From the NCBI GenBank assembly GCA_038238095.1, contig JBBRXZ010000001.1:1-55961 (forward strand): 55,961 nt of DNA, in the 5' to 3' direction. This stretch comes from Candidatus Saccharimonadales bacterium (GTDB lineage: Bacteria > Patescibacteriota > Saccharimonadia > Saccharimonadales > UBA4665). How positions within the stretch are numbered: the first letter of the stretch is position 1; the number at the start of each line of letters is the position of its first letter. Shown here one piece after another: positions 1 to 55,961 of this stretch. The notes beneath the pieces were generated by a model. That model did no database searches and had not been told where the DNA came from. It worked only from the letters and a program-made list of their open reading frames with translations. The position numbers and the translations under genes were made by a program.

Positions 1-1548
1 GGCGATAATGAATCTGGCAAATCTACAATTCTCGAAGCTATTCATCTTGTACTAAGTGGTATGTTTAGTGGACGCTATCTCAGGAATGAATTGACACAAT
101 ATATCTTTAACAATGAGGTTGTAGCTGAATATTTGTCTGAACTAGAGGCTCAAGGTACCGCCGAATTGCCTAGTGTGATCATCGAGGTCTATATCGAAGG
201 CGACAATCTTGCTAGATTTGAAGGAGATGATAATTCTGAGCGTAAGAATGGGTGTGGCATATCTCTGAAAATTGCTTTTGATGAAAAATATCAAAGCGAA
301 TACGAAGTGTTAGTCAAAGCTGGGAATATAAAGACCCTACCTCTTGAATACTATGATGTGTTTTGGAGTTCGTTCGCAAGAGAAGCTATAACAGCGAGGA
401 CAATACCCCTCAAGTCGGCTCTCATAGATTCAACTAGTAGTCGCTATCAAAATGGTTCAGATGTCTATATATCAAGAATTGTAAAAGATTTCTTAGAACC
501 AGCAGACGTAGTAGCAATATCTCAAGCACATAGAAAGATGAAGGACACATTCAGTGATGATGAGTCCGTAAAAACTATCAACTCAAAAATTAAGTTAGCT
601 ACTAACATCTCAAATAAAGACGTGAGACTATCCGTTGATTTGTCATCTAGGAATGCATGGGAAAATAGTCTGCTGACTTACTTAGATGACGTCCCTTTTC
701 ACTTCATCGGCAAGGGGGAGCAGTGTATTATCAAGACTAAGCTTGCTCTAAGTCATAAGAAATCACAGGAAGCAAACATAATACTTTTTGAAGAACCCGA
801 GAATCATCTTTCTCACACTAAACTAAACGAATTGATAAAAGAAGTATCAGATCATAGAGCCGGTAAACAAATAATCATATCGACTCATAGTAGTTTTGTT
901 GCAAATAAACTTGGGCTTGAAAGCCTAATACTTTTAAATGACCACAAAACTACTCGGCTTAATGACCTCTCGGATGAAACTAAATCGTTTTTTTCTAAGC
1001 TTTCTGGCTACGACACTCTGAGACTTATTCTTTGTAAAAAAGCGATACTGGTTGAGGGTGATTCAGATGAACTCATTGTGCAGAAAGCATACATGGGAAC
1101 TAACTCTAACGCCTTGCCTATAGAAAATGGGATAGATGTCATATCTGTCGGCACATCATTTCTTAGGTTTCTTGAGATTGCTAAAAAGATCAATAAATCC
1201 GTTGTAGTAGTGACCGATAATGACGGCAAACCTGATGCGGTTGAGAAAAAGTACAATGCTTATCTCGGTAAAAATGCAGTGAACACAATTAAAATCTGCT
1301 ATGACAAAAGTGTCGATACCGGGGAACTCGTGATTGACGGTGCTAAATTTAATTTCAATACTTTAGAGCCTAAGATTCTAAAAGTGAACTCTTTAGAATT
1401 ATTCAACAAAGTCTTCGGCAAAGCCTATAAAGACGTAGACGAAATGTACAAGCACATGAAAAGTAACAAAACGGAATGTGCTTTAAAAATATTCGATACT
1501 AGCGAAACAATAGTATTCCCACAATACATCTCTGATGCAATAAGTTAA
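1..1548 (+). CDS. OLD-family ATP-dependent endonuclease (ABC-type ATPase + TOPRIM), GajA-like; 5' end lies outside the window
   Basis: Frame 1 is open from nt 1 (GDNESGKSTILEAIHLVLSG = Walker A) into tracked ORF 61..1548. Walker B-like ILFEEPENHL, H-loop ISTHS, C-terminal TOPRIM motifs ILVEGDSDE and VVVTDNDG. Confidence 0.8.
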   Translation, partial: GDNESGKSTILEAIHLVLSGMFSGRYLRNELTQYIFNNEVVAEYLSELEAQGTAELPSVIIEVYIEGDNLARFEGDDNSERKNGCGISLKIAFDEKYQSEYEVLVKAGNIKTLPLEYYDVFWSSFAREAITARTIPLKSALIDSTSSRYQNGSDVYISRIVKDFLEPADVVAISQAHRKMKDTFSDDESVKTINSKIKLATNISNKDVRLSVDLSSRNAWENSLLTYLDDVPFHFIGKGEQCIIKTKLALSHKKSQEANIILFEEPENHLSHTKLNELIKEVSDHRAGKQIIISTHSSFVANKLGLESLILLNDHKTTRLNDLSDETKSFFSKLSGYDTLRLILCKKAILVEGDSDELIVQKAYMGTNSNALPIENGIDVISVGTSFLRFLEIAKKINKSVVVVTDNDGKPDAVEKKYNAYLGKNAVNTIKICYDKSVDTGELVIDGAKFNFNTLEPKILKVNSLELFNKVFGKAYKDVDEMYKHMKSNKTECALKIFDTSETIVFPQYISDAIS

Positions 1549-1550
1549 CT

Positions 1551-2657
1551 ATGGGCAACAATACGCTTTTAATCGCAGGAGCTGGCTCAGGTAAAACAAC
1601 TCACATAATTAATGATGCCCTAAAGAAAAATGAAGCGTCAATTCTGATTACCACATTTACACAGGCAAACGAGGAAGAGATTAAACGAAAGTTTATTGCG
1701 ATACATGGGTGCGTCCCCTCAAACGTGCACATTCAAACTTGGTTTTCTGTTTTACTGCAACACGGAGTAAGACCCTATCAGGGCGTGAAGTATCAAAAGA
1801 AAATAGAGGGTTTATTCTTGATAAGCGGTCAGTCAGCAACAGGAATAGCAGAGACGAATACAGCAAATCATTATTTTACGAAAGATGGGAAAATATATTC
1901 TGATAAGGTAGCTAAGTTTGCTATCAAGTGTAACGAGCAAGAAAGCAGCCCTGTCATTAACAGGCTTTCGAGAATATACACTGATATGTATGTAGATGAA
2001 GTGCAAGACCTCGCTGGCTATGACCTTGATTTCCTAAAACTTTTATTGGCATGCGACATGAATGTATGTCTCGTTGGTGATCCACGACAGGCGACTTATT
2101 CTACAAATCACTCTGCGAAGAATAAGCAGTATAAAAAGTCAGCCATAGTGAACTTCTTTGGCGATAAATCTATACAAATAGAGACCGATACCACATCGCT
2201 GAACACGAACTATCGTTGCAACAAGAGTATATGCGAAATATCAAATAAGCTTTACCCTGAGTTTGGAGCAGTACTCTCGGGCAATACGGACACCGACAAT
2301 CACACGGGCTTATATTTAGTTGGGATTCAAGATACCGCAAATTATCTTTCCGAGTTCGAGGCAATGCAGCTTAGAGACAGTGCAAAAAATAAGAAAATTG
2401 ACTCGAATTACAGCGTAATGACCTTCGGAAAAGCTAAAGGTTTAGAATTCAACAGGGTTATTATCTACCCAACTAAACCATTTATTGCTTGGCTGAAAGG
2501 ATCATCTACCGATCTCGCCCCAACTAGTAGGTCAAAATTGTATGTTGCCATTACAAGAGCAAAACTTAGTGTTGCCTTTGTTACTGACGAGTCTATAGAT
2601 ACTCACGGCATCAAGCGATGGGAGAACATTAGCAGTAAGGTTATAGTTAAGCTATGA
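1551..2657 (+). CDS. Minimal UvrD/PcrA-like SF1 helicase (GajB-like), 368 aa
   Basis: Walker A AGAGSGKT, motif II VDEVQD, motif III VGDPRQATY, C-terminal FGKAKGLEFNRVII and LYVAITRAK. Starts 2 nt after the upstream stop. Confidence 0.75.
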   Translation: MGNNTLLIAGAGSGKTTHIINDALKKNEASILITTFTQANEEEIKRKFIAIHGCVPSNVHIQTWFSVLLQHGVRPYQGVKYQKKIEGLFLISGQSATGIAETNTANHYFTKDGKIYSDKVAKFAIKCNEQESSPVINRLSRIYTDMYVDEVQDLAGYDLDFLKLLLACDMNVCLVGDPRQATYSTNHSAKNKQYKKSAIVNFFGDKSIQIETDTTSLNTNYRCNKSICEISNKLYPEFGAVLSGNTDTDNHTGLYLVGIQDTANYLSEFEAMQLRDSAKNKKIDSNYSVMTFGKAKGLEFNRVIIYPTKPFIAWLKGSSTDLAPTSRSKLYVAITRAKLSVAFVTDESIDTHGIKRWENISSKVIVKL

Positions 2658-4135
2658 AAATGCAAATATCAAAGTCTGAATACATGATGTTTCTTAAGCA
2701 CCCTGCTTGGTTGTGGCTTAAGAAGCACGATAAGGCAAAGCTTCCGCCAGTAGATGATAACACTCAGGCTATATTTGATGCTGGCAATCTTTTTGAAAGT
2801 TATGCCGAGCAACTCTTTCCCGATGGAGTAAAGATTGGGTTTAATGATTATAACGAGTATCTAAGTTTACCTGAACGTACCTCTAAAGCGTTAAGTGACG
2901 GAGCTAAAACAATCTTTCAAGGCCGGTTCGAGTATGACCAACTAACATTCATTTGCGACGTAATTCAAATTGTAGATACAAATGTGGTTGACCTCATTGA
3001 GATTAAATCCAGTACGAAGGCAAAAGCTGACCACGAATTTGATTTAGCGTTTCAGATGGTCGTGCTTGAAAATTGCGGATATGAAGTTCGCAACATCTCA
3101 GTCGTACATGTGAATAATCAGTTTGTAAGAAATGGTGAAGTGAAAGCCAGCGACATTACTGCAACCACAGACGTTAGCGAAGCCGTGAAATCTAAGAGAG
3201 ATTTAACAAAGCAACATATTGAGCAAGCTCTTAAAGTGGCGAACTCACAGACAATACCCGACATATCGTCTTCGCATGCTAGACTTGGGTCTTTTAATGA
3301 ATGGGTGGACATCTATAGGGGTTTGAAGCCCGTTGAACCTGAAAGCATCTATGACCTGTGTGTTGTTGGTGCGGAGCGAGTCGGTAAGCTTGAAAAGCTT
3401 AGAATTACCAAAATCAGCGATATTCCTGACGATTTTGAGCTTAGTGACAAACAGAAACTGCAAGTTAAAGCCACCAAGCTAAACCAGTTAATCCTTGAAA
3501 AGTACAAGATCAAAGAATATCTTGATTCATTCACGTTCCCACTTTATTTCTTTGATTACGAAACACTGGCAAGCATCGTGCCATATTTTGACGGCTTAAA
3601 GCCATATCAGCAATTGGCCTTCCAATACTCGCTTCACATTTTAGATAGTCCAGATGCAGAGCTAAGGCATGTTGAATATTTGCATCGTGAAAACTCTAAC
3701 CCTGCTGGACCATTAAGCAAAACTTTACAATCACAAATTGGGGATAGCGGATCTGTGATTACATGGAACATGAGCTTCGAGAAAAACTGCAACACACTGC
3801 TTGGGTCTATCGCATCAGAATACGCTGACTTTTACGAAAAGCTGAACGAGAGAATTGTGGATCTCATGATTCCTTTTTCAAAAGGTTGGTATGCTCATAA
3901 AGATTTCTATGGCAGTGCTTCAATTAAAAACGTATTGCCTGTAGTAGTGCCCGAACTTTCCTACAAGGCATTAGGAATACAGGAAGGTGGTTCTGCTCAG
4001 AGGTTATGGATGGATGCTGTGCTTGATGGCAAACGAGACGACCAAAAAGAACAGATTCTTGGTGACTTAGTCGAGTATTGCGGTCTAGACACACTCGCGA
4101 TGGTTGAAATCTACAAGAAACTTAGGAGTCTCTAG
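2654..4135 (+). CDS. Two-domain nuclease-like protein: N-terminal PD-(D/E)xK (Cas4/RecB-like) + C-terminal DEDDy exonuclease-like region (DUF2779-type)
   Basis: N-terminal CDVIQIV...DLIEIKSS...FQMVVLENCGY (D / ExK / QxxxY). C-terminal YFFDYET, WNMSFE, YCGLD resemble Exo I/II/III. PYQQLAFQYSLH recalls DUF2779 proteins (from memory). ATGA overlap with the helicase stop. Confidence 0.6.
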   Translation: MKMQISKSEYMMFLKHPAWLWLKKHDKAKLPPVDDNTQAIFDAGNLFESYAEQLFPDGVKIGFNDYNEYLSLPERTSKALSDGAKTIFQGRFEYDQLTFICDVIQIVDTNVVDLIEIKSSTKAKADHEFDLAFQMVVLENCGYEVRNISVVHVNNQFVRNGEVKASDITATTDVSEAVKSKRDLTKQHIEQALKVANSQTIPDISSSHARLGSFNEWVDIYRGLKPVEPESIYDLCVVGAERVGKLEKLRITKISDIPDDFELSDKQKLQVKATKLNQLILEKYKIKEYLDSFTFPLYFFDYETLASIVPYFDGLKPYQQLAFQYSLHILDSPDAELRHVEYLHRENSNPAGPLSKTLQSQIGDSGSVITWNMSFEKNCNTLLGSIASEYADFYEKLNERIVDLMIPFSKGWYAHKDFYGSASIKNVLPVVVPELSYKALGIQEGGSAQRLWMDAVLDGKRDDQKEQILGDLVEYCGLDTLAMVEIYKKLRSL

Positions 4136-4137
4136 TT

Positions 4138-4776
4138 ATGGACGTTGATCTTAAGAAGATTCTCTACAATATCAAAGGTAAAAAACTCCCTGTATCAGGA
4201 GGGTTAGGGCTAGATATAAACAGTCGAGTCATTATTGCTGAAACTTGTCATGATTTTGCGCTATCGCTAGTGAATGAAATTTCAAATGTCCTTATTAGTT
4301 TTTTCAAGATTGATCCCGTAACGGAAAAACAGACAGAAAAAGTTGAAGTTGATTCGTACAAGCTCGCTCGGGTCACAGTCACGTATGCGCACGAGGATGA
4401 TGATGGAGAAGAACTGAAGGAAGATGTAGTGCTGTACTTCGATATCTCATTATCTTATGGAAATATTGGACGATCACTTCAAGATGTTAAGTCAAAAGAA
4501 GAGATCGACATGCTTGTAGCCGATACTCAGGATAACTCGCACGCTACACGTTTATTGCCACATTTCGCTGATATGGTAGCTACATCAATTACTTATGGCT
4601 CAGTAGATCTGTTTGATGCTGATTTTGTCCATCTTTTCGACGTAACAGAAGATGATGCTAAGAGTGCAATAAAAATGCTGGACGAGTGTGGCCTGCTGGA
4701 TATACACGTTCACGAATACTACCAGAAATACTTTGGTCATATTTATCCAGAGGGATACTGGGAGATTATATGGTAG
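4138..4776 (+). CDS. Hypothetical protein (212 aa), acidic, no recognisable motif
   Basis: Long ORF starting 2 nt after the upstream stop, same strand and tight spacing as the flanking genes. Confidence 0.5.
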   Translation: MDVDLKKILYNIKGKKLPVSGGLGLDINSRVIIAETCHDFALSLVNEISNVLISFFKIDPVTEKQTEKVEVDSYKLARVTVTYAHEDDDGEELKEDVVLYFDISLSYGNIGRSLQDVKSKEEIDMLVADTQDNSHATRLLPHFADMVATSITYGSVDLFDADFVHLFDVTEDDAKSAIKMLDECGLLDIHVHEYYQKYFGHIYPEGYWEIIW

Positions 4777-5189
4777 CCATGAACGTCTACCTCGATATAG
4801 ATGGTGTACTACTCGCAAATGATCTAAATCCGGCAAACTACGCTAATGAGTTTCTGGAGTATGTCCTTACAAATTACCCAGATACGACTTATTGGCTTAC
4901 AACGCACTGTCAGGGTGATGCAAATGTACCAATTCAGCATATAGGTTATTTGTTTAAGCCTGAGACTGTCGAGCTAATGAAAAAGATAAAGCCTACGACT
5001 TGGGATCTTGCCAAGACAAGGGCTATAGATTTCTCGCAACCTTTTCTTTGGTTTGACGACGACTTGTTTTTTGAGGAGCGTGAAACGCTAACTAAGAATA
5101 ATGCAGTTGATAACTGGATAGAAGTAAATCTGCAAAAAGACCCAGATCAACTTAAGAAGTTTCTGACTTCTTTTCCTCTTCCAGTTTAG
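4770..5189 (+). CDS. HAD-superfamily phosphatase-like protein (about 139 aa)
   Basis: Motif I YLDIDGVL near the N-terminus and WFDDD near the C-terminus. Start chosen at ATG 4770 (ATGGTAG overlap with the upstream stop) or ATG 4779; the tracked start 4686 would overlap the upstream gene by 90 nt. Confidence 0.5.
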   Translation: MVAMNVYLDIDGVLLANDLNPANYANEFLEYVLTNYPDTTYWLTTHCQGDANVPIQHIGYLFKPETVELMKKIKPTTWDLAKTRAIDFSQPFLWFDDDLFFEERETLTKNNAVDNWIEVNLQKDPDQLKKFLTSFPLPV

Positions 5190-5275
5190 CTTTTCTTTTT
5201 TGCTCTAAGTCCATTTGAATGAGGACATCGAAATAGCCCGTAAGGTTCTTTAGCTCTTCTTCGGTTAACTTTTTA

Positions 5276-5851
5276 TCATCTGGTTTGTTGCTTTTTGACA
5301 TCCGATTTCCTTTTCTTAGCTTCAATTTGCTTGCGTTTCTCTAATGCTTCGTGCAACACGTTGGCTATATCAGGGTTCTCACGCTTCAGGATGATCATCT
5401 TACCGTTCTTAGCAGTTCTAGCCGTTATATGACCTCTAAGTACCAAATTACGTATGATTCTGGGCGTTAGCTCGCTAACTTCAGCGAGAACTTCAGGTGT
5501 AATGTGTTTTTGGTATTTTTTATCAGTATGGATATATTGGGGAAATAGCTTAGTATTGAACGCTTCGTAGCAATCGGGGCACTTCAAGCCGTTTTTGTCA
5601 TACCAGATTTGACCGTTAACCGTTCGTTTACAGAACGAGCAATTCCGACCGTCACTTAGGAACGAAAAACCTTTTGGTTCGTCCTCGAGTCTTCTGTCCC
5701 AACCATCGTGCTCAGTCTGACCATCATAGAGCACCTTCATCAAACTAATCAGCGAGTTTGCTTGGCGACGCATTTCAGCGTCAGATTCGTATACAATCCC
5801 TTTTTCGTCACTGATACGCTTGTATTCTTGATAATCCTTTTCTGTCAGCAT
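5276..5851 (-). CDS. Hypothetical zinc-ribbon protein with possible C-terminal HTH
   Basis: CSFCKRT...CPDCYEAF (CxxC-x17-CxxC). LAEVSELTPRIIRNLVLRGHITA is HTH-like. Start moved to ATG at 5851 (MLTEKDY), preceded by GGAAGGG. The tracked start at 5887 is a TTG. Confidence 0.45.
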   Translation of the reverse strand: MLTEKDYQEYKRISDEKGIVYESDAEMRRQANSLISLMKVLYDGQTEHDGWDRRLEDEPKGFSFLSDGRNCSFCKRTVNGQIWYDKNGLKCPDCYEAFNTKLFPQYIHTDKKYQKHITPEVLAEVSELTPRIIRNLVLRGHITARTAKNGKMIILKRENPDIANVLHEALEKRKQIEAKKRKSDVKKQQTR

Positions 5852-5892
5852 ATTTGACCCTTCCGCTACGTACCTATATTCTATCAATTATA

Positions 5893-5976
5893 GGGCTAGT
5901 AGTGTACGGAGCTCGCCATTTAGAAAGTCAAAGTTATCTACTTCGTTCTCCAACTCATCTATGAACCCCTGCCATT
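5893..5976. repeat. Direct repeat copy 1 (84 bp, about 82% identical to 7193..7276); minus strand reads as an orphan gene 3' end
   Basis: Hand alignment with 7193..7276 gives about 15 mismatches in 84. The minus frame gives WQGFIDELENEVDNFDFLNGELRTLLAL-stop with no usable start codon upstream (stop at 6065..6067). Confidence 0.75.
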
Positions 5977-5984
5977 GACATATG

Positions 5985-5993
5985 TGGTATAAT
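5985..5993 (+). promoter_or_regulatory. Extended -10 element (TGgTATAAT) upstream of the 6010 ORF
   Basis: tgtggtataat ends 17 nt before ATG 6010. The TTGACA at 5975..5980 is only 7 nt away, so it is not a matching -35. Confidence 0.35.
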
Positions 5994-6009
5994 GTAGTAA
6001 TGTTACTAT

Positions 6010-6432
6010 ATGAGTTTGTTTGAAGAAACGCCGGAAGGCTTACGCGACCAAATATGGAATAATATCAATGGAGTTAATCCAGATGACTGGTATGCGCATA
6101 GCGTAGGAAACCCTTATGGAATAGTACTCGTTGCTGCTCCAGCATACGGAGCGGCTACAGTTGAGGTAAATCTAGCGAATCACCCGTTTTTTGCTTCCGG
6201 TGGAGATAGCTTATCTATATGTTCTGATGTGAGCGGTTGCAGCAAAGATTTGAACACAACAAAAAGAATAGTTAACGCTGTGATCCACGGTGTTGAAATT
6301 GATGAATGTTATGACGGTGATTTGATTGTAGTTAACAACCGGGAGAGGCCAATAACTCCTGGCCTCATAGCTAAGTTTTCCGAACTAGTTGCAATCACCG
6401 AGTTTCAGGCTCCAGTACGTCGACCGCTTTAA
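6010..6432 (+). CDS. Hypothetical protein (140 aa)
   Basis: ORF only; no motif recognised. First gene of the repeat-bracketed cassette. Confidence 0.4.
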   Translation: MSLFEETPEGLRDQIWNNINGVNPDDWYAHSVGNPYGIVLVAAPAYGAATVEVNLANHPFFASGGDSLSICSDVSGCSKDLNTTKRIVNAVIHGVEIDECYDGDLIVVNNRERPITPGLIAKFSELVAITEFQAPVRRPL

Positions 6433-6555
6433 AGCCCGGGCGCTTATTGGGCCATGCTTGTCTAAGTATTGCTTCTGCTCTTTGAAAAGTGTAAGTGTCG
6501 TTTTCGATTCCGCTTTTTCTTAGGCTATGGGTGGGTTAAAAAGTATACTTAATAG

Positions 6556-7089
6556 ATGGCCAAGAAATCCATTACCTATGCCTTTATTGATAGTCAAAAT
6601 CTCAACCTAGGTGTTAAAAGTGCCGGCTGGACGCTGGACTTTCGCAAGTTTCGACTGTATCTCAAGAATAAGTATGGCGTGGAAAAAGCATACCTATTCA
6701 TAGGCCAAATGGTTGGCCAAGAGTCACTCTACGATCGTTTGCAAAACATGGGTTATCATCTGATCTTTAAGCCCACTACCGAGTATAAAGTGGCGGGCAA
6801 GACTGTAGTCAAAGGCAACGTGGACGCTGAACTCGTGCTATACGCTGCCGCTAAAGTCATCAATGAATACCATAAGGCTATTATCGTGACCGGCGACGGC
6901 GATTTTCATTGTCTGGTGGAATATTTGAAAGAACAGGATAAGTTACTGCACGTCATGGTGCCAAATGACAAATTTTCCAAACTGCTGCGACGGTTCACCA
7001 AGGACATTGTCAGAATCAACCCTCTCAGACCAAAATTACAATACACGCCAACTAAAAAGACCAGGAGTAGCGGTCGGTCGAAACCTTAG
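6556..7089 (+). CDS. NYN-domain (LabA/DUF88-like, PIN-like RNase fold) protein
   Basis: N-terminal AFIDSQNL, central acidic DAELV, and IVTGDGDFHCLVEYL are typical of NYN/LabA proteins. Confidence 0.7.
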   Translation: MAKKSITYAFIDSQNLNLGVKSAGWTLDFRKFRLYLKNKYGVEKAYLFIGQMVGQESLYDRLQNMGYHLIFKPTTEYKVAGKTVVKGNVDAELVLYAAAKVINEYHKAIIVTGDGDFHCLVEYLKEQDKLLHVMVPNDKFSKLLRRFTKDIVRINPLRPKLQYTPTKKTRSSGRSKP

Positions 7090-7192
7090 GCCTGCCTGGT
7101 CATGGTGATACTTGCAGTATAGCAAAAATTGACACCTTAGGCAATAGCCATTGGCTATCAATGCCACATACCTAGTTTATACTAGCAAGGAA

Positions 7193-7276
7193 GGGCCAGT
7201 AGTGTCTTGAGCTCACCGCTGAGAAAGTCAGAGCTATCAATTTCTTTCTCCAACTCATCCATGAACCCCTGCCAAT
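7193..7276. repeat. Direct repeat copy 2 (partner of 5893..5976); truncated gene 3' fragment on the minus strand
   Basis: Minus frame gives (stop)TNWQGFMDELEKEIDSSDFLSGELKTLLALPC-stop. An in-frame TAA lies two codons before the W. Confidence 0.75.
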
Positions 7277-7285
7277 TCGTTTATT

Positions 7286-7969
7286 ATGAAACACAAATCT
7301 CACTCCATAATTTCTAGAGTAAAGATATACCTTATTAAATACCGGAAAAGCTTGGCAATAGTAAGTTGCCTGGCAGTTTTATTTCTAATTGCATTCCTAA
7401 TCTTCTGTTATATGCTGGTTTCCTCGTATGGAAAATATATATTTGACTTCCCTGACACTGCCAGTATCAAGAAAACACACGTCTCAGTCGGTTTAGTGCT
7501 TGGAGCTGGCATCACCAAAAACGGTAAGCCATTCCGCGAGCTGCAATCGCGGCTCGATATAGCCGCTGATTCATTGAAGAAAGGCTATGTTAGAAAATTG
7601 CTACTTTCCGGCGATAACCGGTTCAAGCGCTACGATGAACCCGCTGCAATGGAAAACTATCTAGTGCATACTAAGCACATCTCCAAAAATAAGCTGCAGG
7701 TCGATGACGGCGGCCGAAGCACTTATGAATCATGCGAGCGCGTTTCCAAGGTTTTTGAAGTTAAGAAAATAATTATATTCAGCGCAAAATCACACCTGCC
7801 CCGGGCGATTTATGTCTGCCGGCACTTTGGAATTGAAGCCTACGGCATCCCGAGCAAAGTTGAAGCAAACAATAGCACACGCCGCGAAATACTGGCCCGG
7901 GCCAAAGCCATTGTCAACATCTACATATACGGCGAAAAAACCGTTTTAGGGAATCCCATTAAGCTATGA
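7286..7969 (+). CDS. sanA: SanA/YdcF (DUF218) family membrane protein
   Basis: N-terminal TM helix. LLLSGDNRFKRYDEPAAMENYL, SHLPRAIYVCRHFGIEAYGIPS and REILARAKAIVNIYI align with remembered E. coli SanA. Confidence 0.75.
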   Translation: MKHKSHSIISRVKIYLIKYRKSLAIVSCLAVLFLIAFLIFCYMLVSSYGKYIFDFPDTASIKKTHVSVGLVLGAGITKNGKPFRELQSRLDIAADSLKKGYVRKLLLSGDNRFKRYDEPAAMENYLVHTKHISKNKLQVDDGGRSTYESCERVSKVFEVKKIIIFSAKSHLPRAIYVCRHFGIEAYGIPSKVEANNSTRREILARAKAIVNIYIYGEKTVLGNPIKL

Positions 7970-8010
7970 GGCCACTATTAAGATATTAAATAGGGCCGAG
8001 ACTTAACACG

Positions 8011-8214
8011 CTACTTCTTAGGTTTGACTTCGTTGCGGCCAAGATTCTTTTTAGTTTCAGTGAAAATTACATGTTTACGTAGTCTTGGGCTGTACTTCTT
8101 AAGGCTTAACTTATCAGGAGAATTCATAGTGTTCTTAGTCGTGTAATAGAGGCGCTCGCCGCTTTCCTCGCTCACCATGCCGATAATCTTACGTTTGTCA
8201 CCTTTTTTAGCCAT
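8011..8214 (-). CDS. rpmG: 50S ribosomal protein L33 (cysteine-free form)
   Basis: [10 protein letters not shown]...YYTTKN...[21 protein letters not shown] matches the L33 pattern. No CxxC pairs. Confidence 0.85.
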
Positions 8215-8264
8215 AGACTATTAGCCTTTATAAATCTTACTTTGCACTTAATACTAACAGATGC

Positions 8265-8777
8265 CTAATGAATTGGGAATAGATTCTGTGGCTGGGCTTG
8301 ATTAACATCCAGTACGTGGAAGCCAAGAGTAGGAACCAATAAATTCTTGCCACGGAGTTCAATTCCTTCTTCCCTCATCTGTTTTGCACGGAGGCCCGCT
8401 ATTATTTCTCGGCTAGTTACCAGAGTTTGCTGAGGTGGCAGATCTTCAAGAAGTCGCTCCACCGAAGCTTCGACTTCTGAGGGGACATCGCCGTTATATA
8501 ACCTTCGTGCCAATTCCATTCGACTGCCATAATCGTCTTTACACGTTCCGTTTAGCGAGGGGATGACATTCATTGCCGAGAATCCCAGTAATACGCTTGT
8601 TTGGCGTGCTCTTAGCCGCTCGGAAGAAGCAACTGCAGTCATATCCCAGCCGTTGTCTCTAAGTATTTTACCAAGATATAATGATTGTCGAATACCAGAA
8701 AGTGTTAAAGGGGGGTCTTCGGGCCAATGTTCGCCCGTTGACATTTGTTCGCCATGACTAATAAAAAGTCGCTGCAT
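8265..8777 (-). CDS. Histidine-phosphatase (phosphoglycerate-mutase-like) family protein, atypical SHGE motif
   Basis: LFISHGEQ in place of RHGE, LTLSGIRQ, SSERLRARQT. The assignment is weak. Confidence 0.45.
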   Translation of the reverse strand: MQRLFISHGEQMSTGEHWPEDPPLTLSGIRQSLYLGKILRDNGWDMTAVASSERLRARQTSVLLGFSAMNVIPSLNGTCKDDYGSRMELARRLYNGDVPSEVEASVERLLEDLPPQQTLVTSREIIAGLRAKQMREEGIELRGKNLLVPTLGFHVLDVNQAQPQNLFPIH

Positions 8778-8810
8778 TAAAATACTATAACATATATCTT
8801 CAGATACAAA

Positions 8811-8835
8811 AATACCGGTTGATCAAACCGGTATT
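8811..8835 (-). terminator. 10-bp perfect hairpin with flanking T-runs on both strands (intrinsic-terminator-like)
   Basis: aataccggtt-gatca-aaccggtatt. The minus strand continues TTTGTATCTG, the plus strand cctgtttttc. Confidence 0.5.
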
Positions 8836-8987
8836 CCTGTTTTTCTTCTTGCAAGAAGGACAATTTGTAAGAATAATTCTTTTGGTTTTATTCTTACCTA
8901 GCGCTTATGGTAATAGACTGACAAGCTCTTGTCAACGGCTTCTCTAAGACTTCTCTAAGACTTTATCCACAGCCTAGACTAAAAACA

Positions 8988-9001
8988 CCCCTATAAGGGG
9001 C
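8988..9001 (-). terminator. Short hairpin + T-run downstream of tRNA-Thr(UGU)
   Basis: The minus strand reads ccccttataggggtgttttta. Confidence 0.35.
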
Positions 9002-9133
9002 GCTTTTCAGTGCTCGCGTGGTTACTTAACTAGCGTCTTGTAACTCGCTGGTCGGCACTAACTTGTATAGTAATCCCTGTTGCATAAACAGTGCTGTATA
9101 AATTATTACTAATTCCTCTACTACTTTTTACAT

Positions 9134-9209
9134 TGGAGCCACCTGTCGGATTCGAACCGACGACCTTCACTTTACAAAAGTGTTGCTCTAGCCACTGAGC
9201 TAAGGTGGC
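9134..9209 (-). tRNA. tRNA-Thr (anticodon UGU), CCA encoded
   Basis: Hand-folded cloverleaf: acceptor GCCACCT/AGGTGGC, D arm GCTC..GAGC, anticodon loop TTTGTAA, T arm GTCGG-TTCGAAT-CCGAC. Confidence 0.85.
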
Positions 9210-9221
9210 ACACACCCTCGA

Positions 9222-9650
9222 TTAAATAGATTTTTTAATGTATTTAAGCCTTCTCCAATCTCTGCCCATACCTCTATTAAGGTTTCTAAAGCTTGGAGTC
9301 AATGAGTGGCAATTTGGACAAATTAGGCGTAGATTGATTTCGAGATTATTTTCAGCGTTACCGTCTATGTGATCTATTTCTAAAGGCACCCTTCCGGTAG
9401 TTTCACTTACTCTATCCCAGCCACATAAAGAGCATGAAGCGCCGTATTTATCACGTAAGTATCGCCGTAAATGTCCAGAAATATTTTTAGCAGTGACGCC
9501 TCGGCTACCACTAACTTCACCGCGTTGCCATTTGACAACATACTCATGATACTGCCAGTCACCTTGGCACTTATTGGAGCAGTAGCGATAAGTCGATCTT
9601 TTAGCTGGCTTACCACACTGCAGACATAAAGACATGTGAGAAGTATACAC
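9222..9650 (-). CDS. HNH endonuclease
   Basis: N-terminal CLQCGK...YCSNKC zinc-finger-like region. LEIDHIDGNAENNLEINLRLICPNCH is an HNH core. Confidence 0.8.
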   Translation of the reverse strand: MYTSHMSLCLQCGKPAKRSTYRYCSNKCQGDWQYHEYVVKWQRGEVSGSRGVTAKNISGHLRRYLRDKYGASCSLCGWDRVSETTGRVPLEIDHIDGNAENNLEINLRLICPNCHSLTPSFRNLNRGMGRDWRRLKYIKKSI

Positions 9651-9755
9651 TTATCTAGTTTTGTTAAATAACCGCCAGATCCTTGTGTTGCACTGACAGA
9701 TGTAAAGTGTAGCAAAAACAGAGAGAATTTGCTACTATTTGTTTAGTTTCTGCCT

Positions 9756-9830
9756 GCCATCTTAGCTCAGGGGTAGAGCACATCCATGGTAAGGATGGGG
9801 TCCGGGGTTCAAATCCCCGAGATGGCTCCA
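9756..9830 (+). tRNA. tRNA-Thr (anticodon GGU), CCA encoded
   Basis: Acceptor GCCATCT/AGATGGC, anticodon stem CATCC/GGATG with loop ATGGTAA, T arm CGGGG-TTCAAAT-CCCCG. Confidence 0.85.
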
Positions 9831-9840
9831 TGTACAAAAC

Positions 9841-9926
9841 GCAGGGTTAGTGAAGCGGTCAAACACGGCAGACTGTAAATCTGCTGGCTTATGCCTTCGC
9901 AGGTTCGAATCCTGCACCCTGCACCA
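9841..9926 (+). tRNA. tRNA-Tyr (anticodon GUA), long variable arm, CCA encoded
   Basis: Acceptor GCAGGGT/ACCCTGC, anticodon stem GCAGA/TCTGC with loop CTGTAAA, extra arm, T arm GCAGG-TTCGAAT-CCTGC. Confidence 0.85.
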
Positions 9927-10002
9927 CAGATTAGAGCATTATAGAAGTCGAAACTTTGTTTAACCCTTGTAATTACACTTATTTCAATTAAACTCATAAC
10001 TA

Positions 10003-11025
10003 ATGAGCCTGTCTGCTATCGAAGAAGATATTCTTAAATCAATTGTTGTTGCCTCAGAAAACGATCCTTTAAAACCTGAGTTTCCTGTGGATGATCCTAA
10101 GTTTCCGGCAACTCCAACATATCAAATAGATGTTACCGGCTTCTCTAATGTTTGGCTAAAAGACGAGAGCCATAATCCAACCGGCACACATAAGGATAGG
10201 ATGGCTTGGGAAATTATTGTGACCTACCATGACTTCCTGTTAGCCAAAAAACATGCCCAAAGCAGTGAGCCATTACCCAGTATGTCCATAATCTCCTCTG
10301 GATCTGCAGCGATTGCCATTCAGACCCAACTCCGAAAATACAAGTTGCCAAACCTTAAAGTTTTGGTTGACTCTGCTATTTCTCCCACTAATCTGGCCTA
10401 CATGAAAAAACTGGGTTGTGAGATTTACGAAACGAGCTTGAGCAACAAGCCGCTTCATTGGAAAGATATCCTCAAGTTAACCCATAATCCTAACGGTTTT
10501 GACATAACTTCCAGCGAAGCACTCGACCCAACAACTCGTTTCTATGACTGGCTTAGTTATGAAATTATCAACTCTTCGCCTGACTATTGTTTTATACCGT
10601 TTGGTACAGGCAATTTGTTTGAGAACGTGTTAAATATCAATAAACGAGAAGTCTCGACCTCCAATCATGATCCAAGATTTAAGGGCAATGTCGACAAGTT
10701 AAGGCAATGTAGCTTTATGGCAGCCACTACCAATAATCCCAACTCGAAAGCCGGCAAGCTGTACTCTCCCCACCTGCCCTTCGTTCATTATGACGAACAG
10801 TGGATGCGGCTCTATAGGTATGCCGGTTTTTGTGGCCCAGAATCCAATGTTTATAATATGAAGGAAGAATATCTTGATGAGGCGATTGTATTATCTAATG
10901 AACTAGGGATTAAGTGTGAGCCTTCTGGAATTGCCGGATTGGCTCTGTTGCTCCAGATACAAGAAAAGATACCAAAGGATAAGAAGATCCTTATAGTAAA
11001 TACTGGAAAGACAAAGATTCATTAA
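10003..11025 (+). CDS. Fold-type II PLP-dependent enzyme (Trp-synthase-beta / Thr-synthase superfamily), specificity unknown
   Basis: ESHNPTGTHKDRMAW resembles the PLP-lysine motif (NPTGSFKDR). Also SSGSAAIA and a glycine-rich FGTGN loop. Confidence 0.5.
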   Translation: MSLSAIEEDILKSIVVASENDPLKPEFPVDDPKFPATPTYQIDVTGFSNVWLKDESHNPTGTHKDRMAWEIIVTYHDFLLAKKHAQSSEPLPSMSIISSGSAAIAIQTQLRKYKLPNLKVLVDSAISPTNLAYMKKLGCEIYETSLSNKPLHWKDILKLTHNPNGFDITSSEALDPTTRFYDWLSYEIINSSPDYCFIPFGTGNLFENVLNINKREVSTSNHDPRFKGNVDKLRQCSFMAATTNNPNSKAGKLYSPHLPFVHYDEQWMRLYRYAGFCGPESNVYNMKEEYLDEAIVLSNELGIKCEPSGIAGLALLLQIQEKIPKDKKILIVNTGKTKIH

Positions 11026-11123
11026 CCGGTTAGGTAGCAGTGTGAATGTTGACCTGAACAGTGTTCTAGGTCTAGACTCAAACATATTAACTTTGATGCT
11101 AGAGCATTCAAGAAGAGTTGTGT

Positions 11124-11681
11124 ATGTCTTTATTAAAAGTAGTCCGGTTGGGGCATCCATCGCTTAGGGCGAAGTCAAAGGCCGTTACTAAGAAAGAGCT
11201 GAAATCCAAGGCATTTCAAAAGTTTTTGGATGATTTGGCGCAAGTTTGCGATAAAAATCAGGGAGCCGGGATCGCGGCGCCGCAAGTAGGTGTTAATAAG
11301 CAGGTTATCGTGGTGCATATAGACCCTAAAAACCCACGTTATCCCAGGAAGAAGCCTTTTCCGCTTACCATTGTTATTAATCCTAAAGTCTTAAAACGTA
11401 GTAAAGCGACAATAGAAGATTGGGAAGGTGATCTGTCCTGTGACTTACGAGCCCTTGTCCCCCGCCCTAAAAGTTGCGTTATCGCCGGTCTAGACCGCCA
11501 TGGCCAGCCAGTAACCTATAACTTAAGATACGATTTTCACGCCCGCGTTTTTCAGCATGAAATTGATCACCTTGACGGCATGTTTTTACTGGATAGGGTT
11601 AAGCGAAAGGAAACCATTAGCGAGACGGCCGAATGGAAAAAATATTGGAAGCCCAAGAAATCCGGTAAACGCGCGGATTAG
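11124..11681 (+). CDS. def: Peptide deformylase
   Basis: Motif 1 GAGIAAPQVG and motif 3 QHEIDHLDG. Motif 2 reads EGDLSC instead of EGCLS. ATG at 11124; the tracked start 11118 is a TTG. Confidence 0.8.
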   Translation: MSLLKVVRLGHPSLRAKSKAVTKKELKSKAFQKFLDDLAQVCDKNQGAGIAAPQVGVNKQVIVVHIDPKNPRYPRKKPFPLTIVINPKVLKRSKATIEDWEGDLSCDLRALVPRPKSCVIAGLDRHGQPVTYNLRYDFHARVFQHEIDHLDGMFLLDRVKRKETISETAEWKKYWKPKKSGKRAD

Positions 11682-12334
11682 ACAACTACTCGGCGGCGGT
11701 GGCGGAGGATGCGCTTGGCGCGGCCGGCTGGGGCTTTGAACTTTTTAAGCCGGTCGGCTATAAGGTCGGCTTCGGCTTCCTGGCCATGACTTTTGTAGGC
11801 TTTGAAAAGTAGTGTGAAGGTTTCGCGGTTTGGCTCAAGCTCCGAGGCTTTCTCCAACTCCTGGAACATCATTTTGTCGTTGCCGAGTTTTTCCTGGACT
11901 TTGGCATAAGCCACGTGGCGGGCAGCCAGGCCATCTTCCAGTTTCAAGGCCTGTTCAAAAGCCACAGCAGCTTTTTCGTAGTTTTCAGTCTCATAATAAA
12001 TTAGCCCCAGATTATGCAGACTTGAAGCCGTGGCCTCAATGCTAGAAGCGATCTCGAAGCAGTCTATGGCATCGCGGTACTCTTTCTGCTTAGCATAGAG
12101 AATGCCCAGTCGGTTATAGGCGGGGGCATTCTTTTCGTCAATTTTCAGGATGGTCAGCAGGGCCTTTTCGGCGCGCAGGAAGCGGTGTTCGCGCATACCC
12201 TGATGGGAAATATCCCATAATTTGCCTAGCCGGTCGCCGACTTTTCTGGAGACATTGGCAAACTCATCGTCATGGACCTGGGAGTTATGGTATGCCAAGG
12301 CACCGAAGGCCGCTACTATTATTAGCTCATACAT
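11678..12334 (-). CDS. TPR-repeat protein with N-terminal membrane anchor
   Basis: Hydrophobic N-terminus. Repeated A-x-x-Y/F-x-x-A-L..P helix pairs (YNRLGILYAKQKEYRDAIDCFEIA, LHNLGLIYYETENYEKAAVAFEQAL). Confidence 0.6.
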   Translation of the reverse strand: MYELIIVAAFGALAYHNSQVHDDEFANVSRKVGDRLGKLWDISHQGMREHRFLRAEKALLTILKIDEKNAPAYNRLGILYAKQKEYRDAIDCFEIASSIEATASSLHNLGLIYYETENYEKAAVAFEQALKLEDGLAARHVAYAKVQEKLGNDKMMFQELEKASELEPNRETFTLLFKAYKSHGQEAEADLIADRLKKFKAPAGRAKRILRHRRRVVV

Positions 12335-12357
12335 CGATCGCTATAGTATAGCATGGG

Positions 12358-13215
12358 CTAAAAACCGAGCATCAGCTTAGTCAGAGCCAGCTTAGGCTGG
12401 GCACTGCCAGACAGGGCTTCGGCCGCTTCGTAGCTGGCGGTGAGGACGTCTTGCCATTTTTTGGCGGTTGCACCTTTGGCGTTCTGGAGACTGACATGAG
12501 CCATTTGCTGGAGTATGAAGCATAAGTTCAGGGCGTGCTCACGCTGTTTGGATAATTCATCGACTGATAGGAGGCGCTCGTAAGGCGATTGACTGAGCAG
12601 TTGGCGAGCCATTTCAGTAGCCTGCGTCAGCGGATGATCGATTTGATTAAGCAGGGCCTGCATCAGACCGGGAAGACCGCCGGAAATAGCGTACGCCCGG
12701 ATTATCGCCTTATCGTCAAAGTTCTGGAGCTTAAAATGGTCTTGTACGTCCGCCTTAGCTGGTCGTTTTATGTCTATTAATTGGGCTCGGGAACGGACGG
12801 TAGGCAGTAAGGCCTTTTCGTGATTAACACTCAATATAATAAGAGTGCCGGCTGGCGGCTCCTCCAGTGTTTTGAGCAGAGCGTTTTGAGCCTCAGCAGT
12901 CAACAGATGGGCAGCTTCTATAACGACCGCTCGGTTATGTGTTGCCGCTCTAGGCACCTTTAGGGTTAAAAAGTGTTCCAGTTCCCGTACGGCTTCGATA
13001 CCTATAGATTTGCCTTCAGCTGTGCCAATAATCAATTTGTAGGGATAATTTGTGAAGGTGCCGGCTGGCAGCTCAAGTACTGCTTCGCTCAATTTAGTGG
13101 CCATGGTTTGCTTACCGCTGCCTACAGGTCCGGCCAGCATAACCGCATGTGACGGTGACGACACAAAATCATCAATCTGGCGACGGGTTACCGGGTGCAA
13201 TATCAGATTGTTCAT
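12358..13215 (-). CDS. holB: DNA polymerase III delta-prime subunit
   Basis: HAVMLAGPVGSGKQT, NALLKTLEEPP, TVRSRAQ. Confidence 0.75.
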   Translation of the reverse strand: MNNLILHPVTRRQIDDFVSSPSHAVMLAGPVGSGKQTMATKLSEAVLELPAGTFTNYPYKLIIGTAEGKSIGIEAVRELEHFLTLKVPRAATHNRAVVIEAAHLLTAEAQNALLKTLEEPPAGTLIILSVNHEKALLPTVRSRAQLIDIKRPAKADVQDHFKLQNFDDKAIIRAYAISGGLPGLMQALLNQIDHPLTQATEMARQLLSQSPYERLLSVDELSKQREHALNLCFILQQMAHVSLQNAKGATAKKWQDVLTASYEAAEALSGSAQPKLALTKLMLGF

Positions 13216-14069
13216 ACCTTAAAAAGCTCCTTGAAATCCGGCGGCAAGAGCACTTTGAACACCTTTCGCTGCTTGTTCGGCAAAGTTATTTCCAGGCTTA
13301 AAGCCTGTAAAAATAGCCGCTCAGCTGACTTGCCGCCGTAGAAAGTATCACCAACTATAGGATGGCCGAGGTGCTCTAAGTGAACCCGGAGCTGGTGGGT
13401 CCGGCCGGTTGTCGGAATTAGTTCAAGTAAACTGAGCTTTCCATCTGTTTTTAAGACTTTGTAAGCCGTAACTGCGGATTTGCCATTGCTGCCAACACGG
13501 AAGGTCTGCGGTTTCTTCGGGTTTCGCTCAATCGGCATGTCTATTATGGCTTGCTCCTGCTTTGGCACTCCTGTAACTATTGCCGCATAAGTCTTTTTGA
13601 CTTTACGCTGCGAGAACTGTTTTTGCAGCCAGCCGAGAGCTGCCGGCGTCTTAGCGCAAATCATCACGCCGCTGGTAGCCCGATCCAGGCGATGGACAAT
13701 GCCCGCCCGCTCGCCTTTCAATGATTTCATCCGGCTCCGCAGCCAGGTAGATACCGTCGCTTCAGGATTAAAAGCGCCCTTGCTATGTGTTAGTAAGCCG
13801 ACGGGCTTATTGATGACTACGCAGTCATCATCTTCATATAGTATAGGCAGCTCAATATCGGGGAACTCCACGGTTTTGGCCGGATCATGGCCGATATTGA
13901 TCTGATCGGCTTCCCGCACTTTATAGCCGGCCTTTAATTGCGGTTCGCCATTGACGGCTATGTCGCCGTCTTCGATTAACCTTACCGCAAAGCTCCGGCT
14001 CACCCCGGGGCGATGCCGCACCACATACTGGTCGAGCCGTTCTGCCCTGCTCACCTTTAAATTGCTCAT
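13212..14069 (-). CDS. rluD: RluA-family 23S rRNA pseudouridine synthase (RluD-like, S4 domain)
   Basis: N-terminal S4-like RLDQYV. Catalytic HRLDRATSGVMI, and GRTHQLRVH. Confidence 0.8.
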   Translation of the reverse strand: MSNLKVSRAERLDQYVVRHRPGVSRSFAVRLIEDGDIAVNGEPQLKAGYKVREADQINIGHDPAKTVEFPDIELPILYEDDDCVVINKPVGLLTHSKGAFNPEATVSTWLRSRMKSLKGERAGIVHRLDRATSGVMICAKTPAALGWLQKQFSQRKVKKTYAAIVTGVPKQEQAIIDMPIERNPKKPQTFRVGSNGKSAVTAYKVLKTDGKLSLLELIPTTGRTHQLRVHLEHLGHPIVGDTFYGGKSAERLFLQALSLEITLPNKQRKVFKVLLPPDFKELFKV

Positions 14070-15086
14070 TTATGGCCTCAGACCGACGGCTTTTTGGACT
14101 TCATGAAGTTTGCGGCCGGATATTTCCCGCATTGCCTGCTCGCTGGCTTCCAGCTTGCTAAAAATCGCTGTTTCATCGACTTTTGCCAGTTTGACCTGGA
14201 AGTCAGACAAAAATTTACCGATTTTGTCGGCTACGGCAGTTTTAAGAGGTCCGTACTGTGCCTGGCCAATAAATTCATCAGCATGCCCGCCCATCAGTTT
14301 TAAAATATCGAGCAAATTGCTGACACCCGGCTGCTTCTCGTAATCGTAGTGCACTCTGCCCAGGCTATCGGTTTCGGCACTCATAATCTTTTTCTTGGTA
14401 GTGTCCGGACTATCTGTCAAAAAGATAACGCCTTTACCCGACTCATCACTTTTGCTCATCTTTTTGGTCGGATCTTGTAGGTCACGTACACGCAATCCTT
14501 GGTCTTTGCCAAAGAACTCATGCTGATCTTTGACAGCTTTTGGCACTGTGAATAAATCACCAAACCTCTTATTAATTCTTACTGCTATGTCTCTTGTGAA
14601 CTCCAGATGCTGCGTTTGGTCGTCTCCTACAGGCACATACTCCGTATCATATAGCAATATATCGACTGCCATAAGCACAGGGTAATTAAACAAGCCGAGG
14701 CTAATACGATCAGCATCTAGTCTGGATGATTTATCTTTAAATTGTGTCATACGACTCATTTCACCAAAACCAGTAAAGCAATCAAGGATCCATGTCATTT
14801 CACTATGGGCCGGGATATAACTCTGACGATAAATGAAAACATCATTGTGGTCTATTGGCAGTCCAGCAGCCACACACACCTTAAGATTCTGCATGATGGA
14901 CGTTTGCAAATCGGCATGCTCTATAGGGGTAGTAAAACTATGCAAGTCTGGGATGAACAGATTAATTTGGTACTCACCAGCGCGCTGTTTGGCCATATCG
15001 ACTATTGGCAGCAACGCACCAAGATAGTTTCCCAAGTGTAAATCGTTATTAGCCCGCAGGCCAGTCAAAATTACTGGTTTACTCAT
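14070..15086 (-). CDS. trpS: Tryptophan--tRNA ligase
   Basis: TGLRANNDLHLGNYLGA (HIGH-type), KMSKS, size 338 aa. Confidence 0.9.
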   Translation of the reverse strand: MSKPVILTGLRANNDLHLGNYLGALLPIVDMAKQRAGEYQINLFIPDLHSFTTPIEHADLQTSIMQNLKVCVAAGLPIDHNDVFIYRQSYIPAHSEMTWILDCFTGFGEMSRMTQFKDKSSRLDADRISLGLFNYPVLMAVDILLYDTEYVPVGDDQTQHLEFTRDIAVRINKRFGDLFTVPKAVKDQHEFFGKDQGLRVRDLQDPTKKMSKSDESGKGVIFLTDSPDTTKKKIMSAETDSLGRVHYDYEKQPGVSNLLDILKLMGGHADEFIGQAQYGPLKTAVADKIGKFLSDFQVKLAKVDETAIFSKLEASEQAMREISGRKLHEVQKAVGLRP

Positions 15087-15246
15087 AACTTTCCCTATTA
15101 TATAGCTTCTCGCCTGACCAGCATATTACCTAATGGAAGGCTGTAACGGTTCCGCATATAATTCTCCTTTATCCGGCGGATTATAGCTGAGCTTTTGGTT
15201 TGCCGTGAATAGACGTTAGGAGCAGGGCTCTAACTGATTAGATGGT

Positions 15247-16350
15247 ATGATTAATAATATGCACAAAATCATCCTTCAGCCAAATGCTAAGCTAGCCAAA
15301 GACAGCACGATTTTCATTGGTGGGGGCATTCTTTCAGAAATCGGGTCTCTCTACGACCTTAAACAATATTCCAAAGTGTTTGTAGTAACTGACGAAGGTG
15401 TAGCCCCGCTGCTGCTTGATCCACTATTATCTGTGTTGCCAGCCGGATCGGGCTCTATTGTTTTGCCAAATGGTGAGCAGCAGAAAAACATTGAAGGTGT
15501 ACAAAAGATCTGGACAGCAATGCATGATGCTAAATGTGACCGGAAATCTGTAGTCATTAACCTTGGCGGTGGGGTAATCGGTGATATTGGAGGCTTCGCT
15601 GCTTCTACCTATATGCGCGGCCTTGAATTTTTGAATGTTCCAACCACTCTACTTTCACAAGTGGATGCTGGTATAGGCGGTAAAAATGGCTTTAATTTCA
15701 GTGGGATAAAAAATTTAATAGGAACATTTAACCAGCCTATTGGTATCATGATCGACCCCCGGACACTGGGCAGTGTTCCTGAGCGCGAATTCTTATCCGG
15801 CTTTGCTGAAATTATCAAACACGGCTTGATTTGGGACAAAGCATACTTTAAACAGGTTACTTCCAAAAAGCCCCTGGATTACACTCAGAAGGAGCTGACG
15901 GATATTATTGCCCGGTCCTGCCAAATAAAAGCCGATATCGTCCAGAGTGACACTAACGAAGAGGGTGTCAGGAAACTTGTAAATTTTGGGCACACAGTAG
16001 GCCATGCACTTGAGGCTCTAAGCTTAAATTTGGACACACCTATGGTGCATGGTGAAGCGATTAGTATCGGTATGATTGTTGAAGCAGATATATCCCAACG
16101 TATGGATTTACTGCCTTCAACTGATTTACCTACTATCAAACAAGCATTTGTAGATGCCGGATTACCCGTAAATACACAAGTTTCTAGCATAGCCAGTGTC
16201 CAAGAAAAAATGAAATCCGATAAGAAAAACGAAAACGGCAATGTCAATTTTACATTGCTAACAGGCATAGGACATGCCGTCTTCAACCAACGTGTGGATG
16301 AATCTGTAGTATCCGCATCCTTGCAAGCTCACATATCCGAGTCGCCATGA
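15247..16350 (+). CDS. aroB: 3-dehydroquinate synthase
   Basis: GGGVIGDIGGFAASTYMRG, VPTTLLSQVDAGIGGKNG, FGHTVGHALE. Confidence 0.9.
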   Translation: MINNMHKIILQPNAKLAKDSTIFIGGGILSEIGSLYDLKQYSKVFVVTDEGVAPLLLDPLLSVLPAGSGSIVLPNGEQQKNIEGVQKIWTAMHDAKCDRKSVVINLGGGVIGDIGGFAASTYMRGLEFLNVPTTLLSQVDAGIGGKNGFNFSGIKNLIGTFNQPIGIMIDPRTLGSVPEREFLSGFAEIIKHGLIWDKAYFKQVTSKKPLDYTQKELTDIIARSCQIKADIVQSDTNEEGVRKLVNFGHTVGHALEALSLNLDTPMVHGEAISIGMIVEADISQRMDLLPSTDLPTIKQAFVDAGLPVNTQVSSIASVQEKMKSDKKNENGNVNFTLLTGIGHAVFNQRVDESVVSASLQAHISESP

Positions 16351-18143
16351 AACACCTGAAGATTTTTCCTTTATCACACCGGGCTAAAGCCGAGATCAGT
16401 ATTCCGGGGTCTAAAAGTTATACTAACCGGGCGTTGCTGATCGCCGCAATGACGTTTCAGCCGGTAAAAATTATTAATCCTCTGATTAGCTATGACACCG
16501 AAGCCATGATTGCTTGCCTTAAAAAATTAGGCATCAAAATTAAAGCTCAGCCTAATGCCATAAAGGTGATTGGTGATATTCGTGATGTGGCAGATAGAGA
16601 TTATAATTTGGATGCCGATCTATCCGGAATAACTATGAGATTTATGCTGTCATTGTCGTCTGTTATTCCGGGCCGCCAAACCATTGGGGGTAAGGCAGGC
16701 CTCAATAAACGTCCGATAGGTGAAATTATCAAAGCGCTTAGGCAGTTAGGCGCCAGCATTAAATACCTCGATAAAGAGGGTTATCCGCGCGCAAGGGTTG
16801 AATCTTCTGGTCTTTCAGAAGGCACTATTACGATGAGCGGCTCCGAAAGCAGCCAATACTTATCGGCAATGCTAATGATATCACCCCTGTTAGGTAAGAT
16901 AAATATTGAAGTCATTGGGGAGCTGGGTTCCAAACCCTACGTAGACATGACAATTGATGTCATGAAGCAATTCGGGGTTAAGGTAGTTAATAAGAACTAT
17001 GGAAGATTTATTATAGGAGGCGATGCCGACTACATCGCGTCCGACTACATAGTGGAGGGAGACGTATCGAGTGCTTCTTACTTTTTTGCTATAGCGGCAC
17101 TCACCGGCTCAATTTTCACTCTAAAAAATATCAACCCTGAATCTCTGCAAGCCGATATGGGGTTCCTCAAAATTTTAGAAAACATGGGCAATAAAGTGAC
17201 TGCCGGAAAAACAGAGATAACCATAGAAGGTAAAGGAATCAAACCGGTCAATATAAACATGCAGGATTGCCCTGATCAAGCCCAGACTTTGGCTGTGTTA
17301 GCAGCCTTCGCTAACGGTACAACTACCATAAAAGGCATCCAGTCACTCAGAATTAAAGAAACCGAGCGCGTGAAAGCCTTGGAGCAGGAACTCCAAAAAA
17401 TAGGCATTAAGACGTCTTCTACGCCAGGCACTTTAGTAATCTATGGCGGCAACCCACAAGCGGCAAGCATCAATACTTACGGCGACCATCGTATGGCAAT
17501 GTCATTTGCGATAGCTGGTTCAAAGCTTTCGGGTATGGTTATAGAAAACCCGGACGTTGTAGCTAAAACCTTTCCGGAATTCTGGAAAAAGTTAGCGGAA
17601 ACCGGGATTAAAACACAGCTAATCACGCCAAATATAGTCCTGATTGGCATGAGAGGCAGCGGCAAAACCACGGTCGCGCAACTACTGGCCCAAAAATTAA
17701 CCCTGAAGCACCTTGATTTAGATCAAGCCATGGTTAATAGACTCGGCTTAAGCACACCGGAAATTGTAAATAAACATGGTTGGGATTATTTCCGCGACCA
17801 GGAATCAACCATTGCGTTAGAGCTTTCTAAAGCAGAAAATACGGTCATATCAACCGGTGGTGGCGTCGTGCTAAAGAGTAAAAATATTAAAGCTTTGAAA
17901 GAAAACGGTATACTAATATGGCTACGTACACCTGCGCATGTACTCATGGACAGGATTGAAGATTCTGCAGATAGGCCGCCATTAACCAGCGCCACAACGT
18001 TATCTGAAGAAGTAGAACAAGTCTTAAATGAACGCCGAGTATTATACGAAGCGGCCGCTGATGTCATAATTGACACTGGCGACTTAACCCCCGAACAAGT
18101 TGCTGATAAAATTATTGTGGAACTTGAAAGGAATGCTAAATGA
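16347..18143 (+). CDS. aroA-aroK: Fused EPSP synthase / shikimate kinase
   Basis: N-terminal IPGSKSYTNRALLIAA...DHRMAMSFA (AroA, about 430 aa), then IVLIGMRGSGKTTVAQLLA...ISTGGG (shikimate kinase). Confidence 0.85.
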   Translation: MKHLKIFPLSHRAKAEISIPGSKSYTNRALLIAAMTFQPVKIINPLISYDTEAMIACLKKLGIKIKAQPNAIKVIGDIRDVADRDYNLDADLSGITMRFMLSLSSVIPGRQTIGGKAGLNKRPIGEIIKALRQLGASIKYLDKEGYPRARVESSGLSEGTITMSGSESSQYLSAMLMISPLLGKINIEVIGELGSKPYVDMTIDVMKQFGVKVVNKNYGRFIIGGDADYIASDYIVEGDVSSASYFFAIAALTGSIFTLKNINPESLQADMGFLKILENMGNKVTAGKTEITIEGKGIKPVNINMQDCPDQAQTLAVLAAFANGTTTIKGIQSLRIKETERVKALEQELQKIGIKTSSTPGTLVIYGGNPQAASINTYGDHRMAMSFAIAGSKLSGMVIENPDVVAKTFPEFWKKLAETGIKTQLITPNIVLIGMRGSGKTTVAQLLAQKLTLKHLDLDQAMVNRLGLSTPEIVNKHGWDYFRDQESTIALELSKAENTVISTGGGVVLKSKNIKALKENGILIWLRTPAHVLMDRIEDSADRPPLTSATTLSEEVEQVLNERRVLYEAAADVIIDTGDLTPEQVADKIIVELERNAK

Positions 18144-18982
18144 GACTTACTGCAAAAACCAAAATTTGTATGGTAATCGGCGATCCTGTGGAACATTCAC
18201 TTGGACCGCAAAAGTATAATACCGTCTATGAGAAACTGGGCATTGATAATGAATATGTCTACGTAGCCTGCAAGGTCAACATTACAGATATAGCTGATTG
18301 TATACGTGGCGTAAGGGCTATGGGCATAAGAGGTATAGGCTGTACGATGCCCCACAAAATTGAAGTTATAAAATACTTGGACAAGCTGGATCCGATAGCC
18401 GAAAAAATTGGTGCGGTAAACACTGTGGTTAATGATAGCGGTGTTCTTACAGGTCATAATACTGATTGGTTAGGTGCGGTCATTCCGCTTGAGCGCCTCA
18501 CTTCTCTAAATGGTAAAAATGTCGCTCTTCTAGGTGCCGGAGGCGCGGCCCGGGCGATTGTTTATGGCCTGGCCAGTCGTGGCGCAAACGTGACGATATA
18601 CAATCGAACGTTCCAGAAAGCCGAGGAGTTAGCAAAAGAAACCGGTACAAAAGTTGGTTCATCCGAGACATTGAAAGACATACAAGGTATGGATATTATT
18701 ATTAATGCCACGTCGGTGGGAATGCAGCCTAATGAAGACGCGACACCATTAGACCAGAAATATATTACAAATAGGCATATAGTCCTAGATGCGGTCTATG
18801 TACCTTATGAAACCCGATTGCTGCAGGAAGCTAAAAAATGCAATGCCCGGATCATACATGGCACTGAAATGTTGCTGCATCAGGGCATTGCCCAGTTTAA
18901 GCTATACACAGGCCATGATGTGCCCGAAGATATGATGAGAGACGTCATATTACAATTCTTGCCGCCTTCAAGGAAAAACTGA
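18140..18982 (+). CDS. aroE: Shikimate dehydrogenase
   Basis: IGDPVEHSLGPQ, GCTMPHK, NTDWLG, LGAGGAARA. Confidence 0.85.
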   Translation: MRLTAKTKICMVIGDPVEHSLGPQKYNTVYEKLGIDNEYVYVACKVNITDIADCIRGVRAMGIRGIGCTMPHKIEVIKYLDKLDPIAEKIGAVNTVVNDSGVLTGHNTDWLGAVIPLERLTSLNGKNVALLGAGGAARAIVYGLASRGANVTIYNRTFQKAEELAKETGTKVGSSETLKDIQGMDIIINATSVGMQPNEDATPLDQKYITNRHIVLDAVYVPYETRLLQEAKKCNARIIHGTEMLLHQGIAQFKLYTGHDVPEDMMRDVILQFLPPSRKN

Positions 18983-19662
18983 TGTCACCTAAATATTGTC
19001 TGCCGATTATAAAAAGCCAAAAATCCGAAGTATTGGAAGATATTGACTCTAGCCAGAACGAATACAGTTATTTTGAAGTGTGGCTGGATTATATTGATGA
19101 CCTGGACGAGGCTTTTATAAGACAGCTGGTTGAACTTTTACACGACAAATTAATTTTGTTATTCCGCAGGCAGAATCTGGAAACTATAAAAATGAGCCTG
19201 GAACAACGATTTACCATTCTTGATTTGCTTAAAGATGCTGAAACGCTGATCGATCTAGATGTAAGTGTTCAGGCAGATGAGCTGGATCATATAAAGAAGA
19301 ATGACTTATCGATCAAAACCATAGCTTCCTATCATAACTACCACGAGACACCGGCCACGGCACAGTTTAAAACAATTATTGGTATAATGGAGAGGTATCA
19401 GCCGAGCATTTATAAACTCGCCACATTGTGCAACAGTCACGATGACGCTTTAAGGCTTTTGGCACAATTACTTGAGCTCAAATCTCAGGGTAAGCGCGTG
19501 ATTATTGTTGGTATGGGTAATAATGGTATGGCTACCAGGATTCTTGGAACTTTGTGGGGTAATGAAATGGCTTTTGCCCCCAAGTCCATAGCAGAACAAT
19601 CAGCGCCAGGTCAGCTAACCAGAAATCAGCTGGAAACAATACTAACGGAGTTAAGGGGTTAA
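18982..19662 (+). CDS. aroD: 3-dehydroquinate dehydratase, type I
   Basis: FEVWLDY (the usual E-x-R-x-D reads E-x-W-x-D here), SYHNYHETP, lysine in SIYKLATL. Position between aroE and aroC. Confidence 0.7.
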
Positions 19663-19667
19663 ATATT

Positions 19668-20753
19668 ATGGCCGGTAGCACGTTCGGACAGTTATTTCGA
19701 GTCACCACCTTCGGCGAATCACACGGTGGGGCTGTTGGCGTGGTCGTAGATGGCTGTCCACCCGGCTTAAGCATATCCGAGACCGAAATCCAAAAAGAGC
19801 TCGACAGACGAAAACCCGGCCAAAGCAGTATTACTACCCCTCGTAAGGAGCAAGATTTAATTCATATTCTATCCGGTGTGTCAGATGGCCTCACAACTGG
19901 AATGCCTATATCGCTGCAGGCCTATAATAAAGATGTAAAAAGTGAAGACTACCTGGAGCTGAAGGACCTATACCGGCCCGGGCACGCCGACTATACATTT
20001 ACAAAAAAGTACGGTCTAAGAGATTGGAAAGGCAGCGGCCGCGCCTCAGCCCGCGAAACTCTTGCCCGGGTGGCAGCCGGAGCAATTGCCAAAAAATATC
20101 TCAGGGAAAAGCTGGGCATAGAATTTATCAGCTACGTCGAACAAGTCGGTGACATTAAAACCTCTATTGACTTCGGCTCAGTCACTACCGAAGCTATTGA
20201 AGCCAATATAGTACGCTGCCCAGACCCAGAAGCAGCCAAGGAAATGATCAAATTGATTGAAAAAGTCCGCGATGAAGGAGACTCTGTTGGCGGCGTTGTC
20301 CGCGGCGTAATAAAAGGTGCACCGATCGGTCTAGGCGAGCCGGTTTTCGATAAGTTACCGGCCGACTTAGCCAAAGCAATGATGAGCATCAACGCCGTCA
20401 AAGGTTTTGAAATAGGCTCAGGTTTTGCCGGCGTATCCTTACGTGGGAGCCAGCATAATGACGAATTTTACATAGACAATCAGAAACAAGTAAGGACACG
20501 GACAAATTATGCCGGCGGGACGCTGGGCGGAATCTCCAATGGCGAAACGATTTATTTCCGGGTTGCCATAAAACCTGTTTCCACCATCAGCAAGCAACAA
20601 AACACTGTTAATACTCAGAATGAAGAAATGGAATTAGAAGCCAAAGGCCGGCATGACCCCTGTGTGTTACCCCGGGCCATCCCGATTGTCGATGCCATGG
20701 CCGCACTAGTCATTATGGATCACTACTTACGTGACAAGGCGCAGAATTCATGA
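19668..20753 (+). CDS. aroC: Chorismate synthase
   Basis: [34 protein letters not shown]. Confidence 0.9.
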
Positions 20754-21055
20754 CAACCGATATTATCGATATTAAGAAGCATGCGAAAATGCAGGAGCTA
20801 CGCGACATGATTGATTCCTTAGATGCCGAGCTGCTGCAGTTATTGGCCAAACGAATAGATGTCATTAAACAAGCTGGCTCTTATAAAAAAATTCATGATT
20901 TACCGGAACTGGACGAAGACCGTTGGCAGCAAGTCCTAAAGACGCGCTTGGAGCAAGCCGAGCGTTTAAAGCTGCCACCAGAATTCGTGACTGATTTACT
21001 GGAACTAATCCATTCCTACACCTTGAAGATCGAAACGGACATTAAAAGGCAATAA
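20750..21055 (+). CDS. Chorismate mutase (AroQ class)
   Basis: About 100-aa all-helical protein. [22 protein letters not shown] resembles the CM_2 N-terminal helix. Pathway context. Confidence 0.7.
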
Positions 21056-21056
21056 T

Positions 21057-22388
21057 ATGCAGCGGGTCAGCATAATAGGTTTCGGCCGGTTTGGGAAGAC
21101 ACTTTACCGGCTGCTTAAAGATGATTTTGCGATTACCCTATACAACCGCAGCGAGGTTAACGTTGACTCAGCTCAAATTACTAAAAATACAAAGATTTCC
21201 AAAAATCTCAGCGAGGTTTATGCCAGTGACATCATTTTTTATGCTGTGCCGATTTCTCAATTTGAACCTGTTATTGCCGACCATACACAGTATTTCGAGC
21301 CAAGACATCTCCTAATTGATGTTCTGTCGGTAAAACTGCACCCCGCTAAAGTCTTCAAAAAATATTTATCAGGCAGCCAAACCCAGGCATTGCTTACACA
21401 CCCGATGTTTGGGCCCGATAGCAGTCAGGAGGGCTTTGATGGACTGCCAATCATAATTGATAAATTCAAAACAGATGATAAGACATACGGGTTTTGGAAA
21501 GAATATTTTGCATCTAAGCAATTGCGGATTATAGAAATGCCGGCCGCTGAACACGATAAGATGGCAGCTAACTCCCAGGGCGTAACTCATTTCTTAGGCA
21601 GGCTGCTGGACGAATATAAATTTGACGAGACGCCGATTGATACTTTAGGGGCTCAAAAATTATTGGAGATAAAAAGACAAACCGTAAATGATACGTGGCA
21701 ACTGTTTAATGATCTGCAGCATTATAATCCTCATACCAAGGAAATGCGCCTGGAGCTGGGTAAAGCTTATGATAAAGTCTACAATAAATTGCTGCCAGCT
21801 CAAGTTAACCCGGACCACCTAACCATAGGTATTCAAGGTGGCAAAGGCAGTTTCAATGAAGAAGCTGTATTGTATTGGCTAGACCGCTCCGGCATCACTA
21901 ATTACAAACTTGAATATCTTTATACGTCCGAGAAAGTACTGGCCGCTTTACATGCCGGCAACATCGACCGCGGCCAGTTTGCCATCCATAACTCCGTGGG
22001 CGGGATAGTTGAAGAGAGCGTCGAAGCGATGGCTAAATACAAGTTCACGATTGTAGAAGAGTTTGCCATTAAAATTGCCCACGCACTAATGATCCGCAAT
22101 GATGCAGAATATGGCGAAATAACGGAGGTAATGGCTCACCCTCAAGTATTCGCCCAGTGTAAAAATACCCTGCCCCAGAAATACCCGCACCTTAAGCTAA
22201 CTTCAGGTGAAGGCGAATTGATTGACCATGCCAACGTTGCCAAACACTTAGCAGCGCACAAACTGCCAAAAAATGTCGCCACCATGGGCAGCAAAGTCCT
22301 AGCCGAACTCTACGACCTCAAAATTGTTGAAAACAACCTCCAGGACGCCCAGGAAAACTACACCAGCTTCCTTCTCGTCAGCCGCTAG
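21057..22388 (+). CDS. tyrA-pheA: Fused prephenate dehydrogenase (N-terminal) / prephenate dehydratase (C-terminal), no ACT domain
   Basis: N-terminal Rossmann IIGFGRFGKT and THPMFGP. C-terminal IQGGKGSFNEEA...AHPQVFAQC...NYTSFLLV (PDT domain, with TSF in the TRF position). Confidence 0.7.
   Translation: MQRVSIIGFGRFGKTLYRLLKDDFAITLYNRSEVNVDSAQITKNTKISKNLSEVYASDIIFYAVPISQFEPVIADHTQYFEPRHLLIDVLSVKLHPAKVFKKYLSGSQTQALLTHPMFGPDSSQEGFDGLPIIIDKFKTDDKTYGFWKEYFASKQLRIIEMPAAEHDKMAANSQGVTHFLGRLLDEYKFDETPIDTLGAQKLLEIKRQTVNDTWQLFNDLQHYNPHTKEMRLELGKAYDKVYNKLLPAQVNPDHLTIGIQGGKGSFNEEAVLYWLDRSGITNYKLEYLYTSEKVLAALHAGNIDRGQFAIHNSVGGIVEESVEAMAKYKFTIVEEFAIKIAHALMIRNDAEYGEITEVMAHPQVFAQCKNTLPQKYPHLKLTSGEGELIDHANVAKHLAAHKLPKNVATMGSKVLAELYDLKIVENNLQDAQENYTSFLLVSR
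22335..22387 (+). repeat. Direct repeat copy 1: the authentic 3' end of tyrA-pheA (53 bp)
   Basis: aacctccaggacgcccaggaaaactacaccagcttccttctcgtcagccgcta differs at 3 of 53 positions from 23793..23845. Confidence 0.85.
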
Positions 22389-22409
22389 ATATGTTCACAG
22401 CCGAAAATT

Positions 22410-23105
22410 TTACTCCTCTTCACTTATGGCCAGTTTTAATAAAAATACTGTTTCGTCCCTGAGCTTGGCGCGCGCCCAATCTTTTTGGGCATCATTCAGA
22501 AATTCACCCAGCCCATCAAGGATGTGTTTATTGTCCATTTTTTCGAGCAGCGCAATGCATTTTAACAATACTTCTTTGAGTGGCATATCGGCTCGCTGCT
22601 CGACAATGACTCGATTTATTGCCCAGCCTTGCTTAAAGAAGCTGTAGACATCAAAAACATCGCGGCTGGTCTTGCCAATTCGCTCAACCATCGCCATCAG
22701 CTTGTTGGCGAACATGTCCTCTTTAGTCATGACCAACATGGATATGCCGAGGAGATTCTTAACCTCATATTTAGAACCGAAATTACGGCGATTGACCTCA
22801 ACTTTTATTTTTTGCGCTCCGGGTGTGTACGAAACTACGCCCAATAAACTAAAATGTTTAGCTCTCGCATACTCTACTGTTCCATAGGCAGAAATAATTT
22901 TTTGAAGTTTATCGAACACCTCTGCCTCTTTACTCGTATCCAACAGATCAAAATCCAAATCAACCGATCGACGATTGAGACCATAAAACAAAAGCGCTGC
23001 CGTACCACCCTTAAAGCCAAGACATGAGGCGATCGAAGTATCTGTATAGATGTCTTTAAGTATCTGAAGCAGTATACTTTTATGCTTGGCGTAGTCTGAT
23101 GTCAT
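22410..23105 (-). CDS. AbiEii/AbiGii-family nucleotidyltransferase toxin
   Basis: FKGGTAALLFYGLNRRSVDLDFD is characteristic of AbiEii. 4-nt overlap with the upstream AbiEi-like gene. Confidence 0.8.
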   Translation of the reverse strand: MTSDYAKHKSILLQILKDIYTDTSIASCLGFKGGTAALLFYGLNRRSVDLDFDLLDTSKEAEVFDKLQKIISAYGTVEYARAKHFSLLGVVSYTPGAQKIKVEVNRRNFGSKYEVKNLLGISMLVMTKEDMFANKLMAMVERIGKTSRDVFDVYSFFKQGWAINRVIVEQRADMPLKEVLLKCIALLEKMDNKHILDGLGEFLNDAQKDWARAKLRDETVFLLKLAISEEE

Positions 23106-23704
23106 GTGGCAATACCACTTTTGTAATGCTTAAAGTACCCCTTGGCTTGTTTAACCAGCCTTTGATTGTTATAAACCGGCAATATTTCGAAAATTTTATT
23201 CCAATCCAAGCTATCTAGATTATCAAAGTGATAGTCTTTGCTCACATACAACCTATCTAAAAAGGCTCTTTCCTTAGTTGCCCTAGCATACTCACCTTGA
23301 TGTTCTACTCCTGTAGTGTCGCTTAGGACGTAGTTTTTCATCCGAATGAAAGATATCTTTTGGCCGTCTACTTGGATGTCTCGATTAATATATGACGCTA
23401 CGAAAATAGTACTATAATACTGAAAGTTAATACCTTGTTCAGTTAAAACGGTTTCAAAACTTATATAAGCCGGCGTATATATCCGGGCAGCGAGTTCAAA
23501 GCGATTGTAGTTTTTATCTTTAGCATAAAAACCGCGCCGAGCCCTCACAAGTTTTCCGGCCTTTGCGTAGCTATTTAAGCGGTTACTGACTGTGTCCTCT
23601 CTTGTTTCGCCCCACAACAAAGCCACGTCTTTGGTAGAAAAGACGGTTTTAGGAGAACGTAACAAGGTCTCCAAATATTCACCTTTGGTGGGCTTTTTAT
23701 CCAT
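23102..23704 (-). CDS. AbiEi-family (type IV TA) antitoxin / transcriptional regulator
   Basis: N-terminal winged-HTH-like VFSTKDVALLW...LNSYAKAGKLVRARRGFY, then PAYISFETVL. Paired with the AbiEii gene. Confidence 0.75.
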   Translation of the reverse strand: MDKKPTKGEYLETLLRSPKTVFSTKDVALLWGETREDTVSNRLNSYAKAGKLVRARRGFYAKDKNYNRFELAARIYTPAYISFETVLTEQGINFQYYSTIFVASYINRDIQVDGQKISFIRMKNYVLSDTTGVEHQGEYARATKERAFLDRLYVSKDYHFDNLDSLDWNKIFEILPVYNNQRLVKQAKGYFKHYKSGIAT

Positions 23705-23709
23705 ATTAT

Positions 23710-23742
23710 GACTGGAAGATACTTTTAAGCTGATCTCCAGTC
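23710..23742. promoter_or_regulatory. Inverted repeat directly upstream of the AbiEi start (candidate operator)
   Basis: gactggaagat-N12-atctccagtc; the arms match except for a 1-nt indel. Confidence 0.3.
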
Positions 23743-23792
23743 CACATTTTAATACATCTCCCGCCTTTATGCAACATAAAATACCCGACGAT

Positions 23793-23845
23793 AACCTCCA
23801 AGACCCCCAGGAAAACTACACCAGCTTCCTCCTCGTCAGCCGCTA
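23793..23845 (+). repeat. Direct repeat copy 2: orphan duplicate of the tyrA-pheA 3' end including a stop codon
   Basis: Encodes NLQDPQENYTSFLLVSR-stop, against NLQDAQENYTSFLLVSR-stop at the real gene end. Confidence 0.85.
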
Positions 23846-23889
23846 AGCTCCCAGAAAACATTTGGTCTCTATGCTATGATGAAAAAGTT

Positions 23890-24798
23890 ATGACAGACAA
23901 AAGATACAAGATAGGCGTTATCGGTGGTGGAGCTGTCGGACTGATCTATTCGGCATGCTTATCAAATAGTGCAGATGTGATAGTGAAAACACGTCAGCAA
24001 GCACAGGCAGTAAAAATTAAAAACGCCGGTCTCAGCCTGTTTCAGGATGGGGTTGAGGAGAACTTTACCGGCATTGATGCATCTTCTGACCCAACTGCTC
24101 TCCAAGATTGTGATGTGATAATCTTTGCTGTTAAAAATTACGATACAGCGACAGCAGCTAAAGAGGTTGCACGCTTTCTGAAGTCCGATGCTGAAGTTGT
24201 GTCACTTCAAAACGGTCTGGGAGCCACTGAGATTCTGCAGTCAACTATTCCAAATCCAGCTCGCATATTTACAGGTGTTACATATATCGGCGGTACCAGA
24301 ATAGATGGTAGAAGCGTGAAGCTGGGCAACAATCGCAAAACCGTGATAGATAGTAATGCGACAAGGCTTATATCAGCTTTAGACCGAACCAAATACGGCG
24401 TGGAGTCCTCGACACATATTCAACAAGCCGTGTGGGATAAGATGGCTCTCAATACTGCTCAAAATGCGCTTAGCGCAGTCACAGGCTTTAATCTTGGGGA
24501 AATGTTAAAGTCAGAGTACTGCCTTGATATAGCTGGTAAATTACTCACCGAGTTCGAACAAGTAGCAAATGCTGAGGGTATCGATTTTGATTACACCCTT
24601 ATGGAAAAACTGAAAGATAACTGGCAGATGTCGAGCTTCTACCCTTCAATGTGGCAAGACTTGCATAAGGTCAACCGCACCGAAGTCGATGCTATTAATG
24701 GCGCGCTGGTTGTGTTGGGCAAGAAACACGATATACCTACGCCCTATAACGATATGCTTACATCTTTAATCAAGATTCTTGAAAAGAAGCCATCTTAA
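23890..24798 (+). CDS. panE: 2-dehydropantoate 2-reductase (ApbA/PanE family)
   Basis: N-terminal IGVIGGGAVG Rossmann, WDKMALN, size 302 aa. Confidence 0.65.
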   Translation: MTDKRYKIGVIGGGAVGLIYSACLSNSADVIVKTRQQAQAVKIKNAGLSLFQDGVEENFTGIDASSDPTALQDCDVIIFAVKNYDTATAAKEVARFLKSDAEVVSLQNGLGATEILQSTIPNPARIFTGVTYIGGTRIDGRSVKLGNNRKTVIDSNATRLISALDRTKYGVESSTHIQQAVWDKMALNTAQNALSAVTGFNLGEMLKSEYCLDIAGKLLTEFEQVANAEGIDFDYTLMEKLKDNWQMSSFYPSMWQDLHKVNRTEVDAINGALVVLGKKHDIPTPYNDMLTSLIKILEKKPS

Positions 24799-24857
24799 AT
24801 TCTTAATAACCTCTTAAAGACAGGCCATATCTGATAATATAAGGTGTAGCTTAGTTT

Positions 24858-26873
24858 ATGAATAAAGCAGAATTAGACAATTTATGTATTAATACCATCC
24901 GGATGCTTTCGGCGGATGCTGTGGAGAAAGCTAAGTCTGGGCATCCGGGGTTGCCTATGGGGGCGGCGGCTTTTGCATACACGCTATGGATGAAGCATCT
25001 GCGGTTCAATCCGAAAAATCCGGACTGGCTGAACCGTGACCGCTTTGTGCTGTCGGCCGGGCATGGCTCGATGCTGCTTTACAGTTTACTGCATTTAACA
25101 GGCTATGACTTGCCACTTGGCGAACTAAAGCAATTTCGTCAATGGGGCAGCAAAACACCCGGGCATCCGGAGCATTATTTAACTCCTGGGGTAGAGACGA
25201 CGACCGGACCGCTTGGCCAGGGCTTTGCCAACGGTGTCGGTATGGCTCTGGCCGAAAGGTTTTTGGCTGACCGCTACAATACCACAGACCATAAAATTAT
25301 TGATTATTCTATTTACGTTATCGTATCTGACGGCGATTTGATGGAAGGTATTTCGGCCGAGGCAGCTTCGTTTGCCGGGGGCGTTAAACTTGGCAAGTTA
25401 ATTTACTTTTACGACAGTAATCATATTTCGATTGAAGGCTCTACAGATTTAACATTCTGCGAAAACGTAAGGGCGAGGTTTGAGGCATACGGTTGGCACA
25501 CCGAGGTCGTGGAGGATGGCAATGACATTGCTGCCGTTGATAAGGCTATCTCGGCAGCTAAAAAAGACGACCGCCCATCGCTGCTGATAATGCGTACCCA
25601 CATCGGTTTTGGCAGTCCTAATAAGCATGATGACGCTAGTGCCCATGGATCACCGCTTGGTGAAGATGAGTTAATCGCTACCAAGAAAAACCTCGGCTGG
25701 CCGCTAGAACCAATGTTCTATATACCGGAAGAAGCTTTGTCGCATATGAGGACAGCAGTAGATAAAGGCTCTGAGCTCGAACAGGATTGGAATGAGCAGT
25801 TCACGGCTTACAAAAGAGCTGAGCCGGAGTTGGCTGCAGAATTAACCAGCCGTCTTAAAGGTGAGCTCCCGACAGGCTGGCAGAATGACCTGCCGATTTT
25901 TTCTCCTAAAGACGGAGAACTGGCTACCAGGGAAGCCTCCGGAGCCGTTATGAATGCAATTGCCTCCAAACTGCCACTTTTCGTAGGCGGTTCGGCTGAC
26001 CTGGGTCCTTCCAATAGTACGCATTTAAAGGATTTCGGCGATATTACCTGCGACCACTGGGAGCCAAGCGCTCGCAATCTACATTTTGGCGTCCGCGAGC
26101 ACGCCATGGGGGGAATAACTAACGGGCTGGCCATATCCAAGGTAATAATTCCGTTTGCGGCCACTTTTTTGATCTTTTCCGATTATATGCGGGCTTCAAT
26201 CCGGTTAGCAGCCATCATGCGCCTTAAAGTGGTTTTCATTTTTACCCATGATTCAATTGGCCAGGGCGAGGATGGTACGACTCATCAGCCCGTGGAACAC
26301 CTGGCCTCGCTTCGGGCCATGCCAGGCTTGACCGTCATCCGGCCATCAGATGCTAATGAGACTGTTGAAGCCTGGAAGCAAGCTCTTATCTCGAAGGAGG
26401 GGCCGACGGCGCTTATTTTAACCCGTCAGAAATTACCTGTCATCGACCGGTCAAAATATGCTGCGGCAAGCAATCTTAGCTTTGGAGCGTACGTGATTAA
26501 AGACTGCGCCGACAAGCCCGACATTCTTTTAATTGCTACTGGTTCTGAAGTGTCGGTTGCCCTTGACGCAGCTGAGCATCTGGCCGTTATGAATGTAAGC
26601 GCCCGGGTTATTTCAATGCCAAGCACCGAGCTTTTTGAAAAGCAAAGCCAGGATTATAAAAATACCGTTTTGTCACCCGCAGTTTCAGCGCGTCTGGTAA
26701 TAGAAGCGGCGTCATCTTTTGGCTGGGCAAAGTATGCCGGCGCAAAAGGCGATATAATAAGCATAGACAAATTTGGCGAGTCTGCTCCAGGGTCGGTCAT
26801 GATGGAAAAATTTGGCTTCACGCCGGCAAACGTCGTAAAACGAGCGCTTAAATTAATCGGTAGAAAGTCTTAA
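24858..26873 (+). CDS. tkt: Transketolase
   Basis: [43 protein letters not shown]. Confidence 0.9.
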
Positions 26874-26877
26874 TAAT

Positions 26878-27741
26878 ATGAAACCACCAGGTCTTAAAAG
26901 TAAAATATTTTTAGACAGCGGCGATCCGGCCGAAACAAAAGCCATACTTTCTATCCTCGGCTTTTTAGACGGGCAGACCACCAATCCTACTCTAGTCGCC
27001 AGAAATCCATATGCAAGAGGGCGCTTCGAGAAGGGCGAAAGGTTTTCTAAAGTTGATATACTAGACTTCTATAAAAAAGTAGTTAAAGACGTGTCAGAAG
27101 TGATACCAAACGGGTCTGTATCAATTGAAGTCTACGCTGATCGTGCAACCACCGCCGATGAGATGTTAACTCAAGGCAAAGATATGTTCACCTGGATTCC
27201 AAATGCGCATATTAAGTATCCGATAATTTCGTCGGGGCTGTCTGCAGCTGAACAGAGTATTCAAGCCGGTATAAGAGTTAACATGACTCTCTGCTTCACC
27301 CAGCAACAGGCCGCTGCTGTATATGCAGCAACAAAAGGCGCCAAACAAGGTGATGTATTCGTATCGCCATTTGCGGGCCGCCTGGACGACCAAGGTGAAA
27401 ACGGCATGGCTGTGATCGAAAACATAATAAAAATGTACCGCCAAGGCGACGGTCACACTGAAGTGCTGGCCGCAAGCATCCGCAACCTGGACCAATTTAT
27501 GCAGGCACTGGCCCTGGGAGCGGATATAATCACCGCACCATTTACTATTCTCAACGAGTGGGGCAAGGCGGGTATGCCCCTGCCCGGCCAGGATTTTACC
27601 TATGACTCTTCAAGCCTGAAAGACATTGCTTACCAGAAATTAGATCTTGATAAGCCTTGGACTTCTTTTGACATTGCCCATGATCTGACCGACAAAGGCA
27701 TTGAACGTTTCACTGCCGACTGGAACGAACTAATAAGCTAA
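26878..27741 (+). CDS. tal: Transaldolase-family protein
   Basis: FLDSGDP, GQTTNPTL, candidate Schiff-base lysine in HIKYP, SPFAGR. Confidence 0.8.
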   Translation: MKPPGLKSKIFLDSGDPAETKAILSILGFLDGQTTNPTLVARNPYARGRFEKGERFSKVDILDFYKKVVKDVSEVIPNGSVSIEVYADRATTADEMLTQGKDMFTWIPNAHIKYPIISSGLSAAEQSIQAGIRVNMTLCFTQQQAAAVYAATKGAKQGDVFVSPFAGRLDDQGENGMAVIENIIKMYRQGDGHTEVLAASIRNLDQFMQALALGADIITAPFTILNEWGKAGMPLPGQDFTYDSSSLKDIAYQKLDLDKPWTSFDIAHDLTDKGIERFTADWNELIS

Positions 27742-27744
27742 ATT

Positions 27745-28182
27745 ATGAAAGTTATTCTCGCTAAGTCAGACCTGAATATTAAAGATTGTTACTCTATATT
27801 GGTACAGCTTCGGACAACTCTGCCAAAAGAAAAATTTCTCAGTAGTGTTAAAAGACAACAAAAATCCGGATATAAATTAGCGTTTATAAAAGATAATAAT
27901 GAAGTAGTCGCCGTTGCCGGCTTTAGAATTTCCGAGAACCTTGCTTGGGGCAAGTTTATGTATATTGATGATCTGATTACTAACTCCACAAGCCGTTCAA
28001 AAGGCTATGGTAACGCGCTGATGGACTGGCTAGTAGATTACGCAAAGCATGAAAGTTGCAAGGAGCTTCATCTAGATTCTGGTGTGCAACGGTTCAACGC
28101 CCATCGATTTTACCTACGGAAAAGAATGAACATTACTGCTCACCACTTCGCCTTACAACTTGACAATCTCAAGACATCTTAA
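27745..28182 (+). CDS. GNAT-family N-acetyltransferase
   Basis: YIDDLITNSTSRSKGYGNALMDW is the acetyl-CoA-binding R/Q-x-x-G-x-G/A motif. 145 aa. Confidence 0.7.
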   Translation: MKVILAKSDLNIKDCYSILVQLRTTLPKEKFLSSVKRQQKSGYKLAFIKDNNEVVAVAGFRISENLAWGKFMYIDDLITNSTSRSKGYGNALMDWLVDYAKHESCKELHLDSGVQRFNAHRFYLRKRMNITAHHFALQLDNLKTS

Positions 28183-28193
28183 GACTTTTCCAT

Positions 28194-28221
28194 GTCTAAG
28201 TTTCTAAGTCTAAGTTTCTAA
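28194..28221. repeat. Perfect tandem duplication, 2 x 14 bp (gtctaagtttctaa)
   Basis: Read directly. The second copy contains the stop codon of the minus-strand gene ending at 28210. Confidence 0.8.
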
Positions 28222-28794
28222 TGACTCCTCGTAAAGTATTTTCCGGCAGGTATTATAGTCTCCCAGATGACAAATGGCTAATCGCTCGGCCTTAAAACCT
28301 ATTTCTTTGGGGGAATCGACCATTCTACCGATGCCCACCGTTAGATGCGGATAATACTTATCGTAGGCCGATTCTATTGCAAAGCGACGTACGTAGTCTA
28401 AGGATTCTTTACGCACGAGAGAATCATAAAAATATTCCTTTTTAGCGTCGTAAGAAGCAAATGCTTTAAAGTCGTTCATAACCTTGTTGTGAAGTTCCTG
28501 TAGTTGCTTGGTTTTAGCGATTTCAAGCCAAGGGTTGTACTCTTTATCGAGCTTGCCCTTCAGTTCTAGTACACCAAAGTCTGCTGCAATCTCCTTTAAT
28601 CTAGCCACTACACGGACGAGGTTTTTTTCCTCTATTAAGCATTGCGACAAAGTTATGTGCGGCAAACAACTATGTTTATTTAAAACAATTTTCGGGCCAT
28701 ATTGAGCAATCAGTTTTTTGTTAATTGCAATGGCTTCGTCCATTATCTTATCCGGAGGTAAAAGTGCGATATCAATGGCTAGATATTTATTCAT
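28210..28794 (-). CDS. 2H phosphoesterase superfamily protein (LigT / 2'-5' RNA ligase-like)
   Basis: Two H-x-T-x motifs (PHITLS and PHLTVG) at the expected spacing. Confidence 0.55.
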   Translation of the reverse strand: MNKYLAIDIALLPPDKIMDEAIAINKKLIAQYGPKIVLNKHSCLPHITLSQCLIEEKNLVRVVARLKEIAADFGVLELKGKLDKEYNPWLEIAKTKQLQELHNKVMNDFKAFASYDAKKEYFYDSLVRKESLDYVRRFAIESAYDKYYPHLTVGIGRMVDSPKEIGFKAERLAICHLGDYNTCRKILYEESLET

Positions 28795-28803
28795 AAGATT
28801 ACA

Positions 28804-29427
28804 TTAGGACTCATAAATAACATTTAGACACTTGCGAACTTTTGACATATCCAATGTGTCCCCGGTGCGGACGCCGGAAGCTATATCAATGCCGAATGGT
28901 TTTACCTGTTTTAATACATCTGGCAGGTTTTCGGGAGTCAGACCGCCGGCCAGAAATATTTTGCCAGGATTAGCGGCCGTGAGTTCATTAACAAGATCTA
29001 AGCTCACAAGCGGGCCACGGCCTTGAATATGCCTGTCGAGAACAAAAAAGTCAGCCTTAGAGTGATCAACGTATTCCAGGAGTTCAGCAGCAGATTTTTT
29101 AGGGTCGGCAGCCACGGCTTTCATTACCGGCGCTTGCACTTGCTGAATGTAGTCATTTGATTCGCTGCCGTGTAGCTGTATGTAGTTTATACCGAGACGC
29201 TGAGCGTAATCATTGACCATTTCCAGCGGCTGGTCGCGGAACAGGGCTACCGTTTGCAGCTTTGAGCCTTGGGCAACTGTTATAATTGAAAAAGCTTCTT
29301 CCAGCGTTATACAGCGGCCAGATTCAGGCACGAAATTCAAACCTATGTAATCAACTCCGAGCTCAGCTAATTGCCTGGCTTCGTCAGCAGTTTTCACGCC
29401 GCAAATTTTGAGCTTTATTTTACTCAT
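28804..29427 (-). CDS. trpF: Phosphoribosylanthranilate isomerase
   Basis: KLKICGVKT, YIGLNF, QLHG. Operon context. Confidence 0.85.
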   Translation of the reverse strand: MSKIKLKICGVKTADEARQLAELGVDYIGLNFVPESGRCITLEEAFSIITVAQGSKLQTVALFRDQPLEMVNDYAQRLGINYIQLHGSESNDYIQQVQAPVMKAVAADPKKSAAELLEYVDHSKADFFVLDRHIQGRGPLVSLDLVNELTAANPGKIFLAGGLTPENLPDVLKQVKPFGIDIASGVRTGDTLDMSKVRKCLNVIYES

Positions 29428-30433
29428 TGCTCATCAGCTCTTTTAATTTAGCGCTAGCCGCTCCTCCGTTAAGCGTATCTATGGCTAATTTGATTCCATC
29501 TGAAATTGAAGAGGCTTTGCCGGACACGTAAAACCCCAGACCGGCATTAAATACAATAATGCGTTTATGAGCATCCAAGGCGTCAGCCGGCTGCAAATCG
29601 TTAATGATCATCTTGGCATTTTCAGAAGGATCACCACCCTTAATTTCCGACAATGGAGCAGGCGCTAAACCGTAATCATCGGCATTCAGACTTAAGGGCG
29701 TTATAACTTCTCTTTTAACCTCAAAAGCTTGTACAGGTGCGATCAGACTCGCCTCATCCAGTCCATCTTCACTGAAGAGTACTATAACGTGCTGATAATT
29801 CATTTGAGCTACGACATCCGCCAGTAATTTAGCGTTTTCGACACTAAAAGTGCCGATTACCTGCCGGCGGACATCGGCGGGGTTCAACAATGGACCGAGC
29901 AAATTAAAAACTGTTGGAAAGCCAAGTTGTTTACGTACTATTGCCAGTTTTTTCAATGAAGGATGATACAGGGGCGCGAACAAGAAAACAAACTTATGCT
30001 CGGCTAAATAGCTAACCGCAGTTTCCGGTGCTAAGTCCACCGGCACGCCAAGCTCTTCAAGCACATCTGCACTGCCGCACTTGCTGGTGGCAGCGCGGTT
30101 GCCATGTTTGGCTACGCTCACATCGCCGGCTGCCAGTAGTATGGCAGCGGCGGTTGATATATTAAATGTGCCGGCTTTGTCGCCGCCTGTGCCGCACACA
30201 TCAATAGCATCTGCTGCGGTCTCTACGTGAATCATCCTTGCCCGCATACTATCGACGAAGCCGCTGATTTCATCTACAGTTGCTTTCTTCTTGGTGAGCG
30301 ACGTAATGACTTCGGCAATTTTGGCATCATCCAAAGTTGCGTCATCAAGAATAAAGCCCAGGAATTCTGCCGCTTGCATACGACTTAAATTACGGCCGTT
30401 ATTAATTGTGTTTAGATAATCTTCAAAACTCAT
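29420..30433 (-). CDS. trpD: Anthranilate phosphoribosyltransferase
   Basis: DVCGTGGDKAGTFNISTAAA, AKHGNRA, PTVFNLLGPL. Confidence 0.9.
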   Translation of the reverse strand: MSFEDYLNTINNGRNLSRMQAAEFLGFILDDATLDDAKIAEVITSLTKKKATVDEISGFVDSMRARMIHVETAADAIDVCGTGGDKAGTFNISTAAAILLAAGDVSVAKHGNRAATSKCGSADVLEELGVPVDLAPETAVSYLAEHKFVFLFAPLYHPSLKKLAIVRKQLGFPTVFNLLGPLLNPADVRRQVIGTFSVENAKLLADVVAQMNYQHVIVLFSEDGLDEASLIAPVQAFEVKREVITPLSLNADDYGLAPAPLSEIKGGDPSENAKMIINDLQPADALDAHKRIIVFNAGLGFYVSGKASSISDGIKLAIDTLNGGAASAKLKELMSNE

Positions 30434-31014
30434 TTTATATGCTCCTTTAAAAAATTTCCTAGAATTGTCTTGCCTGTATCCGTCCGGAATGACTCAGGAT
30501 GGAACTGCAAGCCAAAAGTCGGATAATCACGGTGATGGAATGCCATAATAGATCCATCATTGGCCACAGCGTCTATAACAAGTTCACTGGGCAAAGTAGC
30601 CTTGTCTACAACCAAAGAATGATAGCGCATAGCTGTAATTTCATTTGGCAAATTCTTCATGATACCCTTGCTGCTGTGTGAAAACGTGCTGGTTTTACCG
30701 TGCATAATTATCGGCGCTTTAACCACGGAACCACCAAAAGCAGCCCCGATTCCCTGATGCCCCAGACAAATACCTAGCACAGGATATTTTTTATAGAACT
30801 CCTTAATAACTTGACCGGTTTTACCAAAATAGGCGGGGTCGGTCGGATCGCCAGGGCCAGGCGATATGACGATATGGGTGAATTCGTCGTCCCTTATACG
30901 CTCCAGCGGTATCTCGTTATTACGGAAAACGTTGACTTGATCCGCTAATTCACCAAGATATTGATATAAATTGAACGTAAAGGAATCAAAGTTATCTATG
31001 AGTAGTACTTTCAT
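30430..31014 (-). CDS. trpG: Anthranilate synthase component II (glutamine amidotransferase)
   Basis: PVLGICLGHQ, RYHSL, FGLQFHPES. Confidence 0.9.
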   Translation of the reverse strand: MKVLLIDNFDSFTFNLYQYLGELADQVNVFRNNEIPLERIRDDEFTHIVISPGPGDPTDPAYFGKTGQVIKEFYKKYPVLGICLGHQGIGAAFGGSVVKAPIIMHGKTSTFSHSSKGIMKNLPNEITAMRYHSLVVDKATLPSELVIDAVANDGSIMAFHHRDYPTFGLQFHPESFRTDTGKTILGNFLKEHIK

Positions 31015-32354
31015 GATAAGTCTCCTGCCAAAAATGGCTCCATGGCATGGTCCATGGCGGCCTTTTTGTTGCTGATCTCTTCATACTCTCTCAGGGCTTC
31101 GGAATCGTATACTATTCCCGAGCCAGAGTGCAGCAACAATTTGCTGCCCACTGCAGTCACTGAGCGAAGGTTCGTAGCATGCATAGAGTCGCCGTTATAG
31201 CTAAAATAGCCAATCGTACCACCGAAAGTACCGCGCTCGTAACCTTCTAGTTCCCGGATCATTTTAATAGCCTCGACCTTCGGTGCTCCGCTTAATGTCC
31301 CGCACGGAAAGCTGGCTGCCACAGCATCGAAGGCGTCACGTCCCGCCTCTAGTTTACCTGAGACAAGTGAGCAGATGTGCTGCACGTGACTTAACTTCTT
31401 AACGTACATTAGCGCCTCTATTTTAACCGATCCGATCTTGCAAATCCGCCCGGCGTCATTACGGGCTAAATCAACCAGCATGCTATGTTCGGCTATCTCT
31501 TTTTCATCCTGCAATAGCTTGTCCGCCAGACTGGTGTCTTCCTCGGCTGTTTTCCCTCTATGAATGGTACCAGCCAGAGCCTCAAGATAGATATTGCCGT
31601 TCGGCTTGGTATGCACCAACATTTCCGGGCTGGCCCCCAGCGTTATGACATTGCCAAATTTTATAAAAAACATGAAAGGCGAAGGGTTAATCCGCCGCAG
31701 TTCTTTATACAGCTTGAGCAAATTGCCTTCAAAGCTATACTCATATTTGTTGGCCAGCACCACCTGAAAAACGCGGCCATTCTGTATATCGGCGCGCGCT
31801 TTATCAATCATCTGGCTGTAGGCAGCAACCTCTTTAGCAGCACCCAAAAAATTTATTTTTAGCTCGCTCTCATCAAGAGCCTGCGTATGATGGTACAAAT
31901 CGGAACGATCATTATCAGAGTAAAAATAATCCGGCGCTTGGCCAGGACGAAAGAGTAGTCCGTCGTTATATTTGGCAAACTCAAAGTCGTAGAAATCGCG
32001 CTTATATGGAAAGTTAAGGCTCGGCTCGAAGTAATGAATAGCCTCGTGCGAGAAGTAGCCCACCAGGCCGCCGATAAAACCAGCTGGCAAGGATTTATCG
32101 AAAGTAATTTGCTGGCGAAGTGAGTCGTATGGATTAGTAGTTTTCTGTTCCTCTCCATCAACAAAAAATACATCTTTGCGGGCTGCAAAAATATGTTCCG
32201 GGGCTATGCCAATGTAGCTCTGGCTGCTGGTTTGCGGTTGATATTTGTCGGCCAGGGTCTCCAGCAAGAAGCAGTACTCATTCGTGGCAGCCAGCTGTTC
32301 AAAAACGACAAGCGGGTCATGGCTCAAATCTGTGGGTTGAATTTGAAATTTCAT
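31011..32354 (-). CDS. trpE: Anthranilate synthase component I
   Basis: SPEMLV, HSMLVDLARND, FPCGTLSGAPK, ERGTFGG. Confidence 0.9.
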   Translation of the reverse strand: MKFQIQPTDLSHDPLVVFEQLAATNEYCFLLETLADKYQPQTSSQSYIGIAPEHIFAARKDVFFVDGEEQKTTNPYDSLRQQITFDKSLPAGFIGGLVGYFSHEAIHYFEPSLNFPYKRDFYDFEFAKYNDGLLFRPGQAPDYFYSDNDRSDLYHHTQALDESELKINFLGAAKEVAAYSQMIDKARADIQNGRVFQVVLANKYEYSFEGNLLKLYKELRRINPSPFMFFIKFGNVITLGASPEMLVHTKPNGNIYLEALAGTIHRGKTAEEDTSLADKLLQDEKEIAEHSMLVDLARNDAGRICKIGSVKIEALMYVKKLSHVQHICSLVSGKLEAGRDAFDAVAASFPCGTLSGAPKVEAIKMIRELEGYERGTFGGTIGYFSYNGDSMHATNLRSVTAVGSKLLLHSGSGIVYDSEALREYEEISNKKAAMDHAMEPFLAGDLS

Positions 32355-32358
32355 AAGT

Positions 32359-33102
32359 CTATTTGGCGCTAACTAAGGACTGGACGTAAGCCAGCGTTCC
32401 TTTTACACCTGAAGATTGAAACCGCTTTATCACCGCACTGCCTACCACGGCAATATCACCTATTGCCAGCACTTCTTTTACGTCTTTCGCGGAGTTAACC
32501 CCAAAGCCAACCATTATTTTTGCGTTAGATAAATTTTTAATCCGAACGACTAACTGCTTTAGCTGCTCCGCCGGAGCATATTTATTACCGGTTATACCCT
32601 TAGTGCTCGTAACATAAATAGTGGGCGGGTTCAGTGCCAACAGAGCTTGCATACGATCTGCGACCATGCCCGGGCTTAAGACTGGCAGAAGTTCCAGCTT
32701 GAATTCTTTGCTCGACTTTCTGAGGTCTGAAAATTCCTTGCTGTCGTATGGCAGATCCGGAATGATGAGACCCTTTGCCTGGCACTCCGCAACTTGTTTG
32801 CAAAATTCTTTTAGGCCAAAGTGACTTAGTTTCTGCAGGTAACTCATTATATAGAGGTCGGTAGTTAAACCTTCCCGGCGGGCTTTTTTGATCAGCTCAA
32901 AGCTGGCAGCAGTGGTCATGCCGTTCTGTAGAGCCACGTCATTAGCGTGCATAATCGTTTCCCCGTCGGCAATCGGGTCCGAAAAAGGTATTTGTACTTC
33001 TATGGCCGAGACGCCGCAGTCTTGCATACCGAGCATTAGCTGCAAACACTCTTCTTGGCTGGGATAGCCGGCGACTACATGGCACATTAGCATTCTATGC
33101 AT
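32359..33102 (-). CDS. trpA: Tryptophan synthase alpha chain
   Basis: IEVQIPFSDPIADG, VGFGV. 8-nt overlap with trpB. Confidence 0.85.
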   Translation of the reverse strand: MHRMLMCHVVAGYPSQEECLQLMLGMQDCGVSAIEVQIPFSDPIADGETIMHANDVALQNGMTTAASFELIKKARREGLTTDLYIMSYLQKLSHFGLKEFCKQVAECQAKGLIIPDLPYDSKEFSDLRKSSKEFKLELLPVLSPGMVADRMQALLALNPPTIYVTSTKGITGNKYAPAEQLKQLVVRIKNLSNAKIMVGFGVNSAKDVKEVLAIGDIAVVGSAVIKRFQSSGVKGTLAYVQSLVSAK

Positions 33103-34297
33103 AGCCGGAAACCTCTTGAATTAAGAATTCTTTAAATTGCTTAGGGCTAAAATGTTTGGCAATCGTAAACAGATCTTTATCGCCCCGCCCTGACACATTT
33201 ACAACAACAATCTTGGTTTTTGGGAGCTTTTTAGCGAGCTTAACCGCGTAGGCTACCGCATGAGCAGACTCCAGGGCCGGTATAATGCCTTCACAACTTG
33301 CCAGAGTCTGGACTGCCTTCAAAGCCTCACTATCACTGGCCCGCTCAAACTGCACCCGGCCGCTGTCGGCCAGCTGCGCCAGCTCCGGCCCAATGCCGAC
33401 ATAATCAAGGCCGGCTGCAATGCTGCTAGTGGGAGCCATATTGCCATCCACGTCTTGCAGGAAATACGATTTGTAACCTTCCATGATGCCCACCTTTGCA
33501 TCAGGGAAACGAGAAGCATGTTTACCGAGTCTTTTGCCGCTGCCACCAGCTTCTACGCCAATCAGCTCCACTTCTGAATTATTCAAAAATGTATGAAAAG
33601 TGCCCATGGCGTTACTGCCGCCGCCGACGCATGCTACTACATAATCAGGCAAACGCCCAAGCTGGGTTTTAATTTCCCGGCCAATTATGGCCTGAAAATC
33701 ACGGTTCATGCGCGGATAAGGGTCCGGCCCTAAGCATGAACCAATAATATAATGCGTATTATCGGTATTTTGTAACCAATCGCGAATAGTGGCGCTGACG
33801 GCGTCCTTCAGGGTCCTGGCACCATACTTTACCGCAACAACTTCTGCACCGAGCAGCTCCATCATCACCACATTGGGACGTTGGCGCCTCATATCAATTT
33901 CACCCATGTAAATGGTACACTCGAAACCGAATTTAGCGGCTACTGTCGCCGTAGCTAAGCCGTGTTGGCCGGCACCGGTCTCCGCAATCAAGCGTTTTTT
34001 GCCTAAGTGCTTGGCGACCAGCGCCTGGCCTAGGCAATGATTGATCTTATGCGCGCCGGTGTGGTTAAGGCCTTCATTTTTTAGATACAAACGCGCCCCG
34101 CCAATTTCTTTGGTTAAATTTTCAGCATAGACTAGGGGCGTGGGACGGCTGTTGTATTCAGTCTGCAATTTCTGCAGTTCGTCTTTAAATTGTTTGGTGT
34201 TTTTTAATTTATCATAAGTAGCGGCTAGAGTTTCCAGTTCACCTTGCAACATCTCCGGCACGTAACGGCCGCCATAGTCGCCAAAATAGCCGTTCAT
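33095..34297 (-). CDS. trpB: Tryptophan synthase beta chain
   Basis: LKNEGLNHTGAHKINH, ETGAGQHG, GGGSNAMG. Confidence 0.9.
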   Translation of the reverse strand: MNGYFGDYGGRYVPEMLQGELETLAATYDKLKNTKQFKDELQKLQTEYNSRPTPLVYAENLTKEIGGARLYLKNEGLNHTGAHKINHCLGQALVAKHLGKKRLIAETGAGQHGLATATVAAKFGFECTIYMGEIDMRRQRPNVVMMELLGAEVVAVKYGARTLKDAVSATIRDWLQNTDNTHYIIGSCLGPDPYPRMNRDFQAIIGREIKTQLGRLPDYVVACVGGGSNAMGTFHTFLNNSEVELIGVEAGGSGKRLGKHASRFPDAKVGIMEGYKSYFLQDVDGNMAPTSSIAAGLDYVGIGPELAQLADSGRVQFERASDSEALKAVQTLASCEGIIPALESAHAVAYAVKLAKKLPKTKIVVVNVSGRGDKDLFTIAKHFSPKQFKEFLIQEVSGYA

Positions 34298-35127
34298 TTC
34301 TGTCTCCCTGACGTTGGTGTGGTAGACGGTGTGACAATTTTTTTGATAGCTTTGCCAATGTCTTTAGATGACATAAAGTGACTGCCGATAAGCACAGCAT
34401 CACAGTAAGTAAAAATCTCGTTAAGATATTCCGGATTATCGATACCTGATTCTGCCACCCGGGCATAGGAGTCGTCTAATTTGCGTAGGAGTTCGTGCTT
34501 CTTTATGTCTATCTTAAAGTTTTTTAAATCCCGGCTATTAACCCCTATGCAACGGGCTTTGGTAGCTGTAGCAAGTTCTAGTTCATGCTTGTTATGGACC
34601 TCGATGAGCGGCTCTATGCCAATCGACTGCCCCAGGTCAACCAAGGCTTGAAGCTCGTCGATATTAAAAAGTGAGGCGATCAAAAGAAAGGCGTGGGCGC
34701 CCAGCGCTTTGGATTCCAATATTTGATACGGGTCGAAGATGAAATCTTTTCTTAGAAGCGGTTTGTTGTGGGTATTGTTTGCGGCAAAAAACTCTAACGT
34801 TTCTTCGCTGCCATGAAAATATTGCCTCTCGGTTATAACCGAAATGGCTACGACATTTTTAGCGGTCTGATAAGCCTCATTGATCTCAGCCACGTCAAAA
34901 GGCTCACGTAAGTTCCCGCCACTCGGTGAGGCTTTTTTAACTTCTGCGATGACTTTACGACCCGGCTTAGCATTCTTAAGTACATCATAAAAACCGGGAG
35001 CGCTTGATGGCGGTCTATCGGCTAAATCCTGCTCTAATTTAGCTAATGGCACATACATTTTCCTGTCCCGCAAATAGAGCTTTTTAGCAATGATAATTTG
35101 ATCTAATATGGTCTTGGTTTTTATCAT
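34294..35127 (-). CDS. trpC: Indole-3-glycerol-phosphate synthase
   Basis: VIAEVKKASPS, LRKDFI, GVNSRDL. Confidence 0.85.
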   Translation of the reverse strand: MIKTKTILDQIIIAKKLYLRDRKMYVPLAKLEQDLADRPPSSAPGFYDVLKNAKPGRKVIAEVKKASPSGGNLREPFDVAEINEAYQTAKNVVAISVITERQYFHGSEETLEFFAANNTHNKPLLRKDFIFDPYQILESKALGAHAFLLIASLFNIDELQALVDLGQSIGIEPLIEVHNKHELELATATKARCIGVNSRDLKNFKIDIKKHELLRKLDDSYARVAESGIDNPEYLNEIFTYCDAVLIGSHFMSSKDIGKAIKKIVTPSTTPTSGRQK

Positions 35128-35381
35128 CTTTTGCCTCTCAAAACTTTGAATCTACCTTGTGCCAGTTCTTTGGAGCCGCGGGTAACGGTAGCCACACCCA
35201 CACCGAGGTCCGCGGCAATTTTGTGTTGCGGTTCACCATTTATAAGCCGCTTAATTATTGCTACTCTTTGCACAAACTCCTCGCGTTCTTTGGACGAAGT
35301 CAAGCCCATTAGCAGGTTCTCGAGCAATGCTTTGTCCCGAGTGGTATAAATAAGATCAATAATATCAACGAAATTTGACAT
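35124..35381 (-). CDS. trpR: TrpR-family (Trp repressor-like) HTH protein, first gene of the trp operon
   Basis: LTSSKEREEFVQRVAIIKRLINGEPQHKIAADLGVGVATVTRGSKEL parallels remembered E. coli TrpR (...ELGAGIATITRGSNSLK). 4-nt overlap with trpC. Confidence 0.7.
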   Translation of the reverse strand: MSNFVDIIDLIYTTRDKALLENLLMGLTSSKEREEFVQRVAIIKRLINGEPQHKIAADLGVGVATVTRGSKELAQGRFKVLRGKR

Positions 35382-35391
35382 AATTCCATTA

Positions 35392-35410
35392 ATACTAGCA
35401 TACTAGTATG
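35392..35410. promoter_or_regulatory. TrpR-type operator candidate: ATACTAGCATACTAGTATG (two CTAG cores 8 bp apart; CATACTAGTATG is a perfect palindrome)
   Basis: Lies 11-30 nt upstream of the trpR-like ATG, between a TTGACA (35417..35422, minus strand) and the start codon. 13/18 match to the remembered E. coli trp operator GTACTAGTTAACTAGTAC. Confidence 0.45.
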
Positions 35411-35432
35411 TTATATGTCAAGGTTATATTTA

Positions 35433-36689
35433 TTAATTTTCCGTTTTACGTCGGCGGGCGGCTGCCTCGGCCAACATAGCCAGCATCTCATCAGTATCAT
35501 CTAAACCAGCACATTCGTCCGTGATGCTCTGGCCATAAATAAGTTCGCTGGCCGGCTTGAACTTGCCGTCGGCGTTTTTCTGCTTTTGGGCGCCGGCCAC
35601 TAGATTGCTCTCGACCATAACTCCTACAATTGCCGTTTCGCCCCCGGCAACCTGCCTGGAAACGTCTTTGATCACTTCTATTTGTTTATCTGCCTGTTTG
35701 CCGCTATTGCCGTGAGAGGCATCAATTATGATCGACTCCTGCAGTCCGTATTTATTGAGCAACTGCTTAAGTTGGGCCACATGTTCGGCTGAATAATTTG
35801 GTCCATCCTGGCCACCGCGCAGTATGACATGGCCCGTCTCATTACCGGTGGTATTGATCTGGCTAATCACACCGTCTGTACTCATACCTAAGAAAGCATG
35901 CTCAGATTGGGCCGAGCGTACAGCTTGGACAGCCGAGAGCAAGCTACCCTCAGGGGTATTTTTAAAACCAACCGGCGAGGAAGTCCCTGAAGCGTACTCC
36001 CTGGATTTCTGGTCAGTAGTATTACGGGCACCAATGGCATCATAAGCCACCAGGCCATTCAGGTACTGAGGCGTTAGGGCGTTTAGGCGCTCCATGGCGA
36101 TCGGCACACCCAAGTTAGTGATCCGGCCGGACAGCAAACGCGTTAACACCAGGCCCAGATTTATATCCTCTGATCCGTCGAGAAGAGGGTCATATACCAA
36201 CCCCTTCCAATCCTTTTCCGTACGCGGCTTTTCCATATAGGCGCGCATAATGATCTCTAGATCAGAGCCATATTTATCTCTCCATTGTTTAACCTTTTCG
36301 GCATATTCAAGGGCCGATGTGGGATCATGTATAGAACATGGCCCGACAATCACAATCAGCCGGTCATCTTTTTTCGCTAAGATATCGATAATCCTTTTGC
36401 GGCTTTGTTCAGTCGTTTTGGCGGATTTTTCAGTAGTGCGTAATATATCTGCCAATGCTTCAGGTGTAATAACCGGGGTTTTTTTCATGATTCTGGAATC
36501 GACTATATAAGCCGCATCGACAGTATTTACCTTATCGTAACCAAGTTTTTCGCGCAGGCCACTCATCTGCACCGAGCGAGCCGCGGTAGCGGCGCGGGTA
36601 ACTTCTACTTCAACCTTTAATAGCTCATTCTTGATTCGCTCAGACTCTTGCATAAGATCTGATGGTGGCAAGTCTATGGCTGGGGACAT
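35433..36689 (-). CDS. aroG: 3-deoxy-7-phosphoheptulonate (DAHP) synthase, class I-alpha type, with N-terminal extension
   Basis: IVIVGPCSIHDP, KPRT, IIDASHGNS, C-terminal SITDECAGLDDTDEML. Start set at ATG 36689 (AAGGA 9 nt upstream). The tracked start 36860 is a TTG inside a promoter-like sequence. Confidence 0.85.
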   Translation of the reverse strand: MSPAIDLPPSDLMQESERIKNELLKVEVEVTRAATAARSVQMSGLREKLGYDKVNTVDAAYIVDSRIMKKTPVITPEALADILRTTEKSAKTTEQSRKRIIDILAKKDDRLIVIVGPCSIHDPTSALEYAEKVKQWRDKYGSDLEIIMRAYMEKPRTEKDWKGLVYDPLLDGSEDINLGLVLTRLLSGRITNLGVPIAMERLNALTPQYLNGLVAYDAIGARNTTDQKSREYASGTSSPVGFKNTPEGSLLSAVQAVRSAQSEHAFLGMSTDGVISQINTTGNETGHVILRGGQDGPNYSAEHVAQLKQLLNKYGLQESIIIDASHGNSGKQADKQIEVIKDVSRQVAGGETAIVGVMVESNLVAGAQKQKNADGKFKPASELIYGQSITDECAGLDDTDEMLAMLAEAAARRRKTEN

Positions 36690-36705
36690 AATTTTTTCCT
36701 TTACT

Positions 36706-36731
36706 ATATTAAAAACCGCCTGGTTGGCGGT
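36706..36731 (-). terminator. Terminator-like hairpin inside the DAHP-synthase leader (candidate attenuator)
   Basis: The minus strand reads ACCGCC-AACCA-GGCGGT-TTTTAATAT and ends 17 nt before the RBS. Confidence 0.4.
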
Positions 36732-36756
36732 ATGATCTTTGCTTTGATTGCTGGGG

Positions 36757-36834
36757 TTATGTGTACATGCAAAACAGACCGCCACGAGGTGTGCCGGTAA
36801 ACCAATATTGGCAGCTGCCATGAAGTCTTGACAT
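36757..36834 (-). other. Candidate 25-aa leader peptide MSRLHGSCQYWFTGTPRGGLFCMYT (consecutive Tyr-Trp-Phe codons)
   Basis: ATG at 36834 lies at about the predicted transcription start, TAA at 36757..36759. The ORF contains GGCGGT, identical to the 3' arm of the downstream hairpin. Confidence 0.3.
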
Positions 36835-36841
36835 AAGAGGT

Positions 36842-36870
36842 AATATACACCCTCTGTCAAGGGGTGTCAA
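36842..36870 (-). promoter_or_regulatory. Sigma70-like promoter TTGACA-17 nt-TATATT upstream of the DAHP-synthase gene
   Basis: Minus strand: TTGACAccccttgacagagggtgTATATT, spacer counted by hand. Confidence 0.5.
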
Positions 36871-36889
36871 ATTAACTCATCCAGAAAGC

Positions 36890-37288
36890 TTAGCGTTTGG
36901 TGAATTGGCGTTTTTTGCGGGCGCCTTTGAGGCCGAACTTCTTGCGTTCGCGTTCGCGGGCGTCACGGGTGAGGAGATCGGCGCGCTTCAACGTACTCTT
37001 GAAGTCTTCGTTCAAAACGACGAGGGCTTTGGCTATACCAAGGCGGATGGCTTCGATCTGGCCTTCGTGGCCGCCGCCGGATACTACAACGCTGACATCG
37101 AATTTATTAACATTGTCGAGCGCTACGAACGGTTGCTGCAATTTAGCCAGCAGATATTTGCTGTCCATAAAGTACTCGGCAGCCGGTTTGCCATTGACTG
37201 TTATGGCGCCTTTACCGCTCTGAAGGCGAATACGGGCAGTGGCGCTTTTGCGGCGCCCCAGGGCATAGAAGTAACTGTCTTTAGCCAT
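36890..37288 (-). CDS. rpsI: 30S ribosomal protein S9
   Basis: GRRKSATARIRL..., GGGHEGQIEAIRLGIAKAL, C-terminal RKKRQFTKR. Confidence 0.9.
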   Translation of the reverse strand: MAKDSYFYALGRRKSATARIRLQSGKGAITVNGKPAAEYFMDSKYLLAKLQQPFVALDNVNKFDVSVVVSGGGHEGQIEAIRLGIAKALVVLNEDFKSTLKRADLLTRDARERERKKFGLKGARKKRQFTKR

Positions 37289-37728
37289 TATTTATTGCCT
37301 TTTATGGATATATTAGCTGGTTGTTGGGGATCATGAGGGTGCTCGGCGCCTGGGTAAACCTTCAGGCGTAACAGGCGGCCATCGCGCAGACGATTGACGG
37401 GTAACATGCCGCGCACGGCGTTAACAACAGCGAAAGTTGGATCTTTTTTTTGCTTTTCGGCTAAGGTGGCTGCTTTGAGACCGCCGGGATAGCTGCTATG
37501 ACGGTAGTAGACCTTTTGCTCCGGTTTGCTGCCGGAAACCACAATATTGGCAGCGTTCAAGACAACCACGTAATCGCCGCAGTCGATATGCTTGGTGAAC
37601 TGAGGCTTGGCCTTGCCGGTTAATAAGGTGGCGACTTTAGTGGCTACACGGCCAAGCGGCGCTTCGCTGGCATCTACGACGTACCACTGGCGCGTAATAT
37701 CGCTCGGTTTGGCGCTATAAGTTTTCAT
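37288..37728 (-). CDS. rplM: 50S ribosomal protein L13
   Basis: RQWYVVDASEAPLGRVAT..., YYRHSSYPGG, GMLP. Confidence 0.9.
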   Translation of the reverse strand: MKTYSAKPSDITRQWYVVDASEAPLGRVATKVATLLTGKAKPQFTKHIDCGDYVVVLNAANIVVSGSKPEQKVYYRHSSYPGGLKAATLAEKQKKDPTFAVVNAVRGMLPVNRLRDGRLLRLKVYPGAEHPHDPQQPANISIKGNK

Positions 37729-38201
37729 AATTTAACCTCCTGGACGACGGGCTCAGTTGCAACTTCAGATTTTAGCGTTTCAGTAGCTATAGGGGCTATA
37801 GGTTTCTCATTAACAATTGGCTTGGCAACCGGCGCAGCCTTAAGATCATCAACAAAGCTGACTCGGGCCAGCTGGGCGTTATCGCCGCGGCGAAAGCTGG
37901 TTTTTTCTATACGCAGGTGTCCGCTAACACGTCCTTTTAGTTTCGGGGCAATCTCATCAACCAATTTGTGAGTGCTGGCCACTGTTTGCAAGCCGCGTAG
38001 CACCTGGCGCCGGTTGTGCAAATCACCTTTTTTGGCTTTGGTAATCAGTTTCTCCATATATGGTACGACTTCTTTGGCTTTGGGCAAAGTAGTCTCAATG
38101 GACTCGTACTTAACCAAAGAGTCGGCCAAGCCTTTGTACAATGCCCGGCGGGCATCGCGCTCGCGGTTCAGTTTACGGCCTTGGTACCCGTGGCGATGCA
38201 T
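37725..38201 (-). CDS. rplQ: 50S ribosomal protein L17 (with C-terminal extension)
   Basis: MHRHGYQGRKLNR, IETTLPKAKEVVPYMEKLIT, and position after rpoA. Confidence 0.85.
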   Translation of the reverse strand: MHRHGYQGRKLNRERDARRALYKGLADSLVKYESIETTLPKAKEVVPYMEKLITKAKKGDLHNRRQVLRGLQTVASTHKLVDEIAPKLKGRVSGHLRIEKTSFRRGDNAQLARVSFVDDLKAAPVAKPIVNEKPIAPIATETLKSEVATEPVVQEVKL

Positions 38202-38203
38202 AT

Positions 38204-39160
38204 CTAAAGCTCCAACTCCGCTAATTTTTCTTTGACTTCGTCTAGGGCTTTAGAGCCGAAACCTTTAAGGTCACGCAGTTCAGCATCATTAAGAGCAAAC
38301 AGGTCGCGAATGGTGTGGATTTCGTTATTGATCAGAGCGTTGGTGGTGCGAGCCGAGAGATTGAGATCCTCTATGGATGTGCTTAGCGCCGTAGTCTCTT
38401 CGCCGAGTAAATCGCTGCCAAACTCAGAATCCTGACCGCTACTATTATCGCCGGAGACTTCATTGCTGGCAATGCGTGTCTTTCCGGCCAAAGCAGTGTA
38501 TTGGTTAACCAGGATAGCCGCGGCTTCTTCAAAAGCATCAGCGGGAGTGATGGAGCCATCGGTATCGACAGTCAGCAATAGCCTATCGAGGTCGGTTGCC
38601 TGACCGACACGGGTATTTTCAACCTTATAGCGAACTCGTAACACCGGGCTGAATATAGCATCGAGGGCAACCATATCGGTGGCTTTCTTGGCCGCACCTT
38701 CTTCAATAGTGCGGTAGCCGCGGCCGACTTCTACGTTCAAGTCAATAGTCAGCTTGGCTTTGGCTTCGTCTATAGTAGCGATGACATGCTCGGGATTCAC
38801 GATTTCGACATCGGCATTGGTCTGGATATCTTTGGCTATAACTGTGCCTTTGCTTTGCTTGACAATGCGTAATGTCTGAGGCTCACTGCCATAGATGCGA
38901 AAGCGGACTCCCTTTAGGTTAAGCATAATATCGACGACGTCTTCCTTGACCCCGGGGACACTGGTAAATTCATGGGTAACGCCTTCTATCTTAAAAGCCG
39001 TGACGGCGGCCCCTGAAATGCTGGAAAGCAATACCCGACGCAGACTATTGCCCAGTGTCATGCCGTAACCGCTGTGCAGCGGCCCAATCACAAAAGAAGC
39101 GCTGGTATCGCTGTGGCCGTCAACTTTGACGAGACTTGGCGTGTGGATAATATTTGACAT
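38204..39160 (-). CDS. rpoA: DNA-directed RNA polymerase subunit alpha
   Basis: GPLHSGYGMTLGNSLRRVLLSSI..., C-terminal domain LNLSARTTNAL...L. Confidence 0.9.
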   Translation of the reverse strand: MSNIIHTPSLVKVDGHSDTSASFVIGPLHSGYGMTLGNSLRRVLLSSISGAAVTAFKIEGVTHEFTSVPGVKEDVVDIMLNLKGVRFRIYGSEPQTLRIVKQSKGTVIAKDIQTNADVEIVNPEHVIATIDEAKAKLTIDLNVEVGRGYRTIEEGAAKKATDMVALDAIFSPVLRVRYKVENTRVGQATDLDRLLLTVDTDGSITPADAFEEAAAILVNQYTALAGKTRIASNEVSGDNSSGQDSEFGSDLLGEETTALSTSIEDLNLSARTTNALINNEIHTIRDLFALNDAELRDLKGFGSKALDEVKEKLAELEL

Positions 39161-39174
39161 TTGTGGCTCCTATT

Positions 39175-39798
39175 TTAACGTGAATAATACTCAACTATTA
39201 ACTGTTCATTTATATCCGGTTCGGCGTCATCACGGGATGGCAAACCGGTAATCGATACAGTAACTTTTTTACGGTCAACGTTCAGCCAACCCGGCGTTTC
39301 ACTGGGAACCGGGCTGACTTCGTCGAGTTTCTTGAAATATTCAGTCTTTAGGCTGTGCGGCCGGGCAACCAGTGTGTCACCGGCTTTAAGGCGTATGGAA
39401 GGAATATCGACGCGCACATCATTTAACAAGAAATGGCCGTGTGTCATCAGCTGGCGGGCAGCCCGCCGTGAAGGTGCAAAGCCGGCCCGATAGATAGTGT
39501 TGTCGGCGCGCTGTTCAAGCAGCTGGAGCAATACCTCGCCGGACTGGCCCTGGCGGCCCGCGGCTTCTTTCATGAGGTTAGCAAATTGCTTCTCGAGCAG
39601 GCCATACAGACGCTTAACTTTTTGCTTTTCACGCAACTGCAAGGAGTACTGGCTGGCTTTACCGCCGCGCGGTCCGCGCGCATTAGGTCCTTGGCCCGGT
39701 TTGCTGGCCCGCTTAACCAAAGCCTTGTGAGCCTTGGGGTGCAAGGCGTAGCCCTCCCGGCGACTCATTTTAACTATGGAACCTCTATCTCGTGCCAT
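39175..39798 (-). CDS. rpsD: 30S ribosomal protein S4
   Basis: SQYSLQLREKQKVKRLYG, RRAARQLMTHGH (S4 domain). Confidence 0.9.
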   Translation of the reverse strand: MARDRGSIVKMSRREGYALHPKAHKALVKRASKPGQGPNARGPRGGKASQYSLQLREKQKVKRLYGLLEKQFANLMKEAAGRQGQSGEVLLQLLEQRADNTIYRAGFAPSRRAARQLMTHGHFLLNDVRVDIPSIRLKAGDTLVARPHSLKTEYFKKLDEVSPVPSETPGWLNVDRKKVTVSITGLPSRDDAEPDINEQLIVEYYSR

Positions 39799-39816
39799 GA
39801 TATTTACTTAAATCCC

Positions 39817-40305
39817 CTAAATCCTACGAGCCTTACGCGGCCGCACACCACCATGCGCCACACCTGTAACGTCTTTGATAGTTTCAACGGCGATATCCAT
39901 GCCATTTAGCACGCGGACTGCCGCATCACGGCCAAGTCCTATGCCCTTTATAAAAACATCAGCCCGGCTGAAGCCATATTGCTGTTTGGCGGCCTGCGCG
40001 GCGCGCTCGGCTGCTATCTGGGCCGCATAAGCCGTGCCTTTTTTAGAGCCGCGGAAACCGCAGGCTCCGGCGCTGGAGGTAGTAAGTACGTTACCGCTGC
40101 CGTCAGTAAATGTAACTATGGTGTTATTAAAAGTAGCCAGCACATGAACCTGGCCGCTGGGGACATTTCGTTTAGCTTTTTTACGCTTAGGCGGCGCGCC
40201 GGCTTTGGACGCTGCAGAATCATCTTTGACGGCTGTAGCGGTTCCTGAAGCCTCGATCGGGGCCTGTTCTTCTTCTTTTGCCGGTGCGATAGTTTCTTCT
40301 GCCAT
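39817..40305 (-). CDS. rpsK: 30S ribosomal protein S11 (about 40-aa N-terminal extension)
   Basis: GQVHVLATFNNTIVTFTDGSGN...GFRGSKKGT, VKDVTGVAHGGVRPRK. Confidence 0.9.
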   Translation of the reverse strand: MAEETIAPAKEEEQAPIEASGTATAVKDDSAASKAGAPPKRKKAKRNVPSGQVHVLATFNNTIVTFTDGSGNVLTTSSAGACGFRGSKKGTAYAAQIAAERAAQAAKQQYGFSRADVFIKGIGLGRDAAVRVLNGMDIAVETIKDVTGVAHGGVRPRKARRI

Positions 40306-40315
40306 ATTAATAAAC

Positions 40316-40702
40316 CTAGGTCTTGGATGCTACCTTCTTAGCAGTACCGCCGACGGTAACTTTTTTGCCGCGGCGGGTGCGGGCATTGGTCTTGGTCCGC
40401 TGGCCCCGTGACGGTAAACCAGCAGTATGGCGGATACCGCGGTATGACTTAATCTCTTTGAGGCGTTTGACGTTCCCGCTGACCATACGTTGCAGCTCGC
40501 CTTCGACCAGAAAATCGGCATTGATAACGTCCTGGATACGGCCAATCTCAGCGTCCGTAAGGTTCTTAACCCTGGCGGTTCGCTCCACATTGATCTTCTT
40601 CAAGATGTCATCGGCGCTTTTAGGACCAATACCATACACGTAGGTCAAGGCAACCCAAACCTGCTTATCAGCGGGAATAGTTACGCCGGAAATTCTTGCC
40701 AT
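40316..40702 (-). CDS. rpsM: 30S ribosomal protein S13
   Basis: MARISGVTIP...ALTYVYGIG, YRGIRH..GLP.RGQRT. Confidence 0.9.
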   Translation of the reverse strand: MARISGVTIPADKQVWVALTYVYGIGPKSADDILKKINVERTARVKNLTDAEIGRIQDVINADFLVEGELQRMVSGNVKRLKEIKSYRGIRHTAGLPSRGQRTKTNARTRRGKKVTVGGTAKKVASKT

Positions 40703-40753
40703 AATTTAGTAACTGCCTCCGCTTGTAACCGAAATAATTTTAAACCTCTTCAT

Positions 40754-40870
40754 CTAGCCTTGCCTCTGCTTGTGCTTGGGTTTTAACTTGTTGATAACGT
40801 AAACACGTCCCTTGCGGCGGACAATCTTATCATCAGGGCTGATTTTTTTAACGCTGGCACGCACTTTCAT
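40754..40870 (-). CDS. rpmJ: 50S ribosomal protein L36 (38 aa, cysteine-free); absent from the ORF track
   Basis: Hand translation of the minus strand gives [38 protein letters not shown]-stop. Located between infA and rpsM as expected. Confidence 0.85.
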
Positions 40871-40915
40871 GCGGATCATTCTCCTTCCTCGGAGGGTGAC
40901 TCACTGCTCTTAAAA

Positions 40916-41137
40916 TTATGACTTGCGATAGGTGATTCTGCCCTTAGTGAGATCGTAAGGGGTCAACTCGACCGTAACGCTGTCGCCGGGAACAATACGG
41001 ATAAAATGTTTCCTCATCTTGCCGGCAACGTGAGCTATGATTTTATGGCCGTTCTCGAGCTCTACACGAAACTGAGTCCCTGGAAGGGTCTCGATAATTG
41101 TGCCTGTAAGCTCGATTACTTCCTTATTAACTGCCAT
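40916..41137 (-). CDS. infA: Translation initiation factor IF-1
   Basis: [59 protein letters not shown]. Confidence 0.9.
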
Positions 41138-41155
41138 AAATATAACTAAGGTTCA

Positions 41156-41185
41156 ATTATAGCAGCTCTCACAACATTTTGTAAA
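41156..41185 (-). promoter_or_regulatory. Candidate internal promoter TTTACA-18 nt-TATAAT upstream of infA
   Basis: Minus strand: TTTACAaaatgttgtgagagctgcTATAAT. Confidence 0.4.
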
Positions 41186-41268
41186 GGTTTTTATACTATT
41201 GTCATAACCTCTACCGGTTGCGAGGTAAGCTGTCAGTAAATTGTCTATAATCAGGTTAACATGGTTCG

Positions 41269-42777
41269 CTATTTTTTTGTAGTTTTGGGGCGGCGTTTGA
41301 GTCGCGGCCTGAACCATAATCGACTACCTCCTAAAGCAGCTTGGCCCTCACTTTCGGGCTCGTAAAAGAAATCAGGTTGTGAGTATTGATCGTAGGTAAC
41401 CATTAAGGCGCGCGACTCGACGGCTCGTAAAGTTTGTAGCGCTACCGAAACCAGGATAAGTACGCTGGTGCCGCCGATAGTTATGCTGGTACTTATGAAT
41501 ATTTGGGCGATAATTGGAAAAAGCGCCAGCAGGCCAAGGCTTAAGGCACCGAAGAACGTCAGTCGATTGACAATCTTACTGAGGTACTTCTCGGTTTGTT
41601 CACCGCCACGCACACCTTCTATGAACCCACCTTGTTTGTGAAGATTTTCGGCAATTTCTTTAGAATTAAAGGTAATGCTCGTGTAAAAGAAAGTAAAAAT
41701 AAACACTAACAAGAAGTAAGTAACTGGATAAATGTAAGCATGCCAGCCATTTGTCGCAAAGGTTTGAGCTGAGGGAGTCCGAAACCAGTCTACAAGCTGT
41801 GTACCCAGATGCGCCAAATGAGGGCTATGGTTGGCGCTAAGCAGTTGGCCGGCAAAACTCGGCACACTTAGAAACGCCACCGCAAAGATTATAGGCACCA
41901 CTCCGGCGGTGATTAATTTTACCGGCAGAACTGTAGTTATACCACCGTAAGCTCTGTTACCCTGCACACGTTTCGCGTAGTTCACCGTGAGATTGCGGGA
42001 AGCTTCGTTGAGCATTACCACCAGCCAGGTTACTACTACCACCGAGATTATTATACCTATACTATAGATCAGAGCAGTTTTATTAATAGGCAGGTTATGG
42101 CCAAACAACACCCAATGGTCTTTTTTATTAAGGACTGAGCCGGCAATTTTGGATATCTGGCCGGGCAGCCCGCTGACGATACCTACGGTAATCAGCAGCG
42201 AGATACCATTGCCGACGCTCTGTTCTGTTACCAGCTCACCAAGCCACATCAGCAACATTGAGCCGCCGGTAAGAGCGGCCACCATTAATACCCACCGCCC
42301 CAGCGATGCGTTAGCGGTGATATCGCCAATACCGCCGATGGACTGCGCCGCCTGCTTAATCAGATAAATTGAGCCGATGGACTGGATTATGGCCAATGGC
42401 AAAGTCAGCATGCGGGTATATTGATTAATTTTCTTCTGGCCGAATTCACCTTCTTTATGCAAAGCCTCAAGCTGAGGAATGGCTTTGGTGAGCAACTGCA
42501 TTATGATCGAAGCGTTAATATAGGGGCCAAGGCCGGCTATCATTATTGAGAAGTTGGCGAGAGCTCCACCGGATAAGACGTTTATGATGCTCAGGAGCTG
42601 CGGCGTATTATTAGAATTAAATAGGTTCTGGAGCACCTGGTGCAGTGTTTCGGGATTGCTAAGTGGTACGGGAATATGAGCTAAAATGCGAAAAATCAAC
42701 ATTATACCAAGCACAGCCAGAATACGCCCTCGCATATCCTTATGCGTCAATGACCGTACAATAATTTTCCAGTTCAT
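41269..42777 (-). CDS. secY: Preprotein translocase subunit SecY (basic C-terminal tail)
   Basis: About 10 hydrophobic segments. [30 protein letters not shown]. Position after rplO. Confidence 0.9.
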
Positions 42778-42855
42778 CGGTGTTTTTTATCCCTCATTAC
42801 TTTGATCTATTAAACCATAGTTCGCCCACTTTAAACAGCTTCTTGGCGTGGCTTA

Positions 42856-43338
42856 TTATGCTCTACTTCCGGATTTTTTTGTAGTGGTTTTGAGGCGTTG
42901 GAGACGATCCGTTGCTTCGAAGCTGCCGCCAGAAGCTTCAATGGCGGCTTTGGCAGATTTGCTGGCCGCCGGGAGCTTAACTGTTATCTTTTTGGTTAAC
43001 TCCCCTTTAGTGATTAGTTTTAATTTAACATAGGCATTACTAATCAAACCGGCTTCGGCCAGGACTTTGGCGTCAACGATTTTGCCACTGAATTGTTCGA
43101 GTTGGCCGGTATAGACATTTTCTGTTTTCGGACGGTGGCTTTTGAAGCCGGGTAGCTTTGGCAATTTCTGCATCAGGGGGTTGGAGCCACCGGCGAAACC
43201 AGGTTTGGCACTGGATCCGGTTCGAGACTTTTGGCCCTTAGTACCGCGGCCCGCGGTTTTACCCTTGCCGGCAGCAATTCCTCGGCCAACCCGCTGTCTG
43301 GATTTGCTCTTGGTAAGTTGTAATTCGTGATACTTCAT
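42856..43338 (-). CDS. rplO: 50S ribosomal protein L15
   Basis: RVGRGIAAGKGKTAGRGTKGQKSR. Confidence 0.9.
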   Translation of the reverse strand: MKYHELQLTKSKSRQRVGRGIAAGKGKTAGRGTKGQKSRTGSSAKPGFAGGSNPLMQKLPKLPGFKSHRPKTENVYTGQLEQFSGKIVDAKVLAEAGLISNAYVKLKLITKGELTKKITVKLPAASKSAKAAIEASGGSFEATDRLQRLKTTTKKSGSRA

Positions 43339-43341
43339 CGT

Positions 43342-43947
43342 TTATACTTTAGTCTTTTTCGGTTTCTTTTTAGTGGCCGCCGGTTTTTTCGAAGCTGGTG
43401 CAGCTTCTTCTTTAGCCGCTAAGGGCTTTTTAGTCCTAGAGGCACTGGTTACCCATTTATTCGATGGCACTAAACTTTGCAGTGCGGCAATGGTGGCATA
43501 GGCAGTATTGGTCTTGTTACTGGAGCCCAAAGATTTACTAAGGGCGTTTTTCACGCCGGCCACCTCCAGGATAGTACGGACTACGCCGCCGGCAATCAAT
43601 CCGGTACCGGCGCTGGCTGGTTTAAGCAGGATGTGGGCGCCGCTAACCTTAAACTCCACTTCGTGCGGCAGAGTACCTTTATATAACGACACGCTAACGA
43701 AATTCTTTTTAGCAGCTTCCGTAGCCTTTGTAACGGCAGCTGTGACATCAGCGCCTTTAGCAGTACCAATACCAACTTTGTGCTTTTTATCGCCGACGAC
43801 CACTAGAGCCCGAAAGCGGAAGCGGCGGCCGCCTTTGACTACGCGAGCCACACGGTCGATGTGCAGAGTACGCTCATCAAATTGTTTTTCTTCTGGTTGA
43901 ATTTCGGGACGACGATTACGTCGATCCGAAGATTGTGCGTATGCCAT
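43342..43947 (-). CDS. rpsE: 30S ribosomal protein S5 (Lys/Ala-rich C-terminal tail)
   Basis: IDRVARVVKGGRRFRFRALVVVGD..GKVG.G.AKG. Start set to ATG 43947 (MAYAQSS); the tracked longer ORF overlaps rplR. Confidence 0.9.
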   Translation of the reverse strand: MAYAQSSDRRNRRPEIQPEEKQFDERTLHIDRVARVVKGGRRFRFRALVVVGDKKHKVGIGTAKGADVTAAVTKATEAAKKNFVSVSLYKGTLPHEVEFKVSGAHILLKPASAGTGLIAGGVVRTILEVAGVKNALSKSLGSSNKTNTAYATIAALQSLVPSNKWVTSASRTKKPLAAKEEAAPASKKPAATKKKPKKTKV

Positions 43948-43948
43948 G

Positions 43949-44320
43949 CTAGAACTCCAATCCTGCTTTACGAGCCGCGTCAGCCAGGGCTGCAACTCGG
44001 CCATGGTACAACTTGCCACCGCGGTCATAAACTACCGTCTTTACTTTGGCCGCCTTGGCCTGAGCCGCGATTTCGCCACCTACCCAAACGGCCTTTTCGC
44101 TCATGGTACCTTTAACGGATTTCTGGCCAACCGTAGTTACATAGCCTAGCGTCTTATGGGCAGTATCGTCAATCAACTGGGCAGTAATATGCAAGTTACT
44201 GACGTAGATGCTGAGCCTGGGACGCTGTGCCGTGCCGCTAACGACAGACCGCACACGACTTTTGCGCTGAGCGCGGTTATGCAATTTATGGGCTAATTTA
44301 TTGACTAGAAGTTTACTCAT
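43949..44320 (-). CDS. rplR: 50S ribosomal protein L18
   Basis: RPRLSIYVSNLHITAQLIDD, VVYDRGGKLYHGRVAALADAARKAGLEF. Confidence 0.9.
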   Translation of the reverse strand: MSKLLVNKLAHKLHNRAQRKSRVRSVVSGTAQRPRLSIYVSNLHITAQLIDDTAHKTLGYVTTVGQKSVKGTMSEKAVWVGGEIAAQAKAAKVKTVVYDRGGKLYHGRVAALADAARKAGLEF

Positions 44321-44335
44321 GATTACATATTCCTA

Positions 44336-44875
44336 CTACTTATCTTTGCCGCTCTTACCGCTCTTGCGGATAATATGTTCGCCGGCATATTTGATACCTT
44401 TGCCTTTGTAAGGTTCCGGCTTTTTAAGGGCGCGGATCTCGGCAGCCACCTGGCCGACTTGTTGCCTGTCGATGCCGGTTACTGTGATAGTATTCTGTTC
44501 GATCGTCGTAGTGAGGCCAGCCGGCACTTTGTAAATAACATCGTGCGAAAAGCCGAGATTCAGCTTCAAATCTGTACCTTGCTGGGCTACACGATAACCT
44601 ACCCCATTAATTTCCAATTTCTTGCTGAAGCCCTGGCTGACGCCATTTACCATATTATTAAGTAAAGCTCGCATCAGACCATGTTTGGCCCGGATCTTCG
44701 GTTCATCATTGGCCCTGGTGATAATTAATTCCTGCTCTTCCTGTTTAACAGTGATGTCAGGCATAGTGAATTGGGTCAGCGTGCCTTTGCTGCCGGCAAT
44801 GGTTATCTGATCAGGATCGATAGTGATAGTAACCCCGCTCGGAACTACAATCGGCATTTTTCCTACTCGGCTCAT
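44336..44875 (-). CDS. rplF: 50S ribosomal protein L6
   Basis: MSRVGKMPI.VP.GV, L.I.GVGYR, PEPYKGKGI.Y.GE. Confidence 0.9.
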   Translation of the reverse strand: MSRVGKMPIVVPSGVTITIDPDQITIAGSKGTLTQFTMPDITVKQEEQELIITRANDEPKIRAKHGLMRALLNNMVNGVSQGFSKKLEINGVGYRVAQQGTDLKLNLGFSHDVIYKVPAGLTTTIEQNTITVTGIDRQQVGQVAAEIRALKKPEPYKGKGIKYAGEHIIRKSGKSGKDK

Positions 44876-44895
44876 AGTCTATACTTACTTCTTCC

Positions 44896-45297
44896 TTAAT
44901 ATACTTTGCAGATTAATTCGCCGCCAATATGCTCGGCCCGGGCACGATCGCCGGTCATCAGACCTTTGGAAGTGGAAACTATAACCACACCGCGGCCGCG
45001 TTTAACCACTGGGATAGCCTGAGCGTTAACGTAGTGACGGCGACCCGGTTTACTCATGCGGACGATTTCGGTGATGCGGGCATTATTGGTTTCGTCGTTG
45101 ATTTTGACAGTTAGAGTTTTGCCAATAGCGGCATCTCCCACAGATACGCGGTCAATAAAGTTGCTTTCAGCAAGCAAGCGGGCAACCGACTCTTTGATCT
45201 TGGAATGCGGCAGGGTCACCTCTGTTTTACGCACCATAATGGCATTACGGATACGAGTCAACATGTCGGCAACGGGATCAGTTGTAGTTTTACTCAT
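44896..45297 (-). CDS. rpsH: 30S ribosomal protein S8
   Basis: TDPVADMLTRIRNA, VVIVSTSKGLMT...A....GGELICKVY. Confidence 0.9.
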   Translation of the reverse strand: MSKTTTDPVADMLTRIRNAIMVRKTEVTLPHSKIKESVARLLAESNFIDRVSVGDAAIGKTLTVKINDETNNARITEIVRMSKPGRRHYVNAQAIPVVKRGRGVVIVSTSKGLMTGDRARAEHIGGELICKVY

Positions 45298-45308
45298 ACA
45301 TTACTCTC

Positions 45309-45578
45309 CTACCAACTGGCCTTTGTTACACCAGGCACTTCGCTCTTACTGGCGTGTTCACGGAAACTAAGGCGGCTCAGGCCAAACTGGCGCATATAGC
45401 CCCTGGAGCGGCCAGTTTCAATACATCTATTTGTACGGCGGGTAGGGCTGCTGTTACGCGGCAGCTTCGCCAAACCTTCCTGGTCGCCCAGTTTTTTCAG
45501 TTCCGCCCGTTTATCTGCATATTGTTTAATCATTTTTAGACGTTTCTCGTCACGAATGACAATGGATTTCTTGGCCAT
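45309..45578 (-). CDS. rpsN: 30S ribosomal protein S14 (long, zinc-free form)
   Basis: MAKKSIV.R..KR...., [21 protein letters not shown]......PGVTKASW. Confidence 0.9.
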
Positions 45579-45580
45579 AT

Positions 45581-45802
45581 TTAATTTCCGTCTTTCTGCT
45601 GTTCAGCATTTAATGGATCCTCATTACTGGTTGTTGGATCGCCTGCGTTTTCTGCTAAATCATCATCACTAGCTAGCCCGAGACCAGCATTACTGCGAAG
45701 GGCAGGTTGGTCTCTCCAAAATTTTTCAATTTCTTCTTGTGTGGTTGGCACAGAAGCACCCGGAATAACATCGGCTTTACTATCACGAAACATTTCAGTC
45801 AT
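45581..45802 (-). CDS. Hypothetical acidic 73-aa protein embedded between rplE and rpsN
   Basis: ATG overlaps the rplE stop (TGATG), GGAG 9 nt upstream, and its stop lies 2 nt before the rpsN ATG. Asp/Glu-rich and low-complexity, with no motif recognised. Confidence 0.5.
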
Positions 45803-46413
45803 CACTTATTCTCCTTTTCGAAGGGCATGCCGAACTTCGTAAGCAAAGCTCGAGCATGTTCCTTTTGATCACAATTAATTACGAATATTACCTGTAAGCC
45901 GTGGGGTGTAGTGGTTTCTTCAAAGCTGAGCTCCGGAAAGACGGACTGGTCGATAAAGCCGATGCTGTAGTTGCCCTGACGGTCAAAAGCCTTGGCGCTG
46001 ACACCGTGGAAATCACGCAGGCGCGGTAGGACAACTGTTATCAGCCGATCTGTAAATTCGTACATACGTTCGCCGCGCAGCGTTACTTTAAGACCGATCT
46101 TATTACCTTCACGCAGCTTGAAACCGGCGATGGAATTCTTGGCAGCCGTCTCTATGGGTTGCTGGCCGGTGATTTTTCGTAGCGTGTTGGTGGCTACTTC
46201 CATAATCTTCTTTTCGTCTTTGGCCCTGCCGAGACCGATGTTAATTACAATTTTTTCCAGTTTAGGTGCCTGATGCGGATTCTTGAGGCCCAGCTCCGTC
46301 ACAAGTTCCTTGGCAATCGTGGTGTTATACAAGAGGCGAAGACGCGCACCGGTATCGGTTCCCCTACTAGACTTGTCGGTCTTGGCGGGCTGAGCAGTTG
46401 CAACGTCAGACAT
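45802..46413 (-). CDS. rplE: 50S ribosomal protein L5 (about 22-aa N-terminal extension)
   Basis: PKLEKIVINIGLG, FDRQGNYSIG..DQSVFPE. Confidence 0.9.
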   Translation of the reverse strand: MSDVATAQPAKTDKSSRGTDTGARLRLLYNTTIAKELVTELGLKNPHQAPKLEKIVINIGLGRAKDEKKIMEVATNTLRKITGQQPIETAAKNSIAGFKLREGNKIGLKVTLRGERMYEFTDRLITVVLPRLRDFHGVSAKAFDRQGNYSIGFIDQSVFPELSFEETTTPHGLQVIFVINCDQKEHARALLTKFGMPFEKENK

Positions 46414-46739
46414 TACTTGATCTCCTTGCCGCTGGATTTATAAATACGGGTTTTCTTACCGTCTTTGTCAAAGCTAAAGCCGATGCGGCTGGTCTTCTTG
46501 GTGGTCGGTTCAACGATACCGACTTTACTAACCCATATCGGTTTAGTCAATTCAATAATCGCACCCTGAGGGTGTTGCTGGTTAGGTTTGACGTGCTTTT
46601 TAATTATGTTAATGCCATCGACGGTAACCTTGTTTTCGCGCGGGAAAGTAGCCGTAATTTTGCCGGTTTGACCCCTGTACTTACCAGCACGGACGATGAC
46701 CGTATCACCTTTCTTGAGTCGAATCTTATATGGTTTCAT
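46413..46739 (-). CDS. rplX: 50S ribosomal protein L24
   Basis: KKGDTVIVRAGKYRGQTGKI (KOW motif). Position between rplN and rplE. Confidence 0.9.
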   Translation of the reverse strand: MKPYKIRLKKGDTVIVRAGKYRGQTGKITATFPRENKVTVDGINIIKKHVKPNQQHPQGAIIELTKPIWVSKVGIVEPTTKKTSRIGFSFDKDGKKTRIYKSSGKEIK

Positions 46740-46741
46740 GA

Positions 46742-47110
46742 TTACAGCACCTCCGGCGCCAGCGAAATGATTTTGGCATAGCCGCGGTCCCGCAATTCGC
46801 GGGGAACGGGACCAAAAATGCGGGTGGCGCGGGGCAGTTTATCATCACCTATAATCACGGCGGCGTTATCATCAAACTTTATAGTGGAACCGTCTTTACG
46901 GCGGATCTGGTTTCGGGTACGAACCACAACCGCCCGGATAACCGACTTCTTTTTGACAGTACCGTTAGGGGTAGCCTGTTTAACCGTGGCTACAATGATG
47001 TCGCCAACACCGGCGTAGCGGCGGCGGGTACCGCCCAGTACACGGATACACAGGATCTCCTTGGCGCCGCTATTATCACAAACGGTTAAACGGGTCTCTT
47101 GCTGTATCAT
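46742..47110 (-). CDS. rplN: 50S ribosomal protein L14
   Basis: [32 protein letters not shown]-like IKFDDNAAV. Confidence 0.95.
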
Positions 47111-47472
47111 GAAGCCGCCTCATCTGTACTTTCTACATCATTCTCTATATCTTTTAACTCTTTTGCCTTGGCTTTGGTGGCCGGTTTTTCGGGTTCATCT
47201 GCCTTAGTTATAGCCAGTGAATCAGCCCTTAGGACCGGCTTTTCAATAATACGATCCAAGCGATGGTGTTTGCGGGCACTTATAGGCCGCGCTTCGACTA
47301 TGGCGACTTTATCGCCAGGCTGAGCTTCATTTTTTTCATCATGCGCCATAAACTTTTTACTTACTGTATATTGTTTACGGTACAAAGGATGGGTCTTGCG
47401 TGTCTGGACCGTCACGACGATGGTTTTATCGCCTTTACTGGAAGACACAACTCCTACAATTTGCTTCGCCAT
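47107..47472 (-). CDS. rpsQ: 30S ribosomal protein S17 (acidic C-terminal extension)
   Basis: [27 protein letters not shown]....[10 protein letters not shown]....GD.V.I.E.RP.S. Confidence 0.9.
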
Positions 47473-47474
47473 TG

Positions 47475-47675
47475 TTACGTAGTCTCCTTTATTAGGGCTT
47501 CACCAAGTACTGTTAGCATGCGGGCCAGGTCTTTACGTTTGCCCCTGATAATCCGGTTATTCTGGATTTCACCCAGGTACAAACGGCGCTTCAGCTGGAC
47601 GATTTCCTCACGCAACTTAGTACTCTCGGCAGTTAATTCAGCAGTCGATAGTTTGCGGATTTCAACGACCTGCAT
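47475..47675 (-). CDS. rpmC: 50S ribosomal protein L29
   Basis: 66 aa; EIRKLSTAELTAESTKLREEIVQLK. Position between rplP and rpsQ. Confidence 0.85.
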   Translation of the reverse strand: MQVVEIRKLSTAELTAESTKLREEIVQLKRRLYLGEIQNNRIIRGKRKDLARMLTVLGEALIKETT

Positions 47676-47679
47676 AGCC

Positions 47680-48093
47680 TTAGACCTCCTCCTTGGTCAG
47701 AAATCTGGTCTTGATCGGTAGTTTGTGAGCAGCCAGGCGCATCGCCTCGCGTGCCACTTCTTCGCTAACACCCTGCATTTCAAATAAAATAGTACCGGGA
47801 CGGACTTTAGCAACAAAGAATTCCGGGTTGCCTTTACCGCTACCCATTTTTACGTCCTGCGGCTTGCGGGTAACTGCAATATGCGGAAAAATTCGGATCC
47901 AGATCTTACCGCCGCGTTTGATATAACGGGTCATGGCCTGGCGGGCAGCCTCGATCTGCCTGGAGGTAATACGCTCCTGGCCTTGGGCCTGCAACGCATA
48001 GTCACCAAAAGCAATATAGTGGCCGCTGGTGGCCACACCGCGAATCCGGCCTTTACGCACCTTGCGGTGCTTGGTACGCTTTGGCATCAACAT
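47680..48093 (-). CDS. rplP: 50S ribosomal protein L16
   Basis: [11 protein letters not shown]...[11 protein letters not shown]....T.KP...RMG.GKG. Confidence 0.95.
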
Positions 48094-48725
48094 TATTGTT
48101 GTACCTCGCCTTTATAGATCCAGACTTTAACGCCGATTATACCGGCAACGGTTTGGGCGTTGACCTGGGCGTAATCAATATCGGCCCTTAGTGTATGGAG
48201 CGGCACGCTGCCTAAGACTTCTTTTTCGCGGCGGGACATTTCAGCGCCGTTGAGACGGCCGGCAACTTCTATACGGACACCCTTGGCACCGGCCCGCATA
48301 GTAGCGGCAGCGGTAGACTTAATGGCGCGTCGGAAGCTCATGCGGCGTTCTAACTGATGCGCAATATTCTCGGCAACTAATTTGGCATGCATATCGGGCT
48401 TTTTGACTTCATCAATATTCACCCGGACCGGGACACCGTAGATCTTCTCTATTTGGGCTTTAAGTTCGGTGGCACCGACGCCGCCACGGCCAATAACCAC
48501 GCCGGCTTTGGCGGTGGCGATAGTCACCGTTACAAGGTTTGGCGTACGGGTAATTTCAACTTTATTGATAGAAGCGCGGCTGCCAAGCTTATTGATGATT
48601 AAACGACGGACTGCCAAATCATCTTTAAGAAATTTAGCGTAATCGCGCTTATCGACAAACCACTTGCTGGCCCAGTCTTTATTGACCTGGAGCCGCATGG
48701 AAATCGGATTTACTTTTTGTCCCAT
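48093..48725 (-). CDS. rpsC: 30S ribosomal protein S3
   Basis: [14 protein letters not shown]-domain [19 protein letters not shown]....[12 protein letters not shown]. Confidence 0.95.
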
Positions 48726-49111
48726 TATATTTTCTCCCCGGTCTTGATAGCGGCTTTAGCCGGTTTCTTGACTTCGCGGATTTCGCCGTCAACAACGACG
48801 CGGATGTGCGAAGTTTTGCGCTGGAATGGCAGGGCACGGCCATGGGCGGCCGGACGGTAACGCTTTAAACGCGGGCCTGGCGTAACACTGATCTCGGTAA
48901 TCTGTAAAGTTGCCGGCTTGTAGCCATGGTTGTGGTCAGCATTGGCCCGGGCGCTGGCAATGACCTTTTGGACCGGCACAGCGGAACGGCGAGGTACATG
49001 ACTCAAGATGGTCAGAGCGTCCTGAACGCTGTGGCCACGCACCAGGGCAGCTACCACGGCTATTTTTCGTGGGCTCATCCGGACTCCTTTAGCGACTGCT
49101 TTGACTGCCAT
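48725..49111 (-). CDS. rplV: 50S ribosomal protein L22
   Basis: VRMSPRKIAVVAALVRG..V..AL.IL, GPRLKRYRPAAHGRA....K.TSHI. Confidence 0.9.
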   Translation of the reverse strand: MAVKAVAKGVRMSPRKIAVVAALVRGHSVQDALTILSHVPRRSAVPVQKVIASARANADHNHGYKPATLQITEISVTPGPRLKRYRPAAHGRALPFQRKTSHIRVVVDGEIREVKKPAKAAIKTGEKI

Positions 49112-49120
49112 ATTAATTTC

Positions 49121-49393
49121 CTATTTTCCTTTCGCTAACTTTCCACCATGAGTGCGGAACTTACGAGTAGGCGCGAACTCACCAAGCTTATGGCCAACCA
49201 TATTCTCCGACACAAACACCGGAACGTGGACTTTGCCATTATGAACAGCGATAGTCTTACCAACAAACTCCGGAGGAATGGTGCTAGCCCGCGCCCAGGT
49301 CTTAATAATCGTCCGATCATTATCACCCAGCGCCTCCACCTTCTTAGCCAACTTAAAATCAATGAACGGCCCCTTTTTAAGTGAACGACTCAT
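49121..49393 (-). CDS. rpsS: 30S ribosomal protein S19
   Basis: [55 protein letters not shown]. Start set to ATG 49393; the tracked extension overlaps rplB. Confidence 0.9.
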
Positions 49394-49404
49394 GACATAC
49401 TTCC

Positions 49405-50241
49405 TTATTTCCTCTTGGCCGAGTGGCGGCTTCTTACTATAAATTGGGTGGTGTTCTTGCGGCGTCGGGTTTTGTAGCCCAGGGTTTTCTGGCCCCATGG
49501 CGTCTTTGGCGCCGAACCTATACCGTGGCGGCCGCCGTCACCACCGCCGTGGGGGTGATCGGCCGCGTTCATGACAACGCCGCGAACCGATGGACGCTTG
49601 CCTAAGTGACGGTTGCGGCCGGCTTTACCAATTTTGACGTTTTGATGCTGCTCATTGCCGATAACGCCAAGTGAAGCGGTGCAATTCTCGTGGATCAAAC
49701 GGACTTCGCCGCTGGGCAAACGCACCTGGGCGTAGCCATCGTCTCGGCCCATCAGCTGGGCGCTGTTGCCGGCGCTACGTACCATCTGGGCACCACCGCC
49801 GACTTTCATTTCGATAGCATGAATAGTGCTACCAATGGGAATATTCTTGATCTGTAAACGGTTGCCTGTTTCGATAGGTGCGCCTTCGCCGCTGGTTATA
49901 GTCTGGCCTACCTTCATACCCTGGGCGGCCAGGATGTAATGATAAGTACCGTTCGACTCTTTGATGCGGGCAATCCGGGCACTGCGGTTGGGATCATATT
50001 CGATGTGTTCGATGGTAGCTGTGATACCTTCGGCCAGTTTGAAGTTAACCAGTCGGTAAAACTTCTTGGTGCCGCCGCCCTGGTGCCGGGTAGTAATGCG
50101 GCCCTGGTTGTTCCGGCCATTGCCGCGCCTTTTTGCCACAAGCAAAGAGCGCAAGGGTTTCTTGGTAGTAATGCCATCAAAGTCCTGGCTGGTCATACCG
50201 CGGCGGCCTGGAGTAGTTGGATTGTACTGCTTAATAGCCAT
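49405..50241 (-). CDS. rplB: 50S ribosomal protein L2
   Basis: [41 protein letters not shown]. Confidence 0.95.
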
Positions 50242-50819
50242 TATTTATCCTCTTCCGGTTGTTTCCGGATCCTTTTCGTCAATCGCCATCCACGCCAGGC
50301 TTTAGGTGCTTCCGGCTTAGTCTCTTCTTTTACAGGCTTTTCGATGACAAGCTTTTCTTTGACGGTTTCTTTTTTAGCAGGCTTAGCGGCAGCCTTCGGG
50401 GCTTCGATTGTTTTATTGTCTGTCTTTTTCTCGGTCTTGGCAGTTTTGGCGGCTTGTTTAGCGGCAACTTTGTCAACCTTTTCCTGGGTAGCCTGTTCTT
50501 TCTGTTCTTCTTCCTCTATGGCATTAAAGAACGGCAATCCTTGGCCTTCAGCCAAAGTGACATAAGCCTTCTTAATATCATTTCGGCTGCCTTCGGCGTT
50601 TTTCATACGCTTGCCTGTCATACTAATAATGCGCTTAGCTTTTCCGGTGATATTTGTGGTATTTACTGCAGTGACTCTAACTTCAAACTGGGCTTCAACG
50701 GCGCGCGCAATGCTATGCTTGTTAACGCTGCGTTCCACATCAAAGACGTAAACACGGCTTTCCGCCAGACCATAAGTCTTCTCATTTAGCCGGGGTCGAA
50801 GAATAATTGTTTTAGACAT
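50241..50819 (-). CDS. rplW: 50S ribosomal protein L23 with an approximately 95-aa Lys/Ala/Glu-rich C-terminal extension
   Basis: The N-terminal 98 aa match the L23 pattern (ILRPRLNEKT..., V.AVNT....GK.KR, KKAYVTLAEG). The remainder is low-complexity KAAAKPAKKE-type sequence. Confidence 0.85.
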   Translation of the reverse strand: MSKTIILRPRLNEKTYGLAESRVYVFDVERSVNKHSIARAVEAQFEVRVTAVNTTNITGKAKRIISMTGKRMKNAEGSRNDIKKAYVTLAEGQGLPFFNAIEEEEQKEQATQEKVDKVAAKQAAKTAKTEKKTDNKTIEAPKAAAKPAKKETVKEKLVIEKPVKEETKPEAPKAWRGWRLTKRIRKQPEEDK

Positions 50820-51460
50820 TACTTAGCTTCCTTACTAAGCCAGGCTGTGGTTGAATTGAGAGCGGTCTGGTTAAAAACGATACTATCGGCATTTAGCACG
50901 TCAAATACGTTAACGTACTGGGCGCTGACTAGCTTAATGCCCGGAATATTGCGGCTGGCACGAATAAGTTCCGGCGCCTTTTGCTCCAGCACGATCAAAG
51001 TGCTACGGCCCACTTCAAGCTTAGCCAGCAATTTACTCAGTTCAGCGGTCTTACCGTCTTTAGAAATGATGTCTTCGATAATAATAAGCTTGCCGGCCTC
51101 GTTGGCCAGGCTTAGAGCCTGACGGATGGCCAGTCGTTTGGCCTTAATATTCATTTGTTTAGAGTAGTTCTCCTGGCCGGTTGGACCAAAAGTAATGCCG
51201 CCACCACGCCAAATTGGAACCCGTGAAGAGCCGAAACGGGCCCGGCCCGTGCCCTTTTGCTTCCAGGGCTTCTTACCGCCGCCCCGGACCAGACCCCGGG
51301 TTTTTGTAACAGCCGAATTTTTGCGGCCACTGGCCAGATACAGGTTGTAAGCATTTTTAAGAAGTTCATGATTACCGGGCGATACGTCAAAGACGGCTTT
51401 GTCCAGCTTAACCGGCGCCGTGGCTTTAGTACCACTCTTAGTATAGGTAGGAGTAGCCAT
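50819..51460 (-). CDS. rplD: 50S ribosomal protein L4
   Basis: KTRGLVRGGGKKPWKQKGTGRAR.GS.R.P.WRGGG..FGP. Confidence 0.95.
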   Translation of the reverse strand: MATPTYTKSGTKATAPVKLDKAVFDVSPGNHELLKNAYNLYLASGRKNSAVTKTRGLVRGGGKKPWKQKGTGRARFGSSRVPIWRGGGITFGPTGQENYSKQMNIKAKRLAIRQALSLANEAGKLIIIEDIISKDGKTAELSKLLAKLEVGRSTLIVLEQKAPELIRASRNIPGIKLVSAQYVNVFDVLNADSIVFNQTALNSTTAWLSKEAK

Positions 51461-52074
51461 TATTCAGCACCTTTCACGAGGAGAATACCTTTTTTAGGCC
51501 CGGGCACTGCACCGGTGATGCCAATGACACCCATTTCGATGTCAATTAGTGCAACTTTCAGGTTCCGAACAGTGATTTGATCATGGCCCAACTGACCGGC
51601 CATACGTGTGCCTTTAAAGATATGCTGGGGATACATTGAGCCGATAGAGCCTGCCTTGCGGGTGTTGCCCTTGCCGCCATGAGTTTTACGCTGACGATGA
51701 AAATTGTGGCGGCGAATGGTGCCGGCCCAGCCTTTGCCTTTAGTGATGCCGGTGACATGCACTGTATCGCCTATATTAAAAACGTCGGCGCTGATTTTGG
51801 CGCCGACGCTGTGTTCCTCTGGGATTTCATTAAGACGGAATTCGCGAATAATCTTTGGCATCACCTTGGCCGCCTTTACATGACCAGCCACGCTCTTACT
51901 CAGCTTTTTGGCAACTTCCGTACCCACCTGGACCGCCGTATAGCCATCTTTTTCAATGGTCTTATGGTGCAATACAGTATGCTCGCCCACAGCCAGCAAG
52001 GTAATAGCCTGCACAGCGCCATCTTCTGTTATGGTGCTGGTCATACCGACTTTTCGGGTAATTAGGGCTTTCAT
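51460..52074 (-). CDS. rplC: 50S ribosomal protein L3
   Basis: GMTS....DG...ITLL, VTGITKGKGWAGTIRRHNF......HG....R..GSIG. Confidence 0.95.
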   Translation of the reverse strand: MKALITRKVGMTSTITEDGAVQAITLLAVGEHTVLHHKTIEKDGYTAVQVGTEVAKKLSKSVAGHVKAAKVMPKIIREFRLNEIPEEHSVGAKISADVFNIGDTVHVTGITKGKGWAGTIRRHNFHRQRKTHGGKGNTRKAGSIGSMYPQHIFKGTRMAGQLGHDQITVRNLKVALIDIEMGVIGITGAVPGPKKGILLVKGAE

Positions 52075-52194
52075 AAATTACTTTCCGTATCCACGGTGAC
52101 ATAAAAACACTTGGCTGCGAGTGGTTTCTACCTCTGTTATTGGCAGACCTACGTACGCTAACCAAGTCCAAGTCTTTCCGATATACCATACTAG

Positions 52195-52222
52195 AGTATC
52201 ACGCCGGAATTACCCCTGTCAA
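52195..52222 (-). promoter_or_regulatory. Candidate promoter TTGACA-16 nt-GATACT about 115 nt upstream of rplC
   Basis: Minus strand: TTGACAggggtaattccggcgtGATACT, spacer counted by hand. Confidence 0.35.
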
Positions 52223-52283
52223 GCTGTTGCAAATTATACACTCAAGCAGTCATATAACAATAGACTGATTTCTCTCCTAAATC

Positions 52284-52676
52284 TTATGGCTCGCCGTTTC
52301 GGCGGATATCTTCAGCAATTTTTTCAGCCGCCTTTTTGGCCTCCGGAGCGACTTGTTTAGCATCACTCTTATTTTTAGCAAGAGTCTCTTTAGTATTAGC
52401 TTTGAGTCTGCTCATATTGTTTTTTAGGCTGGCTTTGGTCCGGGTAGTAGTAGCCGAGCTTTGGTCTGCGGCCTTGCCGGCGGTTTCACTTAGCTCATCA
52501 GCTGCCTGCTTGGTACGATTTTTTAGCATATCTGCGCGCCGCTTCAGGTCACTTCTTGCCTGATCCCCTGTCTTAGGCGTAAACATCATGGCCATAAAGG
52601 CTCCGACTGACGCGGCCAGCGCTACCACACCTAATACTTGACCTGGATATTCTTTAATTGAATGTGAATGCGACAT
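52284..52676 (-). CDS. YtxH-domain-like small membrane-anchored protein
   Basis: N-terminal hydrophobic helix followed by FTPKTGDQARSDLKRR (compare the YtxH APKSGKETR motif), then a Lys/Ala-rich helical tail. AAGAGGAG RBS 8 nt upstream. Confidence 0.55.
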   Translation of the reverse strand: MSHSHSIKEYPGQVLGVVALAASVGAFMAMMFTPKTGDQARSDLKRRADMLKNRTKQAADELSETAGKAADQSSATTTRTKASLKNNMSRLKANTKETLAKNKSDAKQVAPEAKKAAEKIAEDIRRNGEP

Positions 52677-52772
52677 AATGGTAAAACTCCTCTTATTAAA
52701 TTAAATAACCACCTTTAAATACTAGAGAAGTTTAGAGCAAGTGTATATGAAATAGCTTACATTCGCGTAAAG

Positions 52773-54758
52773 CTAGCTTAAATCTTCCTTTTGACTTGAA
52801 TGCTTTTTAACTGAATTTTGGATAATCTTTTCAGTAACACGCTTTATTACTCTACGGTTTTTCCTTTGTTCGACCAAATTCCGTGTATTGGCATTATCGT
52901 GCAACATAATATCCACAATCTCGCTAAGATTAAACTTAGCTGTTCTCTGTTTTCTTTTAAGACCCATATTTGCCTCGCTTGCATCTTTGTTTGAAGAAGA
53001 TGAGAAAACATTGAAGACAGACTGAATCTGGTTACGTGAATAACTATGCTCGGGACTAAAATGTTCTAAAAATGTATCAACAATTTCTTGGGTCTTTTCA
53101 GCTAACTGATCTATTCGTTGGCGCTTCTTTAGATTAGTACGGCGTTCTTGTGTTATCTCCTCGCTTCTGTCATCTTCATGTGTTTCATTTGCCTCGGATA
53201 GCTCTTGCGAAAATTCAGGAGAAACTCCCTCTTGAGTAGGTGGATAAACACTTGACGTGAGATCGTCGCTCGGCTCGGCATCTTCAGGCAACTTTATTAG
53301 CCAGCCTTCTTTTGTAGAGATAGGCCATATGACCTCTCCAAACTGGTCAACCAGCACTTGGTCGATATGTTCTGGTATTCCCTTGAAAAGGGTAACATTC
53401 ATTTCCCACCTGGAACGTATAAGGCGATTCATGAACTGCCTCTTTGTAGGGTCTTCAAACTGTCTATAAATATATTCTACGAAGCCTACCTCTGGATTTT
53501 CTTTATCTAAGCAGTCTATCAGATCCAAGATTCGATCTTCATTCTCAAAAACAGCGTGAATTTCGCGCAATGATCGCTCCCGATAGTCCAGTTTCTCGTA
53601 GTCGCTCTTCAATCCGGATAAGTCTGGTTTGTATACTTCCATACTGTCAAGCATCTCATGGCTTACTTCGGGTTTATTGTAGGCTCGCAGAACACCATTT
53701 AGTGAAGACAATTTCAATCCGACTAGGTAGAGGCTGCTAAGCTTTACGCCAGCAATTTGGGCTTCTGCTTGAGTTTGTTCCGTAACCTCTGCTACGTGTT
53801 CATCAAGATCCAGACGAGATGAACCTGGCGGTAGTTCAATCCGTTCCTTTTTGCTTCTGGGGATATGCACCTCCAGCTCGAAGCCTGGGGCAACAGAATA
53901 TCGCGAAGCGTTACCTGTTTTTTGGTTAGTAATAATCAATGGTTGTCGTCTAAAGCTTATACCCGTTAACCATTTTCGTATACTGGTCATCGCATTTCTA
54001 TCGAATGGCTTATGATCGCCATGGATAGCTGTCCATATTTGGTGTGGAGAAAGGCTTCGATTCTGGCTTTCAGCAATAAAGATCAAGGCGCTGCGTCTCT
54101 CTTCAGAGTAATCGTGATGGCTATCGCTAGAGCGTTTGGAGTAAGGGAATATTTTACCTTCCCGACCTACCCGTACTGCTTTGTCGCGAAAAGTCAGGGT
54201 AACTGACTGGACTAAGGTTTCGCCTGCTTCCGGCTCTTCAATTACTAACTTTTTTGGCTTAGCCTCGCCCCCCCCCTTACGGACAGGCGCTTTTGGCTCA
54301 GTAGGCTCAGCGCTTGTTAGAGTGGGCAGTTCAATGGCGCGCTTGACCGCCAATTTTCCACTTTGCGCTAACAAAGATAAAAATGACTGAGCTTCTGCGG
54401 TCACAGCACCATACCGCTCATAAAAGGTCGCCACACGCTCCAATCGGCCTTGCAAGCTTTCTTCCGTATCTTTCAATTCCTCTGCCGACAAAATAGTTCT
54501 TAGAGGTTCTAGCTGATCGAGGCCTCGAACTGCCGATTGCCCAATCTTAGCCAACTCGATTTGCAAATCTGTTGATCCGGCCACTTCTGCTTTTTGTTCA
54601 GCCACTCGCTCTAATGCCCGCTCATAACTAGGCCTAAGCTGGGGAACAAAATCATCACTTTGTAGCTGGACTACCAGCACAGCTTCCTGACCCTCTAGCT
54701 GGGTTAAACGTTGGTATGCTGGCAAGGACTCAAAAGGGTCTGCCTCAAAACTACTCAT
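52773..54758 (-). CDS. Hypothetical 661-aa protein, no recognisable domain (orphan) inside the S10 operon
   Basis: Uninterrupted 1986-nt ORF on the same strand as the ribosomal genes. More AT-rich than its neighbours by spot count and has its own promoter-like sequence. Confidence 0.55.
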   Translation of the reverse strand: MSSFEADPFESLPAYQRLTQLEGQEAVLVVQLQSDDFVPQLRPSYERALERVAEQKAEVAGSTDLQIELAKIGQSAVRGLDQLEPLRTILSAEELKDTEESLQGRLERVATFYERYGAVTAEAQSFLSLLAQSGKLAVKRAIELPTLTSAEPTEPKAPVRKGGGEAKPKKLVIEEPEAGETLVQSVTLTFRDKAVRVGREGKIFPYSKRSSDSHHDYSEERRSALIFIAESQNRSLSPHQIWTAIHGDHKPFDRNAMTSIRKWLTGISFRRQPLIITNQKTGNASRYSVAPGFELEVHIPRSKKERIELPPGSSRLDLDEHVAEVTEQTQAEAQIAGVKLSSLYLVGLKLSSLNGVLRAYNKPEVSHEMLDSMEVYKPDLSGLKSDYEKLDYRERSLREIHAVFENEDRILDLIDCLDKENPEVGFVEYIYRQFEDPTKRQFMNRLIRSRWEMNVTLFKGIPEHIDQVLVDQFGEVIWPISTKEGWLIKLPEDAEPSDDLTSSVYPPTQEGVSPEFSQELSEANETHEDDRSEEITQERRTNLKKRQRIDQLAEKTQEIVDTFLEHFSPEHSYSRNQIQSVFNVFSSSSNKDASEANMGLKRKQRTAKFNLSEIVDIMLHDNANTRNLVEQRKNRRVIKRVTEKIIQNSVKKHSSQKEDLS

Positions 54759-54770
54759 AATTAAGTTTAG

Positions 54771-54799
54771 AGTATACCTCTTAGTAGAATAATTTGCAA
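54771..54799 (-). promoter_or_regulatory. Sigma70-like promoter TTGCAA-17 nt-TATACT; the -10 ends 12 nt before the 661-aa ORF ATG
   Basis: Minus strand: TTGCAAattattctactaagaggTATACTctaaacttaattATG. Confidence 0.4.
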
Positions 54800-54840
54800 C
54801 TTTATTTGATTATTTATTGGGGCTAACACTTTATTTGATT
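54799..54840. repeat. Two exact 13-nt direct repeats ACTTTATTTGATT (54799..54811 and 54828..54840), start-to-start 29 bp
   Basis: Read directly. Copy 1 abuts the candidate -35 element. Confidence 0.7.
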
Positions 54841-55112
54841 CTACAACCTTTTATAATGTTTTTAGGTGGTTGGTAGGCTTCTATTTTTTGAAAAGTGTCT
54901 CTTGGGCTTAGAGCTTGCTTCTGCTTTAGGTAATTCTCCCTGTTAGCGCTCACTCGATTACCCTAGACTGGGCTGCTACTGCTATTCCGGAGATTTAGAT
55001 TGTAGCCTTTCGGTAAAGGCAGCTTGATAGCCGTTATAAACTCCGGTCCCTTGAAGTATAATCTTACTACTCAATATTTTTTGTTCACTTTTCATTTATA
55101 ACTATAAACTAC

Positions 55113-55442
55113 TTACATCTTAATTTCGACGTCGCAACCGGCTGGTAGGGAGAGGTTCATAAGGCTGTCGATGGTCTTAGGCGTAGGCTCAAAAACATCA
55201 ATAAGCCGTTTATGCACACGCATTTCAAATTGTTCGCGGCCCTTTTTATAAACATGCGGACTTTTGACCACCGTGAAGGTACTGCGGCGTGTCGGCAGTG
55301 GAATCGGCCCGGCCAATGAGGCACCGGTACGCAATGCCGTATCAATGATCTGTTTAGCAGCCTGATCGATAATTTTATGGTCATAAGCCTTAAGGCGAAT
55401 TCGTATCCGCTGCTTGATATCCGGTTGTTTAGCATCTGCCAT
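55113..55442 (-). CDS. rpsJ: 30S ribosomal protein S10
   Basis: [28 protein letters not shown]...GPIPLPT, HKRLIDV..P. Position after tuf. Confidence 0.95.
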
Positions 55443-55528
55443 AGGTGTTATTCCTTCCTGAGCTTACCACTCAGCCCGCTGTAACATCTCTTTATCTTTC
55501 AAAAGCGACTTTTAGTCAGCAAGATTAA

Positions 55529-55961
55529 TTATTTGACGACTTTGGTGACGACGCCGGCGCCGACGGTGCGGCCGCCTTCGCGGATGGCAAATCTCAGGCC
55601 CTGCTCCATAGCAATGGGGGCAAGTAATTTTACCTTAAATGTTATGGTGTCGCCGGGCATGACCATTTCTTTGTCCGCTGGCAGTTCGACTTCGCCGGTT
55701 ACGTCGGTGGTGCGAAAATAGAACTGTGGCTTGTAGCCCTTAAAGAATGGCGTGTGGCGGCCGCCCTCTTCTTTAGTCAAGATATAAACTTCAGAATCAA
55801 ACTCGGTATGCGGCGTGATGGTGCCGGGCTTGGCCAGAACCTGGCCGCGTTCAATATCATCGCGCTCAATACCCCGAAGCAGAATACCGGCGTTATCGCC
55901 GGCCTGACCCTGGTCAAGGCTCTTTTTGAAAGCTTCAATGCCGGTTACGACACTCTTGGTA
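55529..55961 (-). CDS. tuf: Elongation factor Tu, C-terminal part only (5' end beyond the window)
   Basis: The frame is open to the window edge: [73 protein letters not shown]...VVTKVVK. Confidence 0.95.

What the first reader, a model, noticed from the sequence alone, without database searches (positions are those of the whole stretch)
2654..4135. PD-(D/E)xK plus DEDDy-like exonuclease fusion coupled to the OLD/helicase pair
The N-terminal third carries D...ExK...QxxxY (CDVIQIV / DLIEIKSS / FQMVVLENCGY), as in Cas4/RecB nucleases. The C-terminal half carries DYET, WNMSFE and YCGLD spaced like Exo I/II/III of DnaQ-type 3'-5' exonucleases. The PYQQLAFQYSLH segment recalls DUF2779, a family with no assigned function. 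Its start codon overlaps the helicase stop, which argues for stoichiometric co-expression.
Basis: partly seen in the sequence, partly recalled or inferred. Interest (0 to 1): 0.65.

Follow-up and report, generated by a model that had tools for sequence, protein, structure and literature searches.

The report
Two-headed nuclease riding behind defence genes
The gene encodes a predicted double nuclease of the uncharacterised DUF2779 family that sits directly behind a Gabija anti-phage pair here, but near-identical copies elsewhere sit behind other defence systems, so it looks like a portable defence-island gene, not a Gabija subunit.

Summary
The ORF (2654-4135, +, 493 aa) and every quoted motif are real. 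Its ATG overlaps the upstream stop (ATGA). The domain calls hold. The N-terminal part is a Cas4/RecB-type PD-(D/E)xK domain, with D102, E116, K118 and Q134 conserved in 124-126 of 126 distant relatives. The C-terminal part is a DEDDy-type 3'-5' exonuclease, with D301, E303, E376, Y475 and D479 in all 126, and it is itself Pfam DUF2779 (5.9e-37). This architecture was already described in 2014 and 2026.

Two details are wrong. The tyrosine of 'QxxxY' is Leu138 here. The Cas4 iron-sulfur cysteines are absent.

The upstream pair is Gabija: GajA (OLD) plus a short GajB. The coupling is real but not specific. GajA-GajB-DUF2779 with the same junction recurs in three other contigs, yet there the nuclease is 94%, 67% and 34% identical while GajB stays 82-91%. 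Copies 87-93% identical to this one follow SIR2-HerA or a lone OLD gene. Across 82 loci it trails type I/IIG restriction, GmrSD, AAA_13, Shedu and STAND genes.

Best reading: a portable end-processing nuclease of defence islands in Patescibacteria. No biochemistry exists for the family.

The parts
1..1548 (+). GajA (OLD-family ABC-ATPase + TOPRIM nuclease). About 30 N-terminal residues are cut off by the window's left end.
   Evidence: Frame 1 reads GDNESGKST (Walker A) from base 1. PADLOC GajA PDLC00102 E=3.2e-196. Pfam OLD-like_TOPRIM E=2e-11. The window copy aligns to L169 4451-5995, inside that locus's 545-aa GajA gene (4361-5998).
1551..2657 (+). Short GajB (368 aa, UvrD-like SF1 helicase).
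   Evidence: PADLOC GajB PDLC00148 E=3.8e-132, covering model positions 2-367 of 369. Pfam UvrD-helicase and UvrD_C hits. 3866 relatives at E<=1e-10.
2654..2657 (+). ATGA overlap of the GajB stop with the nuclease start.
   Evidence: The same ATGA or GTGA junction is present in L086, L169 and L171.
2654..4135 (+). DUF2779-family two-domain nuclease, 493 aa (the finding).
   Evidence: AlphaFold2 mean pLDDT 89.4.
2654..3238 (+). N-terminal Cas4/RecB-type PD-(D/E)xK domain (about aa 1-195). Catalytic candidates are D102 (2957-2959), E116 (2999-3001), K118 (3005-3007) and Q134 (3053-3055).
   Evidence: Foldseek Cas4 4r5q E=2.7e-4 with probability 1.00; Cas4-Cas1 7mi4, Exo5 and AdnAB also hit. PADLOC Cas4 E=1.4e-4. 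Pfam Cas_Cas4 E=0.0026, below its cut-off. D102 126/126, E116 125/126, K118 126/126, Q134 124/126.
3239..3538 (+). Helical region between the two nuclease cores (about aa 196-295). In most relatives it carries three of the four Cas4-type cysteines, which are missing here.
   Evidence: Secondary structure. Cys occupies the columns of aa 16, 212, 218 and 224 in 88, 67, 97 and 55 of 126 relatives; the window has H, G, V and L.
3539..4132 (+). C-terminal DEDDy-type (DnaQ/RNase T-like) exonuclease domain, which is Pfam DUF2779. Exo I is D301/E303 (3554-3562), Exo II is WNMSFE with E376 (3779-3781), Exo III is Y475-x3-D479 (4076-4090).
   Evidence: Pfam PF11074 covers aa 298-423. D301, E303, E376, D403, Y475 and D479 are each in 126 of 126 relatives. 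The domain model has pLDDT 97.6. Its top Foldseek hits are RNase T, ERI2, 3'hExo and Maelstrom, but with E only 0.05-0.1. Relative P0216 also hits Pfam RNase_H_2 at E=1e-4.
4138..4776 (+). ORF4, a 212-aa orphan 2 nt after the nuclease stop. It is not part of the conserved unit.
   Evidence: No Pfam, NCBIfam or PADLOC hit. No homologue in any fetched locus. L086 and L169 carry a different shared 275-aa gene in this position.
4752..5189 (+). ORF5, 145 aa, with HAD-like motifs (DIDGVL ... WFDDD). It is a recurrent downstream neighbour of DUF2779 genes.
   Evidence: Homologues at 55-77% identity lie directly after the nuclease in L003, L019, L021, L072, L073 and L178, and one small ORF further on in L085. 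Only a non-significant HAD_SAK_2 hit, E=0.13.
5276..5887 (-). 203-aa Cys-rich (zinc-ribbon-like) protein, convergent with the array. It recurs at this side of the island.
   Evidence: Homologues in L169 (82.5%), L007, L008 and others. About 71-80% nucleotide identity to L209 and L169 over 5184-5981.

Best explanation
The ORF encodes a cytoplasmic two-headed nuclease of the DUF2779/PF11074 family. One head is a Cas4/RecB-type PD-(D/E)xK domain that has lost the iron-sulfur cysteines. The other head is a DEDDy 3'-5' exonuclease. The gene is a portable resident of defence islands in Patescibacteria (CPR bacteria). It usually sits co-directionally and tightly spaced behind whatever defence cassette occupies the slot upstream, and here that cassette is Gabija (GajA-GajB). 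The domain identity, the residue conservation and the neighbourhood pattern are shown. The mechanism is inferred: the protein acts on DNA ends or nicks made by the neighbouring DNA-cutting systems (GajA, restriction enzymes, GmrSD, Shedu). The Cas4-like head would trim 5'-ended strands and the DEDDy head 3'-ended strands. Broken invader DNA would then be destroyed rather than repaired, a RecBCD/AddAB-like clean-up supplied by a single helicase-less polypeptide. In the window it is probably co-transcribed and translationally coupled with GajB, but it is not a Gabija-specific subunit.
For: Domains. Catalytic residues are kept in 124-126 of 126 relatives at 30-57% identity. Published HHpred assignments for the family agree (PMC3985635; PMC13621843). 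Neighbourhoods: at least 39 of 82 loci have a recognised defence gene within three genes upstream or one downstream. These include HsdR/HsdM, Eco57I/MmeI-like methylases, GmrSD, AAA_13/PDC-S06, SIR2-HerA, Shedu and STAND. Of 80 immediate upstream genes, 69 are co-directional and 51 lie within 50 bp. Portability: among nuclease pairs >=90% identical, only 4 of 19 share a homologous upstream gene and 4 of 16 a downstream one. Homology with L087 and L088 stops at the gene borders. L169 and L209/L210 share the frame [PLD-SNF2][methylase]-X-Y-[DUF2779]; the shared upstream part is about 81% identical at nucleotide level, and X-Y is GajAB or SIR2-HerA. Two copies occur on one contig or in one MAG: 95.5%, 84% and 47% identical. 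Fusions to Z1, DUF4391 and a restriction-endonuclease-like domain exist. Plasmid copies in Arcobacter, Helicobacter and Rhodoferax lie among restriction, Fic, WYL and PLD genes. In the source metagenome the Gabija-nuclease stretch has word depth about 5-7 against about 14 for the backbone, so it appears polymorphic.
Against: No member of the family has been assayed. The fold match of the exonuclease domain is only E about 0.05, and a profile search of PDB sequences found nothing significant. Sixteen of 82 loci show only housekeeping neighbours such as RecA, FKBP, HAD and hydrolases. A mycoplasma relative is quasi-essential, which suggests a housekeeping role for at least part of the family. 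Four-base overlaps are common in compact CPR genomes (my own knowledge), so they say little about function. SIR2-HerA, AAA_13 and STAND partners are not simple DNA-cutters, which fits a clean-up role less well. Defence labels were assigned to only the 20 largest neighbour clusters plus Shedu. No background rate for random CPR genes was measured.
Confidence: 0.42

Rival explanations
1. It is a housekeeping DNA-end processing or nucleotide-salvage nuclease. It would be a resection or recycling enzyme of genome-reduced bacteria that lack RecBCD/AddAB, and it merely lies beside a hot spot where defence cassettes accumulate.
For: MMSYN1_0389, a DUF2779 protein, is quasi-essential in the minimal cell JCVI-syn3.0. 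RecA lies two to three genes upstream in L060, L065 and L075, and 16 of 82 loci have only housekeeping neighbours. A HAD-like ORF5 recurs downstream, and a 5'-nucleotidase follows the gene on an Arcobacter plasmid. The gene is the constant element while the upstream cassettes change.
Against: Both flanks turn over equally fast, so there is no stable core flank. Several contigs or MAGs carry two copies. Identity of 59-75% to contigs binned outside Saccharimonadia or outside Patescibacteria altogether (Dormiibacterota, Izemoplasmatales, Levyibacteriota) looks like horizontal transfer, although binning errors are possible. Fusions to Z1, DUF4391 and restriction-endonuclease-like domains exist. 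The stretch has reduced depth in the source population.
Confidence: 0.25
2. It is a self-sufficient single-gene defence nuclease. It co-localises with other systems only because defence genes cluster, and it needs no partner.
For: The defence-island enrichment and portability are the same as for the best explanation. Some loci show no co-directional defence partner. The gene is not in PADLOC-DB 2.0, so it would be an unlisted system.
Against: An unregulated double nuclease would be toxic, and no sensor or regulatory domain is visible in 493 aa. In 51 of 80 loci it lies within 50 bp behind a co-directional gene, which suggests dependence on upstream expression.
Confidence: 0.15
3. It is a dedicated third subunit of a three-component Gabija. 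It would bind the GajA-GajB complex in fixed stoichiometry and serve as its exonucleolytic effector.
For: GajA-GajB-DUF2779 with the same 4-base junction occurs in the window, L086, L169 and L171. A solitary OLD-family gene directly precedes a 92%-identical nuclease copy in L211. No promoter or terminator signal above the shuffled background lies between the genes.
Against: While GajB stays 82-91% identical, the nuclease is 94, 67 and 34% identical, so there is no co-evolution. Nucleases 87-93% identical to the window's follow SIR2-HerA instead. The Gabija at 62% GajB identity (L172/L173) and the one more distant locus with enough downstream sequence (L089) lack it. Gabija is rare among the surveyed loci, with no GajA hit in the 80 genome loci. 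Published Gabija structures and mechanisms involve two proteins (my own knowledge).
Confidence: 0.12

Closest known systems
PF11074 / DUF2779 family (e.g. MMSYN1_0389 of JCVI-syn3.0; NCBIfam UU173 family)
   Same: It has the same two-domain architecture: a Cas4-like PD-(D/E)xK domain followed by a DEDD-type exonuclease with Tyr in place of His. The same acidic residues and lysine are conserved.
   Different: The window protein is 493 aa, against the 650-position UU173 model. It scores 74 bits against that model's 225-bit cut-off. It lacks all four Cas4-type cysteines. It lies in a defence array rather than being a quasi-essential housekeeping gene.
Cas4 nucleases (Pcal_0546 4R5Q, SSO0001 4IC1, Cas4-Cas1 7MI4)
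   Same: The N-terminal domain shares the fold (Foldseek E=2.7e-4, probability 1.0) and the D...ExK...Q catalytic set.
   Different: It has no Fe-S cysteines. No CRISPR-like repeat array was found by a tandem-repeat scan of the window, and none of the eight ORFs scanned beside the gene is a cas gene. It is fused to an exonuclease. The Pfam Cas_Cas4 score (18.3) is below the cut-off (22.7).
TM0106 / COG2251 family (TIGR03491; Cas4-like domain + RNase_H_2 PF13482)
   Same: It is an analogous fusion of a RecB/Cas4-like nuclease with an RNase H-like 3'-5' exonuclease. Majorek et al. 2014 place it in the same exonuclease clade.
   Different: It is a separate family: 15.8 bits against a cut-off of 97.45. 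According to that paper, COG2251 proteins often carry tandem AAA domains.
DEDDh/DEDDy exonucleases (RNase T, ERI2, 3'hExo, MrfB, the Klenow proofreading domain)
   Same: The order and approximate spacing of Exo I (DxE), Exo II (N-x2-F-acid) and Exo III (Y-x3-D) match. The core is RNase H-like, and these are the top structural hits.
   Different: The Exo II acid is Glu376 rather than Asp. Structural similarity is weak (TM 0.35-0.42, E about 0.05). Extra family-specific invariant residues exist (H328, S423, K425, C476).
Gabija (GajA-GajB)
   Same: The two upstream genes are clear GajA and GajB, of the short-GajB subtype already modelled in PADLOC.
   Different: Canonical Gabija has two genes. 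The published 'GajC' is a MazF-like protein that replaces GajA in type II Gabija and is unrelated to this nuclease. I found no paper linking Gabija to DUF2779.
RecBCD / AddAB / AdnAB end-processing machines
   Same: This is a likeness of function only. A RecB-type nuclease head acts on DNA ends, and AdnAB nuclease domains are among the structural hits. These machines degrade restricted foreign DNA (established knowledge).
   Different: There is no helicase in the polypeptide and no Chi-type regulation is known. The second head is a DEDDy exonuclease rather than a second RecB-type domain.

Membership tests
Pfam PF11074 (DUF2779) | Score above the curated gathering threshold of the family model | tested here: met
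   127.2 bits against a cut-off of 23.3, E=5.9e-37, full model 1-126 on aa 298-423.
PD-(D/E)xK, Cas4/RecB branch | Catalytic D ... (D/E)xK motif conserved across relatives | tested here: met
   D102 126/126, E116 125/126, K118 126/126.
PD-(D/E)xK, Cas4/RecB branch | QxxxY motif | tested here: not met
   Q134 is in 124 of 126 relatives, but position +4 is Leu138 (L/F/I/Y/M across the family). Y143 is in only 33 of 126.
PD-(D/E)xK, Cas4/RecB branch | Fold similarity to solved Cas4/RecB-type nucleases | tested here: met
   4r5q E=2.7e-4, probability 1.00, TM (target) 0.51. 7mi4, Exo5, AdnAB and ACE1 follow.
Cas4 proper | Four cysteines binding an Fe-S cluster | tested here: not met
   The window has H16, G212, V218 and L224 where 55-97 of 126 relatives have Cys.
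Cas4 proper | Pfam Cas_Cas4 above threshold, and association with CRISPR-cas | tested here: not met
   18.3 bits is below the 22.7 cut-off. A tandem-repeat scan found no CRISPR-like array in the window. None of the eight ORFs scanned beside the gene is a cas gene; the rest of the window was not scanned for cas genes.
DEDDy (DnaQ-like) 3'-5' exonuclease | Exo I DxE, Exo II acidic residue, Exo III Y-x3-D, conserved across relatives | tested here: met
   D301, E303, E376 (Glu rather than Asp), Y475 and D479 are each in 126 of 126 relatives.
DEDDy (DnaQ-like) 3'-5' exonuclease | RNase H-like exonuclease fold | tested here: inconclusive
   The domain model has pLDDT 97.6. The top hits are all DEDD exonucleases (RNase T, ERI2, 3'hExo, Maelstrom), but with E 0.05-0.1 and TM 0.35-0.42. 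A profile search of PDB sequences gave only E=0.78, to the Exo II motif of a Pol I. Published HHpred for a relative gives E=5e-7 to MrfB.
DEDDy (DnaQ-like) 3'-5' exonuclease | Metal-dependent 3'-5' exonuclease activity | not testable with these tools
   This needs purified protein. No assay of any family member was found in the literature searched.
Gabija | GajA (OLD ATPase-TOPRIM) followed by GajB (UvrD-like helicase) | tested here: met
   PADLOC GajA 3.2e-196 and GajB 3.8e-132. The genes are adjacent with a 2-nt gap. This applies to the neighbours, not to the finding.
Gabija | The nuclease is a constant, co-evolving component of the system | tested here: not met
   Nuclease identity is discordant (94/67/34%) against GajB (91/89/82%). 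It is absent from L172/L173, and from L089, the one more distant Gabija locus with enough downstream sequence. The same nuclease at 87-93% identity follows SIR2-HerA. PADLOC has no model for it.
NCBIfam UU173 family (NF045869) and TM0106 family (TIGR03491) | Score above the curated cut-off | tested here: not met
   74.4 bits against 225, and 15.8 bits against 97.45.

The most novel reading that the evidence does not exclude
DUF2779 nucleases are a generic, exchangeable 'end-destroyer' module. They plug in behind many unrelated anti-phage systems (Gabija, SIR2-HerA, restriction-modification, GmrSD, AAA_13/PDC-S06, Shedu, STAND NTPases) and are required for, or strongly boost, their protection in bacteria that lack RecBCD/AddAB. 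This would be a shared downstream effector that no defence catalogue has yet recognised.
Probability: 0.25. Interest if true: 0.7.

Novelty: new member of a known kind. Interest (0 to 1): 0.45.

Why it matters
The family is large: 7264 clusters at 50% identity match. It has no experimental function and is absent from the PADLOC defence catalogue tested here. One member is quasi-essential in the minimal synthetic cell. If the gene serves as a shared DNA-end-degrading partner of many defence systems, three things would follow. It would explain how bacteria with tiny genomes finish off cut phage DNA. It would add a new accessory component to Gabija and SIR2-HerA arrays. It would also give a testable function to a long-standing domain of unknown function. 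If the gene is only a housekeeping nuclease beside a hot spot, it would still be a useful marker for finding defence islands in Patescibacteria.

Tried and rejected
- A sequence search of PDB chains with the single protein found nothing. The same search with a 96-sequence profile gave one hit at E=0.78.
- The metagenome scan for GajB relatives was nearly useless. Its patterns hit generic UvrD helicases, so only 5 of 80 loci were close relatives. I used exact-protein look-ups instead.
- The phage collection gave no match in 50,697 records, so a phage origin is rejected. The 31 IMG/VR hits were not examined gene by gene and may be islands or prophage-like regions.
- The promoter and terminator scan of 1-7200 was no better than shuffled sequence.
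- No RNA runs contain the region, so co-transcription could not be tested.
- 'GajC' in the literature is an unrelated MazF-like protein.
- I considered the idea that the nuclease is a stable core gene anchoring a hot spot. It is weakened because downstream neighbours turn over as fast as upstream ones, copies are duplicated within contigs, and the stretch is under-represented in its own metagenome.
- ORF4 as a fourth component is rejected. It has no homologue in any locus, and the sister loci L086 and L169 carry a different gene in that position.
- No literature on RecBCD/AddAB content of Patescibacteria was found.
Full report
**1. The observation**

ORF 2654..4135 on the + strand encodes 493 aa. 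The start codon overlaps the stop of the preceding ORF (1551..2657) as ATGA. The next ORF, 4138..4776, starts 2 nt after the stop.

**2. Neighbours in the window**

- The two upstream genes are a Gabija pair. ORF 1..1548 is GajA and runs off the left end of the window. Frame 1 reads the Walker A motif GDNESGKST from base 1. It hits PADLOC GajA at 3.2e-196 and Pfam OLD-like TOPRIM at 2e-11.
- ORF 1551..2657 is a short (368 aa) GajB. It hits PADLOC PDLC00148 at 3.8e-132 over the whole 369-position model.
- The first 6 kb has lower G+C (0.38-0.41) than the rest of the window (0.42-0.53). Three tRNA genes lie at 9.1-9.9 kb.
- The closest relatives are from Saccharimonadia and other Patescibacteria.

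**3. What the protein is**

- Pfam gives DUF2779 at 5.9e-37 on aa 298-423. It gives a sub-threshold Cas_Cas4 hit on aa 101-178. PADLOC gives only weak Cas4 hits (1.4e-4) and has no model of its own for this protein.
- The full-length AlphaFold2 model has mean pLDDT 89.4. Its best PDB match is Cas4 Pcal_0546 (4r5q, E=2.7e-4, probability 1.00). Next come Cas4-Cas1, human Exo5, AdnAB and ACE1 for the N-terminal half, and RNase T, ERI2 and Maelstrom for the C-terminal half.
- The C-terminal domain modelled alone (pLDDT 97.6) again finds DEDD exonucleases first, then integrases and RNase H. The E-values are only 0.05-0.1 and TM is 0.35-0.42. The fold evidence for this half is therefore consistent but not significant on its own.
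- Residue conservation is strong. An exhaustive HMMER search found 7264 cluster representatives at E<=1e-3.
- I aligned the window protein with 125 full-length representatives at 30-57% identity (126 sequences). The conserved residues are:

| Domain | Residue | Sequences (of 126) |
|---|---|---|
| PD-(D/E)xK | D102 | 126 |
| PD-(D/E)xK | E116 | 125 |
| PD-(D/E)xK | K118 | 126 |
| PD-(D/E)xK | Q134 | 124 |
| DEDDy | D301 | 126 |
| DEDDy | E303 | 126 |
| DEDDy | E376 | 126 |
| DEDDy | D403 | 126 |
| DEDDy | Y475 | 126 |
| DEDDy | D479 | 126 |

- WNMSFE fits the Exo II pattern (aromatic-N-x-x-F-acid), with Glu in place of Asp. Y-x3-D is the DEDDy form of Exo III.

- The Tyr of 'QxxxY' is Leu138 here, and Y143 is not conserved.
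- Most relatives have cysteines in the columns of aa 16, 212, 218 and 224, the Cas4 iron-sulfur pattern. The window protein has H, G, V and L there.

DUF2779 is not a third element. It is the Exo I-Exo II part of the exonuclease domain.

**4. What is already published**

- Majorek et al. 2014 placed PF11074 in the 3'-5' exonuclease clade of the RNase H-like superfamily. They noted its co-occurrence with DUF83, the Cas4-like PD-(D/E)xK domain (PMC3985635).
- A 2026 paper on JCVI-syn3.0 describes the quasi-essential DUF2779 protein MMSYN1_0389 as a Cas4-like plus DEDD(y) fusion, with both sites predicted active (PMC13621843).
- The architecture is therefore known. I found no biochemical data for the family.

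**5. Is it coupled to Gabija?**

The triple GajA-GajB-DUF2779 with the same 4-base junction is found in three other contigs: L086, L169 and L171. The genes do not track each other:

| Locus | GajB identity to window | Nuclease identity to window |
|---|---|---|
| L086 | 91% | 94% |
| L169 | 89% | 67% |
| L171 | 82% | 34% |

- Nucleotide identity to L169 drops about 200 nt into the nuclease gene. Identity to L171 drops just after its start.
- Close relatives of the window's nuclease sit behind other genes:
  - L087 (87%) follows a HerA fragment, and homology starts exactly at the start codon.
  - L088 (77%) follows a GmrSD_N protein.
  - L209 and L210 (91% and 93%) follow SIR2-HerA.
  - L211 (92%) follows a solitary OLD-family gene and precedes a BipA GTPase.
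- A Gabija with 62% GajB identity has no such gene. Of the more distant Gabija loci, only L089 has several kb of sequence after GajB, and it has none either.
- L169 and L209/L210 share the frame [PLD-SNF2 helicase][Eco57I/MmeI-like methylase]-X-Y-[DUF2779]...[203-aa Cys-rich gene on the opposite strand]. The shared upstream part (helicase and the start of the methylase) is about 81% identical at nucleotide level, the 203-aa gene region about 74%, and the nuclease about 67%. X-Y is either GajA-GajB or SIR2-HerA.

**6. Wider survey**

- I called ORFs in 80 species-level genome loci plus look-up loci and clustered their neighbours.
  - The 295 neighbouring proteins fall into 199 clusters.
  - Of 80 immediate upstream genes, 69 are co-directional and 51 lie within 50 bp.
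  - Labelled clusters include type I HsdR (11 loci) and HsdM-like (6), Eco57I/MmeI-like enzymes (7), GmrSD (7) and GmrSD_N-only proteins (4), and C5 methylases (6).
  - Also labelled are AAA_13/PDC-S06 (5), HerA (5) with SIR2 (3), UvrD-like helicases (3), Shedu (2) and a STAND NTPase (3).
- At least 39 of 82 loci have such a neighbour. Sixteen show only housekeeping neighbours: RecA, FKBP, HAD and alpha/beta hydrolases. Several initially unlabelled upstream genes are also helicase-nucleases or ResIII helicases.
- Among nuclease pairs at least 90% identical, only 4 of 19 share a homologous upstream gene and 4 of 16 a downstream one. Using three genes on either side, the figures are 6 of 19 and 7 of 21. 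Both flanks therefore change faster than the nuclease diverges by 10%.
- Two copies occur on one contig or in one MAG: L017/L018 at 95.5%, L041/L043 at 84%, and L181/L187 at 47%.
- Fusions exist: Z1+DUF2779 (1403 aa, with a second member of 1414 aa), DUF4391+DUF2779, and DUF2779+DUF2726/MTES_1575 restriction-endonuclease-like domain.
- Outside Patescibacteria, 29 plasmids carry relatives, mainly from Arcobacter and Helicobacter. In the four plasmid regions examined, these lie beside PD-(D/E)xK nucleases, AAA+ ATPases, WYL, Fic, PLD and restriction genes.
- No phage record has a relative.
- In the metagenome that holds the window, the Gabija-nuclease stretch has assembler depth about 5-7, against about 14 for 10-20 kb. 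One contig joins the nuclease start (from 2659) to unrelated upstream sequence. Assembler word depth is a coarse measure.

**7. Interpretation**

Three things are shown.
- The protein is a DUF2779-family double nuclease with both catalytic sets intact.
- The gene lies in a defence array and is probably co-expressed with GajB.
- The gene is a portable unit that keeps its sequence while its neighbours are exchanged.

The role is inferred. I favour (0.42) a role as a DNA-end or nick processing enzyme that works in trans with whichever DNA-cutting system is nearby. This would be a helicase-less analogue of the RecBCD/AddAB clean-up of restricted DNA.

The rivals are:
- a housekeeping resection or salvage nuclease beside a hot spot (0.25). 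The syn3.0 quasi-essentiality, the RecA neighbours and the recurrent HAD-like or 5'-nucleotidase neighbours support it;
- a stand-alone defence gene (0.15);

**8. Verdict**

The fold assignments are correct but already published. The Gabija coupling is real locally but not specific. The new element is the pattern of one conserved nuclease trailing many interchangeable defence cassettes in Patescibacteria. That pattern makes the gene a reasonable candidate for an unlisted defence-associated component. It rests on neighbourhood statistics without a measured background rate and without any experiment.

Noticed in passing
L169 1-10200; L209 1-11300; L210 1-9900; window 1-5981: Related contigs share the island frame [PLD-SNF2 helicase ~1175 aa][Eco57I/MmeI-like methylase]-slot-[DUF2779]...[203-aa gene on the minus strand]. 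The two-gene slot holds either GajA-GajB or SIR2-HerA. The shared upstream part is about 81% identical at nucleotide level, and the methylase C-terminal (specificity) part also differs.
   Followed up: partly
window 4752-5189 (+): ORF5 (145 aa) has HAD-phosphatase-like motifs (DIDGVL, WFDDD) but no significant family hit. It recurs directly downstream of DUF2779 genes in six other loci and one small ORF further on in L085. An Arcobacter plasmid has a 5'-nucleotidase in the same position.
   Followed up: partly
window 4138-4776 (+): ORF4 (212 aa) is an orphan with no family hit and no homologue in any of about 200 fetched loci. The sister loci L086 and L169 carry a shared 275-aa gene there instead (84% identical to each other), also without a significant family hit.
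   Followed up: partly
window 5276-5887 (-): This 203-aa protein has a CxxC...CxxC zinc-ribbon-like segment. It is convergent with the defence array and recurs near DUF2779 genes in L169 (82.5%), L007, L008, L068, L081 and others. Its function is unknown.
   Followed up: no
window 6556-7089 (+): A NYN-domain (PIN-like RNase) gene lies about 2.4 kb downstream of the array (Pfam 2.4e-15).
   Followed up: no
window 1-4400 versus 10000-20000: In the metagenome that contains the window, the Gabija-nuclease stretch has assembler depth about 5-7 against about 14 for the backbone, and it is broken into short contigs. One contig joins position 2659 to unrelated upstream sequence. This suggests strain-level polymorphism of the island.
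   Followed up: partly
L017/L018, L041/L043, L181/L187: Two DUF2779 genes lie on one contig or in one MAG, with different neighbours. The pairs are 95.5%, 84% and 47% identical.
   Followed up: partly
P0166/P0391, P0175, P0147: Natural fusions of the whole double nuclease exist with a Z1 domain protein (1403 and 1414 aa), with DUF4391, and with a DUF2726/MTES_1575 restriction-endonuclease-like domain. Only the Z1 fusion has a second member; the other two are singletons.
   Followed up: partly
window 1551-2657: GajB here is 368 aa, shorter than the roughly 490-aa GajB of the studied Bacillus system (my own knowledge). This short form is widespread, with 3866 relatives at E<=1e-10 including Sphingobacterium, and it has its own PADLOC model.
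   Followed up: no
window 9134-9926: tRNA-Thr(TGT), tRNA-Thr(GGT) and tRNA-Tyr(GTA) genes lie close to the low-G+C defence stretch. This may mark the island boundary.
   Followed up: no

Follow-up and report, generated by a model that had tools for sequence, protein, structure and literature searches.

A divided S10 operon in Saccharimonadales, with an accessory-gene slot between rpsJ and rplC that holds a member of an unnamed family with a predicted winged helix, and a candidate attenuator leader ahead of rplC

Genomes are very small in Saccharibacteria and other Patescibacteria, whose gene regulation is little known. In E. coli, ribosomal protein L4 triggers premature termination through a long hairpin and a U-run in the leader of its own operon. 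The distribution of this leader was surveyed by Fu et al. (2013) and reported as restricted to Gammaproteobacteria (PMC3616713), while an L4 r-leader candidate of Archaeoglobi, a structured element lying directly 5' of rplC-rplD-rplW-rplB, was described by Eckert and Weinberg (2020; PMC7247131), among whose motifs there is none from Saccharibacteria or CPR. In the Saccharimonadales locus analyzed here, the order rplC-rplD-rplW-rplB-rpsS... is identical to that of the E. coli S10 operon, and the 5' leader of the L3/L4 operon again contains a long hairpin with a U-run after it. However, the leader precedes rplC instead of rpsJ, rpsJ lies outside the unit, and neither sequence nor covariance-model similarity to any Rfam family was found. 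The position 5' of rplC-rplD-rplW-rplB is shared with the Archaeoglobi candidate; that candidate belongs to an archaeal lineage, and the leader analyzed here had no Rfam match at the gathering score or at E ≤ 1, which separates the two on the assumption that the archaeal motif is in Rfam 15.

The window (the whole stretch of DNA analyzed, 55,961 nt) carries all features of the locus on the minus strand. The gene rpsJ for ribosomal protein S10 (55113-55442; Pfam Ribosomal_S10, E 5.5e-35; 75-97% identity to 74 Saccharimonadales loci) closes an upstream tuf-rpsJ unit and is followed by a non-coding, A+T-rich spacer of 354 nt that is not conserved (54759-55112), an intact ORF of 661 aa belonging by HMMER match to an unnamed Saccharibacteria family (52773-54758), a gene for a YtxH protein of 130 aa (52284-52676; Pfam YtxH), and a leader of 209 nt in which a consensus scan found TTGACA-16-GATACT (52075-52283). 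The gene rplC for L3 (51460-52074; Pfam Ribosomal_L3; 65-87% identity to 80 Saccharimonadales/Saccharibacteria MAG loci) then heads the rplC-rplD-rplW-rplB... unit. This order and strand agree with the initial annotation. The same arrangement was seen in Logan contigs from an independent sediment-metagenome run (contigs corresponding to 51000-54830 and then 54801-55461), in which the 661-aa frame is unbroken and differs by one synonymous and one conservative change. The sequencing runs that match the window sequence are DNA runs only.

We then compared the interval between rpsJ and rplC across the 74 related species whose fetched locus contains both genes. The distance ranged from 172 to 4410 nt with a median of 689 nt and was below 300 nt in just 12 of them. 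The gap typically houses one to five accessory genes oriented like the ribosomal genes, and its ORFs of at least 80 aa are predominantly co-directional (92 versus 14 opposite). Recurrent residents are a family of about 92 aa with two TM segments (25 loci), NUDIX (13 loci; Pfam E 5e-16), a family of about 110 aa (10 ORFs over eight loci), and YtxH (six loci counting the window), along with many singletons and a lipoprotein-like ORF. The 661-aa family occupies this gap in one relative alone (L008). The proposal that an insertion had split the operon is thus contradicted by synteny at tuf-rpsJ-rplC, since a separation of at least 172 nt in 74/74 relatives is the norm of the lineage and is not due to these genes. 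The companion proposal, that rpsJ and rplC belong to distinct units here, is supported. On sequence grounds, the S10 operon of Saccharimonadales would comprise two units, tuf-rpsJ and rplC onward, and the stretch from the rpsJ stop codon to the rplC promoter would act as a permissive slot whose content turns over quickly between species. The residents of this slot in the window, a member of the 661-aa family and a YtxH-type protein, are both recurrent ones.

The promoter ahead of rplC had been called fresh. A promoter of its own for rplC is indeed indicated by both the consensus scan and conservation, but promoter and leader are kept in about 77 relatives, including loci with rpsJ at a distance of just about 180 nt, and judged by this conservation they are ancestral in the lineage. 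In the conserved promoter region (52193-52240), an upstream box TGTATAATTTGCAAC is followed by a -35 element TTGACA (52222-52217) and an extended -10 element TGnTACTCT (52201-52193), with the near-invariant columns T40, G41, T43, A44, and T48 (TGnTAnnnT) in the 77 relatives. Downstream lies a structured leader RNA (52103-52171), an interrupted hairpin of about 65-70 nt (CUUGG...CCAAG) followed by UUUUU, some 25 nt 5' of the start of rplC. RNAalifold gave 19 pairs, 12 of them with compensatory changes; 91.8% of cells were paired, compared with 32-50% when the partners were slid, and the observed value was reached in 0/500 shuffles. The U-run after the CCAAG stem has two invariant and three nearly invariant columns (68-77 sequences), with UUUUU in most. 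The window sequence folds into the same structure, and the covariance model built on the leader has one match in the window (81 bits) and also matches the more distant L082 and L092. The covarying hairpin and U-run suggest that the leader is probably an attenuator responsive to a ribosomal protein. The second unit would open at this ancestral promoter, followed by the structured, terminator-like leader. The leader most likely terminates read-through from the slot and probably also lets a ribosomal protein encoded in the operon feed back on its expression. By analogy with E. coli, L4 is our best guess for the ligand.

The 661-aa protein had been described as an orphan without a recognizable domain. 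The latter holds at the sequence level: neither it nor the family members have a match in Pfam, NCBIfam, PADLOC, or PHROGs. The former does not hold, as 98 other homologous clusters were recovered, many of them at the same locus. Among the sequence searches against clusters, the family is detectable by exhaustive HMMER scan only (99 clusters at E ≤ 1e-3 and 33 at E ≤ 1e-30, both including the query); word-index searches with the full protein, a 50-sequence family profile, and a domain-2 profile returned the query alone. The clusters are unnamed and mostly of 550-750 aa, with 80/98 of the others falling between 546 and 1001 aa. The member in L008 (5749-7755) is 36% identical to the window protein over its full length. 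The family is so far known just from Saccharibacteria-type gene contexts, and 10 of the 13 sampled contexts lie in the tuf-rpsJ-rplC zone (window, L008, L095, L082-84, L085/86, L088/89, L090, L092, L094, and L081). The locus L095 is an extra one recovered with a two-sequence alignment, and L081 was assigned to the zone because a leader match lies directly 3' of its family gene. Placement in the zone is probable for L091, while L087 and L093 are outside it and one of these outside members adjoins prfA. Pairwise identity is 24-35% for every pair and thus near saturation, so that vertical retention with many losses and repeated transfer into the same site are inseparable.

The consensus scan also gave the family gene a promoter-like site at 54771-54799 (TTGCAA-17-TATACT); its -10 element reaches to within 12 nt of the ATG, so that the 5' UTR would be very short or missing. 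In 7/12 family genes, a sigma70-like promoter ends 8-13 nt 5' of the start codon, compared with 0.9% of random positions, which backs the earlier suggestion that the large gene has a promoter of its own. Transcription would start at this predicted promoter, and the mRNA is probably leaderless or nearly so.

From an AlphaFold2 model built with the family alignment (mean pLDDT 82.4; 403 residues at 90 or above), the protein is predicted to form four folded domains separated by disordered linkers, with conserved columns distributed over all four; a single-sequence model was discarded (pLDDT 43). Domain 1 (aa 10-135; 54354-54731) is a five-helix bundle with pLDDT 94-98, without a PDB sequence match or known relative. 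Domain 2 (aa 180-300; 53859-54221; pLDDT 86-98) is the best-conserved part of the family, with G198, W263, and Y287 nearly invariant. Domain 3 (aa 333-490; 53289-53762) is helical with a beta hairpin at its end, and has no known relative; its pLDDT is mostly 76-95 over aa 333-480 and drops under 60 for the final ten residues. Domain 4 (aa 531-660; 52779-53168; pLDDT 83-98) is a helical C-terminal domain, again without known relative, its PDB sequence matches being insignificant (S100-A9, E 0.27). The family and domain-2 profiles gave nothing significant against PDB sequences, and Foldseek gave nothing against viral structures. No internal duplication was found by hhalign among the four domains, domain 3 being unrelated to the others. 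A kleisin/MukF-like identity was rejected, with a Foldseek probability of just 0.14-0.30 and a very high rmsd.

The regulators of the OmpR/PhoB/ToxR/SARP type are the best structural match of domain 2 and share its predicted topology. The strands and helices assigned by DSSP (E184-190, E194-197, E203-205, H218-230, H238-246, H254-266, E275-277, E287-289, and E293-298) follow the order beta sheet, three helices, and beta hairpin, which in the model fits the Trans_reg_C fold. The best Foldseek matches in the PDB were ArlR, CovR, PhoP, ToxR, and BaeR, with probabilities of 0.9-1.0 and target-normalized TM of 0.5-0.67 (CovR, 3rjp: probability 1.00, TM 0.67); their E-values of 0.1-1 reflect a search with the full 661-aa model as query. 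By eye, the family consensus M...R.WL..LTYRR.P....NGKRG..S.Y would resemble an OmpR-class recognition helix and wing. In contrast to these regulators, the family lacks a receiver domain (Response_reg was absent from 50/50 members), a transmembrane segment, and a BTAD; its winged helix sits in the middle, among three domains without known relatives; and its sequence match stays under the Pfam threshold. The window protein had no hit at the gathering score of Trans_reg_C (PF00486), which appeared sub-threshold in 2/34 family members (best E 0.0025), and the domain-2 profile retrieved no OmpR relative from PDB sequences. None of eight candidate ORFs in the window proved to be an OmpR-family gene. 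The winged-helix-like middle and the acidic linker guessed in the initial annotation both match the predicted structure, in which the linker is disordered. We consider domain 2 an OmpR/PhoB-type winged helix by its modeled fold, probably DNA-binding. The window protein would then be a member of an undescribed cytoplasmic family of about 650 residues, most likely DNA-binding, either as a transcription regulator or as a nucleoid-type protein. With three of the four domains lacking a known relative, the main activity may nevertheless lie elsewhere.

The YtxH family, found in Firmicutes and others, comprises small general-stress proteins anchored in the membrane. The initial call of YtxH for the 130-aa protein was correct, the match to PF12732 (aa 19-84, E 3.3e-12) scoring 47.1 bits against a curated cut-off of 37.5. 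The protein shares with that family the N-terminal anchor, here the hydrophobic VLGVVALAASVGAFMAMMF at aa 14-32, and a long amphipathic helical part, here rich in Lys/Ala; it differs in sitting inside a ribosomal gene cluster. BLAST-level homologues are found in the rpsJ-rplC gap of L031, L033, L035, L037, and L056. Its gene is preceded by the Shine-Dalgarno sequence AAGAGGAG, and this putative membrane-anchored stress protein is probably co-transcribed with the 661-aa gene.

A recent foreign or mobile island of 3 kb that entered an undivided S10 operon and brought a new rplC promoter would account for the absence of both the 661-aa family and YtxH from the gap of the closest relatives by rplC (L001-L007, 82-87% identity), for a 354-nt spacer found in this genome alone, and for a G+C content of the 661-aa gene (44.5%) below that of the neighboring ribosomal-protein genes (49-56%). 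The low G+C reported initially is thus real in comparison with those genes; it fails as a sign of foreign origin, since it equals the average of the window (46.0%; gene mean 47.1 +/- 4.7%; other non-ribosomal genes 37-50%), and with the YtxH gene at 48.7% neither gene deviates in composition from the host genome. The interval has just two ORFs with homologues, neither of an integrase, transposase, or relaxase family; flanking direct or inverted repeats are short and at chance level, and tRNAs occur only at 9.1-9.9 kb of the window. On these results, together with the lack of PHROGs and PADLOC matches, we rejected a mobile element. The spacer contains no ORF with homologues and matches nothing in Rfam; it shows no similarity to relatives in blastn and tblastx and has an ordinary folding z-score (-1.38). 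A decayed gene or RNA sought there by these means was not found. Moreover, the split, promoter, and leader occur in all relatives and must be older than the gap genes, and homologues of 24-36% identity stand at the same locus where rplC itself is only 52-65% identical. We consider a recent island improbable. A functionless 661-aa frame, spurious or in decay, as its database name of just 'hypothetical protein', its lack of a Pfam domain, and the empty word-index searches could suggest, is more improbable by far: similarly sized full-length homologues in 98 clusters, conservation over all four domains, the confident alignment-based model, and the intact frame in a second metagenome all speak against a pseudogene.

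Instead of a DNA-binding regulator, the family could be a lineage-specific partner of the translation or transcription machinery, such as a factor that assembles or associates with ribosomes or one that works with S10 in its NusE role, with the adjacency to rpsJ reflecting co-regulation with the ribosome. The place beside rpsJ is retained over deep divergence in 10/13 contexts, the member adjoining prfA is again next to a translation gene, winged-helix domains are able to bind RNA or protein, and related genomes have further unexplained small ORFs within ribosomal clusters. Against such a partner stand the gene's own predicted promoter in place of translational coupling to rpsJ, the absence of the family gene from 73/74 gaps, and a very fast evolution (24-35% identity) unlike that of core machinery. 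The slot is also shared with unrelated genes (NUDIX, the lipoprotein-like ORF, and YtxH), which makes position alone weak evidence, and on balance we regard a machinery partner as rather unlikely. A more specific proposal, that the family is a Saccharibacteria-specific regulator of the adjacent translation-gene cluster whose winged helix binds the TGTAGAATTTGCAAC box upstream of the rplC -35, is a long shot; a TTGCAA core recurs as the -35 of the family gene's own promoter. If true, transcription of the ribosomal-protein operon would be coupled to a signal sensed by the three novel domains, which, with the attenuator RNA, would place ribosome synthesis in these ultrasmall epibiotic bacteria under a lineage-specific control of two layers. 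The explanation we prefer as a whole, namely a two-unit operon, a permissive slot, a winged-helix family, and a leader attenuator, has in our estimate a probability of about 0.6.

In essence, the locus overturns no principle and presents a lineage-specific variant of known themes. The textbook S10 operon appears split in this lineage, with a fast-turnover accessory slot at the junction, which matters for predicting operons and for judging MAG quality by ribosomal-gene synteny. The leader ahead of rplC is likely a new ribosomal-protein leader, absent from Rfam. The family of about 100 clusters, nameless and without a Pfam entry, combines a predicted DNA-binding-type fold with a conserved address and a promoter of its own, and it offers a concrete candidate regulator in bacteria where few are known.

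On the minus strand of the window, rpsJ (S10; 55113-55442) is followed by a 354-nt spacer (54759-55112), an intact 661-aa ORF (52773-54758) with no match in Pfam or NCBIfam, a 96-nt spacer carrying a Shine-Dalgarno sequence, a 130-aa ORF encoding a small membrane stress protein of the YtxH type (52284-52676), a 209-nt leader (52075-52283), and rplC (L3; 51460-52074), after which come rplD, rplW, rplB and so on. ORF reading and Pfam matches to S10, L3 and YtxH (47.1 bits for YtxH, against a cut-off of 37.5) bear out the order and coordinates of these elements as given in the initial annotation, together with its YtxH call. Rfam gave no match in the rpsJ-rplC interval, even at E<=1. The arrangement was matched by an independent Logan assembly from a sediment metagenome (one contig covering 51000-54830 and the next 54801-55461), and the same 661-aa gene, with one synonymous and one Ala-to-Thr change, was found in a soil metagenome. 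At the 3' end of tuf (55482-55647), contig depth rose to ~750x in X1 and ~340x in X2 with many loose ends; this reflects highly conserved tuf sequence of other members of the community mapping to the contig, and not a feature of the genome.

In most bacteria, rpsJ is as a rule directly adjacent to rplC. We compared 80 species-representative loci whose rplC is 65-87% identical to that of the window (nearly all labelled Saccharibacteria or Saccharimonadales) and took gap statistics from the 74 that carry both genes. Direct adjacency was found in 0/74 of these Saccharimonadales loci; the median rpsJ-rplC distance was 689 nt (range 172-4410 nt; 12 loci below 300 nt, 31 at 300-800, 23 at 800-2000, and 8 above 2000). 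The residents of the gap were heterogeneous, comprising many singletons and several recurrent families, namely a ~92-aa family (25 loci), a NUDIX hydrolase (13 loci), a ~110-aa family (10 ORFs in 8 loci), YtxH (6 loci, window included), and a lipoprotein-like pair. Even the closest relatives (L001-L007) hold single gap ORFs, and different ones. Gap ORFs of at least 80 aa were mostly co-directional with the ribosomal genes (92, versus 14 opposite). In 25 relatives (e.g., L024:7563-7838 and L065:7531-7818, from the gaps of L019-L080), the ORF immediately 5' of the rplC promoter belongs to the ~92-aa family, whose members are predicted to have two transmembrane helices and are unmatched in Pfam.

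The last ~145 nt 5' of rplC could be aligned across ~77 relatives and are conserved in length. In the window, promoter and leader occupy 52103-52240 (minus), with counterparts such as L003:7835-7978, and comprise, from 5' to 3', a conserved box (TGTAGAATTTGCAAC), a -35 TTGACA, an extended -10 (invariant columns TGnTAnnnT; TGATACTCT in the window), an interrupted CUUGG...CCAAG hairpin of ~65 nt with conserved loop and bulge (AACAGRGG, GAAACC), and a U-run (UUUUU in most sequences), with the rplC start ~25 nt downstream. RNAalifold predicted 19 pairs, and compensatory changes support 12; 91.8% of cells were paired versus 32-50% with the partners slid, double changes numbered 135 cells versus 13-36, and 0/500 shuffles reached the observed value. 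The covariance model of the leader had a single match in the window (52103-52171, 81 bits) and also matched 5' of rplC in the more distant L082 and L092, and a loose leader pattern was present in 74 of 95 loci. The leader is without counterpart in Rfam 15 and is likely a new r-protein leader or attenuator specific to Saccharibacteria. The S10 attenuator of E. coli has the same layout, with a long hairpin and a U-run heading an operon that encodes L3 and L4; by this analogy, an r-protein would exert feedback through the rplC leader, L4 being the first candidate. The E. coli S10 leader is reportedly confined to Gammaproteobacteria (PMC3616713), and the sole rplC-rplD leader candidate in a 2020 r-leader survey was archaeal (PMC7247131).

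These comparisons speak against an insertion that split the S10 operon, as the initial annotation had proposed, the two genes being separated by at least 172 nt in 74/74 relatives. The minimum spacing of ~172 nt is simply the promoter-leader element itself, and the rplC promoter and leader are ancestral in the lineage. The separation of rpsJ from the genes from rplC onward is thus older than the present occupants of the gap. The TTGACA-16-GATACT promoter, which had been considered fresh, is conserved in ~77 relatives and is therefore real but not new. A mobile element was rejected, as there was no integrase, transposase, flanking repeat or tRNA within the interval, PADLOC and PHROGs gave no matches for the 661-aa protein, and the G+C content is typical. 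The low G+C ascribed to the 661-aa gene holds relative to the flanking ribosomal genes, but its 44.5% is close to the 46.0% of the window (gene mean 47.1 +/- 4.7%), the ribosomal genes being the G+C-rich outliers.

A word-index homology search with the 661-aa protein returned nothing beyond the query; an exhaustive HMMER scan, covering 1.84 billion representatives, yielded 99 clusters at E<=1e-3 and 33 at E<=1e-30 (query counted in both), so that the supposed orphan has 98 other homologous clusters, 80 of them within 546-1001 aa. The only name in any source is 'hypothetical protein', and 0/50 family members carried a significant Pfam domain. AlphaFold2 with a 50-sequence family alignment (mean pLDDT 82.4) predicted four folded domains (aa 10-135, 180-300, 333-490, and 531-660) and disordered linkers at aa 138-179, 304-330 and 494-532, the last being the acidic linker already noticed in the sequence. 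Foldseek against PDB, a check proposed at that stage, was run with the whole 661-aa model and gave almost only OmpR/PhoB-type winged-helix DNA-binding domains (ArlR, CovR, PhoP, ToxR, BaeR, and AfsR; probability up to 1.00, target-normalised TM 0.5-0.67), and the order of the secondary-structure elements of domain 2 (aa 180-300) in the model is consistent with this fold. Domain 2 is also the most conserved domain of the family, with G198, W263 and Y287 nearly invariant. Pfam Trans_reg_C appeared only sub-threshold in 2/34 members and the domain-2 profile found no OmpR relative among PDB sequences; membership in OmpR/PhoB is not established at the sequence level. The 661-aa protein lacks a receiver domain, a transmembrane segment and a signal peptide. 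No relatives could be detected for domains 1, 3 and 4, nor are these domains repeats of one another.

Thirteen genomic contexts were recovered, with family members 22-38% identical to the window protein, and 10/13 lie in the tuf-rpsJ-rplC zone. With fam for the family gene and numbers for other ORFs by length in amino acids, the window reads rpsJ-fam-ytxH-rplC; L008 and L095 read rpsJ-99-113-NUDIX-220-fam-rplC (rplC seen in L008 only, L095 ending within fam), L082-84 tuf-91-rpsJ-fam-rplC, L085/86 rpsJ-191-fam, L088/89 tuf-fam-97-rpsJ-NUDIX, L090 rpsJ-100-fam, L092 (a 1.19-Mb contig) tuf-117-rpsJ-fam-392-95-rplC, and L094 tuf-rpsJ-fam-rplC. In L081 fam is directly followed by the rplC leader, L091 (NUDIX-cupin-fam) probably belongs to the zone, and L087 and L093 (prfA-fam-ftsEX) lie elsewhere. 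Of the 74 relatives whose fetched locus includes both genes, L008 alone carries a family member inside the gap. Pairwise identity is near saturation (24-35% in all pairs) and highest in the closest species pair; an old linkage to the locus with frequent loss, as opposed to repeated transfer, is therefore plausible, though not proven.

A sigma70-like promoter (>=9/12 matches, 17-nt spacer, end of the -10 lying 8-13 nt ahead of the start codon) precedes 7/12 family genes versus 0.9% of random positions, with TTGCAA, TTGCAT or TTGCTA as -35; in the window it is TTGCAA-17-TATACT (54799-54771, minus; ATG at 54758). A promoter at this position suggests that the gene is transcribed on its own, with a 5' UTR that is very short or lacking, and hence putatively leaderless translation. 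The TTGCAA core is shared by this -35 (54792-54800, minus) and the box upstream of rplC (ATTTGCAAC; 52226-52234, minus), and may be only a promoter-like hexamer rather than a shared operator.

Other features were noticed in passing. The window rplW (50241-50819, minus) encodes a 192-aa L23 with a Lys/Ala/Glu-rich C-terminal extension of ~95 aa, at the long end of relatives (mostly 109-201 aa), and the variable tail is thus a lineage feature. L092 carries unannotated ORFs in its ribosomal clusters, one of 135 aa separating rpsG from fusA (2893-3300), one of 117 aa separating tuf from rpsJ (7089-7442), and one of 109 aa separating rplB from rpsS (14435-14764); comparable small tuf-rpsJ ORFs occur in L082, L090 and L095. 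An AbiEii-type nucleotidyltransferase toxin gene (Pfam E 2.2e-15) and a 200-aa ORF without Pfam match overlap by 4 nt (22410-23105 and 23102-23704, both minus) and are likely a type IV toxin-antitoxin pair. Genes for type I 3-dehydroquinase (18982-19662, plus) and tryptophan synthase alpha chain (32359-33102, minus) indicate that aromatic amino-acid biosynthesis is at least partly kept in this environmental Saccharimonadales.

The predicted winged helix suggests that the family protein probably binds DNA. On a bolder reading, its target would be the conserved box 5' of the neighbouring rplC promoter, which it would thereby control; against this, every relative has the box, but not all have the family gene at the locus. 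We consider the locus best described as an accessory slot, typical of the lineage, that lies between what would be two ribosomal transcription units. Here it is filled by a YtxH stress protein and by a protein from a new family, with a predicted winged-helix domain; on its downstream side the slot ends at the ancestral promoter and at a new candidate r-protein leader that probably acts by attenuation.
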